Shown: piece by piece, positions 1-64,000 of the stretch
How positions within the stretch are numbered: position 1 is the stretch's first letter
How the letters are laid out: every line of letters starts with the position of its first letter
Origin: an uncultured Clostridia bacterium
Lineage (GTDB): Bacteria; Bacillota; Clostridia; Christensenellales; UBA1242
Length of the DNA stretch: 64,000 nucleotides
Direction of reading: 5' to 3'
Assembly (NCBI GenBank): GCA_944349925.1
Contig: CALVNT010000037.1
Coordinates: forward strand, 871-64,870
Made by a program: the position numbers and the translations under genes
The notes under the pieces: generated by a model
Told to the model about the DNA's origin: nothing
Database searches by the model: none
Seen by the model: the letters and a program-made list of their open reading frames with translations, nothing else

Positions 1-1508
1 CTGACCCAAAAGGCGAGTTATATACAGATAACGCAAACGTTTTGAAAAAAGAAGGATACCGAATAATGGTCCTTGACCTAGAGCAACCTTTTTCTTCTTC
101 AAGGTGGAACCCAATGGAGCACGCTTTTGATTTATATCAAAAAGCAGGAAATTTATCGTCGGAAGTTAAAAAATTTAGCGATATTTCTCCAGAAGAAGTA
201 GGTTACAAAAAATTTTCAAAAGAAGAACTAGATGGAATTCAGTACGAAAATACATGGTTTGGATTTGAAGGAAAAGCGTTTCCCAACAATGAGATTTTGA
301 AAAAAGAGCTTGAAGCAAGAAGATGTCAGCTAGAAGATGAGGCAAAAAGCGAGCTGCGAAACATTGCTATGGCAATCTCCCCTGTTGATGAGGGTGCAAA
401 AGATCCTTCATGGTCAAGAGGCTGTCAAGATTTCGTTCTTGGAATAATGCAGGCAATGATGGAAGATTCTCGCGATCCACGCTTAGGCATGACAAAAGAA
501 AAATTTAATTTTTACAATTTATATAAAATTGCTACCATAAGAGATGCGACAATGTCCGACAGAGATAGTGCATTAAAAACATTAACAGCATATTCTGAAG
601 GTCGTGATCCAATCAACTCAAATGTACATGCTTTAATGAATACAATTTGTGGAACAAGTTCTGTTACTCAAAGATCCTTTCTTGGTCAATTAGGCACAAC
701 TATAGGGGCTCTTGCTGATGACGGAATTCTTTATATGACCAGCGCTACAGATTTAAAATTTGAAGAAATACCAAAAGCACCGACAGCTTTCTTTTTAAGA
801 ATTCCAGATCACAAAGCTGAAAGACATTCTCTTGCTGTACTGTGTTTAAGCCAACTTTATAAAAACCTAGTTGACCTTGCAAATAGGACCTATAATCCTA
901 AAACAAAAAAGACAGGTACATTGCCACGACCGGTATATTTCATTCTTGATGAATTTGGTAACATGCCGAAATTTCAAAATTTTGGTCAAATGGTTACAGT
1001 TAGTAGGTCTAGAAATATTTTTATTGAAATTGTATTACAATCTTACAAACAACTTGATATCAAATATGGTGCGGATGAAGCTGTAAATATAAGAGGCAAT
1101 TTCCAAACAGAAATATTCTTGGGATCAGAAGACCCTTCAACTATCCAAGCTTTTTCTGAAGCCTGTGGCGAAACAACAGTATTCCATGAAGAAGAAAGCT
1201 CTTCTAAGTCTGATAAAGGAGATGCGGGAACGACTTATAACAAAAGCATTCAAAGATCTCGTCGTCCACTTGTAGATAAAAGCGAGCTTCGCACTCTGCC
1301 TCAATTTACTGTTGTAGCTAAAGTATTTGGTAAAGATATTGTAAAAGCAAGCATGACACCGTTCTTTAAAACCAAATGCATGATAAAAGATCCAGCACAA
1401 AGACCAATAGCTCTATCAAAGCGACTTAATGGGGAAGAAATCTTCTATGATGTTGAAAGAAGAAATAAAATTGTTTTAAAGCCTAGAAATCCTTTTGATA
1501 GATTTTAA
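1..1508 (+). CDS. Type IV secretion coupling protein (VirD4/TraG/TraD family), C-terminal part; 5' end cut by window edge
   Basis: Frame stays open upstream of the listed TTG to nt 3 (..DPKGELYTDNANVL). Contains YFILDEFGNMPKF (Walker-B-like DEF) and IVLQSYKQLDIKYG, typical of T4CPs. Confidence 0.8.
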   Translation, partial: DPKGELYTDNANVLKKEGYRIMVLDLEQPFSSSRWNPMEHAFDLYQKAGNLSSEVKKFSDISPEEVGYKKFSKEELDGIQYENTWFGFEGKAFPNNEILKKELEARRCQLEDEAKSELRNIAMAISPVDEGAKDPSWSRGCQDFVLGIMQAMMEDSRDPRLGMTKEKFNFYNLYKIATIRDATMSDRDSALKTLTAYSEGRDPINSNVHALMNTICGTSSVTQRSFLGQLGTTIGALADDGILYMTSATDLKFEEIPKAPTAFFLRIPDHKAERHSLAVLCLSQLYKNLVDLANRTYNPKTKKTGTLPRPVYFILDEFGNMPKFQNFGQMVTVSRSRNIFIEIVLQSYKQLDIKYGADEAVNIRGNFQTEIFLGSEDPSTIQAFSEACGETTVFHEEESSSKSDKGDAGTTYNKSIQRSRRPLVDKSELRTLPQFTVVAKVFGKDIVKASMTPFFKTKCMIKDPAQRPIALSKRLNGEEIFYDVERRNKIVLKPRNPFDRF

Positions 1509-1563
1509 ATAAAAAATATCACATATTAAAACCTTTGCGAATAAATAATCACAGAGGTTTTTT

Positions 1564-2001
1564 ATGTTGTATGAAGATGATAAAATTCTTACAATAGATG
1601 AATACGAAAAACTTGCAAAAGAATATTTAAAAGCATTTAGTGATAATGAATTTAAATTGATTAGAGCTACTGACGATAAAAATCTTGTCCAAAATGCCCT
1701 AACAGATTTTGCGCTAGTATGCAGAAGCCTTTTTTGTCTTGGGGGGTTTTTGAATACATCAAGATTATATTCTTTAACTTGCAAACAAATTAAATCCATG
1801 CAAGAAATTTATCAAACTATACCACCAAAAGTAACTGTGCCTTATAGAGACAAAACAAGATTATTTTTATATTATCTTGGGTGCGAAAACTCGTTAATTT
1901 TAAATTTAATAAATTTAGCAAAGACCAGCCAAAATTGTGATAAAATAGAACATATAATTTATGATAGGCTTGTTCTAAGCAAAAATATTTTTTTAAAATA
2001 A
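1564..2001 (+). CDS. hypothetical protein (possible conjugative-element accessory gene)
   Basis: 145-aa ORF with AGAGG about 7 nt upstream of the ATG; no recognisable motif. Confidence 0.45.
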   Translation: MLYEDDKILTIDEYEKLAKEYLKAFSDNEFKLIRATDDKNLVQNALTDFALVCRSLFCLGGFLNTSRLYSLTCKQIKSMQEIYQTIPPKVTVPYRDKTRLFLYYLGCENSLILNLINLAKTSQNCDKIEHIIYDRLVLSKNIFLK

Positions 2002-2055
2002 ATAAAATAACAAATTTATATGTTTCAGTTTTTATTTATAAATATTTTATTCACT

Positions 2056-2090
2056 AAAAAAATGTAGCTTTATTGCTACATTTTTATTTT
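2056..2090. terminator. bidirectional rho-independent terminator between convergent genes
   Basis: ATGTAGC-6 nt-GCTACAT hairpin flanked by an A-run and a T-run. Confidence 0.6.
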
Positions 2091-2099
2091 TTCAACAAA

Positions 2100-2651
2100 T
2101 TATTTGAGTTTTTCGATAACTATTGGTATTTCACTGTCTAAATCTTTTTTAAACTCAATAAGAAGTTCGTTTTTAAAAGGATTGTATTCATCTTTTGTCT
2201 CCAGCAAATTTTCTGCATTTATTTTGTATTTTTTTACCATCGTTTTTGCAATTTCTTTTCCTAAAAAATACAAAAATGAGTCCTCTTTTAAATCATTAAG
2301 ATAAGCAATACGATCAAAATCTTCATCATCTAAAATTGTATCGTAGGCGTTATTAAATAAAAATTGCATTTTATCAATAGCAAAATTATTCCCCTTAGAA
2401 CAAGCAAGAAGTTCCCAATACAAATATTTTTTATAATCTTCCTTTAAAAAATTTGTTATTCCTGATTTGTAATAATATGCAATAACATCCATTGCAACTG
2501 CATCGTTTTGCATTGCTTTTCTTTTAAGATTTTCAAATGCTTGTTGCACATTGCCTTTTTCTAGTGAATTATTTATGATTTTACGTTCTTCGACAAAACG
2601 ATCAAATGCTTCTTGATATTCAATAACTTTAGGTCTTAATCCGTGCGCCAT
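2100..2651 (-). CDS. hypothetical protein, weak Sel1/TPR-like repeat signature
   Basis: 183-aa ORF with AAGGAG SD and a TGtTATACT extended -10 upstream. AMDVIAYYYKSG..YLYWELLACSKGN resembles a Sel1 repeat. Confidence 0.45.
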   Translation of the reverse strand: MAHGLRPKVIEYQEAFDRFVEERKIINNSLEKGNVQQAFENLKRKAMQNDAVAMDVIAYYYKSGITNFLKEDYKKYLYWELLACSKGNNFAIDKMQFLFNNAYDTILDDEDFDRIAYLNDLKEDSFLYFLGKEIAKTMVKKYKINAENLLETKDEYNPFKNELLIEFKKDLDSEIPIVIEKLK

Positions 2652-2700
2652 TATCTAACTCCTTGTCTTTAGTATAACACAATTATAAAAAATAAAAAAG

Positions 2701-3903
2701 CTATTTTCGCCTAAGGTATGCAAAAATTTCAAAATTGGCAGTTTTTGGAAACATATCAAATAGTTCAATTCTCTCTAAACTATAATTTTCAAGTCTTTTT
2801 AAATCTCTAGCAAAAGTTGCATGATTGCACGAAATATAAACCATCTCTTTTGCCGAAGAGTCTTTAATAGCTTCAATTACTAAGTTATCACAACCTGCTC
2901 TTGGTGGATCTACAACAATTAAATCAATTTTTCTAGATATCTTTGGCAAAACTTTTGCACAGTCCCCTTTTAGATTGATTAAACTATTAAGCTTAGTTTT
3001 ATTTTTAAGCTCCTGCGCATCTAAATGTTCGCTTAAACCTAGCTCTATGCCATAAACTTGTTTTGCTCCAGATTGCAACATTTGTAAACTTAAAAGTCCG
3101 GCTCCACTATAGCAATTAGCAACAACTTTATCTTTAACAATTTCACACAATCTTCTATAAAGAGAAATTGCAATTTTGTTGTTTATTTGTGAAAAAGATG
3201 TCGGTTTTATTTTTAGCTCTTGACTATATTCTAAAGATGACTCACCATAACAATGAAAACTTTTGTTATTTACAGTTTGATAAATACCATGGTTGCATTT
3301 AATATTTTTTGACAATTCTTCAAAATTTGCATTAAATCTTTCTTTTACGAAGAAATTTATTAAAATCTTTTTGTCATCAGTCCTTATTTCTACATAGTTT
3401 ATAATATTTAGATATGGCTTTGAAAAATCATTCACTGCCTTAATGTTTTCGTCTATAAATGGTCTAGCAATTTTACATGTTTCAATGGTTATAATTTTGC
3501 TATCAGTATGATAACCTAAACCTTGGCTTGAGGGATATAACCTTATTTTGTTTCTATAAAAATACTCGTCACTAGCACTACAAATGATGTTTGTTTTTAT
3601 CCCTATTTTAGCAAGCTGTCTAGACAATATTTCTTTTTTAATTTCGATTTCCTTTTTGTAACTGATATGTTGAAAGTCACATCCGCCACATTTGCCAAAA
3701 TAAGGGCATAAAGGATTTACTCTAAACTTGTTTTTTGACAAAACTTCTTTTAATTGTAAAACATAATATCTAGAATTTTCCTTTAAAACTTCAGCTAGTA
3801 TTTTCTCTCCGAGTAAAACATATTTTACAAACCCAACTTTTCCATTTATATGGACAATTCCTTCGCCATTAAACCCAAAATCTTCAACTTTTAGTTCAAA
3901 CAC
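2701..3903 (-). CDS. rumA: 23S rRNA (uracil-5-)-methyltransferase, RumA/RlmD (TrmA) family
   Basis: N-terminal TRAM-like region, Fe-S cysteine cluster CPYFGKCGGCDFQH, SAM-MTase motifs (VVDPPRAG, ISCN). GTG start overlaps the engB stop (GTGTTTGA). Confidence 0.85.
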   Translation of the reverse strand: MFELKVEDFGFNGEGIVHINGKVGFVKYVLLGEKILAEVLKENSRYYVLQLKEVLSKNKFRVNPLCPYFGKCGGCDFQHISYKKEIEIKKEILSRQLAKIGIKTNIICSASDEYFYRNKIRLYPSSQGLGYHTDSKIITIETCKIARPFIDENIKAVNDFSKPYLNIINYVEIRTDDKKILINFFVKERFNANFEELSKNIKCNHGIYQTVNNKSFHCYGESSLEYSQELKIKPTSFSQINNKIAISLYRRLCEIVKDKVVANCYSGAGLLSLQMLQSGAKQVYGIELGLSEHLDAQELKNKTKLNSLINLKGDCAKVLPKISRKIDLIVVDPPRAGCDNLVIEAIKDSSAKEMVYISCNHATFARDLKRLENYSLERIELFDMFPKTANFEIFAYLRRK

Positions 3904-4486
3904 TTTTTGTGACCTCTATTTTGCTTTCTATATAATTTCTTAAATCATCAATCCCATACTGATTTTGACTGCTTACCGCTTTTATTATTTCTGTTCTAAC
4001 ATTTAAATTTTTAGCGATAATTTCAAGATATTGCTTGATTTTGCTTTTTGCAATTTTATCCGATTTTGTTGCTAAAATATTAAAAGGTATATTATTGTAA
4101 ACCAAATATTCTAGCATTTGTTTATCTTCTTTTGACGGCACATGCCTTATATCGACTAAAACAAAAACTATAACTATTGAGTGATTGCTTATAAAGTAAT
4201 TTTCAACAACATCTGCCCAAATATTTTTATTGCTTTGAGCAGTTTTTGCAAATCCGTAACCGGGTAAATCCACAAAATAATATTTCTCATCTATCAAAAA
4301 ATAGTTTACCATTTTTGTAAGACCAGGTGTTCTAGAAGTCTTTGCTAAACCTTTTACATTTGTCAAAGAATTTATTAAAGAACTTTTTCCGACATTGCTT
4401 CTACCAACAAAAGCGAATTGCTTTTTTTCATCATTTATAAGACCTTCTTTGCTTACTGCACTATAAATATACTTTGCGTTTTTCAT
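3896..4486 (-). CDS. engB: ribosome-biogenesis GTPase EngB/YsxC/YihA
   Basis: G1 motif GRSNVGKSSLINSL, DLPGYGF (G3), TKSDK (G4). Confidence 0.9.
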   Translation of the reverse strand: MKNAKYIYSAVSKEGLINDEKKQFAFVGRSNVGKSSLINSLTNVKGLAKTSRTPGLTKMVNYFLIDEKYYFVDLPGYGFAKTAQSNKNIWADVVENYFISNHSIVIVFVLVDIRHVPSKEDKQMLEYLVYNNIPFNILATKSDKIAKSKIKQYLEIIAKNLNVRTEIIKAVSSQNQYGIDDLRNYIESKIEVTKSV

Positions 4487-4502
4487 AATTTCATTTTAGC
4501 AA
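4487..4502 (-). promoter_or_regulatory. extended -10 promoter TGcTAAAAT placed 6 nt before the engB ATG (candidate leaderless transcript)
   Basis: Minus-strand reading is TTGCTAAAAT-GAAATT-ATG. No SD is present. Confidence 0.5.
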
Positions 4503-4521
4503 AATTTTTTTTCTAAATCAA

Positions 4522-4553
4522 GAAAAAAACATTAAAGAAATATCTTTAATGTT
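4522..4553 (-). terminator. rho-independent terminator of the 848-aa membrane protein gene
   Basis: AACATTAAAGA-4 nt-TCTTTAATGTT hairpin followed on the minus strand by a U-run. Confidence 0.65.
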
Positions 4554-4613
4554 TTCGTTTAAATTTATAAATTCGGTTTTAATTAAACAATATAATTTGT
4601 TTTAAGCTTCAAT

Positions 4614-7160
4614 TTATTCGCGAGCTTTAACAAAGCTTTCCATTGTTGAAATAAGTTTGTCAATTTTCTTGCTAGTTTCTTCGGAAGCCGCTGTTTGTTT
4701 TTGTGTCGCTTTAAGTTGTTCTTGTTGTAATTTATCACCAGTAAACTTAGTTTGGGCAGAAGCAATGTTTGCTCCAGGGAATGCTTTGTAAAGTGCTTCT
4801 CCAATTGTCTTGCCCAACTGAATAGATCCTTTGCTGAACGCTTCTTTCATGCCCTTCTTTACATAATCAGCAATCTCGTTTCCAGCCTTACCCAAAGCTC
4901 TAGCCTCTTTCTCAAGCTCTTTACGTTTCTCTTGACGCGCTTTATATCCACCATAAGGTTCATAAACTCGTCTCTTAACCGCATCATTTCCTTGAGCATC
5001 TTTACCTCTTGCAGCCAATGATAATTGTTTAATTTGGCCTGATAATTTGTCAACATTTAGACTCGCTGAAACATCTTTTGCAAAAAGTTTTAGTGGTCCA
5101 GTGACCATTCGCGCTGTATTCCAGAGCATAAGTGCTGCGCCTTTTGCAGTACCAGAACCATCTTCATGAAGATAATTTCTTGAAGCTTTGGTCTGTATTT
5201 TTTCGCTCAATTCTTTCTGCATCTCATTGAGTTTGGAAATACGCTCTTTGTTTTGATCTATTTCGCTGCTATAGAATTGAACTGAGTCATCTCTATCCAC
5301 TTCAGAATCAATATACGATTGTTTTCTTCTTGCCCACTTTTTATCTTTCTTGGCTATTTCTTCCTCAACGGCAGAATATGCAATATTGTTAGCTTCATCG
5401 TCCGACTTTCCTTTTCTCTTTGCATTGTCGAACGCTTCCATTTGTAACATTTGTAAATCTACATCAGCAGCAACTCTAGAATTAATATCCTCCTTATTTC
5501 TTGCTATCCAATCATTTTGAGCTCTTTCTCTTGCATCGTCTTTAGCATTGTCAAGTTTTTGCTGATTATTTTTCATTTCGTTATTTGTTTGCTCTATCTT
5601 ATTTTGATTTTCACTATACTCATTATTTAAATCTTTCAATCTTTTTTTTGCACGGTGCCTAAAATATCCCTTTACAGCGACAGCTCCTCCAAGCCCAAGC
5701 GTTCCAGCTGCTACAGCTCCCGCACCAACTGCAAGTTTTGTTCCCGAGCCTATTGTTTTTGCAACATTACTCTTAGCTCCTTCCCCCGTAGAGAACACAT
5801 CTCCTCCACCGACAAACCCAGACACGAGACTGATAAAATCTTTTGCCATAATTAGCCCTGTAGCCAAAAATACTATATTAACTATTGAATCTAAAAAGTA
5901 ATTATTAAAGAAAGAAATAGATTGTACAAAAGGCAATATTAAAAACAGAAGGTTTATGCCAACAATTGCTCCAAATGCGGAAAGAATTTGTTTAATAAAT
6001 TCATTTGACCAAGATTTAAAAGCTTTAAATTCATCCATAGGTGCTAATCCCAGTAAAGGAGGATAAATTAAAAACATCGCTGCAGATTTAATTAACCTCA
6101 TCATAAGGCCTATTATGATAGATATCATAATGCCAAAGCAAGACAAGGCACCTGCAAAAGCAATTATAAAGTTGAAATTCCACAAATCATAATAAATCCA
6201 AATTAAAGAAGTATTATATTTTGAAAAATGATTTATCGTTGTAACATTTGCTAAATCCAACAATTTGACATACATACCATAATCACAGGCTTGCTCTTTT
6301 AAGTCATAATATTTAACCCCTGTTTTGAATTGCAAATTATTAATAAAAGCATAATCAATTTGATAAGCCAAATACTCAGACTGATCTTCTGCGCTTTCAA
6401 ATCCCGGGCCTTCTCCCAAAACGTTCATACTTAAAACACTTTCTTTTATTTGAGAGACTGAATATTTTCCTGTTCTAACTCTATTACAATTATAAGCAGC
6501 AGATCTAAAAATTTGACCAAAAATTGGTGAATTTGTTGCAGGGGCACCTATTCCAAACATTTCATAAGAGGTGTAAATATTCTCTCCATTCCTTGTCCCG
6601 CTAGGAACAAACTCTGCCATAGCATTAGAACCATAAATTCCTGACAAAGACTCTTCACTTGTTGCGCCCGCAGTAATATTATCTAACGTTCTCAAAAGCA
6701 AACTTGATAATTGAAAACCGATAACAACCACAACAGGCACAATAACAAAAGTTATAGCAGATTTTATTGCATTATAAATGATTTTTGTTGGGTTTGTTTT
6801 TCCAGAATCTTCATTATAGTGCGATTTTATGATTGCAACAATTGAAGTTAAAGCGAGAAGAATTAAAGCAAAAATTGCAAGTGACCAAAAAGTTGTATTT
6901 AGCGCTTGCATTGTCCCAGAACTATTGCCAATACCTAAAATTCCGTTTATAAATTCTGTAAGTGGGTCTTGAAGTTCTACCGAAGAGCCGTTTACATAAT
7001 AAACATCTAATCCACAGAGTCTGCGAACCAACATTTGCATAGCATCAACAGCGCTTGCTATACAAGCAAAAAGCAAATAAATAACTTTTGGAATGACATC
7101 AACTAGCGTTCCTAAAGTGTCCCAAACACTCATTCCATTTAGTAATGAAAATGCGTTCAC
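4614..7160 (-). CDS. large polytopic membrane protein with Gly-rich segment and long K/E-rich C-terminal coiled coil; function unknown
   Basis: 848-aa ORF with GTG start preceded by GGGGGAAG. Multiple hydrophobic segments in the N-terminal ~480 aa, then a charged heptad-like tail. Confidence 0.6.
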   Translation of the reverse strand: MNAFSLLNGMSVWDTLGTLVDVIPKVIYLLFACIASAVDAMQMLVRRLCGLDVYYVNGSSVELQDPLTEFINGILGIGNSSGTMQALNTTFWSLAIFALILLALTSIVAIIKSHYNEDSGKTNPTKIIYNAIKSAITFVIVPVVVVIGFQLSSLLLRTLDNITAGATSEESLSGIYGSNAMAEFVPSGTRNGENIYTSYEMFGIGAPATNSPIFGQIFRSAAYNCNRVRTGKYSVSQIKESVLSMNVLGEGPGFESAEDQSEYLAYQIDYAFINNLQFKTGVKYYDLKEQACDYGMYVKLLDLANVTTINHFSKYNTSLIWIYYDLWNFNFIIAFAGALSCFGIMISIIIGLMMRLIKSAAMFLIYPPLLGLAPMDEFKAFKSWSNEFIKQILSAFGAIVGINLLFLILPFVQSISFFNNYFLDSIVNIVFLATGLIMAKDFISLVSGFVGGGDVFSTGEGAKSNVAKTIGSGTKLAVGAGAVAAGTLGLGGAVAVKGYFRHRAKKRLKDLNNEYSENQNKIEQTNNEMKNNQQKLDNAKDDARERAQNDWIARNKEDINSRVAADVDLQMLQMEAFDNAKRKGKSDDEANNIAYSAVEEEIAKKDKKWARRKQSYIDSEVDRDDSVQFYSSEIDQNKERISKLNEMQKELSEKIQTKASRNYLHEDGSGTAKGAALMLWNTARMVTGPLKLFAKDVSASLNVDKLSGQIKQLSLAARGKDAQGNDAVKRRVYEPYGGYKARQEKRKELEKEARALGKAGNEIADYVKKGMKEAFSKGSIQLGKTIGEALYKAFPGANIASAQTKFTGDKLQQEQLKATQKQTAASEETSKKIDKLISTMESFVKARE

Positions 7161-7249
7161 AAACTTCCCCCTATCAACATCTATTTTTTACATTATACCA
7201 AAAAAAAATACAAATATCAACAATATTTTACAATTAGTATTTATAAATT

Positions 7250-8023
7250 CTAAAATTGCTTAAACATAAGCAAAAATTCTTCTAAAGAAAAGTCTTCTGG
7301 TCTTTTGCCGATATCAAAATCTTTTAACTTGATTGCAATTTCATTTTTTGACAAATTTTTATAACCTTGCAAATTGTTTGCTAAAGTTTTTCTCCTCATA
7401 GAAAAACATTTTTTTATAAAATTAAAAAATTCTTTGCCGTCCACATTCGCAAAATTGTTTTTTTTCTTCATTGTGACAACAGCAGAATCCACTTTTGGCA
7501 TTGGATAAAACATTTGCTTTCCTACAATGCGAGTGATTTTTGGCTGGCAGTAAAAATTGCACATTATAGATAAAATGCCATAATCTTTGCTACCATTTTT
7601 TGCTGTTATGCGCTCGGCAACTTCTTTTTGCACCATTATAGTCAAACTTTCTATTTTGCTACTTTGTTCCAAAAATTTAAATATAAGTGGCGAGGTTATG
7701 TAATAGGGCAAGTTTGCAACTAATTTATATTTATTTTCAAAGTTTTCTTCTATTTTTTCAATTGGCTCTTTTAAAGCGTCTTTAAAAATAAATTTAACAT
7801 TTTTTAAATCTAAAGCCTTTAATTGATTTTCGAGTTCTTTATCGATTTCATATGCAACGACCTTTTTCGCAAATAAAGAAAGTTGTTTTGTTAAAGCCCC
7901 TGCTCCTGCTCCTATTTCTAAAACTTCATCTTCGCTACAAATTTCGCCGTCGGCGACTATAGCTTTTAAAAGATTTGTATCAGATATAAAATTTTGCCCA
8001 AACTTTTTTTTAAAATTATGCAT
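7250..8023 (-). CDS. rsmA: 16S rRNA (adenine1518/1519-N6)-dimethyltransferase RsmA/KsgA
   Basis: FGQNFISD, EIGAGAGALT and NLPYYITSP motifs. Confidence 0.9.
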   Translation of the reverse strand: MHNFKKKFGQNFISDTNLLKAIVADGEICSEDEVLEIGAGAGALTKQLSLFAKKVVAYEIDKELENQLKALDLKNVKFIFKDALKEPIEKIEENFENKYKLVANLPYYITSPLIFKFLEQSSKIESLTIMVQKEVAERITAKNGSKDYGILSIMCNFYCQPKITRIVGKQMFYPMPKVDSAVVTMKKKNNFANVDGKEFFNFIKKCFSMRRKTLANNLQGYKNLSKNEIAIKLKDFDIGKRPEDFSLEEFLLMFKQF

Positions 8024-8798
8024 TTCTTCCTCCTAAACAAAATAATTTTTGAGCATTCAAACTTGTTTGAACTGCAACCTCTTCTACACTTATACCTTTT
8101 AATTTTGCTAAGTTTTCTGCAATTGTTGGTATAAATTCTGGGCTGTTTCTTTTTCCTCTAAACGGATGAGGGGTAAGATAAGGGCAATCTGTTTCTAAAA
8201 GTATTTTGTCTAATGGAATAACTTTTAAAGTTTCCTTTAAATTTTGCGCGTTTTTAAAAGTCGAAACTCCACCAACCGATATATTTAATCCTAGTTTTAT
8301 AAGTTGAAAAGCACTTTCTTTGCTACCTGAAAAGCAATGCATAGTTCCGCCAAATTCTAAAAGATTTTTATTTTGATTTAATATCTCTATCATATCGCCA
8401 ATCGCTTCGCGACAATGTATTATTACCGGCTTTTTTAACTTATACGCAAGCTCTAGTTGCATCAAAAAAGCCTTTTTTTGTATTTCTTTTTTGGGTGCTC
8501 CTTCCGTAAATTGCATACCTATTTCGCCTATGGCAACAACCTTTCCATCTTTTGCCATTTCTTCTAGTTTTGCTAGCCCCAAAGCGTCCGCCTCTTCAGC
8601 ATATTCAGGATAGATTCCAACAGAAGCGAAAACATTTTTGTACTTATTTGCAAACTCAACCGCTTTTAAAGAAGAGCTGAGATTGAAACCTGAAGTTATA
8701 ACAAAATCAACACCGAGCTCGTACGAATGTTTTAAAACTTTTTCTATATCATTATCAAAAAGAATATCGGTAAGATGGGCATGAGTATCAATAAACAT
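8016..8798 (-). CDS. TatD-family metal-dependent hydrolase/DNase
   Basis: MFIDTHAHL N-terminus, HCFSG and ETDCPYL motifs, GGAAGGA SD. 8-nt overlap with rsmA. Confidence 0.85.
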   Translation of the reverse strand: MFIDTHAHLTDILFDNDIEKVLKHSYELGVDFVITSGFNLSSSLKAVEFANKYKNVFASVGIYPEYAEEADALGLAKLEEMAKDGKVVAIGEIGMQFTEGAPKKEIQKKAFLMQLELAYKLKKPVIIHCREAIGDMIEILNQNKNLLEFGGTMHCFSGSKESAFQLIKLGLNISVGGVSTFKNAQNLKETLKVIPLDKILLETDCPYLTPHPFRGKRNSPEFIPTIAENLAKLKGISVEEVAVQTSLNAQKLFCLGGRNA

Positions 8799-8910
8799 AA
8801 TAAATTTTCCTTCCTAAACAAATTTTAATTAAATTTTGAAAAAAGTCAAACCTTTAAAAATAAAGATTTTCTTTAATTATAATTGCTACCTTTTACGAAT
8901 ATATAATTAC

Positions 8911-9480
8911 ATGAACAAAATTTGGCTATGTATGATAATTTTGTCAATATGCTTTTTACTTTGGACTGATCCGGGCTCTGTGTTATCACAAATGCTAGAC
9001 TCTTCCAAAGACGCTTTAACTTTGTCGATTGAACTATGTGCGGTATATGCTGTTTGGCTTGGTATATTAGAATTAGTAGAAAAAAGTGGCTTAAGCGAAA
9101 AGCTGGCAAGAGTGCTTCACCCAATAATAAAAAAAGTTTTTAATATAAACGACCCATTGACAGAACGACTTATTGCAATGAATATATCTGCAAATATGTT
9201 AGGGCTTGGCAATGCCTCTACACCGTTGGCAATAAAAGCAATAAAGCAAATGGATACTGGCTCCCCTGTTGCTTCTACTGCAATGATCATGCTAATCGTA
9301 ATAAATGCGACATCTATTCAACTTTTACCTACGACAGTGATAGGACTTAGACAAGCAGCTGGCTCTACCTCTGCTGCTGACATAATTTTGCCCACTTTAA
9401 TAACGACAATTTTTACAACCATATTAGCAATATTTTTAGTTAAATTATGTGCAAAACTTTTTAAAAGGGGTGAAAAATGA
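8911..9480 (+). CDS. spmA: spore maturation protein A-like (nucleoside-recognition/Gate domain membrane protein)
   Basis: MNKIWLCMIIL.. N-terminus and overall hydrophobic pattern as in SpmA. Start chosen at ATG 8911 rather than the track TTG 8836; start is uncertain. Confidence 0.65.
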   Translation: MNKIWLCMIILSICFLLWTDPGSVLSQMLDSSKDALTLSIELCAVYAVWLGILELVEKSGLSEKLARVLHPIIKKVFNINDPLTERLIAMNISANMLGLGNASTPLAIKAIKQMDTGSPVASTAMIMLIVINATSIQLLPTTVIGLRQAAGSTSAADIILPTLITTIFTTILAIFLVKLCAKLFKRGEK

Positions 9481-9983
9481 GTTTGTATATCTTGCCAATT
9501 CTTTTTCTCTTTATTTTTTTATATGCACATGCAAAAAAAGTAAACTGCTATGATACATTTATTAACGGAGCAAAAAAATCTATACCTCTTGTTGTAGATA
9601 TTTTTCCCTATATTGCTGCAATAATGATTGCAGTTTCTTTGCTTAGGACAAGCGGAATAACTAGTTTGCTTGCAGACTTTACAAGTCCAATTTTTAATCT
9701 TTTAGGTATTCCTACCGAACTTATCGAGTTGGTACTTTTGCGACCATTTACCGGTTCAGGAAGTTATGCACTTTTAAATGACGTGCTTTTAACTTATGGT
9801 GCAGATAGTTATATTTCAAGATGTGCGTGTGTAATTTTAGGCTGTAGCGAAACTATTTTTTATGTAACAACAATTTATATGTCTCAAACAAAAGTAAAAA
9901 AACTCTTGTATGCAATTCCTGTGGCTTTAATTTGCTCTATAGTAGGCTCAATACTAGCCTGCCTTCTTTGCAAAATAATGTAA
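9477..9983 (+). CDS. spmB: spore maturation protein B-like membrane protein
   Basis: 168-aa hydrophobic ORF overlapping the spmA stop by 4 nt; LLRPFTGSG motif. Confidence 0.65.
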   Translation: MSLYILPILFLFIFLYAHAKKVNCYDTFINGAKKSIPLVVDIFPYIAAIMIAVSLLRTSGITSLLADFTSPIFNLLGIPTELIELVLLRPFTGSGSYALLNDVLLTYGADSYISRCACVILGCSETIFYVTTIYMSQTKVKKLLYAIPVALICSIVGSILACLLCKIM

Positions 9984-9999
9984 AAAAAGAATTGTGCTT

Positions 10000-11571
10000 T
10001 TAACACAATTCTGCTAGTTCATTTATTTCTTTCTCGACATCTAGTCTTGGGAACAAAATTGAAATGTCCTCAACTTTTTGACCGGATTTTAAGTTTGTAA
10101 AATTATCAAGACCTTCAAACTCACTGTTTTTTATCCCCAGAGCATTTAAAACTTTTTGCGCTTTTTCTGGCATAAATGGTTCGAGAAACTCAGAGCCTAA
10201 TCTTATACATTCTAGCAAAGTTCTTAAAATCGCTTTTAATTCATCTTGCCTATTTTCATCTTTGGCAACTGCCCAAGGTTGAGCAAGTTGAATATAAGTA
10301 TTTGCCTCTGAGAAAATGTTAAATATAGACGTTATTGCTTTTGAGACATCGTAAACTTCCATGTATTTAATAACATTTTCTTTTTCTTTCAACGCCTTAT
10401 TTTGAAGAGCAATTTCATTTTCTCCATATTGTTTTGCTTCTGGAATAATAAGGTTGAAATATTTTTTTAACATTGAAAAAGTTCTAGATACTAAGTTTCC
10501 AAAATTATTACATAAATCCGAATTATATCTATTTAAAAATGCTTCTGTAGAGTAATTTCCATCTGAACCAAAAGGAATTTCTCTCAGCAAATAATATCTT
10601 ACTGCATCTGCGCTATAACGTGGGACCAAAATTCTTGGATCCGTGCATTCAACCGTATTTAATTTTTTGCTTTTAGAAAGCTTGTCTCCTCCTAGTAATA
10701 ACCAGCCATGTCCGAAAATTTGTTTTGGCAAAGGAAGATCTAGCGCCATTAAAATTGCCGGCCAGATGATAGCATGAAAACGCACAATGTCCTTACCTAT
10801 TAAATGTAGATCTGCAGGCCAATATTTTTTAAACATACTATCATTTTCTGATAAATATCCTAAACCAGTAATATAGTTTGAAAGGGCATCTATCCAAACA
10901 TAAATAGTATGCTTTTGATCAAAATCAACTGAGATTCCCCATTTTACGCTTGTTCGACTAACGCACAAATCTTCAAGCCCTGGTTTTATAAAGTTGTTAA
11001 CCATTTCGTTAACTCTACTGCTTGGTAGTAAAAATTCTGGATTGTCTTTGTAAAGTTTTAAAAGTTTATTGGAAAATTCAGAAAGCTTAAAAAAGTATGC
11101 TTCTTCCTCTTGTTCATGAACTTCTCTGCCACAATCTGGACATTTGCCATCAATTAGTTGACTTTGAGTCCAAAAAGATTCACAAGGCAAGCAATAAAGA
11201 CCTTTGTATGTTGATTTGTATATATAACCCTTTTCATATAATTTATTAAAAATTTTCTTTACTGCTAAAACATGGTCATTATCTGTTGTTCTTATAAATT
11301 TGTCGTAATTGACATTTAACATTTTCCATAAATTTTGTGTATCTAAAACAATATCGTCCAAATGTTGTTTTACATCTTTCCCTGATTTTTTTGCCGCTTC
11401 AAAAATTTTTTGTCCATGTTCATCAGTTCCTGTCATGTAAAAAACATCTTTGCCTTGTTTCTTTTTAAATCTAGCAATTGTGTCTGCTATGATAGTGGTG
11501 TAACAATTTCCAATAGTCAATTTAGAACTTGGATAATAAATTGGCGTAGTAATATAAAATTTTTCTTTCAT
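10000..11571 (-). CDS. metG: methionine--tRNA ligase (short form) with degenerate HIGH motif
   Basis: FYITTPIYYPSSKLTIGNCYTT aligns with Firmicute MetRS ..GKLHIGHAYTT. Also TGTDEHGQKI and KLSKS (KMSKS). Start at MKEKFY after the AGGAGAA SD. Confidence 0.9.
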   Translation of the reverse strand: MKEKFYITTPIYYPSSKLTIGNCYTTIIADTIARFKKKQGKDVFYMTGTDEHGQKIFEAAKKSGKDVKQHLDDIVLDTQNLWKMLNVNYDKFIRTTDNDHVLAVKKIFNKLYEKGYIYKSTYKGLYCLPCESFWTQSQLIDGKCPDCGREVHEQEEEAYFFKLSEFSNKLLKLYKDNPEFLLPSSRVNEMVNNFIKPGLEDLCVSRTSVKWGISVDFDQKHTIYVWIDALSNYITGLGYLSENDSMFKKYWPADLHLIGKDIVRFHAIIWPAILMALDLPLPKQIFGHGWLLLGGDKLSKSKKLNTVECTDPRILVPRYSADAVRYYLLREIPFGSDGNYSTEAFLNRYNSDLCNNFGNLVSRTFSMLKKYFNLIIPEAKQYGENEIALQNKALKEKENVIKYMEVYDVSKAITSIFNIFSEANTYIQLAQPWAVAKDENRQDELKAILRTLLECIRLGSEFLEPFMPEKAQKVLNALGIKNSEFEGLDNFTNLKSGQKVEDISILFPRLDVEKEINELAELC

Positions 11572-11592
11572 TTTTATTCTCCTAGTTAACAA

Positions 11593-11621
11593 ATTTTATA
11601 ATAGCGCAAAAATTTTGTCAA
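11593..11621 (-). promoter_or_regulatory. metG promoter
   Basis: Minus strand reads TTGACA-17 nt-TAAAAT, about 20 nt upstream of the SD. Confidence 0.6.
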
Positions 11622-11716
11622 GCAAAATAAAATATTTGACAAAACACGCGTTTTTTCAAGCAATTTGACATGTTTTCTATAATAATTTTCATCTAGCAAA
11701 ATGTTAAAATGAAAAT

Positions 11717-11866
11717 GTGAAAAATCGTATTTTCTTGATTGTGGGTATAGCACTTTTTTGCTTATGCGTTTGGATGATGAGCGTACTTGCTCTAAAATCA
11801 TCTTCGACCGCTATTGTAGCTGAGCCCGCTTTTCTTAGACAAATTTTTACAAATTTCTTTTTGTAA
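11717..11866 (+). CDS. candidate unannotated small membrane protein (49 aa, GTG start)
   Basis: (V/M)KNRIFLIVGIALFCLCVWMMSVLALKSSSTAIVAEPAFLRQIFTNFFL has one clear TM helix. TGtTAAAAT (11702-11710) lies 6 nt before the GTG. The patch is locally more GC-rich than its surroundings. Confidence 0.3.
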   Translation: MKNRIFLIVGIALFCLCVWMMSVLALKSSSTAIVAEPAFLRQIFTNFFL

Positions 11867-11867
11867 A

Positions 11868-11896
11868 TTGATTTTTTTATTTGTTTGTGCTAAAAT
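11868..11896 (+). promoter_or_regulatory. promoter of the MBL-fold gene, TTGATT-17-(TGc)TAAAAT; ATG begins 7 nt after the -10
   Basis: -35 at 11868-11873, TG at 11888-11889, -10 at 11891-11896, ATG at 11903, no SD. The -10 is embedded in the 16-bp palindrome TGCTAAAATTTTAGCA. Confidence 0.55.
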
Positions 11897-11902
11897 TTTA
11901 GC

Positions 11903-12685
11903 ATGCGTATTGTTAATTTGAGTTCTGGAAGCGATGGCAATGCCACTTTTATAGAAACCAACCATACAAAAATTTTGATAGACAATGGAATAACTGCTTC
12001 ACAAACGATTGAAAAATTAAAAATTTTAGGTGTCAATCCAAGCGAAATTGAAGCTATTTTAGTTTCGCATGAACATAGTGATCATGTAAAAGGGATAGAC
12101 GTGTTTGCAAGTAAATTTGATATTCCTATTTTTGCGCATGATGATGTTTGGACTGGTCTAAACGAAAAACTAAAGAAAATTTCATTAAAAAATAGAATGT
12201 CTTTTGATGGCTGTTTCGAATTTAAAGATTTATATATATCACCTGTTAGTCTTCCTCATGATGTACCATGTTACGGTTTTTCTTTACAAGAAGGCGACAA
12301 AAAAATGTCTATTGTCACAGATCTAGGACATTTTAACGATAAAATACTGTCAAATCTCATGGGCAGTCGAATAATTTATTTAGAAGCAAATTATGATAGG
12401 GACTTATTATATAAAGGCACAAAATATCCTTTGTCACTAAAACGACGAATTGATGGACCAAATGGTCACCTTTCTAATATAGATAGCGCTGATGCACTTG
12501 AAAGACTTGCTTACGGCGGGACAAGACAATTCGTTCTTTCTCATTTAAGTAAAGAAAATAATTCTCCATCTTTAGCCTATTCAACAACTTGCAACTTTTT
12601 ACAAAAAGACGGAATAGAAGAAGGAAGAGATGTAAAAATTGACGTTGCGACTACAGAAATTGGAACAATTTTTAGATTAAAATAG
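11903..12685 (+). CDS. MBL-fold metallo-hydrolase (YycJ/WalJ-like)
   Basis: MRIVNLSSGSDGNATFIE.. N-terminus and HEHSDH metal-binding motif. Confidence 0.85.
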   Translation: MRIVNLSSGSDGNATFIETNHTKILIDNGITASQTIEKLKILGVNPSEIEAILVSHEHSDHVKGIDVFASKFDIPIFAHDDVWTGLNEKLKKISLKNRMSFDGCFEFKDLYISPVSLPHDVPCYGFSLQEGDKKMSIVTDLGHFNDKILSNLMGSRIIYLEANYDRDLLYKGTKYPLSLKRRIDGPNGHLSNIDSADALERLAYGGTRQFVLSHLSKENNSPSLAYSTTCNFLQKDGIEEGRDVKIDVATTEIGTIFRLK

Positions 12686-12747
12686 CCAAAAATTTGCATA
12701 AAACATATAAAATAACTGTGTTTTATGCTATTTTTTTAAATTTGCTA

Positions 12748-12776
12748 TTGAAAAATAAACAAAAAGGTGCTAAAAT
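12748..12776 (+). promoter_or_regulatory. promoter TTGAAA-17-(TGc)TAAAAT for the 12812 gene
   Basis: Consensus-like hexamers; here followed by a ~30 nt leader with a GGAGGG SD. Confidence 0.55.
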
Positions 12777-12811
12777 ATAATAGAAATTATAGAAATGTTT
12801 TGGAGGGATAT

Positions 12812-14503
12812 ATGAAAGTTAATTTAAAGGAATTCTTAACAACTTTATTTAATAACCCAAAAGAAATTGATGCAAAAGCAAAAGAATTGTTGTGCCCAGA
12901 TGTAAAAAACTATGCTTGCACATATGATATGCTTTCCTTTCTAAATGAGCCTCGCGCAACAGAAAAACTAGATGATTTTGTTTATTTTGTAAAGAAAAAT
13001 AATAATTCAACTAACATTGCCGAAGAAAACTTTTTGACAGAAAAGGATATCAATGCCATTAAAAGCATAAAAGATTCTAAAGCTCTTTTGCAAAAAATAG
13101 TTTATTTGTCTGGGTTAAACAAAATTGATTTGCCAGAAAAATTTGTTACAAATTTTCAAAATTTGTCAGCAAATACCGATTCCCTAACGGATTTACTTTT
13201 GGCTTCAGTTTTAGTAAATAAGATTACAACATCTAAAACCGATGCTTTTGATCAAATAATCGTTGAGGTTTTTTCATGCTTAGCCGAAAAATCTTCAAAA
13301 CCAGTTTTGAAGGAAAATATTTTAAATATTTTAGAGAAAACCAACTCAGAATGGAAAGTTGAAGCAGAAGAAATTTTAAAACAGTATGCTATATTTTCTG
13401 AATTAACATATACATCAAATCAAGCAACTTATTCCCGAACTGGAGTTACGAAAAAATCTAGAAATAGTATGTTTTATTTTGATGAAATCGCCAATAATAA
13501 ATCGCTAATTCAGTCATATGAAGAGATTGAAGATGTTTCAATTGAAGATGCTATAAAAAATTTTGATATGGCAGAAAATTCTAATTACATTGCTTATGCA
13601 ATAAAAATGATTGAAAAAACAATAAAAGCAAAAAGAGTTTGTGTGGGTTATGAAGTTTTTGCTTCTGAAGCAGTATTCTTAACACTTTGCGAGTTGTATG
13701 GCAAAGAAATAAACTCAGATTTATTGTTCGCTTTTGTAAATCCATTAACTGAAGGCTTACGAACAAACGGAGCTTTTGAAAACAACTTAGAAGAAATAAA
13801 ACAAATTGCTAAAGATATTTCAGGCAAAGAAATAAACTTTTTGAAAGATGTTGCTAGCGAAGATTCTTTAAAGATAACAGAAGACAGTGAGGATTCTTTT
13901 GAGATAACAAAAGACGAAGATGAAACAAAAAAAGGTCTTGCAACTGGTCCTATGCCCAAATTAGTAACTTCTTTTATAAAAGATGTAACTATGCCAAAGA
14001 CCTTAACTTGTGGCAATATTCTTGGAAAAGCGAAAGAAATTGTGGGGTACCACGGAATGTTTATAAATGGTGTTGGAAAGAAAAAATCTAAAAAAATTAC
14101 ACCAGAGCAAAAAGAAACGGCCAATAAATTTAATGCAGTGATTCTTGCAGCAGATAAACCAGTAACAAAATACATCACAAAAAAATCTGCTATAAAATTT
14201 ACAAAAGATGCAAAATACGATAATCTAGTTCAAAATTTCGCAGAAATTTTATTTCAAATTTACGAAAAATATCAAAATCAACGACTTGAGCTTGAAAAAT
14301 TAGAAGATAAGATTCAAAAATCAATAGACCCTGTAGAGAAACAAAAACTTATCGACAAATTTAACAAGAAAAAAGAAGAATATAAAAACAACATTAAAAC
14401 AACTTCTTTGAAAAAAGAATTAAAGAAAGCACTAAGAGAAGAGTTTTATAGAAAAAACATAAGTGATGATTATGCTGATGAAGCAGAAAGCAAGGGTATA
14501 TAA
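12812..14503 (+). CDS. hypothetical protein (563 aa, acidic/Lys-rich)
   Basis: Long ORF. Start moved from the track GTG 12767 to ATG 12812, which follows GGAGGG. No recognisable motifs. Confidence 0.6.
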   Translation: MKVNLKEFLTTLFNNPKEIDAKAKELLCPDVKNYACTYDMLSFLNEPRATEKLDDFVYFVKKNNNSTNIAEENFLTEKDINAIKSIKDSKALLQKIVYLSGLNKIDLPEKFVTNFQNLSANTDSLTDLLLASVLVNKITTSKTDAFDQIIVEVFSCLAEKSSKPVLKENILNILEKTNSEWKVEAEEILKQYAIFSELTYTSNQATYSRTGVTKKSRNSMFYFDEIANNKSLIQSYEEIEDVSIEDAIKNFDMAENSNYIAYAIKMIEKTIKAKRVCVGYEVFASEAVFLTLCELYGKEINSDLLFAFVNPLTEGLRTNGAFENNLEEIKQIAKDISGKEINFLKDVASEDSLKITEDSEDSFEITKDEDETKKGLATGPMPKLVTSFIKDVTMPKTLTCGNILGKAKEIVGYHGMFINGVGKKKSKKITPEQKETANKFNAVILAADKPVTKYITKKSAIKFTKDAKYDNLVQNFAEILFQIYEKYQNQRLELEKLEDKIQKSIDPVEKQKLIDKFNKKKEEYKNNIKTTSLKKELKKALREEFYRKNISDDYADEAESKGI

Positions 14504-14530
14504 GATATAAAGACTTTAGATTAAAATATA

Positions 14531-14558
14531 AAAGGCAAGTTATAATCTTGCCTTTTTT
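14531..14558. terminator. bidirectional terminator (end of the 12812 gene and of the tRNA pair)
   Basis: AAGGCAAG-7 nt-CTTGCCTT hairpin followed by TTTT. Confidence 0.7.
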
Positions 14559-14632
14559 GGTCGAGGTGGTGGGATTTGAACCCACGACCTTATGGTCCCG
14601 AAACATACGCGCTACACCTGCGATACGCCTCG
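14558..14632 (-). tRNA. tRNA-Pro(CGG), with three non-Watson-Crick stem positions
   Basis: Reverse complement CGAGGCGTATCGCAGGTGTAGCGCGTATGTTTCGGGACCATAAGGTCGTGGGTTCAAATCCCACCACCTCGACCA. Cloverleaf with anticodon loop TTCGGGA and encoded CCA. Mismatches at 6:67 (C/A), 10:25 (U/C) and 31:39 (U/C). Confidence 0.75.
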
Positions 14633-14725
14633 GTTATATTTCATTTTTTTATCTAAATTCAACATTAGAACAAAAAAACTATTTACTTAATAAAATCAAA
14701 TTTAAACAAAAAATAGCTATTATCT

Positions 14726-14799
14726 TGGAGCAGGCAACGGGAATCGGACCCGCGAATTATGCTTGGGAAGCACACATTTTACCACTAAATTATGCCTGC
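14726..14799 (-). tRNA. tRNA-Gly(CCC)
   Basis: Reverse complement GCAGGCATAATTTAGTGGTAAAATGTGTGCTTCCCAAGCATAATTCGCGGGTCCGATTCCCGTTGCCTGCTCCA. Anticodon loop TTCCCAA. T-loop reads TCCGATT (C at position 55). Confidence 0.8.
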
Positions 14800-14842
14800 A
14801 AATTCTTATGTATTATAACTTATTTCTAAAAAAAATCAAAAT

Positions 14843-14870
14843 AAAACGCTAAAACTAGCGTTTTATTTTT
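14843..14870. terminator. bidirectional terminator
   Basis: AAAACGCTA-4 nt-TAGCGTTTT hairpin followed by a T-run. Confidence 0.65.
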
Positions 14871-15063
14871 AATTTTCTCTAGATTTACAAACAGTATCCG
14901 TAAATTCTATTGTAGAAAGGTTAGACGCTAAAGATTGAAAGAAAGTTCTCATAAGACATACTTCTCTCGGCGTTAGTTTACAAGACAAATATATTGCTAT
15001 GCTCCCAGCAAGAGCGACCATTTCTTTCCCAGAAAGTTCTAAACCTTTTTCTTCTTTTGCCAT
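14869..15063 (-). CDS. small hypothetical protein (64 aa)
   Basis: MAKEEKGLELSGKEMVALAGSIAIYLSCKLTPREVCLMRTFFQSLASNLSTIEF.. resembles small conserved clostridial proteins of unknown function. No SD; TAAGAT-TATAAT-ATG lies upstream. Confidence 0.5.
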   Translation of the reverse strand: MAKEEKGLELSGKEMVALAGSIAIYLSCKLTPREVCLMRTFFQSLASNLSTIEFTDTVCKSREN

Positions 15064-15102
15064 ATTATAATCTTATTCAAAAATCAAATATATTGTTAAA
15101 AT

Positions 15103-16734
15103 TTAGATCTCTTGTATTTTTGCTAGTCTTTCTCTAGTTTCTTCTTCACCAAGTGCGTCTATAATATAGTAAAGAGACGGCCCGCTTTCCTGACCAGTAA
15201 TAGCATATCTTGCATACAAACAAGCTTTTGCAATATTTCCTTTATAATCTTGTGGATTTTGTTTATACAATTTATTGTCAATGGCAAAACCATTTTCTCC
15301 TGCCACTTTTTTTATGTGTTCAAACCATTCTTCATTTGATTTAGGCATAACAAAACTTTCAAGATAAACTTTTATAAATTCTTTAAAATTTTCATCTAAA
15401 TTGTTTATTTGTGGCCTATCAAAAGCATATACAAAATATGATTTCATCATTTTATAATTAAAAATATCTTTTCGTGGTTTAATACAATTATCTCTTTCCA
15501 TAGAGCACAATTTAATAAACTTTTCTTTTTGCCGTTCTAGCAATTGAGAAAGTGGCAAATCAAATTCTTTTGCCCAATTTAACCAATTTTGGTACAGTCT
15601 TTCTCCGCTTTGAAAAGCAATAACATTCTTTGCAATATCGTTTAGTTTTATTAAATCAAAAACAGGTGCCACTGTAGTTATATCTTTTATACCGAACTTA
15701 TATTCGCTCCAAGGTAAATCTGGATTCTGTTTACGCCAAATTTCAAAACCAGAGTTTATCAAGTTTAAAAGATATTCTAAAACACTTTCTATAGGATAAC
15801 CTTCACTGAAATAATATCGCATATCTGCTTCGGGGTCTTTGCGTTTTGAAATTTTGCGTTTACTACCACTCTCATCAATTTTCCAAATCAATGGGTTATG
15901 GCAGTAACAAATTGGCTTAAATCCCAGTGCTTCAAACAATTCGATGTGCATAGGTGTTGAAGAGATATACTCTTCCCCTCTTACAACAATTGTTGTACCC
16001 ATCAAAGTGTCATCTATTGCGTGAGCAAATGCGTATGGAGGCACTCCATCATTTTTCAAAAGAATAAAATCTTTACTATTTGCTTTCGCTTCTATTTCAC
16101 CTTTTATTAAATCATAAAATTTTACTCTTTGCGAGCCATCGTTTTTAGTTTTTAAACGTATAGCAAAACTTTCGCCGTTGTCTATGTGTGTTTTTATTTC
16201 GTCAAAAGTCATATTTCTGCAAGGATCATATTCTTTTTCGTCATCTTGTTGAAATTTGCTTTCTCTAAGCTTCAAAACATCTTCTTTTCCTTCAGTTTTT
16301 TTGCAAAAGCAAGGAAAAGCTTTACCTTCTGCAACGAGTTTTTTTGCAAAAGCACGATATATGTCAACCCTTTGACTTTGTACATATGGACCATAATTTC
16401 CGACATCTTTACCATCTAGCGTTTGAAATTCATCAGGAAAAATATTAAACCTTTCAAGGACTTGATATATAACATTTTTTGCTTCTTTTATTTCCCTTTT
16501 GGAGTCTGTGTCTTCAAACCTTAAATAAAAAACTCCATCACTTTGTTTTGCAATGTTGTAACTGATAAAAGCAGGAAAGAAATTCCCTATATGCATAAAG
16601 CCGGTAGGACTTGGAGCAAACCTTGTTACTTCTTGTCCATGTTTAAGATTTCTATTTGGATATCTTTTTAAAATTTCATCAGTGCTAATTCCACCGGGGA
16701 AAATAAGTTCTGCAATTTTTTGATTGTCGTTCAT
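15103..16734 (-). CDS. gltX: glutamate--tRNA ligase
   Basis: RFAPSPTGFMHIGN (HIGH region) and KISKRK (KMSKS). Confidence 0.88.
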   Translation of the reverse strand: MNDNQKIAELIFPGGISTDEILKRYPNRNLKHGQEVTRFAPSPTGFMHIGNFFPAFISYNIAKQSDGVFYLRFEDTDSKREIKEAKNVIYQVLERFNIFPDEFQTLDGKDVGNYGPYVQSQRVDIYRAFAKKLVAEGKAFPCFCKKTEGKEDVLKLRESKFQQDDEKEYDPCRNMTFDEIKTHIDNGESFAIRLKTKNDGSQRVKFYDLIKGEIEAKANSKDFILLKNDGVPPYAFAHAIDDTLMGTTIVVRGEEYISSTPMHIELFEALGFKPICYCHNPLIWKIDESGSKRKISKRKDPEADMRYYFSEGYPIESVLEYLLNLINSGFEIWRKQNPDLPWSEYKFGIKDITTVAPVFDLIKLNDIAKNVIAFQSGERLYQNWLNWAKEFDLPLSQLLERQKEKFIKLCSMERDNCIKPRKDIFNYKMMKSYFVYAFDRPQINNLDENFKEFIKVYLESFVMPKSNEEWFEHIKKVAGENGFAIDNKLYKQNPQDYKGNIAKACLYARYAITGQESGPSLYYIIDALGEEETRERLAKIQEI

Positions 16735-16749
16735 AATTCTCCTATAAAA

Positions 16750-17748
16750 CTATTTTTCTGTAGAATAAAGATTTGATATTTGCGAAACAAAACTATCTAA
16801 TATTTTATTGCTTGCAAAATAATTTTCGATTTTTTGATAATAATTTTTAGCATCTTCAAGAGAAGCTGAATATTGATCTATATTGCCATTAAAATTAACT
16901 AATAAATTGTACATTGAAAAATTGTTTAAAGATTTTTCTAAATTAACTCTTTCTTCTTTTATTTTTTTCTCTACATCTTTTAAATTTACAAAACCTTCTT
17001 GCTTATCCGCAATACTGTCTTCAGTAATAAAGAAATATTGAACATTGTAAATCTTATTTAAAATTGAGCTAGCACTAAGATAAATTGAATTGTCTGAAAA
17101 TTTTTCTCCTTTGTATGAAGAAAGTAAAAGTTTTTGACAATCGCTGGCAATATCAAGGCGAATGCAATCTAAATATTGATTTGCCTCGTTTATTGAGATT
17201 TCGCTAAAATCTTCATTTATGATTTTAATATCATTGAGCAAAGCGTCTTTTACTGATAAAGCAAGATTGTAAATATTTTTTAAAAAATCTAAACTGTCGC
17301 TTTGGTATTTAGTTGCAAAGCCATTGTATATAAGACTTGTCGACCCTTCTTTTATTTGAACAAGATCTTCATAACTTTGTTGTGTTTTATTAAAAAATTC
17401 TACTGCTTGATCAAGATTTGACGAGATAGCCGAGTAATCATAATTTTCATTTAAATTATTAAAATTGAAATAATAATCTTGAATAAAGTCTAATGCGATT
17501 TTTGACAATAATTGACAGTTAGAATCAATTTCTTCAAATTGTCCATCATCTTTCTTTTTATTAAATTCTTTAAATTGATTGTTTTCAATAAATGATGTTT
17601 CTTGATTGATATCTGCAACAAAGCTGTCGAGTTTATTGTAAATTTCTTTTGAACTAGTTTGCTCATTGCAACCAAACATCAAGATTGCACTGAACACCAC
17701 AAGAAGAGCGCACAATACAAAAACTAAACTTTTTTTCGCTTTTATCAT
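16750..17748 (-). CDS. putative lipoprotein, function unknown
   Basis: Signal peptide with lipobox LMFGC; Asn/Tyr-rich helical body. Confidence 0.6.
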   Translation of the reverse strand: MIKAKKSLVFVLCALLVVFSAILMFGCNEQTSSKEIYNKLDSFVADINQETSFIENNQFKEFNKKKDDGQFEEIDSNCQLLSKIALDFIQDYYFNFNNLNENYDYSAISSNLDQAVEFFNKTQQSYEDLVQIKEGSTSLIYNGFATKYQSDSLDFLKNIYNLALSVKDALLNDIKIINEDFSEISINEANQYLDCIRLDIASDCQKLLLSSYKGEKFSDNSIYLSASSILNKIYNVQYFFITEDSIADKQEGFVNLKDVEKKIKEERVNLEKSLNNFSMYNLLVNFNGNIDQYSASLEDAKNYYQKIENYFASNKILDSFVSQISNLYSTEK

Positions 17749-18713
17749 AAATTACCTCCCAAGAAGGCTTTCACTTGATTGTATATCCCTTCTTCGTCTT
17801 CTATTCCTTCAAATGTTTTGGTAAAAGAAATAATGTTTGTCTCTGATAATTTTACACTTGAAATAACTTGCTGAAAGGTTTGTTGCTGATAAAGGCTATA
17901 AAATTGATTCACTTTATTATAGTTTGTTACTATATTGTCATTAAAATAATAATTTAAAGCATTATCTGCGTTTAATACATACGAACTTACAAAATTGTTA
18001 AAAGCGTATACTAATGCATGGCAATTGTATTTATATGATGAGAAAGCCTGCTGAATTTTATCTTCATTACTAAGAATTTTAAACTGTTTTTGCAATACAG
18101 TTATATAATCTAAAACCGCATTCGCTGATAGTATAGATGCTAAATTTTGTTCTACGCCAAAATAACTATTTTTGAATATTTCGTTATAAGTTGACAACCC
18201 CGTTTTATAACATTCTAACATTTTTTCAAAGTTTATTCTTATCTGTATCCAAGATTGTCTTAAAAAGTCGGGTGAATCTTTCGTGTATGATTGCACTTTC
18301 TTTAGCTCATTTTTTATAGAGTCTTTATACTCTTGAAGCTGATTAAAAGATTCCGTCAAAGGTTTATAATTATCATAAAAATATTCATTTTCCTCAAAGA
18401 ATATTGAATAGTCCTCGTATTTATCAATTATAATTTCAAGACTTGATAAAACGCTCTCAACATCTTCCATTTCTTGATTATAACCTTTTACCGAACTTTG
18501 AGAAACTGTATCTTTAAAATTATTATAAAGCTCTTTGTCTTTTGAACTGCTTAACAAAAATGTGTTTTCTTCGTTTTTTAATGCTTCAATAGCACTCTTA
18601 GGATTGCCCGGCAAACACAATATTATTGTAACAACAATAATTGCAATTAAAACTAGTATTGCTATGACAATTAGCCATTTTTTGTTAAAAGCTTTTTTCT
18701 CTCCTTCTGCCAC
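17745..18713 (-). CDS. N-terminally membrane-anchored protein, function unknown
   Basis: GTG start after GGAGGG, single TM (WLIVIAILVLIAIIVVTIILCL). Co-oriented with and overlapping the next gene by 4 nt. Confidence 0.55.
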   Translation of the reverse strand: MAEGEKKAFNKKWLIVIAILVLIAIIVVTIILCLPGNPKSAIEALKNEENTFLLSSSKDKELYNNFKDTVSQSSVKGYNQEMEDVESVLSSLEIIIDKYEDYSIFFEENEYFYDNYKPLTESFNQLQEYKDSIKNELKKVQSYTKDSPDFLRQSWIQIRINFEKMLECYKTGLSTYNEIFKNSYFGVEQNLASILSANAVLDYITVLQKQFKILSNEDKIQQAFSSYKYNCHALVYAFNNFVSSYVLNADNALNYYFNDNIVTNYNKVNQFYSLYQQQTFQQVISSVKLSETNIISFTKTFEGIEDEEGIYNQVKAFLGGNL

Positions 18714-18724
18714 TTATCCCTCCT

Positions 18725-20149
18725 TTAATCATCAAAAACATCTAAATCTATATTTTCAACTGGCGTTTGTGAAATTTCGCTAGGTTCTACTTTGTTTGTC
18801 TTTGCTACAAAAACCTTATCTTTAAGATTGACAAAAGTTGTGTATTGCCCAATCCAGCGAAGTTTTACAGTTCCAGTACCACCATTTCTATGTTTTGCTA
18901 TGATAAGTTCGACTGTTCCCGGTTCATCTTCTTGTGGAACATCATTATATTTTTCAGGATTGTAGATAAATAAAACAATATCGGCATCTTGTTCTATTGC
19001 CCCGGAATCTCTTAAATCTGAAAGCAAAGGTCTATGGTCTTGTCTGCTTTCAACTCCACGAGACAACTGAGAAAGAACAATTATAGGCACATTTAACTCT
19101 TTTGCGGCAATTTTTAGTGTTCTTGATATATCGCTTATTTCTAGTTGACGGTTGTCCGCTTTTCTAGCCGAAGTCATAAGTTGTATGTAGTCTACCATGA
19201 TTAAATCTAAACCATCTTGCATTTTTAATCTTCGACATTTAGAAAGCAAATCTGCAGGAGTTGTCATTGAACTATCGTCTATGTATAACCCGCTTTGCTC
19301 AAGTTTTTTGCTGGCCGTCCAAATTCTTTTCCATTCTTCAGCGTCCATTTCACCTTTGAGTGCTTTTTCCATATTAACCTTTGCCAAAGAACAAATTGCT
19401 CTTTGCATAAGTTGTTCTTTGCTCATTTCAAGAGAAAAAACTGCACATTTTTTATTTTGCTCTGTCGCCGCTTGTGTGATTATATTCATAGCAAAAGAAG
19501 TTTTTCCAACGCCGGGACGCGCCGCAAGTAAAATTAGGTCGCTGTTTTGGAGACCATTTGTTATTTTATCAAAATCAATAAACCCAGTAGGTATACCCTT
19601 TAGTATTGTAGGATCTTTGGCAATTTCGCTAAATTTATCTATAACTTTTTTTACTGCTCCGTCGCCTCTGCCGACATGTTCAAGACTAGAACGGCCTTCT
19701 TTTTCGGCAATTTCAAATATAACTTGCTCTGCAAATTGTAAAGACTTGTCTTTATCTTGATTGTCAAAAGCATCTTCGATTATCTCTTGACCTGATCGTA
19801 TTAGTTTGCGTCTTATCGAGTCTGACTTAACTATATCACAGTAGTGTTTAAAATTTGCAGCTGAAGGGACCGTGTTGGTTAAATCCATTATATAGTCAAT
19901 TCCGCCAACTTTTTCAAGTTTCCCTTCTTTTTCCAACTCATCAGTTAGCGTTACAAAATCAACAGGGATCGACTTGGCATAAACCTTGCTCATAGCTTTA
20001 TAGATTTCACTATGTGCTTCAGAATAAAAATCACTATCTTTCATTTGAGCCAAAATATCAATTTGAGATTGATTGTCTATAAGAATGCAACCTAAAACAG
20101 CCTGTTCTGCCTCTAAGTTGTGTGGTTGGATTTTATAATCTTTTGCCAT
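18725..20149 (-). CDS. dnaB: replicative DNA helicase DnaB
   Basis: PHNLEAEQAVLG, Walker A ARPGVGKTSF, and the IIVLSQLSR / RDSGAIEQDAD motifs. Start set at ATG (MAKDYK) after GGGGAGGA. Confidence 0.9.
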   Translation of the reverse strand: MAKDYKIQPHNLEAEQAVLGCILIDNQSQIDILAQMKDSDFYSEAHSEIYKAMSKVYAKSIPVDFVTLTDELEKEGKLEKVGGIDYIMDLTNTVPSAANFKHYCDIVKSDSIRRKLIRSGQEIIEDAFDNQDKDKSLQFAEQVIFEIAEKEGRSSLEHVGRGDGAVKKVIDKFSEIAKDPTILKGIPTGFIDFDKITNGLQNSDLILLAARPGVGKTSFAMNIITQAATEQNKKCAVFSLEMSKEQLMQRAICSLAKVNMEKALKGEMDAEEWKRIWTASKKLEQSGLYIDDSSMTTPADLLSKCRRLKMQDGLDLIMVDYIQLMTSARKADNRQLEISDISRTLKIAAKELNVPIIVLSQLSRGVESRQDHRPLLSDLRDSGAIEQDADIVLFIYNPEKYNDVPQEDEPGTVELIIAKHRNGGTGTVKLRWIGQYTTFVNLKDKVFVAKTNKVEPSEISQTPVENIDLDVFDD

Positions 20150-20187
20150 GTCGAAGTCCTCCCCATTTGACAAAAATATTTAAAATA

Positions 20188-20451
20188 TTATTTTTTAGTA
20201 AAAGGATCCTTATATTTTTCCTTTTCTTGTTTAATCTTTTTCTTTTTATCTATTTTATCACAAATAATATAAAAACACAAATACACGATTGAAGTAAAAA
20301 CAATAATAATAAATCCAGAAAGCACGGGACTAAGATTTGCATAATTTATAAGAGTAAAAACGATTAAAGCATCAATTAGAAAAATCGATACTAAAAACCA
20401 CATAAGCCTTTTATAATTTTTTCTTAAATCTCTGCTATCTTCTGGTCTCAT
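20188..20451 (-). CDS. small membrane protein (87 aa)
   Basis: Two hydrophobic helices and a Lys-rich tail. The last base of its start codon coincides with the last base of the typA stop codon (1-nt overlap at 20451). Confidence 0.5.
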   Translation of the reverse strand: MRPEDSRDLRKNYKRLMWFLVSIFLIDALIVFTLINYANLSPVLSGFIIIVFTSIVYLCFYIICDKIDKKKKIKQEKEKYKDPFTKK

Positions 20452-22283
20452 TAAATTTCTCCTCGCAAAATTTTTCCTTTTTCTCTTAATCTCATATTGT
20501 GGTCAAGTATAATTTTTCTAATTCGCATACTCTTAGGTGTAACTTCCAAAATTTCATCATCAGCAAGAAATTCAATTGCATCTTCTAGAGACATCTTCCT
20601 TGGAGGAGTAAGCCTTAAGGCATCATCTGATCCAGAAGCTCGGCAATTTGATAAATGTTTTTTCTTGCAAACATTGACTACAATATCATCTCCTTTAGGA
20701 TTTTGCCCAACAACCATGCCAGCATATACAGGGACTCCCGGCCCAATAAATAAATCTCCTCTCTCTTGAGCATTGAAAAGACCATAAACAATGGCTTCTC
20801 CTGTTTCATGGGCAATTAAAGAGCCATATTCTCTTCTTTTAATATCCCCCTTCCAAGGTTGATATTCATAAAAAATCGAATTGATAATTCCTTCTCCTCG
20901 AGTATCCGTAAGCAACTCACTTTTAAATCCAAACAGACCTCTAGAAGGTATAGTGAATTCCATTTTCATTCTTTTGCCATGAGGAGTCATGCCGACAAGT
21001 TCTCCTTTACGCACACCCATTTTTTGCATGACTACGCCTGTGCAATCTTCAGGAACATCTAGGAAAAGTCTGTCAACAGGTTCGCATTTTACTCCATTTA
21101 TTGTTTTAATGAGTACTTTAGGCATTGAAACTTGAAATTCATAACCATCTCGTCTCATATTTTCGATTAAAATAGAAAGGTGCATCTCGCCTCTACCACA
21201 GACTTTAAATCTTTCTGCCGTTTCTCCATCGCTAACTCGCAAAGACAAATCTTTAACCGCTTCTTTATAAAGCCTGTCTCTTAGATGTCTTGAAGTTACA
21301 AATTTTCCTTCTTTACCTGCAAAAGGACTATCATTGACCATAAATGTCATTTCTACACTTGGCTCGGCAATTTTGACAAATTCTATTGGCTCAATTTTGT
21401 TTGCATCGCAAATGGTATCACCAATTTGCACATCTTCTAAGCCTGCTACACAAGCGATGTCGCCTAACTCAACTTTTTGTACAGGCACCTTTTTTAATCC
21501 TTCAAAAACAAATAAACTTACCACTTTTGATCTTACATTTTTTTTGTCGTCGTGATAGTTGCATAAAACAACATTTTGCCCTACCGCTAACTCTCCTCGG
21601 CTTAATTTGCCTACTGCAAGCTTACCTACATATTCATTGTGCTCTGCCGAAGAAATAAGCATTTGAGTAGGAGCAGTTTCGTCACCTTCTGGAGCAGGTA
21701 TATGTTTTAAAATTGTGTTAAAAAGAGCGCTCATATCACTTCCTGTTTGATCTGGATCAAGTGATGAGACACCGTTTCTGGCAGAAGCAAAAACAAATGG
21801 AGAATCAAGTTGCTCTTCGCTGGCATCTAGGTCAATCAAAAGCTCTAGAACTTCGTCAACGACTTCTTTTATTCTGGCATCAGGTCTATCACATTTGTTT
21901 ACTACAACCACAACTTTAAGTTTTAAGGCAAGAGCCCTTTCAAGTACAAATCTTGTTTGTGGCATTGGCCCTTCATATGCATCAACAACAAGCAATACAC
22001 CATCTACCATTTTTAAAACCCTTTCTACTTCTCCACCAAAATCAGCATGTCCGGGGGTGTCAATAATATTGATTTTTACTCCGTTATAAACGCAGGAGCA
22101 ATTTTTTGACAAAATAGTAATTCCTCTTTCTCTCTCTAAATCATTTGAGTCCATAACTCTGTCTTCAACAGCCTGATTTTCTCTAAAAACCATTCCTTGT
22201 TTAAGAAGAGCATCGACCAAAGATGTTTTACCATGGTCAACATGGGCAATAATAGCTATATTTCTAATTTTTTCGTTTTTCAT
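20451..22283 (-). CDS. typA: translational GTPase TypA/BipA
   Basis: AHVDHGKT, DTPGHADFGGEVER and NKCDR motifs; 610 aa. Confidence 0.92.
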   Translation of the reverse strand: MKNEKIRNIAIIAHVDHGKTSLVDALLKQGMVFRENQAVEDRVMDSNDLERERGITILSKNCSCVYNGVKINIIDTPGHADFGGEVERVLKMVDGVLLVVDAYEGPMPQTRFVLERALALKLKVVVVVNKCDRPDARIKEVVDEVLELLIDLDASEEQLDSPFVFASARNGVSSLDPDQTGSDMSALFNTILKHIPAPEGDETAPTQMLISSAEHNEYVGKLAVGKLSRGELAVGQNVVLCNYHDDKKNVRSKVVSLFVFEGLKKVPVQKVELGDIACVAGLEDVQIGDTICDANKIEPIEFVKIAEPSVEMTFMVNDSPFAGKEGKFVTSRHLRDRLYKEAVKDLSLRVSDGETAERFKVCGRGEMHLSILIENMRRDGYEFQVSMPKVLIKTINGVKCEPVDRLFLDVPEDCTGVVMQKMGVRKGELVGMTPHGKRMKMEFTIPSRGLFGFKSELLTDTRGEGIINSIFYEYQPWKGDIKRREYGSLIAHETGEAIVYGLFNAQERGDLFIGPGVPVYAGMVVGQNPKGDDIVVNVCKKKHLSNCRASGSDDALRLTPPRKMSLEDAIEFLADDEILEVTPKSMRIRKIILDHNMRLREKGKILRGEI

Positions 22284-22442
22284 AATCTCATTCCTTTTTA
22301 TCCATTAAATTTTATCATAATTGTATTGAAAAAACAAGTGTAAATAAAAATTATTTATCTAATTATTTAAACAAAATCAATTATTTTTATAATTTAAAAC
22401 AACTATTATTTACAGCTAAATCAAAAATTTTATTTGAAATCT

Positions 22443-22478
22443 AAAAACAAGAAAAAACTTTCTTGATAGAAAGTTTTT
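22443..22478 (-). terminator. terminator of the 747-aa gene
   Basis: AAAAACTTTC-6 nt-GAAAGTTTTT hairpin. Confidence 0.6.
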
Positions 22479-22487
22479 CCTAAGTTT

Positions 22488-24731
22488 TTATTTTTTATTA
22501 TTTAACATTGAAATTTCTTTTATAAGTTCTTCAAGTCTTTTGTTTATGTTTGCAAGTTCGCTTTCAGACTTGTTAGTTTGTTTGGCATTTACAGCCTTTT
22601 CTTTAAGATCTTCGACAGTCTTCATAATTTGATCTTTTTCTTGATCAATCGATTGCGTCTCTTCGTTTTGCATAACGTCGTCTAATTCTGAATTTATAAA
22701 AGCTTTCATTTTGCTAAGTTTTTCTTCTTCCTCAGAAATCAGCCTGCTTATTTGTGAAAGAGTTGGTGATTTTACAATAGTTTTTATTGTTTTGCTAGAA
22801 GGCTTTCTGCCTGCCGTTTTTTTGTAAGGACTTCTTTTTTTCTTATCGCTTTCAGTTTTTTCCTTTTTGGCAACAGGCTTTGATTGAGCGTCTTTTCTAG
22901 GACGGCCTCTTTTTTTCTTCTCTTTTGGCTCTTCCACCTCTTGAGGTTGTTTTCTTGGGCGCCCTCTTTTTTTCTTTGGCGATTCTTCTAATTTTCCAGC
23001 TTCGCCATTTTCCAACTTAGTTTCTTCAGATGTTTTTTCTTCGTCCGATTCCATTGCAGAACTTTCTGCCTCGTTTTGCACAGCAATATTCTCTTTCTCG
23101 TCGTCTTCGGCTTGTCCATCATTGTTATCATTTTGAGCCGGCGTTTCATCTTTTGAAGTTTCGGCTGTAGAAATCAAATTTCCATCTATGTCATAAACAT
23201 TGCCATCTTTGTCATGATACAACCCGTTGGTATCATGATAAGAACCGTCTTCATAAATGTAATTTCCTTCTTCGTCATATTCGCCTTGCATATTTTGCGA
23301 TTCTTGGCTTTGTGCAGTCTCTTGAGCCATATGACTTTCTAATTCCGCTCTAAGCGTTTCATTTTCATCTAAAAGTCTCTTAATTTGAGTTTGAACGATG
23401 GTAAGTTGTTTATCGCTTTCCATTGTTTTTTCTCTTAGCAGTGCGATTTCGTCTTTAACTTTTTGTTGAGCTTTGTCTGAAGAAGTTTTATAAACCTTTT
23501 CGTAAAAAGTTTGATATTCCGCCATCATTGCTTTTTCAACATTATCTTTTGCCTCTTCTAATTGCTCTCTCAATTCCTCTGCTTCTTTTTTGAGTTCATC
23601 GCTAGAAATTGCATATCTAGTTTCTTCTTGGTCATATTCTGTTTGCAGTTGTTCTTGTTTAGACCTTTCTTGATCTTGTTGTTTTCTTAAAAAGCTAACT
23701 TCCATTCTGCTAGTTGTCGCTTCTTGTTGTTGTAGTAATTTGGCAATGTTTTCTTTTGTTGCTTGAATTTTCTTTTGAAGATCTTTTTGAGTGTTTTCAA
23801 AATTTCTTTTTAAAGCTTCTTTTTGCATATCAATATCTGCAATCTTTGTTAATATTGTTTGCTTTTTATTTAAATAAGCTTCACTTTCTTTCATTGCTCT
23901 TTCAAGCACTAAAGACCCATCAATACCCGCTTGCTCAAAATCATATTCAACATATTCGATTTCATTTTGTTTAGCATTTTCAAATTCTTCTTTTGCTTTT
24001 CTAGCTCTAGCTTCGTAAAATTCTCTAAGTTGAGGGTTTCCTCTAGAAATTTCTTTTTCAGTAAATAACAAATCATAATCTATGTAAACAGGAAGGTCAA
24101 CACAAGCATTTGTGATAAATCTTGCAAAAATGTGATAATTATGGTAAAGCTCGTCAAGATTTAAAATTCTTTTTGCTTTTAAGATTAAAATAGTTACAAC
24201 ACCTATCAGCAAAACAAAAATTGGTATAACAAGTGCCACTGCTAGCAAATTTAAAGAAAATACTGCTTGCCCTGCTTGCGAAGCAAAACCAAATAATAAG
24301 CAAATAACAGCCCATACTGTAGTTATCAAAGTTAAATTTTTTACATTCCCTTCCCAACTGCTAGTTTTCAAAGGTTTGTCAATCAAATTTTCTTCTGACA
24401 GGTAACTAGTCGGTTCATGTTCTCTAAACAAAACATATTGTTGCCAAAAATAAACAAATCTTCTTGGACCTTTTTTAACGAGATTATTAAAGTCTTTAAT
24501 ATTGTCTTTGTCTAGTTTTTTGTTAATAAAAAGCCAATTATTGTATTTATCTAGACATCTTTTCATTCTAGCTTCATAGGAAAAGAATGACCTTATAAGG
24601 AACATTAAAATAAAAAATATTTCAATGCCTATGGCAATGCCCAAATAACCCCCAAATCCAATAGCGCTTGTCAGTTGTGTAAAAAAAGAAATAAGTGCAT
24701 TGTCGACATCTGCTAACATAGAATAAAACAT
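22488..24731 (-). CDS. membrane-anchored coiled-coil protein with two AT-hook motifs
   Basis: About 4 N-terminal TM segments, a long E/K/Q-rich coiled coil, an acidic low-complexity stretch, then KKKRGRPRKQPQ and KKKRGRPRKDAQ. Confidence 0.6.
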   Translation of the reverse strand: MFYSMLADVDNALISFFTQLTSAIGFGGYLGIAIGIEIFFILMFLIRSFFSYEARMKRCLDKYNNWLFINKKLDKDNIKDFNNLVKKGPRRFVYFWQQYVLFREHEPTSYLSEENLIDKPLKTSSWEGNVKNLTLITTVWAVICLLFGFASQAGQAVFSLNLLAVALVIPIFVLLIGVVTILILKAKRILNLDELYHNYHIFARFITNACVDLPVYIDYDLLFTEKEISRGNPQLREFYEARARKAKEEFENAKQNEIEYVEYDFEQAGIDGSLVLERAMKESEAYLNKKQTILTKIADIDMQKEALKRNFENTQKDLQKKIQATKENIAKLLQQQEATTSRMEVSFLRKQQDQERSKQEQLQTEYDQEETRYAISSDELKKEAEELREQLEEAKDNVEKAMMAEYQTFYEKVYKTSSDKAQQKVKDEIALLREKTMESDKQLTIVQTQIKRLLDENETLRAELESHMAQETAQSQESQNMQGEYDEEGNYIYEDGSYHDTNGLYHDKDGNVYDIDGNLISTAETSKDETPAQNDNNDGQAEDDEKENIAVQNEAESSAMESDEEKTSEETKLENGEAGKLEESPKKKRGRPRKQPQEVEEPKEKKKRGRPRKDAQSKPVAKKEKTESDKKKRSPYKKTAGRKPSSKTIKTIVKSPTLSQISRLISEEEEKLSKMKAFINSELDDVMQNEETQSIDQEKDQIMKTVEDLKEKAVNAKQTNKSESELANINKRLEELIKEISMLNNKK

Positions 24732-24907
24732 ATCGCTCTCCTTTTTTTCTAGCCTTAGTATAACACATTAAAAAATATTTACAAACAAATTCGTCAAAAT
24801 TATTTAAAATAATTTAAAAAAATATTTTTATAACGCTTATTTGTCTTTAAAATAAAGGCAGAAAAATAATTTAGAAAAATAAAAAAGTTGGCAAAAAATC
24901 TAACTTT

Positions 24908-27900
24908 TTAAAAATTTATAACCTTTGAGAATTTCAATGATAATAAATATTTATTTATTTTTTTGCTAGGATAGGCTTTGGATAATGCTTTTGAATATAA
25001 TTCAATTTGTTTTTTATATCTTTGCCTCATTTGCTCTTCTGACCTTGTGTTTGTAAATTTATAATCTATTAAAATGATTTCTTTATCTAAAACAGCAAAC
25101 AAATCAATGGCGCCTTGAACAATGATATTTACATCTTGATATTTTTCGTCTATATCTTTTAAAGAGATTTGCATTACGAATTCTTTTTCCTTAAAAATTT
25201 TTCCACCACGACATAATGTTTTTACTTTAGAGATGTTACTTAATAACAAATTTTTGTCTTCTTCTGATATTTCTACTAGTTCATCTTTGTGGTTTTCAAT
25301 CTCGGCGCATAAACTTTCTTTGTCGCAAATTTTATCAAAATCTAAAAGCTTCATTGCAAGGTGTAGCAAATTGCCCCTTTCAATGCTTTCTGTTCTATCT
25401 GCCCCGTTTGTTTCTCCATAAGCAAAACTTTTTGCATTTTCGTTTATTGAAGTAACTGAATTTTTCAATTCAAAATTGTTAAAATTGTATTTTAAAGCAA
25501 TTTTTTCCTTTATATCTTCTAAATCTATCACTTCTTCTTTCAAAACTTTTTTTGTCGAAAGCGATTCCTTTTTATCGTTTGCAAAAATCTCGATGTCAAA
25601 GTTTTTATCTTGATATTCGCCTTCAGTTTGCAATTCGTATGCAATTTTTTCGCCTAGTGCAGTAAAGACCAAATCAAAATAGCTGTTACAATCTTCCAAA
25701 TTTTTCTTTGTTTCGATTTCTTTGAAAGTTCCGCAAAGCACAAGATGGTTTTTTGCTCTAGTTAAAGCAACATAAAAAATCATGATTTCATCGATCCAGT
25801 GGCGTTTCTTATTTTCTTTTCGTATAGCATGCAAAATAGGGGTTGGGCTTTTAGTTAGCATAATGTTATCGTACACATTTGTTCCTAATCCAAATCTTTT
25901 TGAAATTGCGAAAGAATTTGTGTCTGTTTTTTCAAAATTGTCTCCACACCCAGCTAAAATAACTATTGGATACTCTAATCCTTTTGTAGCATGTATAGTT
26001 GTCAAAAGCACTGAATTATCTGATTGAGAAATAAAATTGTTTTGAATAGACGAATTCTCGACCGACTCAATAATTAAAGGTACATTAAAATCTGCGTTTA
26101 TTGATTTTATAAGTTTGTATAGCGCTTCTACTGATAGCTCTTCATCTTTTTCTTCAATGTCAGAAGGCAAATTTTCGAAAAAATTGCTTTTGTTGATTTT
26201 TTCTTTTAAAGACTTAACGACCCCCTTAAACTGACAATTAAATTTAAAATCTTCTAAAAATTGATAAAACCAGCAAACTTTTTGATTTTGATTTTTTAAA
26301 CTTTCTATTTTTTCTTCAAAAGTTTCCCCCTCTGCCAATGATATATTCGCTAGCTCATCTAAATTAAATTTGCAAAATGGTGAATGCAATACAGTTGCAA
26401 GTGCAATATCATCATTTGTAGACAAAGTTAATTTTAAAAGAGAAATAATTATTTTTATACTTGTACAATCGATTAAATTATTTTTAGAATCAGTAACAAC
26501 ATCAATATTTTTTTCTAGCAACAGCTTATAGCACTGCTTCATAGTTTTGCTTCGACCTCGAAACAAAACCGCTATATCTTGTGGTAAAACCTTTCTAAAA
26601 GATTTAGTTGAAACATCAAACAAGTTGCTATTTAAAAATTTTTCAATCTGATTAGCAATTAAACTACTTTCCGCTTGATTTGCATCATTTAAAGATAGCA
26701 AGTCTTGTTTTACACTGTAAATTTTTGGAAATTTTGCTTTTTCCTTTTCGCTTTCCCTGCACAAGCATATTTTAACAGGTTTGTCGCCGTCAAAAGCAAA
26801 ATCTTGTTCACCTTTTAGCATAGAAGTTGAAAAATAATCAACACCTGTTGAGTTTTTTGTCATTATTTTTTCAAAAATAGTATTAACAAAATCTAAAATG
26901 TTTTTATCACTTCTAAAATTAGATTTTAAAAATAATGCTTCACTTTCATTGTCTTTTGAAAATGCTTCAATATCTTTTTGCATTATTTCCATGCTCGCGT
27001 TTCTAAAACCATAGATGCCTTGTTTTATATCACCAACCGCAACAAACATTCCTTTTTCTGCAATAGGTTTTATGATTGATTCTTGCAATTTGTTTGTATC
27101 TTGATATTCGTCAATAAAAACATAATCATAACTTTCTTGCAATTCTTCTAAAATTTCTTTATCAGCAAGCATCTTTTGAGCAATTTTTTCGGCATCAGCA
27201 AAATCAATAAAATCTCTGTTTTTTTTCATAGAGTGATAATTTTTAGCAAACAAGTCTACTAATAACAAAATTGCTTTATTTAAAACACCCATTCGTTGTT
27301 TTTTTAGCGAAAGTTGCGAAAAATCATATTGTTTACACAAATTTATAATTTTTTTTAATTTTGCGCTTGCATTTTTTAAAACCTGTTTGTTTTCTTCGTC
27401 AATTTTTTTTGAGGTCATTCTAGGCAAACTAAAACTAGCAATGTTTTTTGCATTCTCAATATAATCTTCGCCAAGTGGAGTTTTTAACAAATCTAACAGC
27501 TGGTTGTAATAAGATATCAGCTCCGCCTCTTGACTGTTAAATTGTGTAGCATATTGAAAAATCTCGTTAAAATCTTGACGGAGAAAATCGTTAAGATATT
27601 TACAAGAATCGTCAAAAAGTTTTTCGTTGTTGTTTAAAAAATAATCAAACAAATATTGCTCATCTTCCTGACTGTCAAAAAAATTTTTTATTTGGTTAAC
27701 ACAATCAAAAATCATGCCTTTATTTTTTTTGAAAGCAAAAAAAACTTCGCCAAACTCATTTGTATAATTTTCGGAAAACTCCTCAAACGCTCTCTCAAAA
27801 GCTTTCTCTTTTAAATTTTGACTTTGTTTTTCGTCTATAATTGAAAAATTTTCATCAAGTGAAGTTTTTGAAATATTTTGTTTTATTATTTTTTCACAAA

Positions 27901-28192
27901 ACGCGTCAATAGTTTTGATATCACTTGTAGGAATTTCATCAATTTGCTCAAACAAAAAATCCGAGCTTTTTTCTTTTAAAAATGATTTTAAAAGCCTTTC
28001 TTTAATTTCATTAGCGGCAGCTTTAGTAAATGTTAAAACTAAAAATCTTTTTAATGGTACTTTTTTCGAAATTATTAGATCGGTTATATATTTTATCAAT
28101 ATAAAGGTTTTCCCGCTACCGGCTGAGGCAGAAATTATAAGGTTTTGTTTGTTAAATTCAAGAACTTTTTGCTGTTCACTTGTCAGTCCCAT
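24908..28192 (-). CDS. addA: ATP-dependent helicase/nuclease subunit A (AddA/RexA)
   Basis: UvrD-type Walker A ASAGSGKT, FIDEYQDTN, and a C-terminal PD-(D/E)xK-like IILIDYKF. Confidence 0.85.
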   Translation of the reverse strand: MGLTSEQQKVLEFNKQNLIISASAGSGKTFILIKYITDLIISKKVPLKRFLVLTFTKAAANEIKERLLKSFLKEKSSDFLFEQIDEIPTSDIKTIDAFCEKIIKQNISKTSLDENFSIIDEKQSQNLKEKAFERAFEEFSENYTNEFGEVFFAFKKNKGMIFDCVNQIKNFFDSQEDEQYLFDYFLNNNEKLFDDSCKYLNDFLRQDFNEIFQYATQFNSQEAELISYYNQLLDLLKTPLGEDYIENAKNIASFSLPRMTSKKIDEENKQVLKNASAKLKKIINLCKQYDFSQLSLKKQRMGVLNKAILLLVDLFAKNYHSMKKNRDFIDFADAEKIAQKMLADKEILEELQESYDYVFIDEYQDTNKLQESIIKPIAEKGMFVAVGDIKQGIYGFRNASMEIMQKDIEAFSKDNESEALFLKSNFRSDKNILDFVNTIFEKIMTKNSTGVDYFSTSMLKGEQDFAFDGDKPVKICLCRESEKEKAKFPKIYSVKQDLLSLNDANQAESSLIANQIEKFLNSNLFDVSTKSFRKVLPQDIAVLFRGRSKTMKQCYKLLLEKNIDVVTDSKNNLIDCTSIKIIISLLKLTLSTNDDIALATVLHSPFCKFNLDELANISLAEGETFEEKIESLKNQNQKVCWFYQFLEDFKFNCQFKGVVKSLKEKINKSNFFENLPSDIEEKDEELSVEALYKLIKSINADFNVPLIIESVENSSIQNNFISQSDNSVLLTTIHATKGLEYPIVILAGCGDNFEKTDTNSFAISKRFGLGTNVYDNIMLTKSPTPILHAIRKENKKRHWIDEIMIFYVALTRAKNHLVLCGTFKEIETKKNLEDCNSYFDLVFTALGEKIAYELQTEGEYQDKNFDIEIFANDKKESLSTKKVLKEEVIDLEDIKEKIALKYNFNNFELKNSVTSINENAKSFAYGETNGADRTESIERGNLLHLAMKLLDFDKICDKESLCAEIENHKDELVEISEEDKNLLLSNISKVKTLCRGGKIFKEKEFVMQISLKDIDEKYQDVNIIVQGAIDLFAVLDKEIILIDYKFTNTRSEEQMRQRYKKQIELYSKALSKAYPSKKINKYLLSLKFSKVINF

Positions 28193-31172
28193 TATTCACC
28201 TCCTTAAAGTCTCTAAATGTTTTCAGTCTAATCCCGCTGTCTTTTCGATACATGCAAATTCCACCAAATACGCAGTGCTCACAAGCGTCGGCGTCGGGCA
28301 TCGGCTTTACAAAACCTTCCAAAATTTCTTTGCAAGCCCCTTTTGCCACTTCCCAAGCGTAATTTTGATAAAAACTAAGTGGCATTTTTGAAATAGCGTT
28401 GCCTGTATATGAGCCTGATTTTGAAAGAGCAATTGATAAAATTTCGCTTTTAGCCCCTTCGGTTAAATATTTATCAAAAAGTTTTAAATTTTCATCATCT
28501 TTTTCAACAAGACCTTTTAATAAACTTTTCCCGCCTTCACTATCTTCATAATCAAACTTGCAATCAAAATAAAAAACACTACCACAATGCTTGTTTAATT
28601 TTTCTTGCATAACTTTTGCATATAAAAATAATTGCAATTTGTTTCCATAATAAAGATCTTTCAACAATGATTTAGGCTTGCCTGTTTTATAATCAATAAT
28701 TCTAAAATATTCTTCTGCCACATCAATTCTATCTATTTTCCCAATAAAATTTAAGTTTTCGGAAATATTAGCGACCACCTTTTCCTCTAAACTATATGGT
28801 CTAAAACATGACGCTTGCATTTCTCTGCAAACATTTTCTAAGATTGTTTTTAATTGTTTCTTTAAAAATTTGACTAAGCCATCTTTTTCACATAACAAAT
28901 CTAATTTCTTTTGTAAACCTTGGCTTTCTATAATTTTATCAAAATTTAAATTGATAAAACTATCAACAATGCCATAATCAAAAGAAAACTCTTTGTTAAT
29001 ATATTGATTTACAAAAAGCTCAACTGCTTTATGGCAAATATTTCCAACATCTCTTTGGTCGAAGGCAAAAATTTCTTTTTCTTTTAAATTTAAGCCATAC
29101 CTTACAAAATGCTTAAACGGGCAAGAAAAATAAGTTTCAAGTTGAGTTACGGAGACATAATTATTTTTAAAAAACAATTTTGTTTGCAAATTTTTTTCAG
29201 TTTTTGTACTATTCAAAATCTCATACTTTTTCAAATTGGCAATACAACCGATTCGGTCTACAAGGTCACTTTCTTTAGTAAAAATTTTTGCAATTTGTTT
29301 TGTTTTTGTTTGAAATGTTTGATTTAATTGTTCAACAAAACTTGGCAAGGCATTTATTTTTCCTTCATCATTTAATAATTGAAAGCTTACAGCAACACTT
29401 TTCCAATTTTGAGTAAGCAAATTAAAAAGAGAAAAACGATTTCGCCTATTTATCATTCTGCTAGTAGGCTGGACAACTTTTTTGCAAATTGGGTTTTCTA
29501 TATCCCTATCACTTAAAATCGCGTTGTCACCAATAATTTTTGGAAGATTTTGCCCGCCTATAACAAACAAATTTTTTCCTTCTTCAAAAAAACTTTCCGT
29601 TGCATCTCCAACCATAATCCCATCAACTAAAGTTGGCACAGAAGAAATTTCTTTTGCGCTTAATATAAGTTCCAACTCTTTTGCTAGCTCCGCAAAATCT
29701 GCTTCATCATTCGGTGAAGAAGCATTTTGTATAAGTTGAACTGTTTTGCTGACAATATCAAAACTTTGTGCTTCAATATTTTCTTCTTTATATAGTTGTT
29801 TTTCGTGTAAGAAAATTAAATATTTTTGATAATTTGGATATATTTCGTTTAAAAAATTTTTAACCATATCAATAAGTTGATTAAAGGTTTTAATTTCTTG
29901 AAATTTATATAAGTATTTAGAAAAATTGTCTACAGAGCTAAAGAATTTGTCAAATTTCCATTTTCCATCAATCTGTTTTTGTATAATTTGTTCGATTATA
30001 TTTTTATTGTCCTGTGTTTGTAAAAGAGCGTTTGTGTAAAAATTTAAAAGACTTTCTTTTGAATAATTATGTATTTTTATATTTAACAAGGAAATAACCG
30101 CTCTAGCTAAAAGAGTTTGAAATGCATTTATGGAGTCGTCTAGAAAATAATTAAATTCGTATTTAGAAAAGATTTCATCAATAAGCTCTTTGTAGTCATC
30201 AAGTTGCCCAACTGCCACTGCAAAATCAGAAAACTTGTTCCCTTTTCGTATTTTTGACATTATAATTTTTGCAATATTTTCTACTTCTTGTCTTTTAGAA
30301 AAAGCGCTATAACTTTTAAAATAATCATCAACATTTACTGCGGGCGTTATTTGACAAGAATATAAATTTATAAGCACGCTCTCTTGTCCATTACTTTTTT
30401 TTAAGTTTCCTTCAAACACTTCTATTTGGTACTTATTTTCATTACATATTTTAATTATTTTTTCTTTTATATCATTTTCATATATATATTTGTTACCAAT
30501 AGTTTTTGGACTTGCAAACGAAATGTTTGTTTCTAGAGCACCATCGACAACAAATTTAATTATTTCATACATCTGTGAAGTAAAACTATCAAACTGAGCA
30601 AAATAAATTTTTGTTTTTGCCAAATAGTCTTTGGCAGAAGGATATTTTAAAAGTTGCTCAAAAAGTGATGCCGGATCAAGATTGTCACCGACTAACGAAA
30701 GATATTTTTCATATAATAGTGCAATATCGTGAAATTTATTTTTAGAAGTTGCAGATAAAAAACTCATTTTGTTAATATCTTCTGGAAAAATTCTGGAAGA
30801 TCCTAAAAGAGAGATTGCTTTAAAAATTTGATTACAAAAATTTATATTACTCTTTTTAAAATATAAAAATTCTTTTTGCTCCTCTTTTGCCGCCTTTTTC
30901 ACAAGCAACAGCCGTTCTCCAGCAGTGAGCATTTCTTGATTAACGCCGCTTTTTCTTAAGAGATCTATAGCGAAATTTGAAAAAGTAGTAACCCTTACAT
31001 TAAAAAGTATGCCTCCTGGTAAAAGCGACAACAATTTTTTTTCAGCCAAAAGCGAAAACCTGTCTGGCACAATAATCAAATGTTCTATTTCGTAATCACT
31101 ATTGTCGATGTGCGAAAACATAAAATTTGTTGCACAAGTAAGATTTTCTTCAACCCAAAGATTAACCTTCAT
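28176..31172 (-). CDS. addB: helicase/nuclease subunit B (AddB/RexB), Walker A absent
   Basis: Immediately upstream of and overlapping addA. Nuclease motif IIDYKTGK. Fe-S cysteines CPFKHF ... CEHCVFGGIC. The N-terminus reads VEENLTCAT where AddB normally has GRSGSGKT. Confidence 0.8.
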   Translation of the reverse strand: MKVNLWVEENLTCATNFMFSHIDNSDYEIEHLIIVPDRFSLLAEKKLLSLLPGGILFNVRVTTFSNFAIDLLRKSGVNQEMLTAGERLLLVKKAAKEEQKEFLYFKKSNINFCNQIFKAISLLGSSRIFPEDINKMSFLSATSKNKFHDIALLYEKYLSLVGDNLDPASLFEQLLKYPSAKDYLAKTKIYFAQFDSFTSQMYEIIKFVVDGALETNISFASPKTIGNKYIYENDIKEKIIKICNENKYQIEVFEGNLKKSNGQESVLINLYSCQITPAVNVDDYFKSYSAFSKRQEVENIAKIIMSKIRKGNKFSDFAVAVGQLDDYKELIDEIFSKYEFNYFLDDSINAFQTLLARAVISLLNIKIHNYSKESLLNFYTNALLQTQDNKNIIEQIIQKQIDGKWKFDKFFSSVDNFSKYLYKFQEIKTFNQLIDMVKNFLNEIYPNYQKYLIFLHEKQLYKEENIEAQSFDIVSKTVQLIQNASSPNDEADFAELAKELELILSAKEISSVPTLVDGIMVGDATESFFEEGKNLFVIGGQNLPKIIGDNAILSDRDIENPICKKVVQPTSRMINRRNRFSLFNLLTQNWKSVAVSFQLLNDEGKINALPSFVEQLNQTFQTKTKQIAKIFTKESDLVDRIGCIANLKKYEILNSTKTEKNLQTKLFFKNNYVSVTQLETYFSCPFKHFVRYGLNLKEKEIFAFDQRDVGNICHKAVELFVNQYINKEFSFDYGIVDSFINLNFDKIIESQGLQKKLDLLCEKDGLVKFLKKQLKTILENVCREMQASCFRPYSLEEKVVANISENLNFIGKIDRIDVAEEYFRIIDYKTGKPKSLLKDLYYGNKLQLFLYAKVMQEKLNKHCGSVFYFDCKFDYEDSEGGKSLLKGLVEKDDENLKLFDKYLTEGAKSEILSIALSKSGSYTGNAISKMPLSFYQNYAWEVAKGACKEILEGFVKPMPDADACEHCVFGGICMYRKDSGIRLKTFRDFKEVNNGTDK

Positions 31173-31187
31173 GGAGTTATTTTATCA
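31173..31187 (-). promoter_or_regulatory. extended -10 TGaTAAAAT placed 6 nt before the addB ATG (candidate leaderless)
   Basis: Minus strand reads TATGATAAAAT-AACTCC-ATG; no SD. Confidence 0.5.
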
Positions 31188-31226
31188 TATTCAGTTGATT
31201 TAATCAACAAAACAAAAATAAAATGG

Positions 31227-31973
31227 CTAAACATTTTCAGCCACTTTTGTTTTTTTTAGAGAAAGCAAATTTGCTTTTTCGCATTTTAATTTTATCATTT
31301 TTTGATTTAAACTTTGATTTTCTTTTCGCAGTTTTTCAAATTTTTCTTTTAAAGACAACAACTGACTATCTTTTTCGCCCAACATCACAATAGCTTTTCT
31401 AAGCTTTTCATTTAACCCTTCCTTTTCTTTGGCCTGCTTTTCCTCTAAATCACTTGCAATATTTCTTCTTATCAAACGGACAAGCCCCATAAAAAGTGAA
31501 GTTATATCATTTTCGCTAAGCCCTTGTTTGCGACTTGTAAATCTAATAATATTGTTTTGCTCAGCGCTTTGCCCTGATTGTGCTTTGGTGAAATTTCGAT
31601 ATTTGTTTTGATACCTAAGCATAACAGTTGGATCTCCATTGGAAAGCTCATAGCAGGCACTTCTAACACTTTTACCTTGGTTTTTCAACATATCTATTTT
31701 GTTAACAAGGTTTTGCTCCTCAATCTTTGAAAAACTTTCACTTTTATTTTTTTTATGCAACTCTAGATTTATTTTCAACTTTTCCAGTCTTTCCGAATCA
31801 TTTGATAATTTGTCAATTTCTTGATAATAATAATTTCTCACCGAATTTGGTTTTCTATTGTATTTTTTAGCATGCTCCTCAAATGCGTTTCTAAGAGCAA
31901 TTCCTTGTGCTTTTTTTTGCTCTACTGATAAAAAAAGTTCGCAAACCTCTTTATTAGCCCAAATGCCTTTCAT
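31227..31973 (-). CDS. hypothetical protein with C-terminal coiled coil (possible Myb/RsfA-like N-terminus)
   Basis: Start set at MKGIWANKE after AAGGAG. W..E...F....G..L..AFEEHAKKY pattern; low-confidence family guess. Confidence 0.5.
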   Translation of the reverse strand: MKGIWANKEVCELFLSVEQKKAQGIALRNAFEEHAKKYNRKPNSVRNYYYQEIDKLSNDSERLEKLKINLELHKKNKSESFSKIEEQNLVNKIDMLKNQGKSVRSACYELSNGDPTVMLRYQNKYRNFTKAQSGQSAEQNNIIRFTSRKQGLSENDITSLFMGLVRLIRRNIASDLEEKQAKEKEGLNEKLRKAIVMLGEKDSQLLSLKEKFEKLRKENQSLNQKMIKLKCEKANLLSLKKTKVAENV

Positions 31974-32065
31974 AATCTTTTCTCCTTTGTATAATTTATT
32001 GACAGAGATATTTGTTTTAAACATTTTTTTTGCATTAAATTCAAATATGCAGAGTAAAATATGAT

Positions 32066-32899
32066 ATGTTTAAGATATATTCACAATTTGATTGTTTGTT
32101 AAACTATAACGGCAAAGAAGTTTTTCTATCTGAAAACGAGAATCTTGATATAGAAACACCTTTAAAAATAAACGTTTATCCTCTTAACAATAAGCTTTCA
32201 TTTGTTTTAGACCTTGAAAATTTAACTGATAATCAATTTTACAAAACAAAAAAAGATAATGATACAACCTATATTGTTTTAGTTCAATCTTTTTTTGTCC
32301 ACAAAGAAGATATACATTCCTTCAAAAACTCTCCTTACCCTTTTGAAGTTTCGGTTTCTAAATCGGAAATTTCTTTTACCTCATCTTTTGCCAAAAAGAC
32401 AATGGCCCTACCGCCTTATACTAGTTACAAGGTTTCAAAAATTAAAAATCTTTGCGTTTGCATTTTTGATAATAACAATTATTCTTTTATTGTTGTATAT
32501 AATCCTAAAAATGACAAAATAAAAACTTTTAATGATGTTGACACTTTTTCTGACGATAAATTCATTATAAAAGAAGATTATTTTGATTTAGAATATAAAA
32601 TAGATAATGACGGTTTGAAAAATTCTTCGTTTACTTTAAATAAACCAATCCCTGAAGAGTTGATCGCATATCAATTTATGCTATCAGTCAAATTGCAAGG
32701 CTACGATTTTGCTTTTTCATTGCTTTCAAAAAATATGCAAGAAAAAATATCTACAAAGGATTTACGAGAATTTTTATCTGATATAAAGTTTTTTAAATTT
32801 ATAAAAAAAGACAAATGCTTGGCTCTTTCAGCTTCTGATACAATTATTTTATCTTTCAATATAAACAATAACAAAATAGAAGATATTTCTAGCGATTAA
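32066..32899 (+). CDS. hypothetical protein (277 aa)
   Basis: Long ORF with no recognisable motif and no SD. Confidence 0.5.
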   Translation: MFKIYSQFDCLLNYNGKEVFLSENENLDIETPLKINVYPLNNKLSFVLDLENLTDNQFYKTKKDNDTTYIVLVQSFFVHKEDIHSFKNSPYPFEVSVSKSEISFTSSFAKKTMALPPYTSYKVSKIKNLCVCIFDNNNYSFIVVYNPKNDKIKTFNDVDTFSDDKFIIKEDYFDLEYKIDNDGLKNSSFTLNKPIPEELIAYQFMLSVKLQGYDFAFSLLSKNMQEKISTKDLREFLSDIKFFKFIKKDKCLALSASDTIILSFNINNNKIEDISSD

Positions 32900-33416
32900 A
32901 ATCTTCTAAATATCGATCTTCACCATATTCTTTCATCCATTTTGATATTATGCAATCTTGCGGAAAGTCTCCTGCCGTCAAAAAATCAATAAGATTAACA
33001 AACTCTTTGGTTTCTGCAAATAAAACTTTCTGCAAGATTTTTACGGGATAAAATAGATCCATATCATTGTGCTTATAACTTAAAACTTTGCAGTCAAAAC
33101 TTTGGTCATTATCTATAAAAACATTGACGCCTTTATCATATAAAATTTTTTTGAATAAAAAAAGCTCTTGAGTGCTAGGTTCAATAAATTTACATCTTAA
33201 CAAAATGTTAAAAAAATCCATAAAAAACACAATAACATTTTCTAACGATAAAGATTCAAAAGCAAATCTTATTTTGGAAATATCGTTAGCAAATGAGAGC
33301 ATTTGTTTTGAGTTTTTAAAGCTAATGCTTTGCCAAATTTGTTTTTTAAGTTCACTTTGCAAAGTGACATATTTTTCTTCTAAAGAAATAGGTTTAATCC
33401 AATCTGAATGTTTCAT
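32889..33416 (-). CDS. hypothetical protein (175 aa)
   Basis: ORF with AAGGA SD; convergent with the previous gene and overlapping it by 11 nt. Confidence 0.5.
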   Translation of the reverse strand: MKHSDWIKPISLEEKYVTLQSELKKQIWQSISFKNSKQMLSFANDISKIRFAFESLSLENVIVFFMDFFNILLRCKFIEPSTQELFLFKKILYDKGVNVFIDNDQSFDCKVLSYKHNDMDLFYPVKILQKVLFAETKEFVNLIDFLTAGDFPQDCIISKWMKEYGEDRYLEDFNR

Positions 33417-33526
33417 AAAAATCCTTTTTTAATATGATAAAACAAAAATAATAAAAAAGTAAGAAGATTATTGTCGAAAAAAAAGCAATTTTGTCAATAA
33501 AAAAATAAAAAAAATACAAAAAACAC

Positions 33527-33555
33527 TTGAAAAAAGCAAACAAAATGTGTATAAT
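33527..33555 (+). promoter_or_regulatory. tRNA-Ser promoter TTGAAA-17-TATAAT
   Basis: Hexamers at 33527-33532 and 33550-33555, 16 nt upstream of the tRNA 5' end. Confidence 0.6.
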
Positions 33556-33571
33556 AGGCTTGTTAACAAAT

Positions 33572-33659
33572 GGAAGGATGGCTGAGCGGTCGAAAGCGGC
33601 GGTCTTGAAAACCGTTGATGTGAAAGCATCCTGGGGTTCGAATCCCTATCCTTCCGCCA
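33572..33659 (+). tRNA. tRNA-Ser(UGA)
   Basis: GGAAGGATGGCTGAGCGGTCGAAAGCGGCGGTCTTGAAAACCGTTGATGTGAAAGCATCCTGGGGTTCGAATCCCTATCCTTCCGCCA. Long variable arm, anticodon loop CTTGAAA, encoded CCA. Confidence 0.9.
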
Positions 33660-33706
33660 TAGACTTGTCCATCCGTACCAATTCTGGTATGGGTGGAATT
33701 TTTTAT
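33652..33706 (+). repeat. direct repeat copy 1 (attL-like): last 8 nt of tRNA-Ser plus terminator hairpin
   Basis: TTCCGCCATAGACTTGTCCATCCGTACCAATTCTGGTATGGGTGGAATTTTTTAT. A 12-bp stem (33669-33680 / 33685-33696) is followed by a T-run. Confidence 0.8.
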
Positions 33707-33771
33707 TAGATAATTTTATATAATTGCATTTATTTAAATTGTGATTTATAATAATTAAACGGAGAGATAAA

Positions 33772-34557
33772 ATGTTATATGATTATTCTAAAAATATTAT
33801 AATATGTGAAGATAGAAAGCAAGTTATTAATAGTAAAATATATTTTCAAATACAATGCATTCATGGTTATAAAGATATATATGCTAAGCGTTTTATAAAT
33901 AAAGGTGAATACGGAGGTTTTGTTCATTCAAGTATTTCGAAAATTACTAATTGGATTGAAGAAAATGACATTTTGGGTATGCCGATAACTGAAATTTGTT
34001 ATATCCAGAAAGTATCTTCTTATTGTAAATATAGAAAAAGTAATTTATTAAATCATGTAAATTTTGTTAAAGAATATGTAAATTTTTGTATGTATAATAA
34101 GAAAGGAACTTCTGAACATAGCAAAATAAATGCACATCTTTGGAATTCGCAAAGAATATTAGGGATGATAGAAGAATTAAAACAAAATGAAGAAATTATT
34201 ATTAATCAACATACTGAAATATCTGATGCAAAAAAAATAGTACTTTGGCTTCTTTTAGGAGCTATTTCTGAAGCAATTCTAAAATTACATATCATATTAA
34301 CGAGAGAGAAGTATAAAGATTTTGAAAAATCAGATTATGAAAAACTAAAAGTTAAAGATATAATAAATAAAATGTATGAACAAAAAGACATTTCAAAAGA
34401 AGATAGCATCTTTTTACATAAATTAAATGGCAATAGAAACATGATACATATATTAAATAACGAAAATATTTATAATTACGAAGAATATTGTATTGCAATA
34501 GATAATCTATTTCAAATATTAACAGATTTATATAATATACAAAAAAGTATGATTTAA
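33772..34557 (+). CDS. hypothetical protein (261 aa), first island gene
   Basis: GGAGAG SD; no family recognised. Confidence 0.5.
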   Translation: MLYDYSKNIIICEDRKQVINSKIYFQIQCIHGYKDIYAKRFINKGEYGGFVHSSISKITNWIEENDILGMPITEICYIQKVSSYCKYRKSNLLNHVNFVKEYVNFCMYNKKGTSEHSKINAHLWNSQRILGMIEELKQNEEIIINQHTEISDAKKIVLWLLLGAISEAILKLHIILTREKYKDFEKSDYEKLKVKDIINKMYEQKDISKEDSIFLHKLNGNRNMIHILNNENIYNYEEYCIAIDNLFQILTDLYNIQKSMI

Positions 34558-34573
34558 TAATACTTTGATCAAA

Positions 34574-34599
34574 AAAGAGAACAATTCTATTGTTCTTTT
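34574..34599. terminator. bidirectional terminator (end of the 10-gene operon and of the 33772 gene)
   Basis: AGAACAAT-TCT-ATTGTTCT hairpin with flanking A and T runs. Confidence 0.65.
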
Positions 34600-34609
34600 G
34601 TCAATAAAT

Positions 34610-35182
34610 TCATAAATCTAATTTGTATTTAATTGTATTAAAAGCAATCTCAAAAACCTCATTTTGCGATAAAAAAGATGTGTCTATTATTAAGTGCTTA
34701 AGTCTATATTTTTTAATATATTGAATTAATTTTTTTTCGTCTGCATTTAAAATAATTTCATTTTGCAAATCAGAATCATGCGGATTTCGTTTTAAAAGCC
34801 TAGTTTTTCTTATTTCTGGAGTTGCTGTTAATAAAATTGTAAAATCAGGCTTTCCAAAATTTTTAATTGAATTTTTAAATATAAATTCACTAACTTTATT
34901 GCCATTCCAATAATAATTTAATAGAGCATGCCTGTCTAAAATTACATTTTTATTTTTATAATATTCAAGAGCATAATTATCGCCTATTGACAAAAACATC
35001 GCAGTTAATAAACTGTTATTATAATTAATTACTTTTTCAGAAATTTTTCTATAATCATTTTCAGAAATGTCATATAACTTGCACTCAGGGTGTTTAACAT
35101 ATTCATATTTCAATTTTTTTGATAATTGTAGGGCAAGCGACGTTTTGCCAACTCCATCATGTCCTTCAATTGCTATAATCAT
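34610..35182 (-). CDS. thymidylate-kinase-family P-loop nucleotide kinase
   Basis: MIIAIEGHDGVGKTSLA (P-loop), LDRHALLNYYW (DR[YH] motif region) and PDFTILLTATPEIRKTRLLKR (lid/PD..L region). Confidence 0.7.
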   Translation of the reverse strand: MIIAIEGHDGVGKTSLALQLSKKLKYEYVKHPECKLYDISENDYRKISEKVINYNNSLLTAMFLSIGDNYALEYYKNKNVILDRHALLNYYWNGNKVSEFIFKNSIKNFGKPDFTILLTATPEIRKTRLLKRNPHDSDLQNEIILNADEKKLIQYIKKYRLKHLIIDTSFLSQNEVFEIAFNTIKYKLDL

Positions 35183-35778
35183 TGTCCTTCTCTCCTTAAT
35201 AAAAATTTAGTTAATTTTTTATACAAATTGTCCTCATATAACAAAGTTTTGCAACCAGCTGTTTGTGGGTTTTTTATATCCATTTCCCAATTGTCACCAA
35301 TATGTAATATTTCTTGTGGGTCCATTTTAAACATAGTAGCTAATTTTTTAAATGCTATTGCCGGTTTACCTGCAATATGGAAATCTTCCAATGTTGATAT
35401 ACAAGTTTTAAATAATGCTTGATACTCTCCAAGTTCAAAATCTATAAATGTATGAGTAGTAGTAGAAAATATTACGCAAGGAATTTTACTTTTACTTATA
35501 AAGTCTAATATTTTTAAATCAAGTTTGGGTTTATCTATTTTTTCAAGCTCATATTTAGTATTAAAATTTAAAAGATTTTCCCAATATTTTTCATCATAAT
35601 ATTTAAAATCATACTTTCCTACTTCGTTAAAAAAAATTTTTAGATTGTCCTTTGCTTCTTGTATGCCAATATTATAATGCTTTGCGTATTTTTCAGGTAA
35701 AATTTTTAACCAGAATGTGTCAGAAAAATTGGAATTTGAAATAGTTCCTTGCAAATCAAAGCTTATTAATTTTATCAT
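35179..35778 (-). CDS. HAD-superfamily hydrolase (phosphatase-like)
   Basis: Motif I FDLQGT (Gln at Asp+2) and motif IV HIGDNWEMDI. Confidence 0.65.
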   Translation of the reverse strand: MIKLISFDLQGTISNSNFSDTFWLKILPEKYAKHYNIGIQEAKDNLKIFFNEVGKYDFKYYDEKYWENLLNFNTKYELEKIDKPKLDLKILDFISKSKIPCVIFSTTTHTFIDFELGEYQALFKTCISTLEDFHIAGKPAIAFKKLATMFKMDPQEILHIGDNWEMDIKNPQTAGCKTLLYEDNLYKKLTKFLLRREGQ

Positions 35779-36299
35779 CTTTTCTCCTTAACTTTTACAA
35801 GTGAGAAAATATCATATTCTTTTAAATCTTTTCTTCCATTTAAATATTCTAGCTCTGTTATATACACTAAAGCATTTACTTTTGCTTTTTGTTTTTTAAC
35901 TAGGTTAATTGCCGCCAAGCTAGCACCACTTCCAGCCATAATATCATAAATTATAGCACAATTATCATTCTCAATTAATGCGTCTACTTTTAATTGATAT
36001 TCAGCTTTACCGTATTCTTTGATAAATTTTTCGCTATAATAATCACCAGGAATTAAATTTGGCTTTCTTATAAGAACTAAAGGCAAGTTCAATAAATGGG
36101 CGATGATTGAACCAATAGTAAATCCTTTAGATTCTATAGCCACAATTTTTGTTATTTTTTTGTCTTTTAAAAACTCTAAAATTTTATTTATTGCCATATT
36201 TCTTGCACTTACATTTTTAAGTAGATAAGTAAAATCCCAATATTTAACACCCTCTTTAGGGAAATTGTCGTAACCTTTTACAAATTTTTCAAACTCCAT
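35775..36299 (-). CDS. adenine-phosphoribosyltransferase-like protein with altered PRPP loop
   Basis: Collinear with Apt: YDNFPKEGVKYWDFTYLL, ITKIVAIESKGFTIG, VLIRKPNLIP, EYGKAEYQLKVDAL. The PRPP loop IIYDIMAGSGAS replaces VVDDLLATGGT. Confidence 0.7.
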   Translation of the reverse strand: MEFEKFVKGYDNFPKEGVKYWDFTYLLKNVSARNMAINKILEFLKDKKITKIVAIESKGFTIGSIIAHLLNLPLVLIRKPNLIPGDYYSEKFIKEYGKAEYQLKVDALIENDNCAIIYDIMAGSGASLAAINLVKKQKAKVNALVYITELEYLNGRKDLKEYDIFSLVKVKEKR

Positions 36300-36304
36300 A
36301 AATA

Positions 36305-36919
36305 TTATTCCTCCATAAGTATTGCTCTTGATGGACCAGCATCAATGCCAGTTACTTTAATTGGTAAGCAAATAAGTTTATATTCTTTTTCAACCGTGTC
36401 TTTTAGCCTCAGATTATCTAAACAAATAATGTTTTTTTCCATAAAAATTCTATGTATTTTACATTCTCCATTTCTTTCAAAACTTTGATAATCATAACCT
36501 ACAAGAATTACACCCAAATCCCTTAGATATTCTGCTGCATCTTCTGTCAATGCAACATGTTCAGGATTGTATTTTTCCATTTTATCATATGAATTTTTAG
36601 TTTTTAAAAGTATTCTTTTTAAGTAAATATCTTTTTTCTGTAAGTCTTTTTTAGTTATCATATCATCTGCTTCTGTTAAATCTAACACTTGACAATCACC
36701 AATCAATACTTCAAATGGTACTTCATCACTTTTCCATTTATCATTAAACAAATAATACGGAGCATCTATGTGCGTTCCGGCGTGAGCACCAAAATCAAGC
36801 CACGTAAAGTTAACTGGTGCATCCGGTATTCGAGCTAATCGAATTAGCTTTGGTGGCTCATCATCTTTCCAGACAATAGTGCGTTCATTAAGCTCCATTG
36901 ATATATCAATAATATTCAT
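36305..36919 (-). CDS. cyclase-family protein (kynurenine-formamidase-like metal hydrolase)
   Basis: FGAHAGTHIDAPYY signature of the putative cyclase / KynB family. Confidence 0.7.
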   Translation of the reverse strand: MNIIDISMELNERTIVWKDDEPPKLIRLARIPDAPVNFTWLDFGAHAGTHIDAPYYLFNDKWKSDEVPFEVLIGDCQVLDLTEADDMITKKDLQKKDIYLKRILLKTKNSYDKMEKYNPEHVALTEDAAEYLRDLGVILVGYDYQSFERNGECKIHRIFMEKNIICLDNLRLKDTVEKEYKLICLPIKVTGIDAGPSRAILMEE

Positions 36920-38159
36920 AGATCTCTCCTAACTTTTTATTTATTCTTTTTAGCCAATTGATTCTATATGTACTAAATTTTTTTAGTATTTGATTTAAAA
37001 TGAATAATCTATATTTTTTATATTTTCTTAATATACTTTCTGAATATTTTATATTGCATTTTAATTTTTCAAAAGCATTCCAATAGTCAAGGTGGTTTTT
37101 TACTGGCATAGGTGACCATGCTGGCGCATAAATTTCAAAAACTTGATCAAGAAAATCATAATATTTGGAAATGCCATATAACTTAAACTCTAAATCTTTT
37201 ATAATATATCTGGCAATATCTTCAATTCTAATATAGTTTCTTACTTGTTCTTCTACGCAGTTAGATTTTAATTTTGATAATAAATCATTTTTTAAAATAT
37301 AATCTTTTATTGTTTTATAAAACGCCTTACAATTTTTGCCTTCATTTAACACATTTAACAAATCATCTAAATAAATTTTTTCAAATGTATCGGCAGAATA
37401 AAAATAATAACCTATTAAATCAATTCTGTTTTCAAATGGATAAGCCCCATTGGTATAGCACTCTAACTCTGTCTCTTTGCTATAAAGCGTGAATGCAATT
37501 TTATCAACTAAATTTGGTTTTTCTAAAAACATACAGAATGCGGAAAGTTTAAAATCTGGCTTAATATTAAATAATTTAGCAAATAAATTAAAGTTCCTAA
37601 TGATAGTTCCTGCGTTTATATATTCGTCAAAAACCAAAAATTTAGAATTAAAAAATTTAGATAATTTTGTACCATATAAAACTTTATTAAATTGTTTCAA
37701 TATATTATAATTATAATCAAAATTATCATTTATGCTATCTATAATTGTAAATGGTTTTTTCTGTATTAAATTATCCAAATTTGTTTTGTCGCATAAATTT
37801 TTTAAATAATTGCAACGGGGAAGTAAATGATTATTAATTAGTACGTTTTGATTTAATTCAGTTTTGCTAAGATACAATTTAAACCAATCAAACAAATTAA
37901 AGTTCAAATCTCTTGGAATTTTGAGCTGTATAAAGTTTATATCTGAAACTTTATATTCAGGTAAGAGTGTGATAATTTTAAATAAAGGTGCTGTTCCACT
38001 TTCAATAAAAATTACATTTTTGTAATTTGACTTAATAATTTCATCAAAAACCATTTGAGCCATTTTTATTGACTGTTTGTCGTCTTTGTATTTAAATCCA
38101 CGACCAAAATCCTCATTAATAAATTTTGATAAATTATCAATTTTTCCATATGGATTCAT
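36906..38159 (-). CDS. orphan 417-aa protein with a possible PRTase-like PRPP motif
   Basis: FLVFDEYINAGTIIRNF resembles the hhhhD[DE]xxxxGxT PRPP loop; otherwise unrecognised. Confidence 0.35.
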   Translation of the reverse strand: MNPYGKIDNLSKFINEDFGRGFKYKDDKQSIKMAQMVFDEIIKSNYKNVIFIESGTAPLFKIITLLPEYKVSDINFIQLKIPRDLNFNLFDWFKLYLSKTELNQNVLINNHLLPRCNYLKNLCDKTNLDNLIQKKPFTIIDSINDNFDYNYNILKQFNKVLYGTKLSKFFNSKFLVFDEYINAGTIIRNFNLFAKLFNIKPDFKLSAFCMFLEKPNLVDKIAFTLYSKETELECYTNGAYPFENRIDLIGYYFYSADTFEKIYLDDLLNVLNEGKNCKAFYKTIKDYILKNDLLSKLKSNCVEEQVRNYIRIEDIARYIIKDLEFKLYGISKYYDFLDQVFEIYAPAWSPMPVKNHLDYWNAFEKLKCNIKYSESILRKYKKYRLFILNQILKKFSTYRINWLKRINKKLGEIYEYY

Positions 38160-38161
38160 AT

Positions 38162-38818
38162 TTACTCCTTTGCAATTTCAATGAAATTTTTAATTTTTTC
38201 AAAATCTTTTCTATCTTTTTTTAGATAAGTATCGCTGAAGGTGCTAACACCAGTAGATACATCAACACCATATGGCTCGGTTGTTTTAATTGCACCTTGT
38301 AAATTTTGTAGATTTAAACCGCCAGCAATAAAAGAAGGTTTGTTTGTTGATTTCAATAAAATTGATGTTCGTATCCAATCATTTTCTTTGCCCGTTCCAC
38401 CAGTATAATCAAGATTTCTAGAATCAAATAAAAAGTAATCACAATAAGGGTAATAAAGCTTCATTCTGCTTTCTGCATCATTATAATTAGAAACAATTGT
38501 TTTGATAATTTCCCCTAAGAAATTTTCTCTAACAATTTTTATCTGCTTTTCATCAATATCTTCTGATATTTGAATACCTGTACACTTTATATATTTAGCT
38601 AAATCCAAAATGTCCTCAGCATTTAATAAGTGCGTAACTAAAAAGCTTTTAACATTTTTAGGAAATTTTTTTATAGTTTCACGAACCCATTGAGCGTATG
38701 GTTCGACCTCAACAGGCAAAACTTTTCCACCCATAACAAATCCTATACAATCTGCTCCGAGTTTTATCGCATTTAAAGCATCAATTTCGTTACTTATTCC
38801 ACATATTTTAACTTTCAT
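38162..38818 (-). CDS. phosphoribosylanthranilate-isomerase (TrpF/PRAI)-like TIM-barrel protein
   Basis: MKVKICGIS..AIKLGADCIGFV, TGGTGKENDW, FIAGGLNLQNL and YGVDVSTGVS are collinear with TrpF. No other trp genes are nearby. Confidence 0.7.
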   Translation of the reverse strand: MKVKICGISNEIDALNAIKLGADCIGFVMGGKVLPVEVEPYAQWVRETIKKFPKNVKSFLVTHLLNAEDILDLAKYIKCTGIQISEDIDEKQIKIVRENFLGEIIKTIVSNYNDAESRMKLYYPYCDYFLFDSRNLDYTGGTGKENDWIRTSILLKSTNKPSFIAGGLNLQNLQGAIKTTEPYGVDVSTGVSTFSDTYLKKDRKDFEKIKNFIEIAKE

Positions 38819-39656
38819 TTTCTTTTACCTCATAATTATAAACTTCTTTTAAATATTCACCCCACAAACCATCATCATTTCCGCTTTTAGTTTTTAACTT
38901 AGATAAATTGTCAATTGAACCGCGATCGATAACACCATTTTCAGTTACTTCACATAAATTACCATTACCATCAACAAATACATCATAATCGTTTTCAATT
39001 TCAAAATCTTCTTCAACAATAATGCTGTTTTTATAATTTTCTTTGACTTTTTTCATTAAAATTTCATAGGCATCTTTATCTACTTCAAATCTTTTACGAT
39101 AATCTTTTCCATATCCACTGGCGAAAAATTTTCCTAATTTCCAACTTAAAATTTTACTATTCATTAGAGTAAACATATTAGGGATATCATTAATATTCTC
39201 TTTGCCAACCATAGTATTTATTTTAATTTTTACTTTTGGATATTTGCTTGATATATAGTCAACTAGTTTTAAAACATGTTCATGATGATTTTCAAGCGCA
39301 CAGGGACGCATTTTATTATGTATCATAGGGTCAAATGAATCTAATGGCAGATTAATTGCATCTATATAATTTAAAACATCTTCTTTTTGTGGAAGTAGTA
39401 TGCCATTGGTTGAAATTATTGTCATCAATCCCTTGTCTTTGCAATACTTAATTATTTCTATAATATCATCCCTTACAAGTGGATCTCCGCCTGTAAGATT
39501 TATAGCTTTTAAGCCATTGTCAATTAAAACATCTATAACATGTTTTGCCTTTTGTGTACTTATTTGTTCACGATTAATTCTCCAATCAGAAAAGCAAAAT
39601 TCGCAATTCATATTACATCTGCTTGATATTTCAAAACAAGTGTAAACTATTTTCAT
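38808..39656 (-). CDS. radical SAM enzyme, viperin/MoaA-like (no auxiliary cluster)
   Basis: CNMNCEFC (CxxxCxxC), INLTGGDPL, IISTNG, LPLDSFD, IKINTMV, SWKLGKFF. 282 aa with no C-terminal Cys cluster. Confidence 0.65.
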   Translation of the reverse strand: MKIVYTCFEISSRCNMNCEFCFSDWRINREQISTQKAKHVIDVLIDNGLKAINLTGGDPLVRDDIIEIIKYCKDKGLMTIISTNGILLPQKEDVLNYIDAINLPLDSFDPMIHNKMRPCALENHHEHVLKLVDYISSKYPKVKIKINTMVGKENINDIPNMFTLMNSKILSWKLGKFFASGYGKDYRKRFEVDKDAYEILMKKVKENYKNSIIVEEDFEIENDYDVFVDGNGNLCEVTENGVIDRGSIDNLSKLKTKSGNDDGLWGEYLKEVYNYEVKENES

Positions 39657-40753
39657 AAATCCTCCTTAAAAATATTTTCTATTTCATTTTTTACTCTTTC
39701 ATAATCTTCTTTAAAAGTTGTTAAATCCCCATTAATATCTAAATGATTAAACTCACTTCCTCTTTGGGTTGCTTCAGTCGAACCTGCCATATTTACAGCA
39801 CCTATAGATTTTACCCTTGTAATGTTATAGCCGAACTTTTCCATAGCTTTAATTTTTAATGGATTATTTGTCAACATAACAACATTTTTATTTGCTTGTA
39901 TAAAGTCCATAATAATAGGAGTTATATTATATCCAGCACCATCGTTTTCTTTTCTTGGATCTCCTTCAATGCCGATAGTAGTAAAGCCTCCATACATTGT
40001 TGTTTTATAGGTTTGTTCTGCACTATATTCACCTCTGTGACGCATTGAAGCTCGCTCACTTAAATCAAAAACAAATTCATCTTTTGTATAGCCGCTACCC
40101 ATTCCATTTTGAGAATCAATATGCATCAAAACAAATCCAATTTTACTGATTTTACTATAAATATGTTTGCCTTCGCTATATTTAAATTGTTCTTGCACCC
40201 AATGTTCAAAAGCATCTCCATTATCAAATTTAGGTGGCGTGATTTCATTAAAAGTCGCTGATAGTTCTCTGATATTTTTCCATTGATAATAACAATTGCA
40301 TCTTTGAGAACCAAACAAGAATGATGGCGTACAAGCAGATTCTGTTCTTAAAACAATTTTATTATCGTAAATATTGCCTACAATTCCAACGTTTGCATAT
40401 TCCATGCCAATCATGGGATTATAAATACACAAACCAATGTGTCTTACTAGATGTGGTGTTTCATTTTTCTCTGATAAAGAAAATAAAGTTGCACCTTTAT
40501 TGGCAATAATTAAGGACTTTGTTTTTTTATGAATTGCAATATCATATAAATTCATTAAATCACCAGTGGCTTTGTTTTGATCTAGCCCTGTTATAAAATT
40601 TAAAATTATCTTATTAAACATATTTCTATCTTTGATATTCCAAACAGGTGAATTGTCATTTGGAACTTTATCTAATACTTCGATATAAATTTGTCTTATT
40701 CTTTTTATCCTAGATAAATAGTTATTTATTCCGTTTTCAATTTTATCTTTCAT
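39653..40753 (-). CDS. GTP cyclohydrolase II-family protein, divergent, with ~130-aa N-terminal extension
   Basis: RTESACTPSFLFGSQRCNCYYQ (three Zn-ligand Cys as in RibA C..RCDC) and VVMLTNNPLKIKAMEKFGYNITRV (RibA LLTNNPRK..L...G). Confidence 0.65.
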   Translation of the reverse strand: MKDKIENGINNYLSRIKRIRQIYIEVLDKVPNDNSPVWNIKDRNMFNKIILNFITGLDQNKATGDLMNLYDIAIHKKTKSLIIANKGATLFSLSEKNETPHLVRHIGLCIYNPMIGMEYANVGIVGNIYDNKIVLRTESACTPSFLFGSQRCNCYYQWKNIRELSATFNEITPPKFDNGDAFEHWVQEQFKYSEGKHIYSKISKIGFVLMHIDSQNGMGSGYTKDEFVFDLSERASMRHRGEYSAEQTYKTTMYGGFTTIGIEGDPRKENDGAGYNITPIIMDFIQANKNVVMLTNNPLKIKAMEKFGYNITRVKSIGAVNMAGSTEATQRGSEFNHLDINGDLTTFKEDYERVKNEIENIFKEDL

Positions 40754-41300
40754 TTTTTTCTCCTAAATTATTTTCAAAATTTTTAAAGATTTGGTTTAAT
40801 CTTTCATATTCATCTACATGCGGGAATATATTGCTACTTCTATCGTGTTTGAAAATTTCTGCCATTTCAAAATATTGGGCACATTCTACTTCTTCTTGTT
40901 GATATCTTAAATCTTCAAGATTAACATTTTTTTTCAATACAAATACATCTACAAATTCTCTGCTTACTATGTCTTTCCAAGCAAAATCTTCTTTAATTGT
41001 GAATAGAAATTTAAAGTCTTTGGGCTTCAATTTTAGCCCTAATTCTTCTTCTCCTTCTCTAATGGCACTAATAAGTGATTTTTCTCCCGCAGCAATGTGA
41101 CCAGCAAAGGAACAGTCCCAGTAGTTTGGGAAAAATTTCTTTTTAGCACATCGTTTTTGCATTAATATTTGATTTTTATCATTTACAATCCAAACATGTA
41201 CGCTTTTGTGCCAAAGCCCTTTTTTGTGAGCTATAGCTTTATCAATTACTCCTTTACAATTACCATTTTCATCATACCAATCAATTAATTCATGCTCCAT
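40743..41300 (-). CDS. NUDIX hydrolase
   Basis: Intact Nudix box GHIAAGEKSLISAIREGEEELGL. Start at MEHELIDW after AAGGAG. Confidence 0.8.
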   Translation of the reverse strand: MEHELIDWYDENGNCKGVIDKAIAHKKGLWHKSVHVWIVNDKNQILMQKRCAKKKFFPNYWDCSFAGHIAAGEKSLISAIREGEEELGLKLKPKDFKFLFTIKEDFAWKDIVSREFVDVFVLKKNVNLEDLRYQQEEVECAQYFEMAEIFKHDRSSNIFPHVDEYERLNQIFKNFENNLGEKNER

Positions 41301-41899
41301 TCTTTTTCTCCTTTTTCTTGTGATATTTCTGGTAGTGGCAGAAAGCCACAACATATAACTGGGGTGTTTTCTGCATTAAAATTTAAATTATCATCATTTA
41401 TCTTGCCTTCCCTTAAAACAGACAGACATCCAGTAATTTTAAAACCTGCTTGATTTGAGAAGTTTTTCATAAATTTAAATGTTGATCCAGTTGAATATAC
41501 GTCATCTACAAATAAAACATTTTTATTTTTCAACTTTTCATATTCTGTTTGCGAAACATAGTACTCGCTTTTGCCAGATGTAATACTTTCGCCATCAATA
41601 GATATTGGATTTAACATATAGCACTTTTTACTTTTTCTTAGACATACATAGTCACAATTAAGATATCTCGCAACTTCTTGTGCGATTGGCAATCCTTTCA
41701 ATTCGGTGGTTAAAATTATGTCGTATTTAATACCTTTCGTTATAGTTTGATAAGATAGAGATTTGCCCGCTTTTTTTAATAATTCCATGTCGCCCACCAA
41801 ATTAAAACCAGCAATATATATGCCACTTGGGGTTTTCAAAATAGGCAATTGTCTTTTTAGTCCTAAAATATTTAGCTCATAAAAATTATTTTTTTTCAT
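41285..41899 (-). CDS. type I phosphoribosyltransferase
   Basis: PRPP loop VLFVDDVYSTGSTF. Start at MKKNNFYEL after GGAGGG. First gene of the operon. Confidence 0.75.
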   Translation of the reverse strand: MKKNNFYELNILGLKRQLPILKTPSGIYIAGFNLVGDMELLKKAGKSLSYQTITKGIKYDIILTTELKGLPIAQEVARYLNCDYVCLRKSKKCYMLNPISIDGESITSGKSEYYVSQTEYEKLKNKNVLFVDDVYSTGSTFKFMKNFSNQAGFKITGCLSVLREGKINDDNLNFNAENTPVICCGFLPLPEISQEKGEKEWSMN

Positions 41900-41949
41900 A
41901 TTTACCCTCCTAAAATATACTGTCTTTATTGACTTCGGCATTGTATTTT

Positions 41950-41998
41950 TTTATACGGTGTCAATATGACACTATCAATATATCATAGCATTAGTGTC
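41950..41998. promoter_or_regulatory. operon promoter (minus strand TTGATA-17-TATAAA) with palindromic operator in the spacer
   Basis: -10 at 41950-41955 and -35 at 41973-41978. Perfect palindrome GTGTCA-ATA-TGACAC at 41958-41972. A further inverted pair is GACACTA (41969-41975) / TAGTGTC (41992-41998). Confidence 0.55.
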
Positions 41999-42120
41999 TT
42001 GTCAACAATTTTATTAAAAATTTTTTAATATTTTTTGTTAAACCAAAAAGTGTTAAATCTACACTAAAAGACTTTACTTTATTTTTTAAATGTTATATAA
42101 TCCTGAAAAGGATATAATTT

Positions 42121-42762
42121 ATGGAATTTAGTAACAAATATGAAAAACAAATGATCTCAGTTGATATTTGCATGTTTTCAATAATAGATAATAAATTAAA
42201 TGTTTTACTTGCGAAAAGAGCTGAAGATCCATATAAAAATATGTGGAGTTTAATTGGCGGTGGAGTTTATAATGACGAAACGTGTGAAAACGCTGTAAAA
42301 AGAGAATTAGCCGAAAAATTAGATATTCATGATATTTCACCTATTCTTTCGAGTGTTTTTAGTGAACCTAAAAGAGATATTAGATTTAGAAATATATCAA
42401 TATCATATTTTTGTTTAGTAAATTCTTCAATAGCACATAAAATTAACACAAAAAAAGTTTTAGAAGTAAAATGGAGTGAAGTATATAAAATTACAAAATT
42501 GGCATTTGATCATAACGATATACTAAATAAAGCAATTAACCAATTAAAGGAAAAAGCTTTTGATATTGATTTCATGAAACCTTACCTACCTAAATATTTT
42601 ACTTTATCCACACTTCAATCAATATTTGAAAGTATTCTGCAAACGAATTTAGATAAAAGAAATTTTAGAAGAAAGTTAAATTCTTTAAATTGTTTAATTG
42701 ATACAGGTGAAAAAAACGAATTAGACAAACATAAAAAATCTGTTATTTATCAATTAAAATAA
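42121..42762 (+). CDS. NrtR-like Nudix-related transcriptional regulator
   Basis: N-terminal Nudix fold with degenerate box (GGGVYNDETCENAVKRELAEKLDI). C-terminal winged-helix signature FTLSTLQSIFESILQTNLDKRNFRRKL...SVIYQL. Confidence 0.7.
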   Translation: MEFSNKYEKQMISVDICMFSIIDNKLNVLLAKRAEDPYKNMWSLIGGGVYNDETCENAVKRELAEKLDIHDISPILSSVFSEPKRDIRFRNISISYFCLVNSSIAHKINTKKVLEVKWSEVYKITKLAFDHNDILNKAINQLKEKAFDIDFMKPYLPKYFTLSTLQSIFESILQTNLDKRNFRRKLNSLNCLIDTGEKNELDKHKKSVIYQLK

Positions 42763-43182
42763 AGCACCTTATTAACCTTTTTTCTCTTTTTAATAAAAAT
42801 TAAAAAAAACACTATATAAACTGTTTCATTTAGATAGAGCTCTTTACTTATATAATTCCATTCTAGCCAAAGATGTTTAAAGCATCTGTAAGCCAATTTA
42901 ATGCTATACCTGTACTTAAATACTTTGATTAACCCCTAAAGGACAAGTCCCAAATAACACGACTAAAATAACGATTAGATTAATTAAGATTATGTTTTAA
43001 ATCATAGAACGCTAACCTTTAAATTAGGGTCATTAATGTTTGTTCCGTTACTTGTTCTACTTATCTTTGATTGCTGGCAATATTACTGCCAAACCATTAA
43101 CATATTTGTTCACGAAAATTCAAACCATTTACTGAACAAGCAATAACAACAATTAAACAAAATAGGGCAACAGCAAAACAAA

Positions 43183-43532
43183 ACCAATGACAATATTTAT
43201 TTATACTTTTAATTTATCAGACATACCCCTTACTTATTTAAAAGCATAATAAGAAGCATTTTATCCGAACTTCTAAATGGCTTAATTTTACATTCACAAA
43301 CAGATAATTTTCAAGCATAGATAATTAGATACATTTACGAACAATATGCAAAAAATGTTTATGTTAAAAACATAACAGAAAATATAACAAGTAAAGGTAT
43401 TTACTGTCGTGGGAAACTTTTTTAAAAAATGCAGTTTACAGAATACTAAAAAATGAAAAATATTCAGATGTGTATCATTACAATGATGAAGTGTTTAAAA
43501 ATATTTATCCACAAATTATTCCTAACGATTAA
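43183..43532 (+). pseudogene. decayed large-serine-recombinase fragment (recombinase domain only)
   Basis: Frame A reads ..HTPYLFKS..LILHSQTDNFQA*IIRYIYEQYAKNVYVKNITENITSKGIYCRGKLF. After a frameshift in a T6A6 run it reads KNAVYRILKNEKYSDVYHYNDEVFKNIYPQIIPND*. This matches the PYGY ... IF..Y ... G..W....V..IL.N..Y.G pattern. Two in-frame stops, one frameshift, no Zn-ribbon or coiled-coil part. Confidence 0.55.
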
Positions 43533-43682
43533 ATCATAAAAAATTTAGTCGTTTTTGTTGTTAAATTTAAAATGAAATTTTACAAATTATTCAAAAACTA
43601 TTGCAATTTTTTATATTCTTAATATATACTATGTATATATTAAAAGTTAAAAGGAAGGAGTGTTTTTATGGATACGCACGCT

Positions 43683-43735
43683 TTCCGCCATAGACTTGTC
43701 CACCCGTACCATTATGGTATGGGTGGATTTTTATA
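43683..43735 (+). repeat. direct repeat copy 2 (attR-like), also a functional-looking terminator hairpin
   Basis: TTCCGCCATAGACTTGTCCACCCGTACCATTATGGTATGGGTGGATTTTTAT. Differs from copy 1 by one stem transition, the loop (ATTC vs TTA) and one A. Confidence 0.8.
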
Positions 43736-43914
43736 ATGTTATATTAAATTTAGTTTATTATACAATTTAAACTATTAAATAATTTTGCAATATAATCAAT
43801 TGATCTTTTCTCATTTATAGATAATTGTTTATACTAATAATTATTTATTTTCTTTGACATTTTTAAAAAAATAAATATACTTTAATTGATAATATTTTTA
43901 TAAGGAGGAAGATT

Positions 43915-44592
43915 ATGTCTGAAACTGAATACAATAGAATGCCATTAATTGGCGATAAAGCTCCAGCTTTTAAAGCAACAACAACACAAGGAGAAATCAA
44001 TTTCCCTGCAGATTTTTCTGGTAAATGGGTAATATTATTTTCTCATCCTGCCGACTTTACACCTGTTTGCACAACTGAATTTATGACTTTTGGCTCTATG
44101 ATTGATGAATTTAAGGCATTAAACACTGAACTAGTTGGTTTGTCTGTAGATTCACTATATTCACACATAGCATGGCTTAGAAAAATTCAGGAACTTGAAT
44201 GGAATGGTAAGAAAAATGTAAATGTAACATTTCCTTTAATTGAAGATATAAAAATGGAAGTTGCAAAAGCATATGGCATGATTCAGCCTGGTCAATCAAC
44301 AACGCAAGCTGTTAGAGCGGTATTTATCATAGATCCAAAGGCGACCATAAGAACTATTTTATACTATCCGCTTTCAACTGGCAGAAACTTTGACGAAATA
44401 AAAAGAATCATACAAGCACTTCAAAAAGCTGATAAAGATAGCGTTGCCACACCAGCTGATTGGAGACCGGGAGATGATGTTATTGTTCCAACAGCCGGAA
44501 GCTGTGGCGTTGCAAAAGAGCGAATGGAAACACAAAATGATGACCAGTATTGTTTAGATTGGTTTATGTGCTTTAAAAGAGAAAAAAAATAA
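43915..44592 (+). CDS. peroxiredoxin (AhpC/TSA family, Prx6-like)
   Basis: FSHPADFTPVCTTE active site. AAGGAGGAAG SD and a TTGACA-16-TATACT promoter at 43854-43881. Confidence 0.88.
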   Translation: MSETEYNRMPLIGDKAPAFKATTTQGEINFPADFSGKWVILFSHPADFTPVCTTEFMTFGSMIDEFKALNTELVGLSVDSLYSHIAWLRKIQELEWNGKKNVNVTFPLIEDIKMEVAKAYGMIQPGQSTTQAVRAVFIIDPKATIRTILYYPLSTGRNFDEIKRIIQALQKADKDSVATPADWRPGDDVIVPTAGSCGVAKERMETQNDDQYCLDWFMCFKREKK

Positions 44593-44603
44593 ATTTGCAA
44601 TAT

Positions 44604-44645
44604 AAAAAAATACGCATTATCAATTTTTAAATGCGTATTTTTTTA
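44604..44645 (+). terminator. rho-independent terminator
   Basis: ATACGCAT-13 nt-ATGCGTAT hairpin followed by a T-run. Confidence 0.6.
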
Positions 44646-44761
44646 TGCTTAGTTAAACAATTTTACAAATAAAATTAATTGCAAATTTTATTTGAACCTA
44701 AAAACAAGTTGAATATGAAAAAACTATTTTTTTGTAAATAAAATGATATTTCTTTATAATG

Positions 44762-45346
44762 TTATCCTTTTGCAACATACCATTCGTCCGGCAATTGCTC
44801 TCCCCATTGTGTTTTCCAGCCTTCTTCGTTTGCTTCAACTAGTTCGGCAGTAAAACTTAGATTTATTTCGTCTCCACTATTTATATTTTTAAAAGTATCC
44901 GAAATCACAATTTTATTTATAACAACAACATATTGCCCCATATTTATTTGCGCTGAAGTATCTTTATTGCAAAAATAATAATATCCATCTTGTCCTAATA
45001 CCCAATTCGGATCAATTTCAATAGATATCAAGTCTGTTTCTTCGCCGTTTAATAATAAAATAGGCTTAAATCTTGCATATGATGAGATTCCTTCATTTTT
45101 TAAATAAAGTCCTCCATCTAAGTTTATGCTTTCACCAGGTGCAACATAATTTGGAAATTGTATTTCCGATATCTCAACAAAGTTTCCATTTGTCCAAATT
45201 CCATTTACAGCTTCTATTTTGATTGTGTTATTTAAAGTGATAGATTGATTTCTTGCTGCCCACACGAAGATTGGACAAAAGATGCCAAGCATAGCTAAAG
45301 CAAATATAATAATAAATATTTTTAAAATCAATCTACCTTTTGTCAT
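44762..45346 (-). CDS. TasA/camelysin-like secreted protein (SipW-type signal peptide)
   Basis: The N-terminus MTKGRLILKIFIIIFALAMLGIFCPIFVWAARNQSITLNNT resembles the ..TWAAFND.. SipW-dependent signal. Confidence 0.5.
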   Translation of the reverse strand: MTKGRLILKIFIIIFALAMLGIFCPIFVWAARNQSITLNNTIKIEAVNGIWTNGNFVEISEIQFPNYVAPGESINLDGGLYLKNEGISSYARFKPILLLNGEETDLISIEIDPNWVLGQDGYYYFCNKDTSAQINMGQYVVVINKIVISDTFKNINSGDEINLSFTAELVEANEEGWKTQWGEQLPDEWYVAKG

Positions 45347-45347
45347 T

Positions 45348-45938
45348 TTAGCCTCTTAAACTTTTTATTTTATCTAGCCACTGTTGTGGTGCATTGTCTT
45401 TCCAAGGGTGATTGTCATAATCTATTGATGACATTTGTAAAACATCTACTTCCACTATAAAATCCATACTATAGTTTGAATATTCTTCGCTTTGTGATGT
45501 TTTACAAGTTATTGAAGAAAGAAACGGTAATACAGATATATCTTTTATTGAGCTATCAAAATAAAAGCATAAATCAAATCCATCGCTTGTCCATGTGCTA
45601 TATGTACTATCCAAATTATATTGAATGTTGTTTGCAACTGCAACTTGTCTATCATACTGATCAAAATATCTTGTAACTATTTTCACGCGCAAAACTGCAT
45701 CTACATTGCAACTAAGATTGATTGATATTGGACATTCGATCGTTTGTCCTGCTTCAAAATCAATTTTTTGCGAAGAAGTAAAATTATCTACAGACAAAAC
45801 TTTTACTTGTCCTATTTGTGTATTTATGTTTGCCTCTTTACTATTAAATAAATAAGCATAAACAATAGGAGTAACAGGCACTGCGATAATAAGAAAAATT
45901 GAGAAACAAATCAATAAAATTTTTTTAAATTTTTTCAC
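45348..45938 (-). CDS. TasA/camelysin-like secreted protein (SipW-type signal peptide)
   Basis: ..PIVYAYLFNSKEANINTQIG resembles the TYAYF[ST]D...N.F..G signal class. Confidence 0.55.
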   Translation of the reverse strand: MKKFKKILLICFSIFLIIAVPVTPIVYAYLFNSKEANINTQIGQVKVLSVDNFTSSQKIDFEAGQTIECPISINLSCNVDAVLRVKIVTRYFDQYDRQVAVANNIQYNLDSTYSTWTSDGFDLCFYFDSSIKDISVLPFLSSITCKTSQSEEYSNYSMDFIVEVDVLQMSSIDYDNHPWKDNAPQQWLDKIKSLRG

Positions 45939-48900
45939 GCCTGCCCTCCTTCAAAAAATATAACACTTGTAATTATAGGATCCCAATTATTGTATCCCTT
46001 AGGGTTAAAAGAAATTCTTAACTCGCTATAGTATCCTACAGGAACAATGCCACTTATATAGGTTTGATACCAGAATGGAGAACTTTCATCTCTTTCAGGG
46101 TCAAGGGTTTGAGTTATACTTAAATTATCAATTACTTCCCATGTATTTTCTTTTGTTAATCCTTCAATGACAATTGGCATATTTAACGGATTGTAATTTA
46201 TATCTGTATATAAGAAGAAGTCTGTGTAATTATACAAAATAATTCCAAATCTATTAGATATCATATCATAAGCGATATATGAAAGATCAAAATCGTTTTG
46301 GTTTTGGATAATTCCACTAGTATCTACTTCTCCAAAATAATCAGTATAATTTTTGAAATATTGATAATTATCACTTGATGAATCTATAGTATAAAAAGAT
46401 AATCTATCTTGCGTAAACGAACTATGTTTCATCTTTGAACTGTCAACTAAATCATCATTAAAGATTATTTTATCTTTATATAAGTCCCAATCTAGTCCCT
46501 CGCTATCTTTGTAAGTCATGTTAAACACTATTTTAGGTGTTGTAGAAAAATAATCAATGCCACTACTAAGCGATTTAAAATACCAAAACGCCTTTGTAAA
46601 AGTACCATCGGGTCTAATAAGCCACAATCCTTGCATATCCTCATTGCGAGGTCTTTCATGTAAAGGTTGCAAATTTTCATCATAATTTAGGTTGACATTG
46701 CTATATACTTCCCAATAAATAAGTTTATAAACTCCCCACTCAATAGCGCTTTCAGTTTCGTGCTGAATTTTCGCAAAATAATTTTCGTCTGTATTTTCAT
46801 CATAACCGAATTCTGTAACCATTACATTTTTTTTGCCGGCGAAGTCTGGATTAAGTGGATAATTGTCTGGATCTGTATAACAAAGATTTGTTTGCGCCGC
46901 ATTATAAATTTCGTTTAGCACATCTTCCAATGGAAATAGATAATTTCCTTCTTCATCTTGTAGGTATGTGTACCAATCGGATAGGCTATATAAATCACAA
47001 TATGTGTAAGGAATAGCCACATCGACCAATCTCCATCGATTTGGCACACTAGGAATATCTGAGCCAACATGACAAACTTCAAAATTTCCATAGACTTTTG
47101 AACTGCTTTGTTCTACCCTTGACCTTCCTTCTATAATACCATCTTGTCTTGCATTAATGTATCCGACATAAGCATCTGTAAGTAGTTGTCTTTCTTGATC
47201 GTTTTGACATAAGTCGAAAATTGGTCCGTAAGCATTATCCCCTTCCCAATTTGATAAAATAAATATTTTTTCATCATCTTTATACTCAGTCAGCAAATAC
47301 TCAGTTAAATTTGCAAATTCTTCTCTTACATACTGATAATATATCTCTAAGTCTTCCAAACTATAATTGTCCGTAATCACTTTCTCCCATGGACAATAAA
47401 CAAATTCATATGCAATTAAAACATAGGTCTTTATTTGTGGCAAAGACAAAACGGTTTTTACAATATCAGTTTTTGCTAGATCAGTCATGCTGTTGATTGA
47501 TTTGTTGCCCCAATCAGAATTGAAAGGATACATTGACGCATAATTGTTTGCTAAAGCAAATTTATAAACTGTAGAGTCCATATCATTGGCAACAAAATAT
47601 GCACCCTCTAATAAGTAATTTAATTCAGTAAAATTATAAAGTCCACCCCAGTTTGTTGCTCCAAGCACATCTTTTATTTGATAGCCATAAGGAGATTGTG
47701 GTATTTGTGAAGAAGACAACTGTTCAAATTCAAGATTTGAAACGACGTTATTTGTCCCGACATAAACATTTTCTCCATCAACATTTACCACAGGATCCAC
47801 ATTATATGTTTGTTCTATTGAAGTTTCCGAAAAATTTGAAGAATTGTCATACAATAAATAATCATTTGTATTTTCGACCACAAAATCAAGTTGAACATTT
47901 TCTGCATAAAGGTCAACGACAAAAGATTTTTCGTTTATCAAAAAGCCGTTATAATATATTTTTACATCATAATATGTAGGCACAACATAAGTAAACATGT
48001 ACGAGCCTTCCTCTGGCAGACTTATTGATACATTTGAGTTGTTGTAAAGAGCACTGCTTATCAAAAGGCCACTCGGCGAGCGCATTGAATAAAATAAGGC
48101 AAAAGACAAATCAGTTTTATATTGATCGTTTTGAATAAACTCTACGCTTATCGACATATCGCAAGCAAAAATTTTTTCATAATGTGCGTATAAGATCAAT
48201 CTTGGAACGGTAATATTTTCAAAATTAGTCTGTTTATTTCCATCAACTTGCGAGTCAAACCAGCCTAAAAAGTTATAGTTTTCAACCTCATAATCGGCAG
48301 GAGGAGTAACAGAAGACCCTAGAGAAATTTCTTCATCAAACAGAATTTGTCCATTTAATCCTATAAACGCAACATAACTTTTATCGTTAGGAATAAAGTA
48401 ACAATACAAATCAGTATCTTGTGCAGGCATGATAAAATCAATATTTTCTTCAACAAAGTCTGCATTGTCTTTTGATATATCATCAATTTTCCAATAAGCA
48501 AAATGATAATCGGCACTTACTTGCTCAAAAGATATAGAAACTTGCTCTCCCGCGTAATAGTTTCCACTACCTATTAAAGTTGCTGTCCCTTCTGGATAGC
48601 TATAGACATTTAAAGCATATTGCTTTTGCACAAAATCTACATAAATAATGACATTTTCTCTTGGCATTGTATAACTCAATGTTTCTGTTTGAGATAAAAT
48701 CTGTCCATTTTCAAGGAAAAATTTGTCTATTTGATAGCCGGGATTTGCTATCGCCGTTAATGTCACTTGCTCCCCTACGGTAAAGTAATCACCTGTTCCC
48801 GTTACATAGCCATAATCAAGATTGTTTACAACAACTTTTAAAAAATATGTCTCTTCCATAAATATCGCAATTAAAGAAACATCGTTGTCTGGCATAGAAA

Positions 48901-50386
48901 AAACATAAGATAAATCATTGCTAACAGTTGAATCATTAAATGCATTTTTCCACTCAACAAATCTATATCCTAAATTTACAGAGGAAACTAGCGCCTCAAT
49001 GCTTGTGCCATAAGCGACATCTTCATCTTTTAGCACAACTTCACCAGCCAAATTATTAGATGTGGCAATTGTAAGGTGGTGTATGTTTGCATCATAGACA
49101 ACATATAAATTCATGTTGGAGCAAATGTTTGTAATTGGTGACGAATATCTATTACCAGCACCATTTGGCTCGGTTGAAAATTGTCCATTATATGTATAAC
49201 CTGTTTTAGATGGTATAGATAAGTCGTTAAAATTTACCGAGTACTGAGGATATCTCAAATTTATTGATTTATACAGTGTTGAGCCTGTTTCATCATAAAA
49301 GTTAATCTGAAAATTTTCATAAAAAACTCTTAGTTGTGGATATCCTTGATTATAAAACTCGCTATTACTATCCGAAACGAATCCCCATGTTCTAGGAAAT
49401 GCGTTTACAGTGTTCCATTCCCAAGAAGACAAAGGGGCGCTTGCTGAATTTTTTAGAGTTTCGCTAGAAACAACACTGCAATTTTCCGTCGTTGCGCCCA
49501 CCTCATTTCTTGAAGGATGCTGGTTGTAAAAATCATTTTTTGTTGTATCATTGTCAGTACAAGTATTTATCAGTACTGCACAATTTCTAATAGTTCCGCC
49601 TTTAGGATAAGCTGCAATTCCTGCTACTTTCCAATAACCGCCATAAACATGAAGCGTGCCAATGCTATAACAGTTTTCTATTATTCCGCTGTCTATTTGC
49701 TGACAAATACCACCTGCGTGCGTATCACCTGTTGAAAAATAATAATTATCAACATTTATATTTAAATTTACATAGCAGTTTGATACTCTTCCTTCTGCTA
49801 TCCATTTTATAACGCCGCCTATTTTCCCACCATTAGTACCGCCAGAAATACTAATGTCAATCGTTCCGCTGGCAAAACAGTTCTCGACAATACCATGACT
49901 ATCATTTGCTAATACTGCTATGTTATAGTTATTTCTGCCACTTCTACTTATATTAACATTTGTAAAACCTAAATTTTTTATAACCGAAGAAGAATTTAAA
50001 ATATCAAAGAAACTAAATCTATTTCTTGTGGTGTTTTTTAGTCCATTTATAACATAGCCTTGTCCATCATAAACGCCACTAAAAGTATCAATCGGCACCC
50101 ATTCATCAGCAGATATATCAATGTTTGTCGTTTGAATATAGTAAGCTGATTGAAAATTGCCAGCATTGTTGTTGCACTGCAAAGCCATATAAGCCAACTT
50201 TTGCGCGCTATCAATAACATACGGATTGTTTTCTGTTCCATCACCCTCAGTTATTGCGACGGTATTTGAGGTCCAGTCTGCCAAAGTTTGCAATTCAATT
50301 TTATTGTTTGGGAAAACGAACATGGCAAAGAAAAAAGCAAATATAACTGAAACTGTAATTATGCTATAATAGATTTTCTTTACCAT
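45935..50386 (-). CDS. giant surface protein: N-terminal anchor, GLUG-type region, InlB-B/Listeria-Bacteroides-type repeats, C-terminal glycoside-hydrolase-like region
   Basis: NPYVIDSAQKL...WVPIDTFSGVYDGQGYVINGL (GLUG-region pattern). Repeated ..GY.F..W.. beta-repeat modules. C-terminal SNWEGDN and VMVTEFGYD. No LPXTG. Confidence 0.6.
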   Translation of the reverse strand: MVKKIYYSIITVSVIFAFFFAMFVFPNNKIELQTLADWTSNTVAITEGDGTENNPYVIDSAQKLAYMALQCNNNAGNFQSAYYIQTTNIDISADEWVPIDTFSGVYDGQGYVINGLKNTTRNRFSFFDILNSSSVIKNLGFTNVNISRSGRNNYNIAVLANDSHGIVENCFASGTIDISISGGTNGGKIGGVIKWIAEGRVSNCYVNLNINVDNYYFSTGDTHAGGICQQIDSGIIENCYSIGTLHVYGGYWKVAGIAAYPKGGTIRNCAVLINTCTDNDTTKNDFYNQHPSRNEVGATTENCSVVSSETLKNSASAPLSSWEWNTVNAFPRTWGFVSDSNSEFYNQGYPQLRVFYENFQINFYDETGSTLYKSINLRYPQYSVNFNDLSIPSKTGYTYNGQFSTEPNGAGNRYSSPITNICSNMNLYVVYDANIHHLTIATSNNLAGEVVLKDEDVAYGTSIEALVSSVNLGYRFVEWKNAFNDSTVSNDLSYVFSMPDNDVSLIAIFMEETYFLKVVVNNLDYGYVTGTGDYFTVGEQVTLTAIANPGYQIDKFFLENGQILSQTETLSYTMPRENVIIYVDFVQKQYALNVYSYPEGTATLIGSGNYYAGEQVSISFEQVSADYHFAYWKIDDISKDNADFVEENIDFIMPAQDTDLYCYFIPNDKSYVAFIGLNGQILFDEEISLGSSVTPPADYEVENYNFLGWFDSQVDGNKQTNFENITVPRLILYAHYEKIFACDMSISVEFIQNDQYKTDLSFALFYSMRSPSGLLISSALYNNSNVSISLPEEGSYMFTYVVPTYYDVKIYYNGFLINEKSFVVDLYAENVQLDFVVENTNDYLLYDNSSNFSETSIEQTYNVDPVVNVDGENVYVGTNNVVSNLEFEQLSSSQIPQSPYGYQIKDVLGATNWGGLYNFTELNYLLEGAYFVANDMDSTVYKFALANNYASMYPFNSDWGNKSINSMTDLAKTDIVKTVLSLPQIKTYVLIAYEFVYCPWEKVITDNYSLEDLEIYYQYVREEFANLTEYLLTEYKDDEKIFILSNWEGDNAYGPIFDLCQNDQERQLLTDAYVGYINARQDGIIEGRSRVEQSSSKVYGNFEVCHVGSDIPSVPNRWRLVDVAIPYTYCDLYSLSDWYTYLQDEEGNYLFPLEDVLNEIYNAAQTNLCYTDPDNYPLNPDFAGKKNVMVTEFGYDENTDENYFAKIQHETESAIEWGVYKLIYWEVYSNVNLNYDENLQPLHERPRNEDMQGLWLIRPDGTFTKAFWYFKSLSSGIDYFSTTPKIVFNMTYKDSEGLDWDLYKDKIIFNDDLVDSSKMKHSSFTQDRLSFYTIDSSSDNYQYFKNYTDYFGEVDTSGIIQNQNDFDLSYIAYDMISNRFGIILYNYTDFFLYTDINYNPLNMPIVIEGLTKENTWEVIDNLSITQTLDPERDESSPFWYQTYISGIVPVGYYSELRISFNPKGYNNWDPIITSVIFFEGGQA

Positions 50387-50547
50387 GCTTCCTCCTTTCT
50401 TATTATTTGTTTCAATTCATTATTTATATAATGTTTATCTAAAAATTTTCAATACGCGTTGACTTATTGAATTGTTTCAAGAATATTTTTTGAAAAAACG
50501 CAAAAAATAAGAAACAAATCGCGAAAAGATTGAAAAAAGGAGAAAAA

Positions 50548-51171
50548 ATGGAAAGAACAAAATCAACGAAAATCAAAATTATTTCACTTGTAGCAAGTTT
50601 ACTTATATGTTTTGCCTTAATAGGCGTTGGTGTGTGGGCTGCAGTTTCTCAGAAATTGACTATTGACAACAACATTACAATTACAACTAGCGGACAAACA
50701 AAGGTTGCTGTTACAGTGTCTGAATATATAAACGCAAGCACAGACGCCGTATCTGCTGCTCCTCAAGACGAAATCTCTTCATCTTGGACAGAAAAAGTTA
50801 CTAAAGATGCAGAAACAGATACCGCTACTGGTAGCGTTTCCCCTATTAACTTTAATCTTACAGAAGGCAAAAATTATTATGCATATAAATTTGAGTTTAC
50901 AAACTCATCTGACAATATGGCTTATGCTCATATTTCAGCTTCCGCTGTAAATAACGAACAAATTACTATTTATTATGGTGAGACATGGGGAGCAACAATG
51001 CAAGCTCTTGGAAACAATGTTGCTTTAGACCAAGATGTTGACTTAGCGGCAACAGATGGCACAGGCGAATTCTACATTGTAGTTGCATCAAAAGCTCCAC
51101 TTGAAGAATTAAAAGCAGTTGAAGGACCTATCGAATTCAACATTACAGTGACATTAGACCAACTCGCATAA
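50548..51171 (+). CDS. TasA/camelysin-like secreted protein
   Basis: Start at ATG after AAGGAG. Signal ..LICFALIGVGVWAAVSQKLTIDNNITITTSG. Confidence 0.55.
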   Translation: MERTKSTKIKIISLVASLLICFALIGVGVWAAVSQKLTIDNNITITTSGQTKVAVTVSEYINASTDAVSAAPQDEISSSWTEKVTKDAETDTATGSVSPINFNLTEGKNYYAYKFEFTNSSDNMAYAHISASAVNNEQITIYYGETWGATMQALGNNVALDQDVDLAATDGTGEFYIVVASKAPLEELKAVEGPIEFNITVTLDQLA

Positions 51172-51246
51172 TTAAATTAAAAGGATTGACATAGGCCTTT
51201 TTATGATTATTTTTATTGTTTGATTATGAAAAACATTTTTTAAATT

Positions 51247-51894
51247 ATGGAACAATTATCGAGAAAAGAAAAAATTTTCAATATGCTAAATATTGTTTTT
51301 AACGCTATTTTTATTCCGTTAATAATTTTTGCCTCTATTTTTACATTGTCAATTGTTGTAAGTAAAATAAAAACGGGAGTACCTTCCGTATTTGGTTATA
51401 CCCAAATTCAAATATTATCTGGCTCTATGCAGGACGCAGGTTTTCATATTGGCGATCAATGTTTTGTAAAATCTCAAGACGCAAACACACTTAAAGAAGG
51501 TGATTATATTGCTTTTTTTTATTTTGCAGATCCGAAATGTTCTTCACCCGAAAATGTAACTGAAACTAGCACTCCACTAGCTAAGGCAGATTCGGCAAAA
51601 ATTGTTTTTCACCAAATCATACAAATTGAAACTGATGTCAATGGCAATAAATGGTTTACGACTCAAGGGACAAATAATGAGGCCCCGGACGATTTGAAAA
51701 TATATCAAAATTATGTAATTGGAAAGTATGTAGAAGAAGAAAACTTTTGGACAAGTTTTATATCTTTTATTACTTCCCCATATGGCATGCTATGCCTAGT
51801 TATTATTCCTTGTTCTTTAATAATCGCAGTTGATATTTATCAACTGATTGTAGTTTGTTACGAATACAGAAAAGAGACATCAAAAAAAGTTTAA
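51247..51894 (+). CDS. sipW: signal peptidase I, SipW (ER/archaeal) type
   Basis: ILSGSMQDAGFHIGD (SGSM catalytic Ser box), TQGTNNEAPDD (GDNN-like box) and a C-terminal TM helix. Start codon uncertain. Confidence 0.7.
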   Translation: MEQLSRKEKIFNMLNIVFNAIFIPLIIFASIFTLSIVVSKIKTGVPSVFGYTQIQILSGSMQDAGFHIGDQCFVKSQDANTLKEGDYIAFFYFADPKCSSPENVTETSTPLAKADSAKIVFHQIIQIETDVNGNKWFTTQGTNNEAPDDLKIYQNYVIGKYVEEENFWTSFISFITSPYGMLCLVIIPCSLIIAVDIYQLIVVCYEYRKETSKKV

Positions 51895-52004
51895 TATGTT
51901 TCTTAATTTGTAATAAATTAAATCTTGACATTTTAAAATCTTGTTTTATAATATCTTTATAAAAGTTCATAAATATTTTGTTTATGATTAAATAGAGGTT
52001 TATA

Positions 52005-52628
52005 ATGAAAAAGAAAAAAATGTTAGTAATTGTAGATATGATAAATGGCTTTATAAAAGAGGGCAATTTAGCGGACAATAATATTACGAGGATAATACCA
52101 GCTGTTATAAAAAAAATTGAACAGGCAATAAGAAACAATTATTTAATTGTTGCTTTTAGAGATTGCCACAAAAAAAATGATATTGAATTCAAATCTTATC
52201 CTGCTCATTGCATTAAAGGCTCAAGCGAATGCGAACTTATTGACGAATTAAAGCCATATCAAGAACACATGGTTGTCATTGATAAAAACACAACCAATGG
52301 ATTTAACACTGACCTTATGCCAATTCTATTGTCCTATTTTGCATATGACGAGGTAGAAGTTGTTGGTTGCTGTAGCGACATTTGTGTTAAAGACTTTACT
52401 AATAGTTTAGTCAAGTTTAGATTTGAAAATAGGCCAAATTTTAAAATTGTTGTTGACGAAAAATGCATTGACACCTTTAACACACCTACTCACAACGCAG
52501 ACATTGTCAACTCTTTAACTATTAACTATTTTGAAAGTTTAGGAGTGAATGTTATAAGAAAAGAGGGCTCAAATTTTTCAGCTTCAAATAATTCAACATT
52601 AGATAATGACGAAGAAAATAATAAATAA
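52005..52628 (+). CDS. isochorismatase-family cysteine hydrolase, nicotinamidase (PncA)-like
   Basis: VIVDMINGF (Asp), YPAHCIKGSSE, IDKNTTNGF (Lys) and VVGCCSDICV (Cys). Confidence 0.7.
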   Translation: MKKKKMLVIVDMINGFIKEGNLADNNITRIIPAVIKKIEQAIRNNYLIVAFRDCHKKNDIEFKSYPAHCIKGSSECELIDELKPYQEHMVVIDKNTTNGFNTDLMPILLSYFAYDEVEVVGCCSDICVKDFTNSLVKFRFENRPNFKIVVDEKCIDTFNTPTHNADIVNSLTINYFESLGVNVIRKEGSNFSASNNSTLDNDEENNK

Positions 52629-52642
52629 ATTTTTACAAATAT

Positions 52643-52675
52643 AAAAACTTGACTTTAAAACAGTCAAGTTTTTTT
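52643..52675. terminator. bidirectional terminator overlapping the YitT-family stop codon
   Basis: AAAACTTGACT-7 nt-AGTCAAGTTTT hairpin followed by a T-run. Confidence 0.65.
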
Positions 52676-53686
52676 GTTAGATATTCTAAATTTAATATTT
52701 TTTCTATTTCTTTTAAATGTATTTAAACTTAATTTGTTTTTTGTTTTTATAAAAGATTGTGCTTTTAATATTTTATTTTTAAATATACTTTGTTCTTTTA
52801 AAAAATTGCCATCACCATATGTTTCGGAAACAATATTAGAAAACACAAATGCGTTTGGTTCTATTTTTTGAACTATAGCACGCAAATCTTCATTTTGAAC
52901 ATCTGGGATAAGTGTAAGCAATATTGACTTTCCTTTTTTAGAAAACATACCTTCTCCGTCAATTCTTGTTACTCCTCTATGGTATTCATTTAAAAGAGCA
53001 TTTGCAATTTCTTCGTCTTTTTCACAGATTATATAATATGCTCGAACTCTTTTTATTTTGTCCAATATAAAATCTGTCCCAATTGAAGATATTACTGAAA
53101 CAATAATTGCATAAAGAGCGGTGCTCAACCCACTTGTTATAACAGTTAATAATATAACGAAAATATTTATAAATAATATGCAAATGCCTCTTTTAACTTT
53201 CGGGAAAAATTTGTTTAAAATTACAGCAAGCACATCGCTTCCGCCAGTAGAGCCCCCATATCTATATGCAAGGCCTACTCCAAAACCATACAATGCTCCC
53301 CCAACAATAGAATATAATAAAATATCATGAGCTTGACTTGTTATGGCAGGTATTGCCAAAAATTCCATTGACAAGGTGTAAGCCCCAAGCCCGACAAGCG
53401 TAAGCAATATAAACTTATATCCAAACATTTTTATAGCAAATATAAATAGTGCTACATTGATTATCAAATAAATCAAAGATGTTGCAAAAATTATCCCGCC
53501 ACTTTCAAGTAAATTATGAATTATTTGTGCAAGACCACTAAGACCTGTTGGAATAATTCCGGCAGGTTGAAAAAAAGAGCAGAATGCAAATCCTCCAATT
53601 ATTCCAGCAATAGCAACCATTATAATTTGCCAAACAAAACGCAAGTTTTTATCTTTTTTTAATTTTTTTGTATCTAGAGTTCTCAT
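52664..53686 (-). CDS. YitT-family membrane protein (DUF2179 C-terminal domain)
   Basis: Polytopic N-terminus with GIIPTGLSGLAQI and a soluble C-terminal domain. Confidence 0.7.
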   Translation of the reverse strand: MRTLDTKKLKKDKNLRFVWQIIMVAIAGIIGGFAFCSFFQPAGIIPTGLSGLAQIIHNLLESGGIIFATSLIYLIINVALFIFAIKMFGYKFILLTLVGLGAYTLSMEFLAIPAITSQAHDILLYSIVGGALYGFGVGLAYRYGGSTGGSDVLAVILNKFFPKVKRGICILFINIFVILLTVITSGLSTALYAIIVSVISSIGTDFILDKIKRVRAYYIICEKDEEIANALLNEYHRGVTRIDGEGMFSKKGKSILLTLIPDVQNEDLRAIVQKIEPNAFVFSNIVSETYGDGNFLKEQSIFKNKILKAQSFIKTKNKLSLNTFKRNRKNIKFRISNKKT

Positions 53687-53784
53687 GATTTAAAGTTTAT
53701 CATATTTTTCAGTTTTTTAAAAATAAAATATCACTTATTGTTTAAATTTTGACTTTAATCAACAAAAAAGTATATAATAAAATT
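53687..53784. promoter_or_regulatory. 98-bp divergent promoter region; both flanking genes look leaderless
   Basis: Plus strand: TTGACT(53749)-18-TATAAT(53773-53778)-N6-ATG(53785). Minus strand: TGaTAAACT-N7-ATG(53686). Neither side has an SD. Confidence 0.5.
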
Positions 53785-54669
53785 ATGAAATGTCTTTTTG
53801 TTTATAATCCTAAAAGTGGAAAAGGTAAAATTTTAAAACATATTGAGTATATAACAAAAACTCTATTTTCTATCTTTAAAGATGTTTTAGTTTATCCTTC
53901 GCAAGCAAAAGGAGATATTGAAAATCAAATCATGTCTAATTGCAGTGATATTGACGCTGTTGTAGTCGCTGGTGGCGACGGCTCAATAAGCGAAGCAGTA
54001 AATGGTATTTTGCATTGTAAAAAGAAAATTTATTTAGGAATTTTGCCCTTTGGAACTGTAAATGATGTTGCTCATAGTTTAAATATTCCATGTAATTATA
54101 AAAAAGCTTTGAAAGTCATAGAAAAGCAAAACCTCTTTAAGCATGATATTATAAAAGCAGGCGACCATTATGGTATTTACGTTTTAGGCGGAGGATTATT
54201 TACTGAAACTAGTTATAACACTTCACAAAGGACGAAGAAAAAACTTGGCAAAATTGCTTATGTTTTACATGGTTTAAAAAAATTTTTTAAAACGCCTCAA
54301 AAAAATATAGTATTTATTCTAAATGATGGCACAGAAATTGAAAATCCTTCATTTTTCTTGTTTGTCAATTCTAAGTCCGTTGCCGGACAAAAGATAGATA
54401 AGGGGGCTAGACTCAATGACGGGGTAGGCTCGCTTGTAATTATAAAAAACAAAAAAAATAAAGTCGGTTTGACCGACCTTATTAAAATAATTAAATTGTT
54501 TTTATTTGGAATAGACAAATTTAAAGGAAAAACTATATATAAACAGACTACATCAAATTTTAAAATTAGCTGTGAAAATGACTTTAATTACAACTTAGAT
54601 GGAGAATGTTTGACTGCTAAATCGATTGATGTTGAAATTGTTAAAGAAGGTATAAACATTTTTATTTAG
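53785..54669 (+). CDS. diacylglycerol/lipid kinase (DagK/YegS family)
   Basis: MKCLFVYNPKSGKGK N-terminus and VVAGGDGSISEAVNG. Start moved from the track TTG 53749. Confidence 0.8.
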   Translation: MKCLFVYNPKSGKGKILKHIEYITKTLFSIFKDVLVYPSQAKGDIENQIMSNCSDIDAVVVAGGDGSISEAVNGILHCKKKIYLGILPFGTVNDVAHSLNIPCNYKKALKVIEKQNLFKHDIIKAGDHYGIYVLGGGLFTETSYNTSQRTKKKLGKIAYVLHGLKKFFKTPQKNIVFILNDGTEIENPSFFLFVNSKSVAGQKIDKGARLNDGVGSLVIIKNKKNKVGLTDLIKIIKLFLFGIDKFKGKTIYKQTTSNFKISCENDFNYNLDGECLTAKSIDVEIVKEGINIFI

Positions 54670-55382
54670 TATGCTATTATTTCCACTTCGGCTGAAATAT
54701 TTATTTTGCTTTGCAAAAGGTCTTCGGTCATAAATTTTCCGTAACTTTGGTATTTACTATTGCTACAACAAAAGCATTCTTCTTTTATTTTTAAAACGTT
54801 GATCTCATCTTTTCCCAAAATTTTTTTTGCTTTTGCTTTAGCATTTTCAATTGCTAATGTTAAAAGATCATTATATTTAATTTGATAATCGCTTAGAGTG
54901 AAATTTATTGAATTTACCGTTGCACCTATTTGTTCTACTTTTTGTATTGACATAATTAATTTGCTCAAATCTTTTACTTCATAGCATAGTGTAGTGCAGG
55001 TGCGCTCGCCTGTGCTACAAGTAAAACTATCTTTTGTTGGATAGGACGAAAAATAAGTTATAGAAATGCCCTCTTTTTCAATGCCCTCTTCGACAAGCGC
55101 ATTAACAACATTTTCCAGCAGTTGTTTATTTTTTTCTAGCGAAACATCTCTATATATATCTAAAGTCTCAACTTGTAAATAAACAGATGCATTATCTGCT
55201 TCATATTCTGCCTCAGCTTCACCCTTTACAATAATTTTTGTATCATAGTTTTCTCCCTCATACTCAACAACTTCCTCTGCTTTTGTAATATTTGAAGTTA
55301 TAAATATATTCCCAAACATAATTCCCACAAGTGCTACAAACACTAGAAAAAGTGCTGGCACAATTTTTACAATTTTTTTCAT
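54666..55382 (-). CDS. SIMPL/DUF541-like secreted protein
   Basis: Start at MKKIVKIV after GGAGG, N-terminal TM/signal, IIVKGEAEAEYEADNASVYLQVE pattern. Moderate family guess. Confidence 0.5.
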   Translation of the reverse strand: MKKIVKIVPALFLVFVALVGIMFGNIFITSNITKAEEVVEYEGENYDTKIIVKGEAEAEYEADNASVYLQVETLDIYRDVSLEKNKQLLENVVNALVEEGIEKEGISITYFSSYPTKDSFTCSTGERTCTTLCYEVKDLSKLIMSIQKVEQIGATVNSINFTLSDYQIKYNDLLTLAIENAKAKAKKILGKDEINVLKIKEECFCCSNSKYQSYGKFMTEDLLQSKINISAEVEIIAY

Positions 55383-55495
55383 TTTAACCTCCATCAGTTA
55401 TGATGATTAAATTTATGAAAATTATTTATATTCGACAAAGACAGACATAGTTTGTCATAAAAGAGAAAAAACAACTTCTCATGGCAAATTTTTGC

Positions 55496-55524
55496 TTTAC
55501 ATTTTTATGTTTTTTTGATAAGAT
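55496..55524 (+). promoter_or_regulatory. promoter TTTACA-17-(TGa)TAAGAT
   Basis: -10 ends at 55524 and the ATG of the small ORF starts at 55531. Confidence 0.5.
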
Positions 55525-55530
55525 TTTTAC

Positions 55531-55638
55531 ATGAAACAAGCAAAAAAAACGAAAGCTTTAACTAGCGAATTTAAAAAAAAATATTTTGATTTTTATGATG
55601 ATGTGAAAGATCCTTCTCATAAGGTTGTAGATTGGTGA
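55531..55638 (+). CDS. candidate unannotated 35-aa ORF upstream of the glycosyltransferase
   Basis: MKQAKKTKALTSEFKKKYFDFYDDVKDPSHKVVDW. The stop is 4 nt before the GT4 ATG. Leaderless geometry. Confidence 0.35.
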   Translation: MKQAKKTKALTSEFKKKYFDFYDDVKDPSHKVVDW

Positions 55639-55642
55639 AATT

Positions 55643-56818
55643 ATGGAAGACAAAAAATTGCATATAGGATTATTTTGTGATTCGTTTTATCCTATGGTTG
55701 ACGGGGTTATTCAAGTAGTGGATAACTACGCAAGAGAATTAGGTAAATTTTGTGATGTTACAGTTTTTGTCCCAAAAGCAAGAAAAAAATATACAGGCGA
55801 ATTTCCTTATAAGGTTGTTCGAAGCAAAATTATGAAAGTTTTTTTTCTCGATTATGATTTATCTCTTCCTCGCCTAGACAAAAAATTTATGAGACAATTG
55901 AATAATTCTAATTTGGATATAGTCCATATTCATTCGCCATTTACAATTGGTAAAATTGGATTAAAATACGCTCAAAAACATAAAATACCTTGTGTTGCAA
56001 CTTTGCACAGTCAGTTTAAAAAAGATTTTTATAGAGCAACACATTCGAAAATACTGACTAAATTTATGCTAAAAAAAATCATGTCTGTTTTTAATCAATG
56101 CACAGAACTTTGGACTATGAACCAAAAATGTGTCGACTTAAGTAGAGAATATGGATATGTCGGTAAAACTTACATAATGCCAAATGCCACAAATCTTAAA
56201 AATGATTTTGACTTAGACAAAGAAAATGTAAAAATAGAATTGCAAGATAAATATTTTATCAAATCAAACGAAAAAATATTATTATCCATAGGCAGATTAA
56301 ATAAACTAAAAAATATAGATTTTTCTATAGATGTTTGCTCAAAGTTAAAAGAGAAAAACTTTCCTTTTAAAATGATTATAGTTGGGAAAGGCGTAGACGA
56401 AAATTACTTTAAAGATTTAGTTAAATCAAAAAACCTTAATGACAAAATAATTTTTGCAGGAAAAGTTGTTGACCCTATAGAAAAAGCAAAATTGTTTCTC
56501 GCAAGCGATCTTCACATATTTCCTTCAGAATATGACACTGACGGAATTGTAAGAATTGAAGCTGCTGCATTTGGATTGCCTTCTATTTGTGTAAAAGACA
56601 GTTTCCCAGCATCTACAATAAAAAATGATATCAATGGATATGTCTGCGAGAAAAATTCAACAATATTTGCTGATAAAATTATTGAAATATTTAAAGATAA
56701 GCAAAAATACAACCAAGTTTGTGAAAATACATATAAAGATTTATACTTATCTTGGCCAGCCGTAATAAATAAAGCATACAACCGATATATCAAATTGATT
56801 GAGCAAAACAAAAAATAA
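55643..56818 (+). CDS. family 4 glycosyltransferase (glycolipid synthase-like)
   Basis: GT-B/GT4 pattern: N-terminal LFCDSFYPMVDGV, C-terminal E..G....EA.A.G.P-like FPSEYDTDGIVRIEAAAFGLPSI. Confidence 0.75.
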   Translation: MEDKKLHIGLFCDSFYPMVDGVIQVVDNYARELGKFCDVTVFVPKARKKYTGEFPYKVVRSKIMKVFFLDYDLSLPRLDKKFMRQLNNSNLDIVHIHSPFTIGKIGLKYAQKHKIPCVATLHSQFKKDFYRATHSKILTKFMLKKIMSVFNQCTELWTMNQKCVDLSREYGYVGKTYIMPNATNLKNDFDLDKENVKIELQDKYFIKSNEKILLSIGRLNKLKNIDFSIDVCSKLKEKNFPFKMIIVGKGVDENYFKDLVKSKNLNDKIIFAGKVVDPIEKAKLFLASDLHIFPSEYDTDGIVRIEAAAFGLPSICVKDSFPASTIKNDINGYVCEKNSTIFADKIIEIFKDKQKYNQVCENTYKDLYLSWPAVINKAYNRYIKLIEQNKK

Positions 56819-56872
56819 TACAATTTAGTTTTTATTTATAAAATTTAGATAAAACGCTAAGGGGGATCAAAG

Positions 56873-57301
56873 ATGGAAAAAGAGGTTCAAAACAAAGATA
56901 ACAATAATAGTACCAATAACCAATTATCTGTTAACGAAAATGTAGATAAATCTTTGCAACAAAATAAAAAAAATAAAATAAGTTTGACACTTTTTATATT
57001 TAGCGTCTTAACTTTTGTTGTAGGACTTATTTTAATTGTTTTTTATGCAAATGCCGTTTTTCAACATTTGATAAGCACAGAAGAAAACAAACTGGGCACT
57101 ACGTTTAGCTTAATAATTTTCTTTACCTATTTTGGTGTCCCTGGTTTTATTTTAGCGGTTTCTTCCACTATTCTCAATTGTCTTTCGGTATTTTTATATA
57201 AAAACAAACAACCTATAAAAATCATTTTTATGGTAATGTCAATACTACTAGTTGTAATCGCTATTGTTTTTTATATTTTAATGAGATTACCAGCTAATTA
57301 A
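56873..57301 (+). CDS. membrane protein (142 aa)
   Basis: GGGGGA SD, Asn-rich N-terminus and 4 hydrophobic helices. Confidence 0.5.
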   Translation: MEKEVQNKDNNNSTNNQLSVNENVDKSLQQNKKNKISLTLFIFSVLTFVVGLILIVFYANAVFQHLISTEENKLGTTFSLIIFFTYFGVPGFILAVSSTILNCLSVFLYKNKQPIKIIFMVMSILLVVIAIVFYILMRLPAN

Positions 57302-57379
57302 AAATAAGCAATAAAATGTTCTAGCTTAAAAATTTTAATACTTTAAAATAAAAAATAAAAACATCGCGTTTTTATTTTT

Positions 57380-58171
57380 TTATTTGCAATATATTTTTTT
57401 TAAAATATAATTCATAAATTTTGTAGGCAAAATTCTAGTTAAAAAACAAACTAACTTATACGAAATGCCTACCGTTTTCCTTAGCGGAGGATTTTTCATT
57501 TTTACTACTTTGCACACCACCTTGGCAACACTTTCTGGGCCTTTTCCAGATAGCTCGTCCTTTTCTATTTTTTTTATTCGGTTTTCAATCTTACTTTTTT
57601 CTGTTTGATTATCTAAATTGTTTTCAATAATGCGAGAAGATGTAAAATTTGTTTTCACATCGCCCGGCAAAATCGCACAAACTTTTATCCCACAATCTTT
57701 TAACTCATTTGATAGTGCTCTTGAAAATATTTCAACTCCAGCTTTTGTAGCAGAATACACAGCCTGATAAGGCAATGGCACCAATCCTCCTACAGAAGAA
57801 ATGTTGACAATTTTGCCTTTTGATAATTTTAAATATGGAATAAAAATACTCGATATTGTCATAACCGCTGACACATTTGTATCAACTAAAGAATATATTT
57901 TTTCAGGCGAGCAATATTCAACTGCTCCGGCTATGCCAAATCCGGCATTGTTTATAAGTAAATCAATTCTTCCGTGTTTTTCAAAAATTTCTTTTGCTAT
58001 TTCTTCAATTTTAACATAGTCGTTTACATCTACTTTGTAGTTAAAAAAATTTGTATTTTCGTTTATACTTCGAGATAAATTATATATGATGTACTCTTCT
58101 TCTAACATTTTTCCGCATGCAAGACCAATTCCACTGCTTGCACCTGTGATTATGGCAACTTTTTTCTCCAT
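57380..58171 (-). CDS. short-chain dehydrogenase/reductase
   Basis: TGASSGIG, NNAG and YSATK motifs. Confidence 0.85.
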   Translation of the reverse strand: MEKKVAIITGASSGIGLACGKMLEEEYIIYNLSRSINENTNFFNYKVDVNDYVKIEEIAKEIFEKHGRIDLLINNAGFGIAGAVEYCSPEKIYSLVDTNVSAVMTISSIFIPYLKLSKGKIVNISSVGGLVPLPYQAVYSATKAGVEIFSRALSNELKDCGIKVCAILPGDVKTNFTSSRIIENNLDNQTEKSKIENRIKKIEKDELSGKGPESVAKVVCKVVKMKNPPLRKTVGISYKLVCFLTRILPTKFMNYILKKIYCK

Positions 58172-58178
58172 TTTTCAC

Positions 58179-59051
58179 CTATTTTAATACTCTTGAGGTA
58201 GCCACCGCAAGCGCCCCGTCACCAATATGACAAGCGACAGATAATGAAAGTGGATCTACATATTTAAGCGGAACTGTAGGAAACTCTCTGCTAATTTGCT
58301 CAGCAAAAAGTTTTGCTTTTTCAGGACAATTTGTGTGAGCGACATAGAGCCTCATTTCGCCATTCTTAACAAAATCTTTAAATCTTGTTTCAAAGTCTTT
58401 TTTGATTGCTGCTATCATTTTTTGACAAGCTACCTTTTCATTTAATACTTTGGCAAATTGATCCAACTTTCCTCCTTGGATTTGCAAAACTGGCTTGATC
58501 TTTAACAATGTGCCGATTGCCGCCGCCGCTGGTGTCACCCTGCCGCCCTTTTTCAAATATTTTAACGTAGAAACCATAATATAAATACTATTATTTTTTC
58601 TGTTTTCCTCTAGGGCTTTTTTTATTTGAACCGCATTCATGCCCTTTTTTACAAGTTCTATTGCGTCGTAAACAGATTGCTTTAAAGTTACAGAAATTGC
58701 GTGATTATCGACAACTTGCACTTTGCCGCTAAATTGCCTTGCAAAATTTTTTGCTGTTTCACATGACATGCTTAATGCACTTGACATAGGAATGTGAACA
58801 ATTTCATCATAATCTTTTAGCACTTCTTCCCACAATTCAACTATTGAGCCAATTGATGGTTGTGATGTTGAAATGTTTACATTTGATAATAATTTTTTAT
58901 AGAACTCATCTTGCGTTAAATTTACATCTTCAAAATACTCTTCATCTCCTATCATAAAAGGCATAGGTACAATAAACAATCCCTCTATGCTATCACTTTC
59001 TTTTTTTGTTATACCTGAGTTACTGTCTGTGATAATTGCTATCTTATTCAT
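58179..59051 (-). CDS. DegV-family fatty-acid-binding protein
   Basis: IAIITDSNSGI N-terminus; 290 aa. Confidence 0.8.
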   Translation of the reverse strand: MNKIAIITDSNSGITKKESDSIEGLFIVPMPFMIGDEEYFEDVNLTQDEFYKKLLSNVNISTSQPSIGSIVELWEEVLKDYDEIVHIPMSSALSMSCETAKNFARQFSGKVQVVDNHAISVTLKQSVYDAIELVKKGMNAVQIKKALEENRKNNSIYIMVSTLKYLKKGGRVTPAAAAIGTLLKIKPVLQIQGGKLDQFAKVLNEKVACQKMIAAIKKDFETRFKDFVKNGEMRLYVAHTNCPEKAKLFAEQISREFPTVPLKYVDPLSLSVACHIGDGALAVATSRVLK

Positions 59052-59063
59052 AAAATTTTCCTT

Positions 59064-59606
59064 TTATCTATCTATGTGTAAAATATTAAAATCTACAAAA
59101 TTACCAAGAAAATGTGTATAGGTTAAGTTGCCCGATACACCCACTTTCATTCTTGATTTATGCTTGTTAAAATATGCCCTACATTTTGGGTTTACGCAAA
59201 TGTATCTAGGCTCTCTAACAAGACCACACCAACTCCAAATCATATCACGAATGATTTTTTCATGAATCTGCTCTTGATATACCGATTTTTTTCTACAATA
59301 GGGGCAAGTTAAATCTGTTTTAACAAATGCCAACATCTTAAAAGCACTTGTCCTAAATTTTATAATATCTGTTTTTGTAGTTTTACCTTCCCTATCTGCT
59401 TCATTCTGTATATAATTTACATTTTGTTCTTCTTGACTTTCAAAGTTTTGTTCGTTTTCACTATTTGAAGCGTTCTCGTCAGCCCCTTGAAAGCTTGGTT
59501 GAGAATTAGACATGTCATCGTTATAAATTAAACTTTCATCACCATCTTCCATTTGACTGGTTCTTTGTCGATATTTTTGTTTGTAATAATCTTTTGGTAA
59601 AAGCAT
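59064..59606 (-). CDS. hypothetical zinc-ribbon protein
   Basis: Start at MLLPKDYY after GGAGG. CPYC...CVNPKC cysteine pairs. Confidence 0.5.
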   Translation of the reverse strand: MLLPKDYYKQKYRQRTSQMEDGDESLIYNDDMSNSQPSFQGADENASNSENEQNFESQEEQNVNYIQNEADREGKTTKTDIIKFRTSAFKMLAFVKTDLTCPYCRKKSVYQEQIHEKIIRDMIWSWCGLVREPRYICVNPKCRAYFNKHKSRMKVGVSGNLTYTHFLGNFVDFNILHIDR

Positions 59607-59652
59607 TATACCTCCAAATTTATTATACACAAAAATACCCATTTTACAAAAT

Positions 59653-59680
59653 AAAAAAGCGCTATATTGCGCTTTCTTTT
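59653..59680 (-). terminator. rho-independent terminator
   Basis: AAAGCGC-6 nt-GCGCTTT hairpin with a U-run on the minus strand. Confidence 0.6.
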
Positions 59681-59681
59681 G

Positions 59682-59915
59682 TTAATCTATCCAAAGAACT
59701 TTATTTGCAACAAGCAATGTGATAATATCAATAAGCCACATAAATGGTATACCGATGATAATGAGTAATATGGCTAGTACGATACCTAAAGTACTTTTTT
59801 TGTCGATAGACCTTGCAAGACGATAAATGTTCCAAACAATGTCAAGAACAGGCAAAGCAAGAATGATTTTTATCCATAAAGCAAGTCCATTCATTCCTTT
59901 AATAAAACTTTTCAT
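59682..59915 (-). CDS. small membrane protein (77 aa)
   Basis: AAGGAGGG SD and two TM helices. Confidence 0.55.
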   Translation of the reverse strand: MKSFIKGMNGLALWIKIILALPVLDIVWNIYRLARSIDKKSTLGIVLAILLIIIGIPFMWLIDIITLLVANKVLWID

Positions 59916-60038
59916 AATCCCTCCTTAACACTTGTATTATATGCTCAAAAATTTTTTTAGTCAATATTTTTTTAGAATTTTATAAATAAATTTAACTATT
60001 TTTGTAGAAACGCCATATAAATTTTGTTTTATAAAGAA

Positions 60039-60067
60039 TTGACATTTATTAGATAAAAGATTAAAAT
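60039..60067 (+). promoter_or_regulatory. tRNA-Leu promoter TTGACA-17-TAAAAT
   Basis: Hexamers at 60039-60044 and 60062-60067. Confidence 0.5.
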
Positions 60068-60096
60068 AAATCATACTAATTGTCGATAAAAAATAT

Positions 60097-60182
60097 GCGG
60101 AAGTGGCGAAATGGCAGACGCGCAGGTTTCAGGTACCTGTGGTAGCAATACCTTGTGAGTTCGACTCTCATCTTCCGCACCA
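60097..60182 (+). tRNA. tRNA-Leu(CAG)
   Basis: GCGGAAGTGGCGAAATGGCAGACGCGCAGGTTTCAGGTACCTGTGGTAGCAATACCTTGTGAGTTCGACTCTCATCTTCCGCACCA. Long variable arm and encoded CCA. Confidence 0.88.
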
Positions 60183-60298
60183 ACAAAAATTATAGAATTT
60201 AATTAACATACAATTAATTAAAAAGAGGGATTTAATATTTACATATTGACTTTTTTTAATTATTGTATTATAATCAAACCATAATGTAAGGAGGATAT

Positions 60299-61240
60299 AT
60301 GAGATATTACACAAAAGATCCAAATCAAATGGTTTTTTCTTCTTTTAAAGCAAGTAACCTTTTTTTTGATAATTTATCAAGTCTTTATGGAGAAGCTGAA
60401 GACAAAGATTTAATAACTTTAATTAATGAAAAAAACAATAAATTCTTAGAAGAAGATAATAATAATTTTTATTATACGCCTGTTTCTTATGATTCTATTG
60501 ATTATGAAGGTCTTCCAGATAGAATAGCTTATGATATAGAGCAATTAGCCACTTATTTTACTTCTGCTTTTGATGATAGTTTTTATAATACAGGGAAAGA
60601 AAATCAAAATCTACCCTCTTTCTCCGAAAGAAATAAACAAATAATCGCATTTACTATTGCTGTCGAACATGGAGCAAATATTGAAATTTTAAAGACAAAG
60701 CTTGCTAAAATCTTATTAAATCAAAGGCTAGAAATAAATGAACATATTGCATCATATAAATCGAAAGATAAAAATATAACAATTGATCAGATTAAAGCTT
60801 CCGATAGAGGACTTTTAAACGATTTATTAATTGCTTATCGGAGAACATATCTTTTATTGATTAAAGCGGAAGGATTATCAAAAGGTTTCTCTCCTTACGA
60901 AGAATTATTTCAATTGGGTGAAAAGCTCATCAAATTAAAAGAAGAATATTCCAAGTCAGAATACAACAAAGAAAAATATGATAAAATTAGAGATTTAGAA
61001 AAATCAATTCAACAAGAATACTCAGAATTTGACCCTGAACTTTTAATGGATGTATCAAAATATAGAAAAGAATATTTTATAAATAAAACGACAGAAAAAC
61101 AGCTGTCTGAAGATGGCAGTTTAAACCCAAATATATCAAACGATTCAGAAAATTCATCCTATTGTCAAAGTGCCGATTTTATATATTCTTGTGTAAACAA
61201 GTTTATTGAGAAACAAAGCAATGAAACTAAGTCATTTTAA
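60299..61240 (+). CDS. hypothetical protein (313 aa)
   Basis: TTGACT-17-TATAAT promoter (60247-60275) and AAGGAGG SD. No motif recognised. Confidence 0.55.
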   Translation: MRYYTKDPNQMVFSSFKASNLFFDNLSSLYGEAEDKDLITLINEKNNKFLEEDNNNFYYTPVSYDSIDYEGLPDRIAYDIEQLATYFTSAFDDSFYNTGKENQNLPSFSERNKQIIAFTIAVEHGANIEILKTKLAKILLNQRLEINEHIASYKSKDKNITIDQIKASDRGLLNDLLIAYRRTYLLLIKAEGLSKGFSPYEELFQLGEKLIKLKEEYSKSEYNKEKYDKIRDLEKSIQQEYSEFDPELLMDVSKYRKEYFINKTTEKQLSEDGSLNPNISNDSENSSYCQSADFIYSCVNKFIEKQSNETKSF

Positions 61241-61255
61241 TCATTAAAACCAACT

Positions 61256-61290
61256 AAAAAAACGCGTTTTCGTACGCGTTTTTATTTTTT
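61256..61290. terminator. bidirectional terminator overlapping the tilS stop
   Basis: AACGCGT-6 nt-ACGCGTT hairpin with flanking A and T runs. Confidence 0.65.
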
Positions 61291-62613
61291 TACTTCTATC
61301 ATGTAGGCTGTTGGAACATCTTGTACTTTAACTTTGTTTGAAATTTCAACACCAGCGATGGCATAAACTTCATTTTCATCAGCAAGCACTGGCAAAATAT
61401 TTCTTGTGCGCAATGGAATTTTTTTGTCTATTAAATATGATTTTAATTTCTTTGTTCCACCACCAAACTTTTCAAAAACATCTCCATCTTGCCTAAATCG
61501 CCATATTGCATTTTTAGGTACTTTTCGATAATCCAAATATAGAACACCTTCTCTAGGTTCAAAATCTTTAACTCTTTTTACGCAAACTTTACCAAAACCT
61601 TCCACTTCAAACTCGCCACATTTAAAAGGCTCATTTAACACAACTTCTTCCTTATGTTTATTGACTATTGTGATATAATCATATTCTTTGATTGCAACCG
61701 CATCAAAAGGTAAAGATATTTTTTTGCCATTTTCTAAGTTGTTTGAAAGATCTAAAATCATGTCTATATGTTTTCTTTCAATGTCTTTAGTAATACCTAT
61801 TGACTTAAAGGCTTTAAAAATAATACGAGTGATAATTGCTCTATCAAACAAAAAGTAACTTGTAGGAATTTTTGCCTCGTCTCCCTCGGTAATGACTGCA
61901 TCGGCATATATATTTTTGTTTATATATTCATCATCTTCACTTACTGCCTGACCAAAAGACGAAATTGACTTAATCGCGTTTGGCCATCTAGAAAGCACCT
62001 GTTTCATAATAACATTTCTTATAAAATTTCTATTATAAGTTGTATCGACATTTGTTTCATCTTCTCGATAGTCAAGATTGTTATCATTTAAATACTGCAA
62101 AATTTCTTCTTTACTTGTATTTAGCATTGGCCTGATATAAACATTATCTCTTATAGGCTCCATTCCTTTAGCACCAGCAACCCCGCTTCCTCTAAATATG
62201 TGCATTAAAATAGTTTCTGCTTGGTCTTGCATGTGATGAGCAAGTGCAATTTTGTCAACTACGCCTTTTTTCAATAATGTTTTAAAAACGCCATAGCGAG
62301 CATCTCTTGCCGCCGTCTCAATGCTGACATTATTTTCTTTCGCTAATTTTAAAGCGTCTACTCTAAATTTATAAAAACGCACGCCAAGTTCTTTGGCTTT
62401 TTCTTTAGTAAAGTCTGCATCTATATAGCTGTTTTCTCGTATTCCATGGTCAACATGAATAGCAACAACTTCTATGTCAAACTTCTGTTGGTTATCTGCT
62501 AAATAATGAAGCAGTGCCATTGAATCACTTCCTCCACTAAAGCCAACACCTATGGTATCCCCAGCTGAAATCATTTTTGTTTGTTTTATAAATTTTTCAA
62601 TATCTTCAAGCAT
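61282..62613 (-). CDS. tilS: tRNA(Ile)-lysidine synthase
   Basis: PP-loop GVGFSGGSDS; 443 aa. Confidence 0.88.
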   Translation of the reverse strand: MLEDIEKFIKQTKMISAGDTIGVGFSGGSDSMALLHYLADNQQKFDIEVVAIHVDHGIRENSYIDADFTKEKAKELGVRFYKFRVDALKLAKENNVSIETAARDARYGVFKTLLKKGVVDKIALAHHMQDQAETILMHIFRGSGVAGAKGMEPIRDNVYIRPMLNTSKEEILQYLNDNNLDYREDETNVDTTYNRNFIRNVIMKQVLSRWPNAIKSISSFGQAVSEDDEYINKNIYADAVITEGDEAKIPTSYFLFDRAIITRIIFKAFKSIGITKDIERKHIDMILDLSNNLENGKKISLPFDAVAIKEYDYITIVNKHKEEVVLNEPFKCGEFEVEGFGKVCVKRVKDFEPREGVLYLDYRKVPKNAIWRFRQDGDVFEKFGGGTKKLKSYLIDKKIPLRTRNILPVLADENEVYAIAGVEISNKVKVQDVPTAYMIEVKK

Positions 62614-62767
62614 AAAAAATCTCCTAGTTTTTGTTAGTTAATTATACAATATAAATTACTTATAAGCAACAGTAATTTTTGAAAAATTTATAAAATTTTA
62701 TTTAATTTGTTATTTTTATTGCTTTTTTTGCTATTTTTTGTAACTTTTTTGATTATTTTTACAAATT

Positions 62768-64000
62768 TTAAAAAATTTTAACCACAATACAAGTCATATC
62801 ATCAACAGCATAGCCGTTATTATTTGCAAGCGCTTTGTCAATTATTGCTTGTGCATATTCCTGAGGATTTGTTGTCTTTATTGTAAGCAAAAAGTCTTTA
62901 TAATCGCCGTCACTTCCAAACGCATCATTTACGCCATCACTAGAAATGACTATAAAATCTTTTTCGGAGAGTACAACTTTTTTTATTAACGGTTTTGCGT
63001 CTTGTATTACTCCAATTGGTAATGCGCCGCTTTCCAAAATTTCGCAACCGTCTTCTTTTCGAACGAAAGATGATGTGGCTCCCATTTTGACAAAATCTGC
63101 TATTCCACTTTTTAAATCTACAACACAAATATCAATTGTTGAAAACATTTCGTCTTTTTCAAGATTTAAAAGTTTATTAACTGAAGATAAAATAATTTCA
63201 TTGTCAAAGCCTGCTTTATAAAAGTTTTCAACAAGGCCAATGGCTGTTTCAGATTTTTCTCTAGCATCACTTCCACTGCCCATTCCATCACATATAGCAA
63301 ACATAAATTTATCACCATCTAATCGTTCAATGCTATGGCAATCTCCCGACTGATTAGAGCCAGATTTATTTTGTTGTGCAATTCCGAAAATGCAATCATA
63401 TCGTGGAGCAGTTTTTAAATTTACTGTGGTCAAACCGGCTCGATAAGATGGATACATTTCATAAACAGCCATTTGGCTTCCGCATATTTTAGAAACTACG
63501 CTTTGAAGTTTTGTTTTTTCAACGTCCTCCTGTCTAACAATTAAAGAAGCAATCATCGTTCGCGCATCTTTATCATATATGACCGCATCAGTACAGCCAA
63601 TATTGTTAAATGCAAGTTCGTCAATAAGGCGATTTTCCCTTCCGCTATCAAAAGATAATACCGGCTCAACTTCTCTAGCGAGTTCTTTCATAAGCCCTGC
63701 AATTCCAAAAAGCTGATCTGAAATAAGAAGTTTGCTTGTATCTACATTTCCAACAAGTTGGCTATAATTCCTATACTGGTTTGTTAAAGTGTTTATTTCA
63801 CTTATCAGCATATTGGCTTTTCCACAGCGGGAAGCTAGATAACTTGGTAAATCAAGCACTGTTATTCTTCCTTTTTCTAACGCAATTGTTATCATCTCTT
63901 CAAAAACTTTTTTGGTATCATTTAAAAATGTTCGGTGGCAATGTTTTTCTTCTGGACAATTTTTGCATATTGAAGAGCAAATTTCATTGTAAAGCATTTC
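62768..64000 (-). CDS. spoIIE: stage II sporulation protein E (PP2C phosphatase), C-terminal part; N-terminus beyond window
   Basis: C-terminal PP2C-like GDCHSIERL..AICDGMGSG..ISSDGV..DDMT. The ORF is open to the window end. Confidence 0.75.
   Translation of the reverse strand, partial: EMLYNEICSSICKNCPEEKHCHRTFLNDTKKVFEEMITIALEKGRITVLDLPSYLASRCGKANMLISEINTLTNQYRNYSQLVGNVDTSKLLISDQLFGIAGLMKELAREVEPVLSFDSGRENRLIDELAFNNIGCTDAVIYDKDARTMIASLIVRQEDVEKTKLQSVVSKICGSQMAVYEMYPSYRAGLTTVNLKTAPRYDCIFGIAQQNKSGSNQSGDCHSIERLDGDKFMFAICDGMGSGSDAREKSETAIGLVENFYKAGFDNEIILSSVNKLLNLEKDEMFSTIDICVVDLKSGIADFVKMGATSSFVRKEDGCEILESGALPIGVIQDAKPLIKKVVLSEKDFIVISSDGVNDAFGSDGDYKDFLLTIKTTNPQEYAQAIIDKALANNNGYAVDDMTCIVVKIF

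Follow-up and report, generated by a model that had tools for sequence, protein, structure and literature searches.

In the 64-kb stretch of DNA analysed here (the window), a 10-kb segment lies between two similar copies of a sequence that opens with the 3' end of a tRNA-Ser gene, and the question is whether this segment was inserted as a unit, by which kind of enzyme, and what it carries. We find that these 10 kb are indeed a mobile gene cassette inserted at the end of the tRNA gene, of a kind that is well documented and fairly ordinary, and that the enzyme family behind it is that of the large serine recombinases (LSRs) and not that of the tyrosine integrases implied by duplication of a tRNA 3' end.

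Repeats and composition of the island

The two ends of the island consist of the following features (window coordinates).

33527-33555: promoter-like site near tRNA-Ser (TTGAAA-17-TATAAT; promoter scan)
33572..33659 (+): intact tRNA-Ser(UGA), its body being chromosomal arm B at the left junction (ARAGORN; Rfam tRNA, 56.9 bits)
33652..33659 (+): core copy 1, TTCCGCCA, the final 8 nt of tRNA-Ser, where the mobile unit begins on the left
33660..33706 (+): arm P', belonging to the island, a hairpin terminator with stem 33668-33697 and T-run (fold and terminator scan)
42763..43311 (no strand): non-coding stretch, no long ORF (six-frame translation)
43312..43528 (+): relic of an LSR gene (PF07508 on the conceptual translation)
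43524..43682 (+): element arm (P) at the right junction, once the 3' UTR of the LSR gene
43683..43690 (+): core copy 2, TTCCGCCA, where the mobile unit ends on the right
43691..43735 (+): arm B' of the chromosome, a hairpin terminator with stem 43698-43728 (fold)
43915..44592 (+): 1-Cys-type peroxiredoxin, first gene of the right flank and outside the island (PF00578, 1.5e-33; NF009668, 333 bits, above the cut-off)

The sequences that a first-pass annotation had quoted for copy 1 (33652-33706) and copy 2 (43683-43735) proved to be exact readings, and its statement that copy 1 starts at the last 8 nt of an intact tRNA-Ser and no tRNA body precedes copy 2 was borne out by ARAGORN and Rfam, which call one tRNA-Ser(tga) at 33572-33659 (+) and none near 43683. 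The segment of ~52 nt occurs exactly twice in the 64 kb, as do its first 20 nt when up to three mismatches are allowed, and the 20-nt probe had no match in any of 100 dinucleotide-preserving shuffles, so that a second copy is not expected by chance. A repeat search splits the pair into two pieces of 97% and 88% identity. Both copies contain a hairpin with T-run (-21.0 kcal/mol, z -4.8, for copy 1; -23.8 kcal/mol, z -6.5, for copy 2), these being the top two terminator-like sites within 33400-44000, and judging from its position the P' hairpin now serves as the terminator-like end behind tRNA-Ser. The last 8 nt of the tRNA recur at 43683-43690, displaced from any tRNA body, and it is TTCCGCCA alone, 8 nt of tRNA 3' end, that constitutes the shared core for recombination; over the other ~44 nt of the repeat the island's own terminator arm resembles the chromosomal terminator, and this part is not a duplicated target.

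The higher AT content that had been noted by eye is real but modest (26.6% GC in the island vs 30.8% elsewhere in the window); among 10-kb intervals of the 64 kb, the one with the lowest GC starts at 34001, and those outside the island range from 28.6 to 32.3%. The contents are also as first described, namely a recombinase relic, an NrtR-like regulator and an accessory operon (10 genes, minus strand).

The island in other hosts and strains

Near-identical copies of the island (99.4-99.8%) are present in other metagenome contigs with different flanks. Positions 306-10347 of contig L034 correspond to 33652-43690 of the window at 99.6%, the homology with this other-host copy running from the first T of core 1 to the last A of core 2 (43690), past which L034 continues with an unrelated hairpin and unrelated genes. 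In all other-host copies the homology stops at 43690, and across four contexts core 2 is followed by four different flanks. The P' hairpin of copy 1 goes with the island in L034, L046, L051 and L044, with small variants, and the copy-2 hairpin remains with the chromosome; both cores and arms are conserved across the island copies, and a stretch of 5.1 kb (35686-40799) shows no differences between the two hosts. The last 32 nt of the P arm plus the core (41 nt in total) recur beside other flanks in L055 and L056, the latter cassette carrying a DISARM-like defence cluster. In L034, L055 and L056, TTCCGCCA is the only sequence common to element and flanks, giving a repeat of 8 nt in other hosts, and in the window's species the arms are additionally similar over 44 nt beyond the core. 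The contigs of the second host end inside the upstream element, the tRNA-Ser of that host lying outside their reach.

Within the window's own species, the comparison with one strain (L044) gave 9.7, 1.5 and 10.4 differences per kb in the left flank, island and right flank, respectively, the island thus being ~7-fold less diverged than both flanks in this strain. The tRNA and copy 2 are where divergence changes stepwise, and SNP density jumps to ~10/kb from 43810. In L009 and an X8 contig, both from the same species, the chromosomal copy-2 arm B' is joined at an identical position to other sequences, and it stays beside the peroxiredoxin flank downstream of a different element end. Run X2 has the flanks without the island (both flanks 4-6x, island ~0x), but no clean empty site, with tRNA-Ser directly before the peroxiredoxin gene, was recovered. 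Contigs assembled from 31-mers, which are shorter than the 52-nt repeat, yielded neither an empty attB (tRNA-Ser, copy-2 hairpin, peroxiredoxin) nor a circular junction.

The observations support site-specific integration of an element whose ends are marked by the repeats. The attL/attR interpretation given by the first-pass annotation thus stands, with ends that are base-exact in a second genomic context, but only 8 nt of the repeat are recombination core. The case that the annotation named as refuting, the same 10 kb at other loci without repeats, does not apply, since the other locus has the core repeats too, together with an intact recombinase.

Recombinase relic and proposed mechanism

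The sole recombinase remnant in the island matches PF07508 of serine recombinases. It spans codons ~171-243 (~73 codons) of the gene, in the Recombinase domain, and is interrupted by a frameshift and a stop codon in frame; the N-terminal catalytic part is gone, as are ~260 codons at the C-terminal end. The remnant is 91.7% identical in nucleotides to the intact 500-aa LSR gene of contig L046, of which it represents a copy reduced by deletion; searches with the intact LSR (tblastn, blastn) gave nothing convincing at 42763-43311, where no recognisable remnant of the catalytic domain was found. Positions 43524-43690 (P arm and core) are 96.4% identical to the sequence downstream of the intact gene's stop codon. 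The intact LSR, which carries Resolvase, Recombinase and Zn-ribbon domains, was seen in L034, L037 and L046. In all three it ends 165 nt before TTCCGCCA, the order being intact LSR, P arm, TTCCGCCA and then directly the island's P' arm, and the two elements thus form a tandem array.

Very probably, positions 33660-43690 of the window represent a non-autonomous integrative cassette of an LSR element family that inserts at the tRNA-Ser 3' end. The mobile unit is flanked by two copies of TTCCGCCA; at its left end it brings a terminator hairpin of its own, which takes the place of the native one behind tRNA-Ser, and its right end is made up of the decayed LSR gene and the 3' UTR of that gene. The native terminator now stands beside the peroxiredoxin gene. 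Strand exchange would have occurred within TTCCGCCA; a dyad-symmetry scan found no significant symmetry favouring any crossover dinucleotide. Since the relic has no catalytic domain, the cassette is presumably unable to move alone, and we infer that a related intact LSR of this family mobilises it in trans, a candidate helper being the LSR that in another host immediately precedes the island in the tandem array. The signs of mobilisation are indirect, namely the near identity of the island in two flank contexts and its low divergence relative to the flanks in one strain. An arm-to-arm similarity of 44 nt is unusual for serine recombinases, and the cassette model gives no account of it.

Alternative explanations

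Duplicated tRNA 3' ends with repeats of ~50 nt are typical of tyrosine-integrase islands, and the locus could be such a classical island, in which an integrase made the long repeat and was then lost, the LSR relic being an unrelated passenger. A tyrosine integrase is indeed joined to the operon on contig L001/L045; however, in L001 it is attached inside the GTP-cyclohydrolase-II-like gene, beside tRNA-Ile, and not at the island ends. Moreover, no island ORF matches PF00589 (Phage_integrase), the repeat in other hosts is only 8 nt, and the LSR relic, 3' UTR and core belong together as a conserved module, found again with an intact LSR and with four different flanks, which largely refutes a tyrosine-integrase origin and leaves it highly improbable. 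We consider it extremely improbable that no site-specific event took place at all, that is, that a terminator hairpin was duplicated locally or that the 10 kb was gained by homologous recombination via the flanks. Although terminator-like hairpins can recur and the relic is non-functional today, the second copy of the 20-mer is not predicted by chance, and this reading is contradicted by the identical unit with base-exact limits at the core in unrelated flanks and by the jump in SNP density immediately outside the repeats, which is not expected of flank-mediated recombination.

The origin of the copy-2 hairpin is a different matter, as it might be the P' arm of an older, almost wholly deleted cassette instead of the native tRNA-Ser terminator, the 52-nt repeat then reflecting two successive insertions. 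Past the core, the next 10 nt (TAGACTTGTC) are common to the island arm, copy 2, L013 and another X2 junction, the chromosomal arms of the three other hosts resemble one another (A(T)AAAAG...) but not copy 2, and the LSR family does form tandem arrays. On the other hand, no second P arm or core is present between copy 2 and the peroxiredoxin gene, the strain divergence of the right flank is as high as that of the left, and the same arm is found in every strain seen. We therefore regard an older cassette as unlikely, though by no means negligible, and it would alter a detail of the LSR cassette model rather than its substance.

Relation to known elements

The cassette resembles the CIMEs (cis-mobilizable elements) and ICE/IME accretion arrays of Firmicutes, in which recombination genes are lost, attL and attR are kept, and a tandem is formed with an element whose recombinase uses the same site; a decay-then-accretion scenario is given for these elements in the part of PMC5704250 drawn on here. 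Similarly, the window island has no functional recombinase and both attachment sites, and is found in tandem with an autonomous same-site element in L034, L037 and L046. In the same part of that source, IMEs at tRNA 3' ends are said to encode mostly a tyrosine recombinase and serine-recombinase IMEs to disrupt mostly dispensable genes, and the recombinase type of CIMEs is not stated (PMC5704250), whereas the window island combines a large serine recombinase with a tRNA 3'-end target and an intact tRNA. A short identity core between otherwise different arms, which is a trait of LSR elements, is seen in L034, L055 and L056.

SCC and SCC-like cassettes (CcrAB, CcrC, CcrDE) likewise use LSRs and the 3' end of a conserved gene, and have variable cargo, short direct repeats, tandem arrays and recombinase-less members (PMC10581047). 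In contrast, the intact LSR is not a Ccr (136 bits with the CcrB model vs a cut-off of 900), a single recombinase gene is present, the target is tRNA-Ser and not rlmH/rimL, and the host is an uncultured low-GC chicken-gut bacterium. Both ccr-less pseudo-SCC cassettes and CIMEs are thought to move in trans, as proposed for the window cassette. Islander-type tyrosine-integrase tRNA islands share the intact tRNA, the 3' fragment marking the far end and the atypical composition, but here the tyrosine integrase is absent and the repeat takes in only 8 nt of the tRNA, its remainder lying downstream of the gene.

Cargo of the cassette

33772..34557 (+): ORF of 261 aa, no family match
34610..35182 (-): nucleotide kinase (dTMP/CMP-kinase-like), last operon gene (PF02223, 9.5e-13; PADLOC VakA, 5e-11, and PDC-M51B, 3e-14)
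35179..35778 (-): HAD-family phosphatase (PF00702, PF13419; HAD-IA)
35775..36299 (-): adenine-PRTase-like type I phosphoribosyltransferase (NF002636, 140 bits, cut-off 125)
36305..36919 (-): cyclase / arylformamidase-like hydrolase (PF04199, 2.7e-19; TIGR03035, 125 bits, below the cut-off of 223)
36906..38159 (-): protein of 417 aa, conserved but outside known families (no Pfam match)
38162..38818 (-): TrpF-like phosphoribosylanthranilate-isomerase-fold enzyme (PF00697, 4.6e-18; no NCBIfam PRAI model reaching its cut-off)
38808..39656 (-): viperin-like radical SAM enzyme (PF04055; PADLOC pVip, 4e-32; best PDB matches viperins, 4e-14)
39653..40753 (-): divergent GTP-cyclohydrolase-II-like protein (PF00925, 26 bits, just above the cut-off of 23.3)
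40743..41354 (-): Nudix hydrolase (IDI/YfcD-like; PF00293, 4e-15)
41285..41941 (-): second type I PRTase, first operon gene (PF00156, 4e-11; NF005592, 142.5 bits vs cut-off 143)
42005-41977 (-): promoter-like site of the operon (promoter scan)
42121..42762 (+): NrtR-like Nudix and winged-helix regulator, divergent from the operon (PF21906, 3.5e-19; PF00293)

Judged by these matches, the cargo is a conserved operon of nucleotide-type enzymes with predicted NrtR regulation, the regulator scoring 115 bits with the NtrR model, below its cut-off of 400. The conserved core of the operon was found without the radical SAM gene in Patescibacteria, the GTP-cyclohydrolase-II-like protein is 60-73% identical to orthologues in unrelated MAGs, and the adenine-PRTase-like protein is identical in both host contexts. 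The 417-aa protein has at least 135 homologues at 40-54% identity with an invariant FDEYINAGT motif; the N-terminal half is weakly PRTase-like and the C-terminal half helical (AF2 model, pLDDT 93), and Foldseek matched HGPRT (E 3.5e-3) at a low TM-score. The 261-aa ORF at the left end had no matches in Pfam, NCBIfam, PADLOC or PHROGs. A frameshift shortens it to 192 aa in other-host copies (L034), it is replaced in a third variant, and in L035, L036 and L040 homology to the island begins only at 34591.

Defence loci composed of pVip and a kinase are similar in that the radical SAM enzyme best matches viperins and a VakA-like kinase is encoded in the same operon. However, the radical SAM enzyme stays below the curated viperin cut-off (105 bits vs 180 for NF038283 viperin_w_prok), a resemblance without membership, and is part of a 10-gene nucleotide-enzyme operon. 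A broader reading, which we find rather doubtful, is that uncultured gut bacteria have a system of cassettes at tRNA-Ser, defined by the P arm and TTCCGCCA, in which exchangeable cassettes of different species would be served by a single serine recombinase and the window cassette would carry an undescribed, widely transferred nucleotide-derived pathway. If this were true, the pathway might yield a pterin-type compound stepwise, comparable to the bypass of FolE by RibA and TrpF in Chlamydia (PMC4161248), or alternatively an antiviral nucleotide analogue. The parts proposed for the pathway are the GTP-cyclohydrolase-II-like, TrpF-like and formamidase-like proteins, three PRTase-fold proteins, the HAD phosphatase, the Nudix hydrolase, the viperin-like radical SAM enzyme and the kinase.

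Repeats and gene content of the island

The tRNA-Ser(tga) gene at 33572-33659 (+) is present as a single copy in the window, and its last eight nucleotides, TTCCGCCA, form the core at either end of the island (core 1, 33652-33659; core 2, 43683-43690). The repeat segments that begin with these cores, copy 1 (33652-33706) and copy 2 (43683-43735), read exactly as quoted in the first-pass annotation, and its remark that copy 2 has no tRNA body in front was borne out, since a scan of the window found no tRNA or tRNA-like match before copy 2. The first 20 nt of the repeat occur exactly twice in the 64 kb at up to three mismatches, and none of 100 shuffles gave a match. Both copies include a hairpin with a T-run (copy 1: -21.0 kcal/mol, z -4.8; copy 2: -23.8 kcal/mol, z -6.5), and these hairpins were the top two terminator-like sites of the region in a terminator scan. 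The AT-richness noticed by eye was confirmed by calculation, with a GC content of 26.6% in the island vs 30.8% in the rest of the window, and no other 10-kb stretch of the 64 kb has a lower GC content. No riboswitch or other Rfam family was detected inside or adjoining the island, which has the following content.

Features of the island (window coordinates, strand, description; operon genes in transcription order)
33772-34557, +, ORF of 261 aa, no family
34610-41941, -, ten-gene operon
Operon gene 1, PRTase
Operon gene 2, Nudix hydrolase
Operon gene 3, GTP-cyclohydrolase-II-like (GCH-II-like) protein
Operon gene 4, viperin-like radical SAM enzyme
Operon gene 5, TrpF-like isomerase
Operon gene 6, 417-aa protein, family unknown
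Operon gene 7, cyclase/arylformamidase-like hydrolase
Operon gene 8, APRT-like PRTase
Operon gene 9, HAD phosphatase
Operon gene 10, dTMP/CMP-kinase-like protein
42121-42762, +, NrtR-like Nudix/winged-helix regulator, divergent from the operon
42763-43682, about 0.9 kb without long ORFs

Limits of the mobile unit

The island was found at 99.4-99.8% identity in contigs L034-L043 and L046-L053, which derive from metagenomes of the chicken gut and elsewhere. Their right flank differs from that of the window: it codes for small unknown proteins, Vut_1, GDPD, Spo0A_C and a sigma factor, and a peroxiredoxin gene is absent. Positions 306-10347 of L034 align to window 33652-43690, the homology running from the first T of TTCCGCCA in copy 1 to the last A of TTCCGCCA in copy 2, and past the right core L034 continues into ATAAAAGCCTAAATCGACAGCATAGTTTGATTTGGGTTTTATTTT, a different terminator-like hairpin (-14.3 kcal/mol). 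Contigs L055 and L056 carry the same 32 nt of element sequence (arm P) and TTCCGCCA, followed by two further, distinct hairpins. From these junctions it follows that the mobile unit extends from core to core, with the copy 1 hairpin being the island's own (arm P') and the copy 2 hairpin probably chromosomal in the window's species (arm B'), and we infer that the crossover takes place inside the 8 nt. Within the window's species, arm B' was also found at the same position behind a large serine recombinase (LSR)-like 3' end in contig L009 and behind a third sequence in a contig of sequencing run X8. A dyad-symmetry scan for the crossover dinucleotide performed no better than shuffles.

In contig L011 (1-500), from a related bacterium with 38-66% identity in its flank proteins, the syntenic tRNA-Ser(tga) precedes a different hairpin and the end of a convergent LSR-like gene, the final codons of which overlap with the 3' end of the tRNA. 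The tRNA-Ser site therefore looks like a hotspot of serine-recombinase elements in this group, with opposite geometry in L011.

A decayed serine recombinase

The two-frame translation of window 43312-43529 (...IRYIYEQYAKNVYVKNITENITSKGIYCRGK / KNAVYRILKNEKYSDVYHYNDEVFKNIYPQIIPND*) gives a match to PF07508, the Pfam 'Recombinase' family that forms the middle domain of LSRs, and this relic used as a query retrieved a 62-aa ORF on 20 contigs. Directly left of the island, L034, L037 and L046 carry an LSR gene that is intact (500 aa) and encodes Resolvase, Recombinase and Zn-ribbon domains (1e-106 to PHROG 95 'integrase'), and its stop codon is followed by a 165-nt 3' UTR, TTCCGCCA and the island P' arm with no gap. 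In this other host, the island is hence in a tandem array behind an LSR-encoding element. Window 43312-43528 is 91.7% identical at the nucleotide level to LSR codons ~171-243, and 43524-43690 is 96.4% identical to the LSR 3' UTR plus core, while nucleotide comparison with the intact gene did not find its first ~510 nt (catalytic domain) or ~780 nt of its 3' half in the window. The relic is therefore a deleted copy of the intact LSR gene and unable to act. The LSR family most likely moves the cassette. The proposal of a site-specifically integrated island was supported and sharpened.

In L055 (55-289), the same LSR gene has undergone a separate, independent deletion: after an internal piece at 96% identity, the sequence passes straight to the 3' UTR. 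Recombinase decay therefore recurs in the LSR family of this cassette. Searches of phage collections for the LSR gave distant relatives only (identities no higher than 35% in phage records and 24% in IMG/VR), and the P arm did not occur in IMG/VR. Some LSR ORFs read through the att site (L013, and a small window ORF, MDTHAFRHRLVHPY...); a functional C-terminal extension was considered for these and rejected, as an in-frame stop occurs 22 codons earlier in L009 and the LSR stop of L046 lies 165 nt upstream.

Recent history of the island

Differences from the window were counted in L044, a contig of another strain of the window's species that covers both flanks. They amounted to 47 in 4867 nt (9.7 per kb) of the left flank, 15 in 9976 nt (1.5 per kb) of the island and 25 in 2411 nt (10.4 per kb) of the right flank, the last left-flank difference being at 32924 and the first right-flank difference at 43810. 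Contig L007 follows the same pattern (0.44 vs 5.2 per kb), and the two host contexts compared with each other showed no differences across window 35686-40799. Sequencing run X2 covers both flanks at 4-6x and the island at essentially 0x, and the island is present in runs X3 and X23. Taken together, the divergence steps, the zero-difference stretch, the X2 coverage and the GC content show that the island has had a recent history of its own as a unit, having been gained or lost within the species, and that it is common to different bacteria. The ten-gene operon thereby appears to have been exchanged very recently between different chicken-gut bacteria.

An empty site in related genomes had been proposed as a check. 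An exact-pattern scan of GTDB genomes returned a sole match, L013, in which an intact LSR of 527 aa or more from another MAG reads straight into the same site sequence; it was rejected as the joining of another LSR end to this site in another organism, and no clean empty site was found. The exact pattern had no match in JGI metagenomes, and a 16-mer scan of IMG/VR gave chance matches only. No circular junction was found in Logan contigs, whose 31-mers cannot bridge the 52-nt repeat, and candidate 'joints' from them were short, low-complexity artefacts. In the second host, the contigs stop short of the left end of the tandem array, where a tRNA-Ser is predicted. At the X2 junction, the tRNA 3' half differs from that of the window, and one contig runs on into another hairpin. 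This 1104-nt contig, over window 33593-33669, has a tRNA-Ser with three differences, then TAGACTTGTC and the hairpin GTTTGAACTCAAAC..., and could represent a left junction formed by a further element in the island-free strain.

Proposed mechanism and arm similarity

We consider it very likely that the island is a serine-recombinase cassette, decayed and probably trans-mobilised, at the tRNA-Ser 3' end. Such a cassette would insert at the tRNA 3' end and leave the gene undamaged, since it would bring along a replacement terminator. The empty site would then read ...GAATCCCTATCC-TTCCGCCA-TAGACTTGTCCACCCGTACC..., where a C in the stem would mark the chromosomal arm behind an intact tRNA, and the excised circular form would read ...GGATACGCACGCT-TTCCGCCA-T(AG/GA)ACTTGTCCATCCG.... 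A tRNA 3' end is evidently usable by serine-recombinase cassettes without gene damage, and what had been a repeat seen by eye is now a base-accurate cassette map of core, element arms and chromosomal arm, with the recombinase family most likely moving the cassette identified.

Serine recombinases need no long identity between element and target, and only 8 nt are common to element and flank in three other hosts. In the window's species, the likeness of island arm and chromosomal arm extends for a further 44 nt past the core. It is possible that the cassette family arose in this species and took over a copy of its terminator. That copy 2 is instead the left arm of an older, deleted cassette would also account for the likeness, and we regard this as unlikely; it alters a detail of the decayed-cassette model, not the model itself. 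The left arm (window 33660-33706) is a mosaic, in which copy 1 of the window has TAGACTTG, as copy 2 does, and the L044 and other-host copies have TGAACTTG, while the other-host left arms have the loop of copy 2. Across the window, L044, L034 and L046 the variants comprise the loops AATTCT or ATTAT and one extra A. The mosaic points to gene conversion with the chromosomal arm or to repeated exchange with it.

For cis-mobilizable elements, a decay-and-accretion scheme has been described (PMC5704250), which matches the island's tandem array behind an LSR element. Recombinase-less cassettes of SCC-type systems (PMC10581047) also resemble the island. The intact LSR is not a Ccr (136 bits with the CcrB model vs a cut-off of 900).

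The operon

The operon core (GCH-II-like protein, TrpF-like isomerase, 417-aa protein, cyclase, APRT-like PRTase and HAD phosphatase) occurs at 40-80% protein identity in unrelated MAGs including Patescibacteria, whose cluster (L032/L033) is without the radical SAM gene. An NrtR-like regulator adjoins the core in two of three MAG contexts examined (L029 and L030), with an NAD synthase gene nearby in L030 and an adenylosuccinate-synthase-like gene in L029; no tRNA-Ser or LSR was found beside the core in the three contexts. Three proteins of the operon have a PRTase fold, including the 417-aa protein (36906-38159). For this marker protein, at least 135 homologues were counted, none with a functional name, and a PDB sequence search gave no match; its model is confident (pLDDT 93), and its N-terminal half is weakly PRTase-like with an invariant PRPP-loop-like motif. 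The radical SAM enzyme is viperin-like with a score under the curated viperin cut-off, and the kinase matches a viperin-associated kinase model.

No report of the operon was found in the literature. GTP cyclohydrolase II and TrpF can bypass FolE and FolQ in pterin synthesis (PMC4161248), and with this precedent a stepwise pterin-type route is conceivable. A defence role is likewise conceivable, as the sister cassette L056 carries DISARM-like genes. In this 14.9-kb contig (ERZ1643249 NODE-3096), the 32-nt P arm and TTCCGCCA end a different cassette, with a defence cluster of DrmA (8e-165), DrmB (2e-58), NERD/UvrD helicases, a 674-aa radical SAM protein and a HATPase_c_3 protein, and no recombinase was found within 14.8 kb. 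The operon would be a sensible choice for metabolic or phage-defence study.

Other arrangements were also observed. In a third variant (L035, L036, L040 and L047), window homology left of the kinase gene begins only at 34591; instead of the 261-aa ORF and left arm there are genes for a 170-aa protein and a PcfK-like protein of 202 aa, an arrangement resembling a fusion of the operon to a larger and possibly conjugative element. In sample BRZ_CH (L001 1-2940, L045, L005 1-65), two contigs depart from the window within the GCH-II-like gene (40465-40477) at a shared CTGATAAAG. Beyond it, one of them has a duplicated unit of 104 nt, a tRNA-Ile, an adenylosuccinate-synthase-like gene and a gene for a tyrosine integrase; either another element inserted here at a secondary site or the assembly is chimeric. 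In the unrelated MAG contig L029 (6110-6289), a fragment of a peroxiredoxin (59 aa, with 60% identity to the window peroxiredoxin) lies directly upstream of the NrtR-like gene and homologous operon; the peroxiredoxin gene adjoins the island in the window too, and the likeness is coincidence or history.

Follow-up and report, generated by a model that had tools for sequence, protein, structure and literature searches.

Biosynthesis of tubercidin and toyocamycin requires GCH-I, CPH4 synthase and QueE (PMC6112128), and that of 8-azaguanine requires a GCH-I-like enzyme and NOS (PMC7109123). In archaea and S. meliloti, GTP is known to be converted in two steps, first to AFRPP and then to DARPP (PMC13028884, PMC9478397); RibA together with TrpF has been shown to make dihydroneopterin monophosphate (H2NMP; PMC4161248). 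In the URC pathway of yeast, a GCH-II-like enzyme and a PRTase are combined, and ribosylurea is produced (PMC7530994).

Within the 64,000-nt stretch of DNA analysed here (the window), we identified ten translationally coupled minus-strand ORFs, g1 to g10, running from 41899 to 34610 (Table 1). The first-pass annotation had described these as a single operon, and we recovered the same ORFs with identical junctions from the ORF list, along with one strong promoter and an AT-rich hairpin and T-run that had been missed by a consensus scan. Starts and stops overlap at 41285-41300, 40743-40753, 39653-39656, 38808-38818, 36906-36919, 35775-35778 and 35179-35182, and the remaining junctions are gaps of 2 nt (38159/38162) and 5 nt (36299/36305). 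The shorter starts of g1 (41899) and g2 (41300) were accepted because a GGAGGG ribosome-binding site lies just ahead of 41899, independent gene calls on identical DNA (locus L039) use the same starts, and homologue alignments begin at the corresponding residues. All ten genes are real: every one except g6 has significant profile matches and g6 has more than 100 homologues and a model of pLDDT 92. The family assignments proposed from the letters alone were reproduced by profiles (PRTase, NUDIX, Radical_SAM, PRAI, Cyclase, Apt-like, HAD and Thymidylate_kin-like), with a weak GTP_cyclohydro2 match confined to the C-terminal part of g3.

Table 1. Features of the operon and of the island that carries it (window coordinates).
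Feature	Position	Strand	Evidence
tRNA-Ser(tga), integration target	33572..33659	+	ARAGORN; last ~10 nt inside left repeat
Left att-like direct repeat (tRNA 3' end + terminator hairpin)	33650..33705	+	direct repeat families D3/D5
261-aa orphan ORF, on island, convergent with operon	33772..34557	+	ORF list
Terminator hairpin, AT-rich, 3' of g10	34571..34596	-	AGAACAAT-AGA-ATTGTTCT then CTTTTTT; read directly from sequence
g10, Tmk/Cmk-like NMP kinase, kinA type	34610..35182	-	Pfam Thymidylate_kin 48.7 bits
g9, HAD-fold with D-x-Q motif I, core	35179..35778	-	Pfam Hydrolase/HAD_2
g8, Apt-derived PRTase, core	35775..36299	-	NF002636 140 bits (cutoff 125); TIGR01090 142 bits (cutoff 186)
g7, Cyclase-family arylformamidase-like metal hydrolase, core	36305..36919	-	Pfam Cyclase 70 bits; TIGR03035 125 bits (cutoff 223)
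g6, 417-aa, core	36906..38159	-	N-terminal type-I PRTase fold + unmatched helical C-terminal domain
g5, PRAI (TrpF)-fold Amadori isomerase, core	38162..38818	-	Pfam PRAI 66 bits; NCBIfam 114 bits (cutoff 215)
g4, viperin-like radical SAM, accessory	38808..39656	-	CxxxCxxC motif; NF038283 105 bits (cutoff 180)
g3, RibA/UrcA-superfamily NTP cyclohydrolase, GCH-II-like, core	39653..40753	-	Pfam GTP_cyclohydro2 26.2 bits (cutoff 23.3)
g2, NUDIX hydrolase, accessory	40743..41300	-	Pfam NUDIX 56.6 bits
g1, extra type-I PRTase (PRK07322 subfamily)	41285..41899	-	NF005592 142.8 bits (cutoff 143)
Promoter	41959..42007	-	-35 at 42005-42000, -10 at 41982-41977
NrtR-family regulator (non-catalytic NUDIX + winged helix), divergent from operon	42121..42762	+	Pfam NrtR_WHD 69 bits, NUDIX 54 bits
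Large serine recombinase remnant	43312..43528	.	92% identical to part of intact 500-aa recombinase gene of L039
Right att-like direct repeat	43681..43735	+	repeat search + alignment

The top promoter-like site of the region (TTGACA-17-TATATT with TG, 11/12, at 42005-41977) lies immediately 5' of the operon. Promoter-like matches overall were no commoner than in shuffles (74 versus 68 +/- 9), so internal promoters are also possible. An inverted repeat, GACACTA-N17-TAGTGTC, brackets the operon promoter and represents a candidate operator; locus L001 has the identical arrangement, and 12 other loci carry lineage-specific palindromes at the same place. The divergent NrtR-family gene, whose Nudix box reads as degenerate, had been overlooked in the first pass; an NrtR-type gene adjoins most clusters described below, and a promoter palindrome is present in most loci.

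The earlier suggestion that the operon resides on an island was strongly confirmed by att-like repeats, by a recombinase remnant, and by the occurrence of the same 10-kb segment (99.6%) elsewhere within unrelated flanks. The island that carries the operon measures 10,030 nt, lies at tRNA-Ser and is edged by 56-nt repeats, the left of which (families D3/D5) is 97% and 88% identical to its copy on the right. Homology to L039 stops exactly at the left repeat and begins at 43690 in the right repeat. The orphan ORF, which has no Pfam or PADLOC match, moves with the island in L039 and L040, no ORF is left in the recombinase remnant, and in a sister strain the operon is disrupted. Among other loci, the cluster of L035 has an integrase/primase region on one side and a type I restriction gene on the other, and those of L003-L007 are flanked by housekeeping genes.

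A search for the same gene order, as proposed in the first-pass annotation, returned approximately 35 other loci with a fixed, co-linear core of six genes with overlapping starts and stops, g3-g5-g6-g7-g8-g9 (GCH-II-like, PRAI-like, 417-aa PRTase-fold, arylformamidase-like, Apt-like and HAD-like), among gut Firmicutes, Patescibacteria (CPR) and DPANN-type archaea (MAGs). Most of these loci also have a kinase, which belongs to one of three families without common origin (kinA, kinB, kinC), the kinA-type g10 of the window being swapped for kinB or kinC in other lineages. The true core of the system is these six genes plus the kinase, and the gene cluster is rare and previously undescribed. Its variable modules are the viperin-like rSAM, NUDIX, an aminotransferase (inserted directly after the PRAI gene in L025, L028 and L035) and the extra PRTase; CYTH and ITPase genes also occur among the variable tailoring genes. 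The NUDIX gene g2, with an intact Nudix box (GX5EX7REUXEEXGU, read from the sequence), varies in position among clusters and is fused to g3 in L032/L033, and g1 is limited to the window and its near-identical copies L039/L041. No cluster or annotated flank contains folate, riboflavin or queuosine genes (FolB/FolK/FolP, PTPS, RibH/RibE, QueCDE), nor any transporter or exporter gene.

The AF2 model of g3 (pLDDT 93.6) matched in fold only GCH-II (4rl4) and UTP cyclohydrolase (7ej3) in Foldseek searches; the full-length match was to UTP cyclohydrolase (358-362 columns), so a non-guanine NTP substrate is possible. The protein retains the Zn Cys triad, the equivalent of Arg128 and the TNNPxK motif, and the position of RibA Tyr105 is occupied by Phe229, a change that may be tied to formamide retention, as in S. 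coelicolor GCH-II paralogues. In sequence g3 is nearer RibA than UrcA, and its hhalign match to RibA has a probability of only 52%. On four Methanobrevibacter contigs, the g3 homologue immediately precedes a genuine DARPP reductase (TIGR01508 218 bits, cutoff 186), the pyrimidine reductase of the riboflavin pathway. The g5 protein aligns full-length to T. maritima TrpF with catalytic Cys and Asp present. For g6, which has no Pfam or NCBIfam match, the best Foldseek matches of the AF2 model were all 6-oxopurine PRTases (~210 columns), and the model points to a novel PRTase-fold protein with a 200-aa extra domain; just ~110 representatives of this family were found in 1.84 billion. Its invariant loop, FLxFDEYINxGT, places Asn at what is presumably the position of the HGPRT catalytic Asp.

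For g7, g8 and g9 (formamidase, Apt and HAD phosphatase by family), the family assignments held, and each protein departs from the catalytic motif of its family. The g7 protein, always found with g3 and 60-79% identical across phyla, matches 8hmo and 1r61 and then kynurenine formamidases in the PDB; its metal motif is missing the family's final His. In alignment with true Apt, the PRPP loop of g8 has YD for DD, with loss of the first Asp; in g9, all 8 lineages compared share Asp8 and Gln10, and the Asp+2 of HAD phosphatases is missing. Given these missing residues, the activities of g7, g8 and g9 may differ from their family names.

Our preferred reading, advanced tentatively, is that the operon, as cargo of an integrative element of ~10 kb, encodes an elaborated version of a pathway that is rare and has spread horizontally. 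Within the cell, this pathway may turn a guanine nucleotide into a modified nucleotide or nucleoside, and a dedicated repressor of NrtR type would control it. The GTP/PRPP chemistry proposed earlier is the most plausible input. Overall, GTP would pass through a formamidopyrimidine and a diaminopyrimidine to an Amadori product, followed by PRPP-dependent steps. The first product would be the formamidopyrimidine ribotide (AFRPP), from which g7 probably strips the formyl group to yield 2,5-diamino-6-ribosylamino-pyrimidinone 5'-phosphate. The TrpF-type g5 would then catalyse Amadori rearrangement of the ribosylamine, for which there is biochemical precedent, to a keto intermediate that could either be intercepted or undergo ring closure to a dihydroneopterin-phosphate-like pterin. 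The aminotransferase of some clusters is positioned exactly at this point. More speculatively, g6 and the Apt-derived g8 might transfer a phosphoribosyl group to the new heterocycle, with PRPP or a similar compound as donor, or might instead feed the base in upstream of g3; the kinase and g9 might then set the phosphorylation state. In the element of the window, g4, g2, g10 and g1 would form an optional tailoring layer, in which g4 most likely acts on the nucleoside-triphosphate form, by analogy with the 3'-deoxy-3',4'-didehydro reaction of viperin. That the operon is mobile, dispensable and tightly repressed, and that no exporter is present to support secretion, makes an accessory role within the cell (as an antiviral or antimetabolite nucleotide) more likely than a secreted antibiotic. 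The strong conservation of core enzymes, the reduced genomes of the CPR/DPANN hosts and the housekeeping flanks of L003-L007 would also suit a cofactor or salvage function.

Such a function is the basis of the first alternative, a metabolic supply module, which we regard as unlikely. The core would turn salvaged guanine, independently of FolE/FolQ, into dihydroneopterin or a different pterin or flavin precursor: g6 would act as guanine PRTase, the kinase would yield GTP, g3 and g7 the diaminopyrimidine ribotide and g5 dihydroneopterin phosphate, with g9 dephosphorylating it. Reduced-genome organisms would thus make the cofactor, and rSAM, NUDIX and other genes would be lineage-specific additions. 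The demonstrated RibA and TrpF route to H2NMP (PMC4161248), the presence of the cluster in Patescibacteria, DPANN-type archaea and small gut Firmicutes with highly conserved core enzymes, the housekeeping flanks, the riboflavin reductase adjoining the Methanobrevibacter g3, the 6-oxopurine PRTase fold of g6 and the recruitment of a kinase are all consistent with this proposal. However, the relevant folate, pterin, riboflavin and queuosine genes are missing from clusters and annotated flanks, the operon sits on a mobile island and a sister strain has it in disrupted form, and the role of g8 is left without explanation. Furthermore, a cofactor pathway would not usually show such variable tailoring by rSAM, aminotransferase, CYTH and ITPase genes, and g6 has the extra domain and the Asn noted above.

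A URC-like catabolic or salvage route, releasing nitrogen and/or pentose from a free base, is quite improbable. Here g8 or g6 would activate the base, the kinase would produce the NTP, g3 would open the ring, g7 would trim it as an amidohydrolase, g5 would isomerise the ribosylamine and g9 would remove the phosphate. All seven core activities find a place in this scheme, in a single linear sequence, and CPR/DPANN organisms are nucleotide scavengers. It also agrees with the full-length match of g3 to UTP cyclohydrolase and with the pairing of a GCH-II-like enzyme and a PRTase in yeast URC (PMC7530994). Against it, g3 is closer to RibA in sequence and adjoins DARPP reductase in Methanobrevibacter, a formamidopyrimidine is a more fitting substrate than a ureide for g7, given its aryl-formamidase kinship, the scheme leaves the rSAM, aminotransferase and NUDIX modules without a function, and downstream urea- or amine-handling genes are not present.

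The viperin-like rSAM highlighted in the first-pass annotation is not central to the system. It is an optional add-on, missing from a substantial minority of clusters (CPR-type L003-L007 and L022, plus L025, L026, L029 and L030). Viperin models are its best profile matches, and its Lys residues binding the triphosphate are invariant. That the locus is an ordinary pVip defence system, in which g4 and its partner kinase g10 would turn a normal NTP into a chain-terminating ddh-nucleotide and the other genes would be unrelated neighbours or helpers, is very hard to credit: g4 matches PADLOC pVip models (110 bits; 1e-31 to 4e-32) and has viperins as its closest solved relatives, g10 matches VakA (41 bits) and PDC-M51B (51 bits), and the setting is a mobile island, yet g4 falls far below the curated NF038283 cutoff, MoaA is almost as good a family profile as viperin (62 versus 79 bits), g4 relatives form a discrete 93-member clade restricted to this cluster and never found apart from it, and g4 itself is embedded through start/stop overlaps between g3 and g5. 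PADLOC matched only the rSAM and the kinase, and nothing placed the cluster among known defence systems.

As the first-pass annotation had supposed, the cluster has no one-to-one counterpart among characterised pathways; tubercidin/toyocamycin biosynthesis calls for GCH-I, CPH4 synthase and QueE (PMC6112128), and 8-azaguanine biosynthesis for a GCH-I-like enzyme and NOS (PMC7109123).

The ten-gene operon is tentatively classed as a GTP-derived nucleotide or heterocycle pathway operon comprising one new protein family and a sister clade of the viperins. All ten minus-strand ORFs and all nine junctions were recovered exactly as described in the first-pass annotation, seven of the nine junctions being start/stop overlaps of 4-16 nt and the other two gaps of 2 and 5 nt. 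Profile searches also reproduced the family call of each protein: g1, a type-I PRTase of the PRK07322 subfamily (142.8 bits against a cutoff of 143); g2, a NUDIX protein with an intact Nudix box; g3, a GCH-II-like protein; g4, a viperin-like radical SAM enzyme; g5, a PRAI; g6, a 417-aa protein with no profile match; g7, an arylformamidase-like protein; g8, an Apt-like protein; g9, a HAD protein; and g10, a Tmk/Cmk-like kinase. PADLOC, applied to the eight operon proteins other than g4 and g10 and to the flanking orphan ORFs, returned nothing relevant. The shorter starts of g1 and g2 are supported by a ribosome-binding site ahead of g1, by identical starts in L039, a near-identical contig whose genes were called independently, and by homologue alignments that begin at the same residues. 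One promoter for the whole operon, as first proposed, is plausible judging from the sequence, as the best site of the region lies directly at the operon front. However, promoter-like matches overall were no commoner than in shuffled sequence (74 versus 68 +/- 9), which leaves the proposal short of proven.

Homologues of g3 and g6 in genomic and metagenomic data served to collect the loci, whose gene content was scored by tblastn. The anticipated co-occurrence of these families was borne out, with g3, g5, g6, g7, g8 and g9 following one another in the same order wherever a locus is long enough to reveal it, and with overlapping starts and stops also present in distant cluster versions (from the coordinates of L033). 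These genes form the true core; the viperin-centred make-up initially assumed did not hold, the radical SAM gene being missing from the Patescibacteria-type clusters L003-L007 and L022 and from L025, L026, L029 and L030. Clusters were identified in MAGs of Patescibacteria, Woesearchaeota and Clostridiales/Eubacteriales and in MAGs labelled 'archaeon', as well as in rumen and gut metagenomes. Core proteins are 50-80% identical across phyla, g6 being the fastest-evolving among them (26-53% identity).

Around this core, a kinase is usual and is drawn from three different families: kinA, g10-like and at the 3' end of the cluster; kinB, Tmk-like and between the radical SAM and PRAI genes; and kinC, an unrelated P-loop protein 3' of the HAD gene. 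This is non-orthologous displacement, which argues that the kinase step is needed. The NUDIX gene varies in position, and NUDIX-g3 fusions are found in L032/L033 and in some eight database proteins (among them P0202, P0204, P0211 and P0213). A class-III aminotransferase directly follows the PRAI gene in L025, L028 and L035, CYTH-like and ITPase-like genes occur sporadically, and g1 was found solely in the window's element. At L025, a soil/groundwater-type locus with no adjacent g3 visible on the contig, the cluster is preceded by a CYTH-like protein (EIETKF motif by eye; no NCBIfam match) and by another Apt, this one canonical. Database proteins also show g3 and g6, the two core proteins that are least understood, in domain fusions, including a PF18306 SLOG-g3 fusion (P0237) and an FkbH_N/HAD-g6 fusion (P0342); such fusions may point to pyrophosphatase, nucleotide N-glycosidase-like and HAD-type domains as partners.

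The structure of g3 was predicted from database homologues (AlphaFold pLDDT 93.6), and its only fold matches were GTP cyclohydrolase II (4rl4; E 4.5e-6) and UTP cyclohydrolase (7ej3/7eev), the latter over its full length. Sequence scores were 26.2 for Pfam PF00925 (cutoff 23.3), over 65 residues only, and 27 for TIGR00505 (cutoff 206); the g3-family profile had no match among PDB sequences, fold comparison alone being successful. Residues C141/C152/C154 and R267 and the TNNPLK motif (294-300) are invariant in 38 sequences. In a profile alignment with the E. coli RibA sequence (probability 52%), these correspond to the Zn ligands C54/C65/C67, Arg128 and the TNNPKK motif, respectively, while Tyr105 is replaced by Phe229 within the family consensus EFxFDL. 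The catalytic Tyr105 of GCH-II is needed for formate release, and replacing the equivalent Tyr in a Streptomyces GCH-II paralogue reportedly gives a formamide-retaining product. Conversion of GTP to formamidopyrimidine ribotide (AFRPP) and then, by a separate formamidase, to diaminopyrimidine ribotide (DARPP) is known in archaea and S. meliloti (PMC13028884, PMC9478397). Four rumen Methanobrevibacter contigs (L002, L036-L038) encode a g3 homologue, 61-62% identical and likewise with Phe at the Tyr105 position, located ~90 nt upstream of a genuine archaeal DARPP reductase (TIGR01508 218 bits, cutoff 186), with no other cluster gene present on these contigs. This homologue may be a candidate first enzyme (GTP cyclohydrolase) of riboflavin/F420 synthesis in Methanobrevibacter.

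Among the remaining core enzymes, g5 aligns over its full length with T. maritima TrpF (1lbm), keeping the catalytic Cys (KICG) and Asp and the phosphate-binding GGxG/AGGL motifs; its best equivalog score was 113.7 bits (cutoff 215), and no trp genes lie nearby. For g6, which matched nothing in any profile library, the model (pLDDT 92.3) revealed an N-terminal type-I PRTase fold whose top Foldseek matches were all 6-oxopurine PRTases (~210 columns), with an invariant PRPP-type loop, FLxFDEYINxGT. Its C-terminal helical half had no structural match by Foldseek, and here too the family profile matched no PDB sequence and fold comparison alone worked. A search of 1.84 billion proteins yielded only 110 representatives of the g6 family (E<1e-3) and nothing that links it to ordinary PRTases. 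The nearest structures to g7 are the uncharacterised metal-dependent hydrolases 8hmo and 1r61, followed by kynurenine formamidases; it falls below threshold for TIGR03035 (KynB; 124.9 bits, cutoff 223), and its metal motif, HAGTHIDAPYY, has Tyr for the last His of HxGTHxDxPxH. The Apt models scored g8 at 140 (NF002636, cutoff 125) and 142 (TIGR01090, cutoff 186), compared with 198 for the true Apt in L025, and its PRPP loop carries an invariant YD in six lineages where true Apt and g1 have DD. By these sequence features g8 is Apt-derived, and a housekeeping Apt role was rejected, as g8 carries YD in that loop and L025 has a true Apt besides. In g9, HAD motif I is D-[LM]-Q rather than DxD, invariant in eight lineages, and motifs II-IV are present.

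The best models for g4 were those of viperin, at 105.2 bits for NF038283 (viperin_w_prok), which is below the curated cutoff of 180, and ~110 bits for the PADLOC pVip models, with no curated cutoff available for these. With the g4 family profile, in turn, viperin scored 79 bits and MoaA 62 bits. The 93 members of the family make up a separate clade, share 45% identity or more, and all occur on contigs that also carry g3 and g6; across the family, C14, C18 and C21 of the CxxxCxxC motif are invariant. Viperins bind the triphosphate through the basic residues K120, K220, R245 and K247 (mouse numbering) and carry an extended N-x-H motif ahead of the Cys triad. In g4 the Lys equivalents (LKAIN, KIKINT, WK) are kept and invariant, the Arg245 position is Ser, and the N-x-H is missing (g4 CFEISSRCNMNCEFCF versus viperin NYHFTRQCNYKCGFCF). 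The radical SAM enzyme probably acts on an NTP form.

A divergent gene upstream of the operon, left uninterpreted in the first-pass annotation, encodes an NrtR-family regulator (NrtR_WHD 69 bits plus a NUDIX domain with a degenerate catalytic box). NrtR-type genes adjoin most clusters, and lineage-specific palindromes overlap the cluster promoters: GACACTA-N17-TAGTGTC in the window and in L001, the closest cluster relative; ACTTwTTAA-N7-TTAATAAGT in the gut group; and ACTTTACGT-N5-ACGTAAAGT in the archaeal group. These palindromes are candidate operators. The arrangement resembles NrtR regulons of NAD metabolism, in which the regulator responds to ADP-ribose, in its non-catalytic NUDIX domain, NrtR winged helix and palindromes over the promoter, but differs in that the operon holds no NAD synthesis gene, profile searches of its proteins having found neither NAD biosynthesis nor salvage genes.

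The proposal that the operon lies on a mobile island was upheld, as repeats at tRNA-Ser(tga), 10,030 nt apart, delimit an operon-carrying segment that recurs in unrelated flanks. Apart from ~900 nt of non-coding DNA, the interval holds only the operon, the NrtR gene and an orphan ORF. On L039, a 177-kb contig from another sample, the same segment is 99.6% identical (window 43690 to 33652), and beyond it lie a further copy of the repeat and an intact large serine recombinase; the window element has no intact recombinase, only a non-coding remnant. In L040, a sister strain that matches the window at 100% identity across 11.5 kb, AddB flank included, NrtR, g1, g2 and the 5' part of g3 are replaced, indicating that the operon is dispensable. 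The fullest cluster, from an archaeal MAG (L035), has an integrase/primase/methylase region on one side and a type I restriction gene on the other, CPR-type clusters have housekeeping genes as neighbours, and a synteny comparison found no context common to the window and L001, a mouse-gut 'Eubacteriales' MAG. The 50-80% identity across CPR, DPANN and gut Firmicutes, together with the mobile island here, suggests an accessory trait traded among hard-to-culture organisms. No g6 relatives were found in 2.9 million viral contigs and no meaningful fold match in BFVD, and a phage origin was rejected on these grounds.

Coordinates of operon, island and flanking features in the window and in comparison loci
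Feature	Sequence	Coordinates	Description
AddA/AddB	window	24908-31172	helicase-nuclease pair
Three ORFs	window	31227-33416	265, 277 and 175 aa, between AddB and tRNA-Ser
Left repeat	window	33650-33705	56 nt, last ~10 nt of tRNA-Ser(tga) and terminator hairpin
Orphan ORF	window	33772-34557	261 aa
Terminator	window	34596-34571	AT-rich hairpin and T-run, 3' of g10
g2 start	window	41300	
g1 start	window	41899	preceded by GGAGGG ribosome-binding site
Promoter-like site	window	42005-41977	TTGACA-17-TATATT with extended TG
NrtR-family gene	window	42121-42762	
Recombinase remnant	window	43312-43528	218 nt, 92% identical to L039 recombinase gene
Right repeat	window	43681-43735	copy of left repeat
Flg_new-repeat protein	window	45935-50386	1483 aa, Listeria-Bacteroides (Flg_new) repeats
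g3 homologue and DARPP reductase	L002	9983-11853	Methanobrevibacter contig
CYTH-like gene and second Apt	L025	850-1503	
One flank of archaeal cluster	L035	952-7741	DNA methylase, further radical SAM gene, DUF5906 primase-like gene, phage integrase
HsdR	L035	18896-21110	type I restriction, other side of cluster
Vut_1 gene	L039	1-894	YhhQ-type queuosine-precursor transporter family
Serine recombinase	L039	14673-16175	500 aa
Replacement segment	L040	302-3019	tyrosine integrase and adenylosuccinate-synthetase homologue (PF00709, 442 aa)

The orphan ORF travels with the island, being present also in L039 and L040, and has no Pfam, PADLOC or NCBIfam match; the three ORFs beside AddB likewise lack family matches and are kept in the L040 flank. 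The AddA/AddB pair indicates a Bacillota-type host, the Flg_new-repeat protein is probably a surface protein, and the Vut_1 gene, ~3.5 kb outside the L039 island, is probably there by coincidence.

For the chemistry encoded, the best-supported series runs from GTP to a formamidopyrimidine, a diaminopyrimidine and an Amadori or dihydroneopterin-like product. Here g3 would convert GTP to formamidopyrimidine ribotide, g7 would deformylate this to diaminopyrimidine ribotide, and g5 would yield an Amadori keto-product or a dihydroneopterin-phosphate-like ring; a keto intermediate would be in keeping with the aminotransferase that some clusters carry just after PRAI. By analogy with deazapurine antibiotics, g6, g8, g9 and the kinase might re-ribosylate the new heterocycle or, following the logic of URC pyrimidine catabolism, might instead feed a base in upstream of g3, with the radical SAM enzyme, NUDIX protein and Tmk-like kinase forming an optional tailoring layer. 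Our leading explanation, which we advance tentatively, is a mobile GTP-derived modified-nucleotide pathway. We consider an accessory role inside the cell more likely than a secreted antibiotic, given the absence of an exporter, the dedicated repressor, mobile carriage and dispensability.

Should the product prove to be a new nucleotide or pterin-like molecule, the cluster would add a GTP-derived pathway not retrieved by full-text literature searches, define a function for the g6 family, and present a viperin-like radical SAM enzyme as a tailoring step in a multi-enzyme pathway rather than a stand-alone defence gene; such nucleotide analogues are also antiviral and antimetabolite leads. An unlikely but far-reaching elaboration is that this mobile CPR/DPANN/gut-Firmicute pathway rebuilds GTP into a non-canonical nucleotide via the new PRTase-fold family, which the viperin sister clade then dehydrates to a chain terminator. 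This would represent a new antiviral or antimetabolite nucleotide class that an NrtR-type sensor switches on, and would offer an extant case of the metabolic context in which the recruitment of viperins could have begun.

As the first-pass annotation had supposed, no characterised pathway maps one-to-one onto the cluster, each known route compared requiring genes missing here, and the cluster misses defining features of every system considered below. No account of the cluster emerged from literature searches, outside subscription journals, that combined viperin, GCH-II, PRAI, NrtR, Patescibacteria and DPANN. Identity with 8-azaguanine synthesis is rejected, as this needs a GCH-I-like enzyme and NOS (PMC7109123), as are folate synthesis (FolB/K/P missing) and riboflavin synthesis (reductase, deaminase and RibH/E missing).

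The closest parallel to the cluster front is the chlamydial FolE/FolQ bypass, in which RibA and TrpF convert GTP to 7,8-dihydroneopterin monophosphate (PMC4161248). Both involve GCH-II-type ring opening of GTP and then TrpF-type Amadori rearrangement of a ribosylamino-pyrimidine, and no other pairing of these families is known to have been demonstrated by experiment. However, the Chlamydia genes are housekeeping, unlinked and feed FolB/K/P (PMC4161248), whereas here dedicated divergent paralogues share an operon with formamidase-like, two PRTase-fold, HAD-fold and kinase proteins, and no folate genes lie nearby. A pterin or cofactor module, although kept alive as a cofactor or salvage role by the reduced-genome hosts and strong core conservation, appears somewhat unlikely. 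In archaea and S. meliloti, riboflavin entry proceeds through GTP cyclohydrolase III to AFRPP and through a formamide hydrolase to DARPP (PMC13028884, PMC9478397), splitting ring opening and deformylation in two as predicted for g3 (Tyr105 to Phe) and g7, and the Methanobrevibacter g3 homologue lies beside a DARPP reductase. The enzymes are nevertheless non-homologous, since ArfA lacks the RibA fold and ArfB/BrbF are creatininase-family and g7 Cyclase-family proteins, and the cluster is without lumazine synthase and riboflavin synthase as well as the reductase and deaminase.

For a modified-nucleotide pathway the relevant comparison is with toyocamycin/tubercidin synthesis (PMC6112128), which shares a GTP-derived heterocycle, a radical SAM enzyme, an Apt-like PRTase re-adding ribose phosphate from PRPP, and a closing Nudix or HAD dephosphorylation. 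That identity is ruled out because it needs GCH-I, CPH4 synthase (QueD) and a QueE-type radical SAM enzyme (PMC6112128), none of which was matched by profile search among the ten operon proteins, the QueE model giving a mere 45 bits on g4, confined to the N-terminal radical SAM core. Conversely, the cluster has GCH-II-like, PRAI, formamidase-like and g6 proteins, its radical SAM enzyme is viperin-like and optional, and it lacks an exporter, GMP reductase and UbiD.

A catabolic route resembling URC seems improbable. URC employs the UTP cyclohydrolase URC1 and the UPRT URC6 (PMC7530994; Zhang et al. ACS Catal 2021, cited in PMC12507026). It thereby shares with the cluster a PRTase, steps that add and remove phosphate, and an NTP cyclohydrolase of the RibA superfamily that is extended at its N-terminus. 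URC is not known to include a PRAI, Cyclase-family, g6 or radical SAM component, and g3 is nearer RibA in sequence and has a riboflavin-type neighbour in methanogens. A canonical pVip system with a partner kinase (PDLC02903-5, NF038283), whose hallmark is ddh-NTP production and protection from phage, is very improbable, for although g4 is a small radical SAM protein whose closest solved relatives are viperins, keeps the triphosphate-binding lysines, co-varies with a Tmk-like kinase and lies on a mobile island, it scores under the family cutoff, lacks N-x-H and belongs to its own clade restricted to a metabolic cluster that is conserved without it.

A final parallel to the modified-nucleotide pathway concerns early histidine synthesis (HisG, HisE, HisI and HisA, then HisC and the HisB phosphatase), in which PRPP-dependent N-ribosylation, PPi loss and Zn cyclohydrolase ring opening are followed by a TrpF/HisA-type Amadori rearrangement, an aminotransferase and a HAD phosphatase. 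While no cluster protein is orthologous to a His enzyme, the cluster would, by analogy of logic only, follow the same series of reaction types.

Follow-up and report, generated by a model that had tools for sequence, protein, structure and literature searches.

A ten-gene operon on the minus strand (34610-41941) of the window, the whole 64,000-nucleotide stretch of Clostridia DNA analyzed here, probably serves to break open the GTP purine ring and remodel it as a pterin- or pyrimidine-type riboside. The best explanation of the whole, which we hold tentatively, is that three genes flagged by a sequence-only reading, for a GTP cyclohydrolase II (GCH-II)-like enzyme (GCH2L), a PRAI(TrpF)-like isomerase and a KynB-like hydrolase, form the front end of a mobile, NrtR-controlled nucleotide-remodeling operon. 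The folds, conserved residues, gene association, mobility and failure to find the corresponding host pathways are observations made here, and the substrate, the step order and the product are inferred. The features of the locus are as follows:

42121-42762, plus strand: NrtR-family regulator (Nudix-like domain and winged helix), divergent from the operon (PF21906, 69 bits; PF00293, 54 bits)
41960-42005, minus strand: promoter-like site of the operon, TTGACA-17-TGnTATATT, followed by the palindrome GTGTCAtatTGACAC (consensus matches only)
41285-41941, minus strand: type I PRTase, PRK07322 type, the operon's first gene (NF005592, 142.5 against a cut-off of 143)
40743-41354, minus strand: Nudix hydrolase, IDI/YfcD-like (PF00293, 56 bits)
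39653-40753, minus strand: GCH-II-superfamily cyclohydrolase GCH2L, 366 aa, P0001 (PF00925, 26 bits, C-terminal part only)
38808-39656, minus strand: viperin-like radical SAM enzyme, 282 aa, P0218 (PF04055, 77 bits)
38162-38818, minus strand: PRAI(TrpF)-like Amadori isomerase, 218 aa, P0217 (PF00697, 66 bits)
36906-38159, minus strand: 417-aa rare-family protein P0002, HGPRT-like type I PRTase fold with a C-terminal helical domain (AF2 model, Foldseek)
36305-36919, minus strand: KynB/cyclase-family metal hydrolase, 204 aa, P0219, candidate formamidase (PF04199, 70 bits)
35775-36299, minus strand: Apt-like PRTase with a degenerate PRPP loop (NF002636, 140 against a cut-off of 125)
35179-35778, minus strand: HAD-IA phosphatase (PF00702, PF13419, PF13242)
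34610-35182, minus strand: Tmk/Cmk-like P-loop nucleotide kinase (PF02223, 49 bits)
33652-33705, plus strand: attL-like copy of a 54-nt direct repeat, overlapping the 3' end of tRNA-Ser (33572-33659)
43683-43735, plus strand: attR-like copy of the same 54-nt repeat, 28/29 and 22/25 identical to the attL-like copy

The sequence-only reading had placed the three flagged genes side by side in one operon. All three ORFs were recovered at these positions on the minus strand, in a tightly coupled operon with overlaps of 4-14 nt or gaps of 2-5 nt; they are not neighbors, however, since the radical SAM gene and the gene for the 417-aa HGPRT-fold protein intervene. Seven genes lie outside this trio, encoding three PRTase-fold proteins, a kinase, a HAD phosphatase, a Nudix hydrolase and the viperin-like radical SAM enzyme. 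The true start of the Nudix gene is probably Met19, at 41300, and the palindrome GTGTCAtatTGACAC is a putative operator.

The AF2 model of GCH2L (pLDDT 92) has the cyclohydrolase fold on which the earlier proposal depended: it matches the GCH-II fold in Foldseek (prob 1.0) and superposes on E. coli RibA (2bz0) with Z 14.1 (VIA), rmsd 2.4 and 171/173 residues of 2bz0_B aligned. Sequence similarity to RibA is remote: hhalign against the RibA profile gave a prob of 95.5% (E 1.5e-8), PF00925 scored 26.2 against 23.3 with only 65/165 positions covered, and GCH2L lies below the equivalog cut-offs of TIGR00505 (27 against 205.85) and NF001591 (29.9 against 148). The residues R136, C141/C152/C154, R267, K300 and F229 of GCH2L correspond to R49, C54/C65/C67, R128, K154 and Y105 of RibA. 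The three zinc cysteines and the L294-T-N-N-P-x-K300 box, correctly read as retained, are unchanged in 41 GCH2L homologs, in which R136, R267 (equivalent to the Arg nucleophile R128) and K300 are likewise invariant. As for the residues proposed to tell DARP from FAPy producers, GCH2L has Phe in place of RibA Tyr105, as does at least 90% of the family. According to Spoonamore et al. in 2006, Tyr105 of RibA reportedly controls deformylation, being needed for formate release. The Phe thus suggests a product that probably is still N-formylated (AFRPP/FAPy type), and it fits a formyl-retaining cyclohydrolase followed by a separate formamidase.

The N-terminal extension of GCH2L over E. coli RibA, first estimated at ~130 aa, is in fact about 85-90 aa long (RibA residue 37 corresponds to GCH2L residue 125, and the RibA fold alignment starts at model residue 70-80). 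It gives no Pfam match to DHBP synthase (PF00926), in line with what had been stated, and the insertion noticed after the CNC motif is present at residues 163-203. With two smaller insertions besides, GCH2L differs from RibA by an extension of ~88 aa, three insertions and the Phe at the Tyr105 position. Its best structural match is the UTP cyclohydrolase 7eev (Z 15.8 by VIA, rmsd 3.8, 248 residues aligned over model positions 14-340), on whose N-terminal part the extension superposes, so that the base specificity of GCH2L is presumptive. The UTP cyclohydrolases 7eev/7ej3 of URC pyrimidine degradation are also comparable in length (both about 370-400 aa), whereas no sequence similarity to GCH2L was detected (7eev is not among its PDB sequence matches at E<=1) and their partner genes differ.

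The PRAI-like protein misses every TrpF equivalog cut-off (best 113.7 against 215), while C6, D132, G140-G-T-G, A165-G-G-L and D186-V-S-T-G are kept in 22 cassette orthologs; by analogy with T. maritima TrpF, we take these to be the catalytic Cys (base), the catalytic Asp (acid) and the phosphate-binding loops. The KynB-like protein scores 124.9 against a cut-off of 223 with TIGR03035 and matches 8hmo (E 1e-35) and KynB 4cz1 (E 2e-22) in the PDB. Its metal ligands H46, H50, D52, H156 and D168 (the HxGTHxD motif, the distal His and the acidic ligand) are kept, and at least 90% of 19 orthologs carry Tyr56 where KynB has its catalytic His60, the last residue of HxGTHxDxPxH. The chemistry proposed for the trio is plausible given the precedent in Chlamydia (PMC4161248); the base specificity of GCH2L and a formamide substrate for the KynB-like enzyme, with its His-to-Tyr exchange, are presumed.

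In the proposed pathway, GCH2L would bind a purine NTP, most likely GTP; its conserved Arg would release pyrophosphate and its Zn site would open the imidazole ring, giving an N-(5-phosphoribosyl)amino-pyrimidinone, probably with the formyl group still in place. The KynB-fold metal hydrolase would then take off this group and the PRAI-like enzyme would carry out the Amadori rearrangement of the ribosylamine, whose product, given a free 5-amino group, would be expected to close spontaneously to 7,8-dihydroneopterin 3'-phosphate, as demonstrated with Chlamydia RibA and TrpF. The trio would in effect be a 'split GTP cyclohydrolase I'. The other genes would supply the nucleotide substrate and/or process the new heterocycle to a riboside or nucleotide; these would be the HGPRT-fold/CriT-like protein with the HAD phosphatase, the Apt-like protein, the kinase and the Nudix hydrolase, joined in some lineages by the viperin-like radical SAM enzyme or a class-III aminotransferase. 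The pathway would lead to a specialized metabolite and not riboflavin, folate, queuosine or tryptophan. The order of GTP opening, deformylation and Amadori isomerization toward a non-riboflavin fate, as first suggested, fits the folds, the residues, the partner genes and the failure to find a rib or trp pathway in the host; its shortcoming is that the seven co-conserved genes were ignored. Four to seven operon genes receive only generic roles in the pathway model.

The three-enzyme chemistry is not new in principle and covers three of the ten genes. In Chlamydia, RibA and TrpF(CtL2) bypass FolE/FolQ and yield dihydroneopterin phosphate (H2NMP) (Adams et al. 2014, PMC4161248), with the same sequence of GCH-II-type GTP opening, PRAI-type Amadori rearrangement and closure; a free ribulosylamine is therefore expected to close to a pterin. 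The Chlamydia pair is canonical and housekeeping, feeding FolB/FolK/FolP, whereas the pair described here is divergent and dedicated, is encoded in one operon alongside three PRTase-fold proteins and an enzyme of formamidase fold, and belongs to a host in which folate genes were not found. The RibA/FAPy variants and archaeal GCH-III with ArfB or bacterial BrbF resemble the operon in Zn-dependent imidazole opening, pyrophosphate loss and a separate deformylase, AFRPP formamidases being known as separate enzymes (PMC9478397). ArfB and BrbF have the creatininase fold, in contrast to the KynB (PF04199) fold of our candidate, and the GCH2L loci have no riboflavin context save a RibD_C neighbor in Methanobrevibacter.

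Partners of near GCH2L relatives are a RibD_C reductase (linked to a relative of 61-62% identity), a fused LOG domain, or PRAI. In the tree, the RibD_C-linked Methanobrevibacter enzyme falls inside a clade with the window's GCH2L (support 100/100), and the LOG-fused relative groups with a cassette enzyme (99/98). Since RibD_C, LOG and PRAI all act on N-(5-phosphoribosyl)amine or N-ribosyl-5'-phosphate compounds, these associations support a DARP/FAPy-type product. In Methanobrevibacter and Coxiellaceae contexts GCH2L occurs without the cyclase, so the formamidase may not be obligatory, and in four lineages an aminotransferase lies directly 3' of PRAI, which suggests that the Amadori ketone can persist instead of closing to a pterin. 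DPANN-type homologs carry a Nudix domain fused at the GCH2L N-terminus.

A core cassette of GCH-II-like, PRAI, HGPRT-fold, cyclase, Apt-like and HAD genes recurs in CPR bacteria, DPANN archaea, Melainabacteria and gut Clostridia. On the genome-context search that the sequence-only reading had recommended, the same gene order turned up in over 20 separate loci spread across several phyla and both domains, an association far above chance. The cassette is common to very small-genome bacteria and archaea, and an NrtR-like gene adjoins GCH2L in most loci; no paper on this pathway was found in the literature. In the window, the two direct-repeat copies at tRNA-Ser bound an island of ~10 kb that carries the operon, and a search of 40 relatives, 24 of them in the same genus and 16 in the same order, did not turn up GCH2L. 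The host genome is 0.91 Mb (89.7% complete). The lack of rib and trp genes noted for the window extends to this whole genome, in which RibH, TrpA, FolP, GCH-I and PTPS were not found, nor was any pterin-using gene; neither the host nor its genus yielded the AIRS (PurM-type) domain that marks de novo purine synthesis. The flagged genes are thus not scattered rib, trp or fol genes, and the failure to find TrpA speaks against the scattered trp pathway that had been named as a possible objection.

The radical SAM gene raises another reading, namely that the operon is an extended prokaryotic-viperin defense module. The enzyme has C14/C18/C21 (CxxxCxxC), viperins are its top PDB sequence matches, and it matches PADLOC pVip at 110 bits (E 4e-32, 234/262 positions); the kinase matches PADLOC VakA (viperin-associated kinase) at 41 bits. 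Such a module would make a 3'-deoxy-3',4'-didehydro nucleotide as an antiviral chain terminator, the cyclohydrolase and its partners building or modifying the base, NrtR turning the operon on as ADP-ribose rises in infection, and the Nudix and HAD enzymes possibly shielding the host. A fusion of GCH2L to a radical SAM enzyme in one Woesearchaeota protein and the operon's place on an island that is strain-specific and lies at a tRNA gene would suit it. We nevertheless consider it unlikely, because the CPR and Melainabacteria cassettes lack the radical SAM gene, which is therefore accessory to the core, the enzyme falls below the NCBIfam viperin cut-off (NF038283 viperin_w_prok, 105 against 180), the core proteins gave no further defense HMM match, and no defense genes are visible beside the operon.

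The structural match to UTP cyclohydrolase, which includes the N-terminal extension, raises the possibility of a URC-like route, in which the cyclohydrolase would act on UTP or another non-guanine NTP made by the operon's PRTase and kinase from a salvaged base, and the PRAI-like, KynB-like and HAD enzymes would dismantle an N-ribosyl-ureide or amide. Nucleobase catabolism or salvage of this kind would suit hosts without de novo nucleotide synthesis, in keeping with the AIRS result in the host genus. We regard this as improbable: Z 15.8 is close to the Z 14.1 obtained with RibA, which is fully covered, a near relative has a linked RibD_C reductase, the loci compared contain no urea amidolyase or other URC gene, PRPP and ATP would be spent merely to destroy a base, and the island is accessory and was not seen in the 40 relatives. 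That the genes are ordinary divergent RibA, TrpF and KynB serving riboflavin, tryptophan, folate or NAD pathways with scattered genes, as Pfam names alone would have it, is hardly credible and already contradicted by the failure to find RibH, TrpA, FolP, GCH-I or PTPS in the genome, by the missed equivalog cut-offs, and by a cassette that travels together across domains and is not found in 24 same-genus genomes.

The 417-aa protein P0002 gave no Pfam or NCBIfam match, including PF00156, and belongs to a rare family (94 matching cluster representatives in 1.84 billion). Its AF2 model (pLDDT 96) matches HGPRTs in Foldseek (prob 1.0, E 2e-3), and its PRPP loop, FDEYINAGT here against a family consensus of FDEYIDSGTT, matches Giardia GPRT in the form FDEYI(D/N)(S/A)GT(T/I). 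The top VIA matches are PRPP-dependent ribofuranosyltransferases, 8a0c (Z 8.4) and 7shg (Z 7.7), and the Atlas structural neighbors are DUF8374 and HAD-fused proteins (TM about 0.4). In Hib Bcs3 capsule synthesis, CriT and CrpP pair a PRPP-dependent ribofuranosyltransferase with a HAD phosphatase (PMC10299916); possible likenesses to CriT/CrpP and 7shg are a PRTase-derived core with helical bundles, a HAD phosphatase that removes the 5-phosphate, and a fused FkbH/HAD form, the P0002 homolog P0132. CriT, however, has two acidic residues in separate loops, whereas in P0002 they are vicinal, together with the HGPRT-like loop of N-PRTases; the match is just Z 7.7-8.4, and P0002 has no polysaccharide context.

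The Apt-like PRTase scores 142 against a cut-off of 186 with TIGR01090 and has the loop YDIMAGSGA in place of DDLLATGGT, kept in 17 orthologs. The PRK07322-type PRTase has a canonical PRPP loop, VLFVDDVYSTGST, and was not seen in the other cassette loci compared, which marks it as accessory. Clusters for 7-deazapurines (toyocamycin, tubercidin) combine GCH-I, a PRTase and a HAD or Nudix enzyme, proceeding, by a logic that the operon would share, from GTP opening through a new heterocycle and a PRTase to a phosphatase or Nudix step. The operon differs from them in having no QueD, QueE or QueC homologs and a radical SAM enzyme that is viperin-like and optional. The Nudix box G86x5E92x7R100E101xxE104E105xGL is intact, and the HAD gene is always the last or next-to-last of the cassette.

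The interval 36305-40753, in which the sequence-only reading had placed GTP cyclohydrolase II (GCH-II)-like, PRAI (TrpF)-like and KynB-like enzymes side by side, lies within a ten-gene operon running on the minus strand from 41941 to 34610, the gene junctions of which are either overlaps of 4-14 nt or gaps of 2-5 nt. All three homologues were found in this operon, but their genes are non-adjacent and form just a part of the ten-gene unit. The operon and the features around it are as follows:

Gene 1, minus strand: canonical type I phosphoribosyltransferase (PRTase)
Gene 2, minus strand: Nudix hydrolase, Nudix box intact
Gene 3, 39653-40753, minus strand: GCH-II-like protein of 366 aa (GCH2L)
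Gene 4, minus strand: radical SAM protein of 282 aa
Gene 5, 38162-38818, minus strand: PRAI-like protein
Gene 6, 36906-38159, minus strand: protein of 417 aa, without a Pfam or NCBIfam match
Gene 7, 36305-36919, minus strand: KynB/cyclase-like protein
Gene 8, minus strand: Apt-like PRTase
Gene 9, minus strand: HAD phosphatase
Gene 10, minus strand: Tmk/Cmk-like kinase
41960-42005: palindrome GTGTCAtatTGACAC, directly 3' of the operon -10 element
33652-33705 and 43683-43735: 54-nt direct repeat, bounding an island of ~10 kb
33772-34557: 261-aa ORF with no Pfam match, inside the island and convergent with the operon

The gene for an NrtR-family regulator is divergently oriented relative to the operon, and the intergenic region between them contains a promoter-like TTGACA-17-TGnTATATT element and the palindrome, a perfect 6-3-6 repeat to which the NrtR-like regulator may bind as its operator. 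The island comprises the operon, the NrtR gene and the orphan 261-aa gene; the first repeat copy overlaps the 3' end of a tRNA-Ser gene (33572-33659) and includes its terminator hairpin. GCH2L was not found in 24 genomes of the same genus and 16 genomes of the same order, and in the GCH2L tree the proteins of Clostridia, Saccharibacteria and Methanobrevibacter are intermixed. Given the island repeats, the absence in these 40 relatives and the mixed tree, the cassette (the recurring gene set around GCH2L) is accessory and horizontally transferred. An ordinary AddA/AddB-type helicase-nuclease pair (24908-31172) is located just outside the island.

GCH2L is a highly conserved protein, with a mean column identity of 58% in an alignment of 41 sequences, and its similarity to RibA at the sequence level is remote. 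Comparison of the GCH2L profile with a profile of 31 RibA domains is nevertheless significant (probability 95.5%, E 1.5e-8), and the AlphaFold model built from the 41-sequence alignment (pLDDT 92) matches, in VIA-align, the UTP cyclohydrolase 7eev (Z 15.8, 248 residues, model 14-340) and Escherichia coli RibA 2bz0 (Z 14.1, 171/173 residues, model 80-318), the next matches being unrelated folds with Z below 8. Active-site residues were mapped by profile alignment: R136 corresponds to RibA R49, C141/C152/C154 to the RibA zinc cysteines, D265-P-R267 to D126-E-R128, and K300 to K154. Since all of these residues are invariant across the family, including the zinc cysteines already recognized in the sequence-only reading, GCH2L retains the machinery for NTP binding, pyrophosphate expulsion and zinc-based activation of water. 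The N-terminal extension, previously estimated at ~130 aa, is ~88 aa beyond RibA; as had been stated, it shows no likeness to DHBP synthase in a Pfam search, and in the structural comparison it overlies the N-terminal region of UTP cyclohydrolase. Further insertions relative to RibA occupy residues 163-203, 232-244 and 269-274. A search of longer GCH2L forms for fusions found only the radical SAM fusion.

F229 of GCH2L stands where RibA has Tyr105, and at least 90% of family members have Phe there. Exchange of the corresponding Tyr was reportedly found by Spoonamore et al. (Biochemistry 2006) to make a RibA paralogue of Streptomyces halt at the N-formyl product. We treat this as a lead; the Phe residue would accord with the operon encoding a formamidase-fold enzyme as a separate protein.

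The genomic partners of GCH2L were analyzed across genomes sampled one per species, and the 32 loci found were annotated against the proteins of the window. In Methanobrevibacter, GCH2L is 61-62% identical to the enzyme of the window and is directly followed by a RibD_C pyrimidine reductase (L014:9983-11853; 1e-53); this copy is additional to the housekeeping RibD_C of a genome that also has GCH-III and RibH, and the pair may represent an ArfA/ArfB bypass or a distinct pathway. A metagenomic locus (L072:1259-5478) encodes a fusion of GCH2L with a SLOG/LOG domain; next come a pair of family-1 glycosyltransferase genes and one for a P-loop protein, a logic like that by which vicine-type pyrimidine glycosides are made. 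Cassette GCH2L has the PRAI-like enzyme for a partner. In the maximum-likelihood tree, the RibD_C-linked enzyme falls inside a clade with GCH2L of the window (support 100/100), and the LOG-fused protein groups with a cassette enzyme (99/98). An N-(5-phosphoribosyl)amine is reduced by RibD_C, isomerised by PRAI and hydrolysed by LOG. As these three independent partners all use this type of substrate, we infer that GCH2L forms a ring-opened product of the DARP (deformylated) or AFRPP (formyl-retaining) type; this is the strongest backing for the starting point of the proposed chemistry. The neighbours of stand-alone chlamydial GCH2L genes are uninformative, and no consistent rib or fol pattern was found in the chlamydial genomes that carry them. 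In a Clostridiales MAG (L015:9224-12871), the neighbours of NrtR and GCH2L are an unknown protein of 227 aa and the nucleotide pyrophosphatase Maf, and the rest of the cassette is absent.

In the PRAI-like protein, a comparison of 22 orthologues shows the catalytic residues Cys6 and Asp132 to be conserved, as are all three loops that bind phosphate; the protein scores below every TrpF equivalog cut-off, and its residues 26-46 form a conserved family-specific segment. Adams et al. demonstrated the conversion of GTP to 7,8-dihydroneopterin phosphate by RibA and a TrpF, the Amadori product of DARP closing to a pterin ring (PMC4161248). Thus, the sequence of GTP opening, deformylation and Amadori isomerisation proposed from sequence is plausible and partly known already, and a pterin would be expected as its product in place of a stable ribulosylamine. 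In Woesearchaeota, Parcubacteria, Sungbacteria and Coxiellaceae (loci L018, L023, L027 and L028), a class-III aminotransferase gene directly follows the PRAI-like gene, which suggests that the 2'-ketone is able to persist; it would do so with the 5-amino group still carrying its formyl group at this point. In the Coxiellaceae MAG, the contig is cut at GCH2L, and only this gene, PRAI and the aminotransferase gene precede uvrA.

Among the matches of the cyclase-like protein, uncharacterised metal hydrolases of Bacillus rank first (8hmo, 1e-35) and KynB second (2e-22). Its metal ligands are kept, and in at least 90% of the orthologues from cassettes a Tyr replaces the final His of the HxGTHxDxPxH motif. 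The published AFRPP formamidases, ArfB and BrbF, are creatininase-family proteins (PMC9478397), so a relationship to BrbF is ruled out and a KynB-fold AFRPP formamidase, if true, would be a new, non-homologous solution.

The 417-aa family is very small (94 cluster representatives among 1.84 billion). In its model (pLDDT 96), an HGPRT-like type I PRTase domain is joined to a helical domain at the C-terminus; the PRPP loop, with the family consensus FDEYIDSGTT, is likewise of the HGPRT kind. Over the whole chain, the model is most similar to the capsule PRPP-dependent ribofuranosyltransferases 8a0c (Z 8.4) and 7shg (Z 7.7), with which the Atlas structural neighbours agree weakly; the sole match in a PDB profile search was the PRPP loop of Giardia GPRT (E 0.3). 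In capsule synthesis, such transferases partner with a HAD phosphatase (PMC10299916). At L070:3419-7866, a 962-aa protein in which an FkbH_N/HAD domain is fused to a homologue of the 417-aa protein adjoins an IMPDH/GMP-reductase-family gene; the fusion lies downstream of a phage-type integrase. In the Apt-like protein, the PRPP loop is degenerate and conserved as YDIMAGxGA.

The pVip profiles align with the radical SAM enzyme along almost its entire length (110 bits); a MoaA role is less likely, as its best sequence matches are viperins. The kinase matches the viperin-associated kinase profile. These matches speak for a viperin-based defence module, one of the two main rival explanations. Fusions of GCH2L with radical SAM and of Nudix with GCH2L are known among homologues; in the cassettes of CPR and Melainabacteria, the radical SAM gene is absent and the Nudix gene is non-adjacent, and the first PRTase was seen solely in the window among the loci compared. 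Because these elements vary between loci, the core consists of GCH2L, PRAI, the HGPRT-fold protein, the cyclase, the Apt-like protein and HAD, usually with the kinase and the NrtR-like regulator. The second main rival is a URC-like route, favoured by UTP cyclohydrolase being the top structural match of GCH2L and countered by the linkage of a RibD_C reductase to a near relative; literature searches on URC1 and 8HMO returned nothing useful.

Overall, the initial observation stands with the corrections described, and its interpretation is supported in part: ring opening, deformylation and Amadori isomerisation together are the best available reading, although we hold it tentatively, as falling somewhat short of probable. 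A broader proposal, which we regard as less likely than not, is a self-contained, horizontally traded pathway from GTP to a new pterin- or aminopyrimidine-type ribonucleoside or nucleotide, with three folds recruited to new roles. These would be a GCH-II/URC1-like enzyme halting at the formyl stage, a KynB-fold AFRPP formamidase as the third non-homologous solution after ArfB and BrbF, and an HGPRT-derived PRPP transferase re-ribosylating the new heterocycle; ultra-small symbionts would thereby make a compound with an antimetabolite, antiviral or signalling function. No paper describing the cassette came up when the literature was searched for this combination of genes. The cassette may reveal a new AFRPP formamidase class and a new PRPP-dependent transferase and, if the reading is true, would be a second, dedicated case of the RibA and TrpF route to pterins. 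It is among the few multi-gene metabolic modules that are common to, and move between, CPR, DPANN archaea, Melainabacteria and tiny gut Firmicutes. As these hosts have very few biosynthetic genes, an investment of ten genes in GTP remodelling points to an important product.

The explanation by scattered rib, trp or fol pathways, which for trp had been named as a way to refute the proposal, is rejected: RibH, TrpA, FolP, GCH-I and PTPS were all not found in the host genome (0.91 Mb, 89.7% complete). A protein with an AIRS domain was not found there either, whereas Tgt is present. RibBA is present in two thirds of the genomes sampled from the phylum of the host. The canonical queuosine route is likewise rejected, since QueD/PTPS was not found in the genus, which has Tgt, and the island contains no QueC or QueE homologue. 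In the genus (genomes of 0.7-1.3 Mb), an AIRS-domain (PurM-type) protein was not found either; with Tgt present and QueD/PTPS not found, the genus probably relies on salvaged purines and queuine or preQ1.
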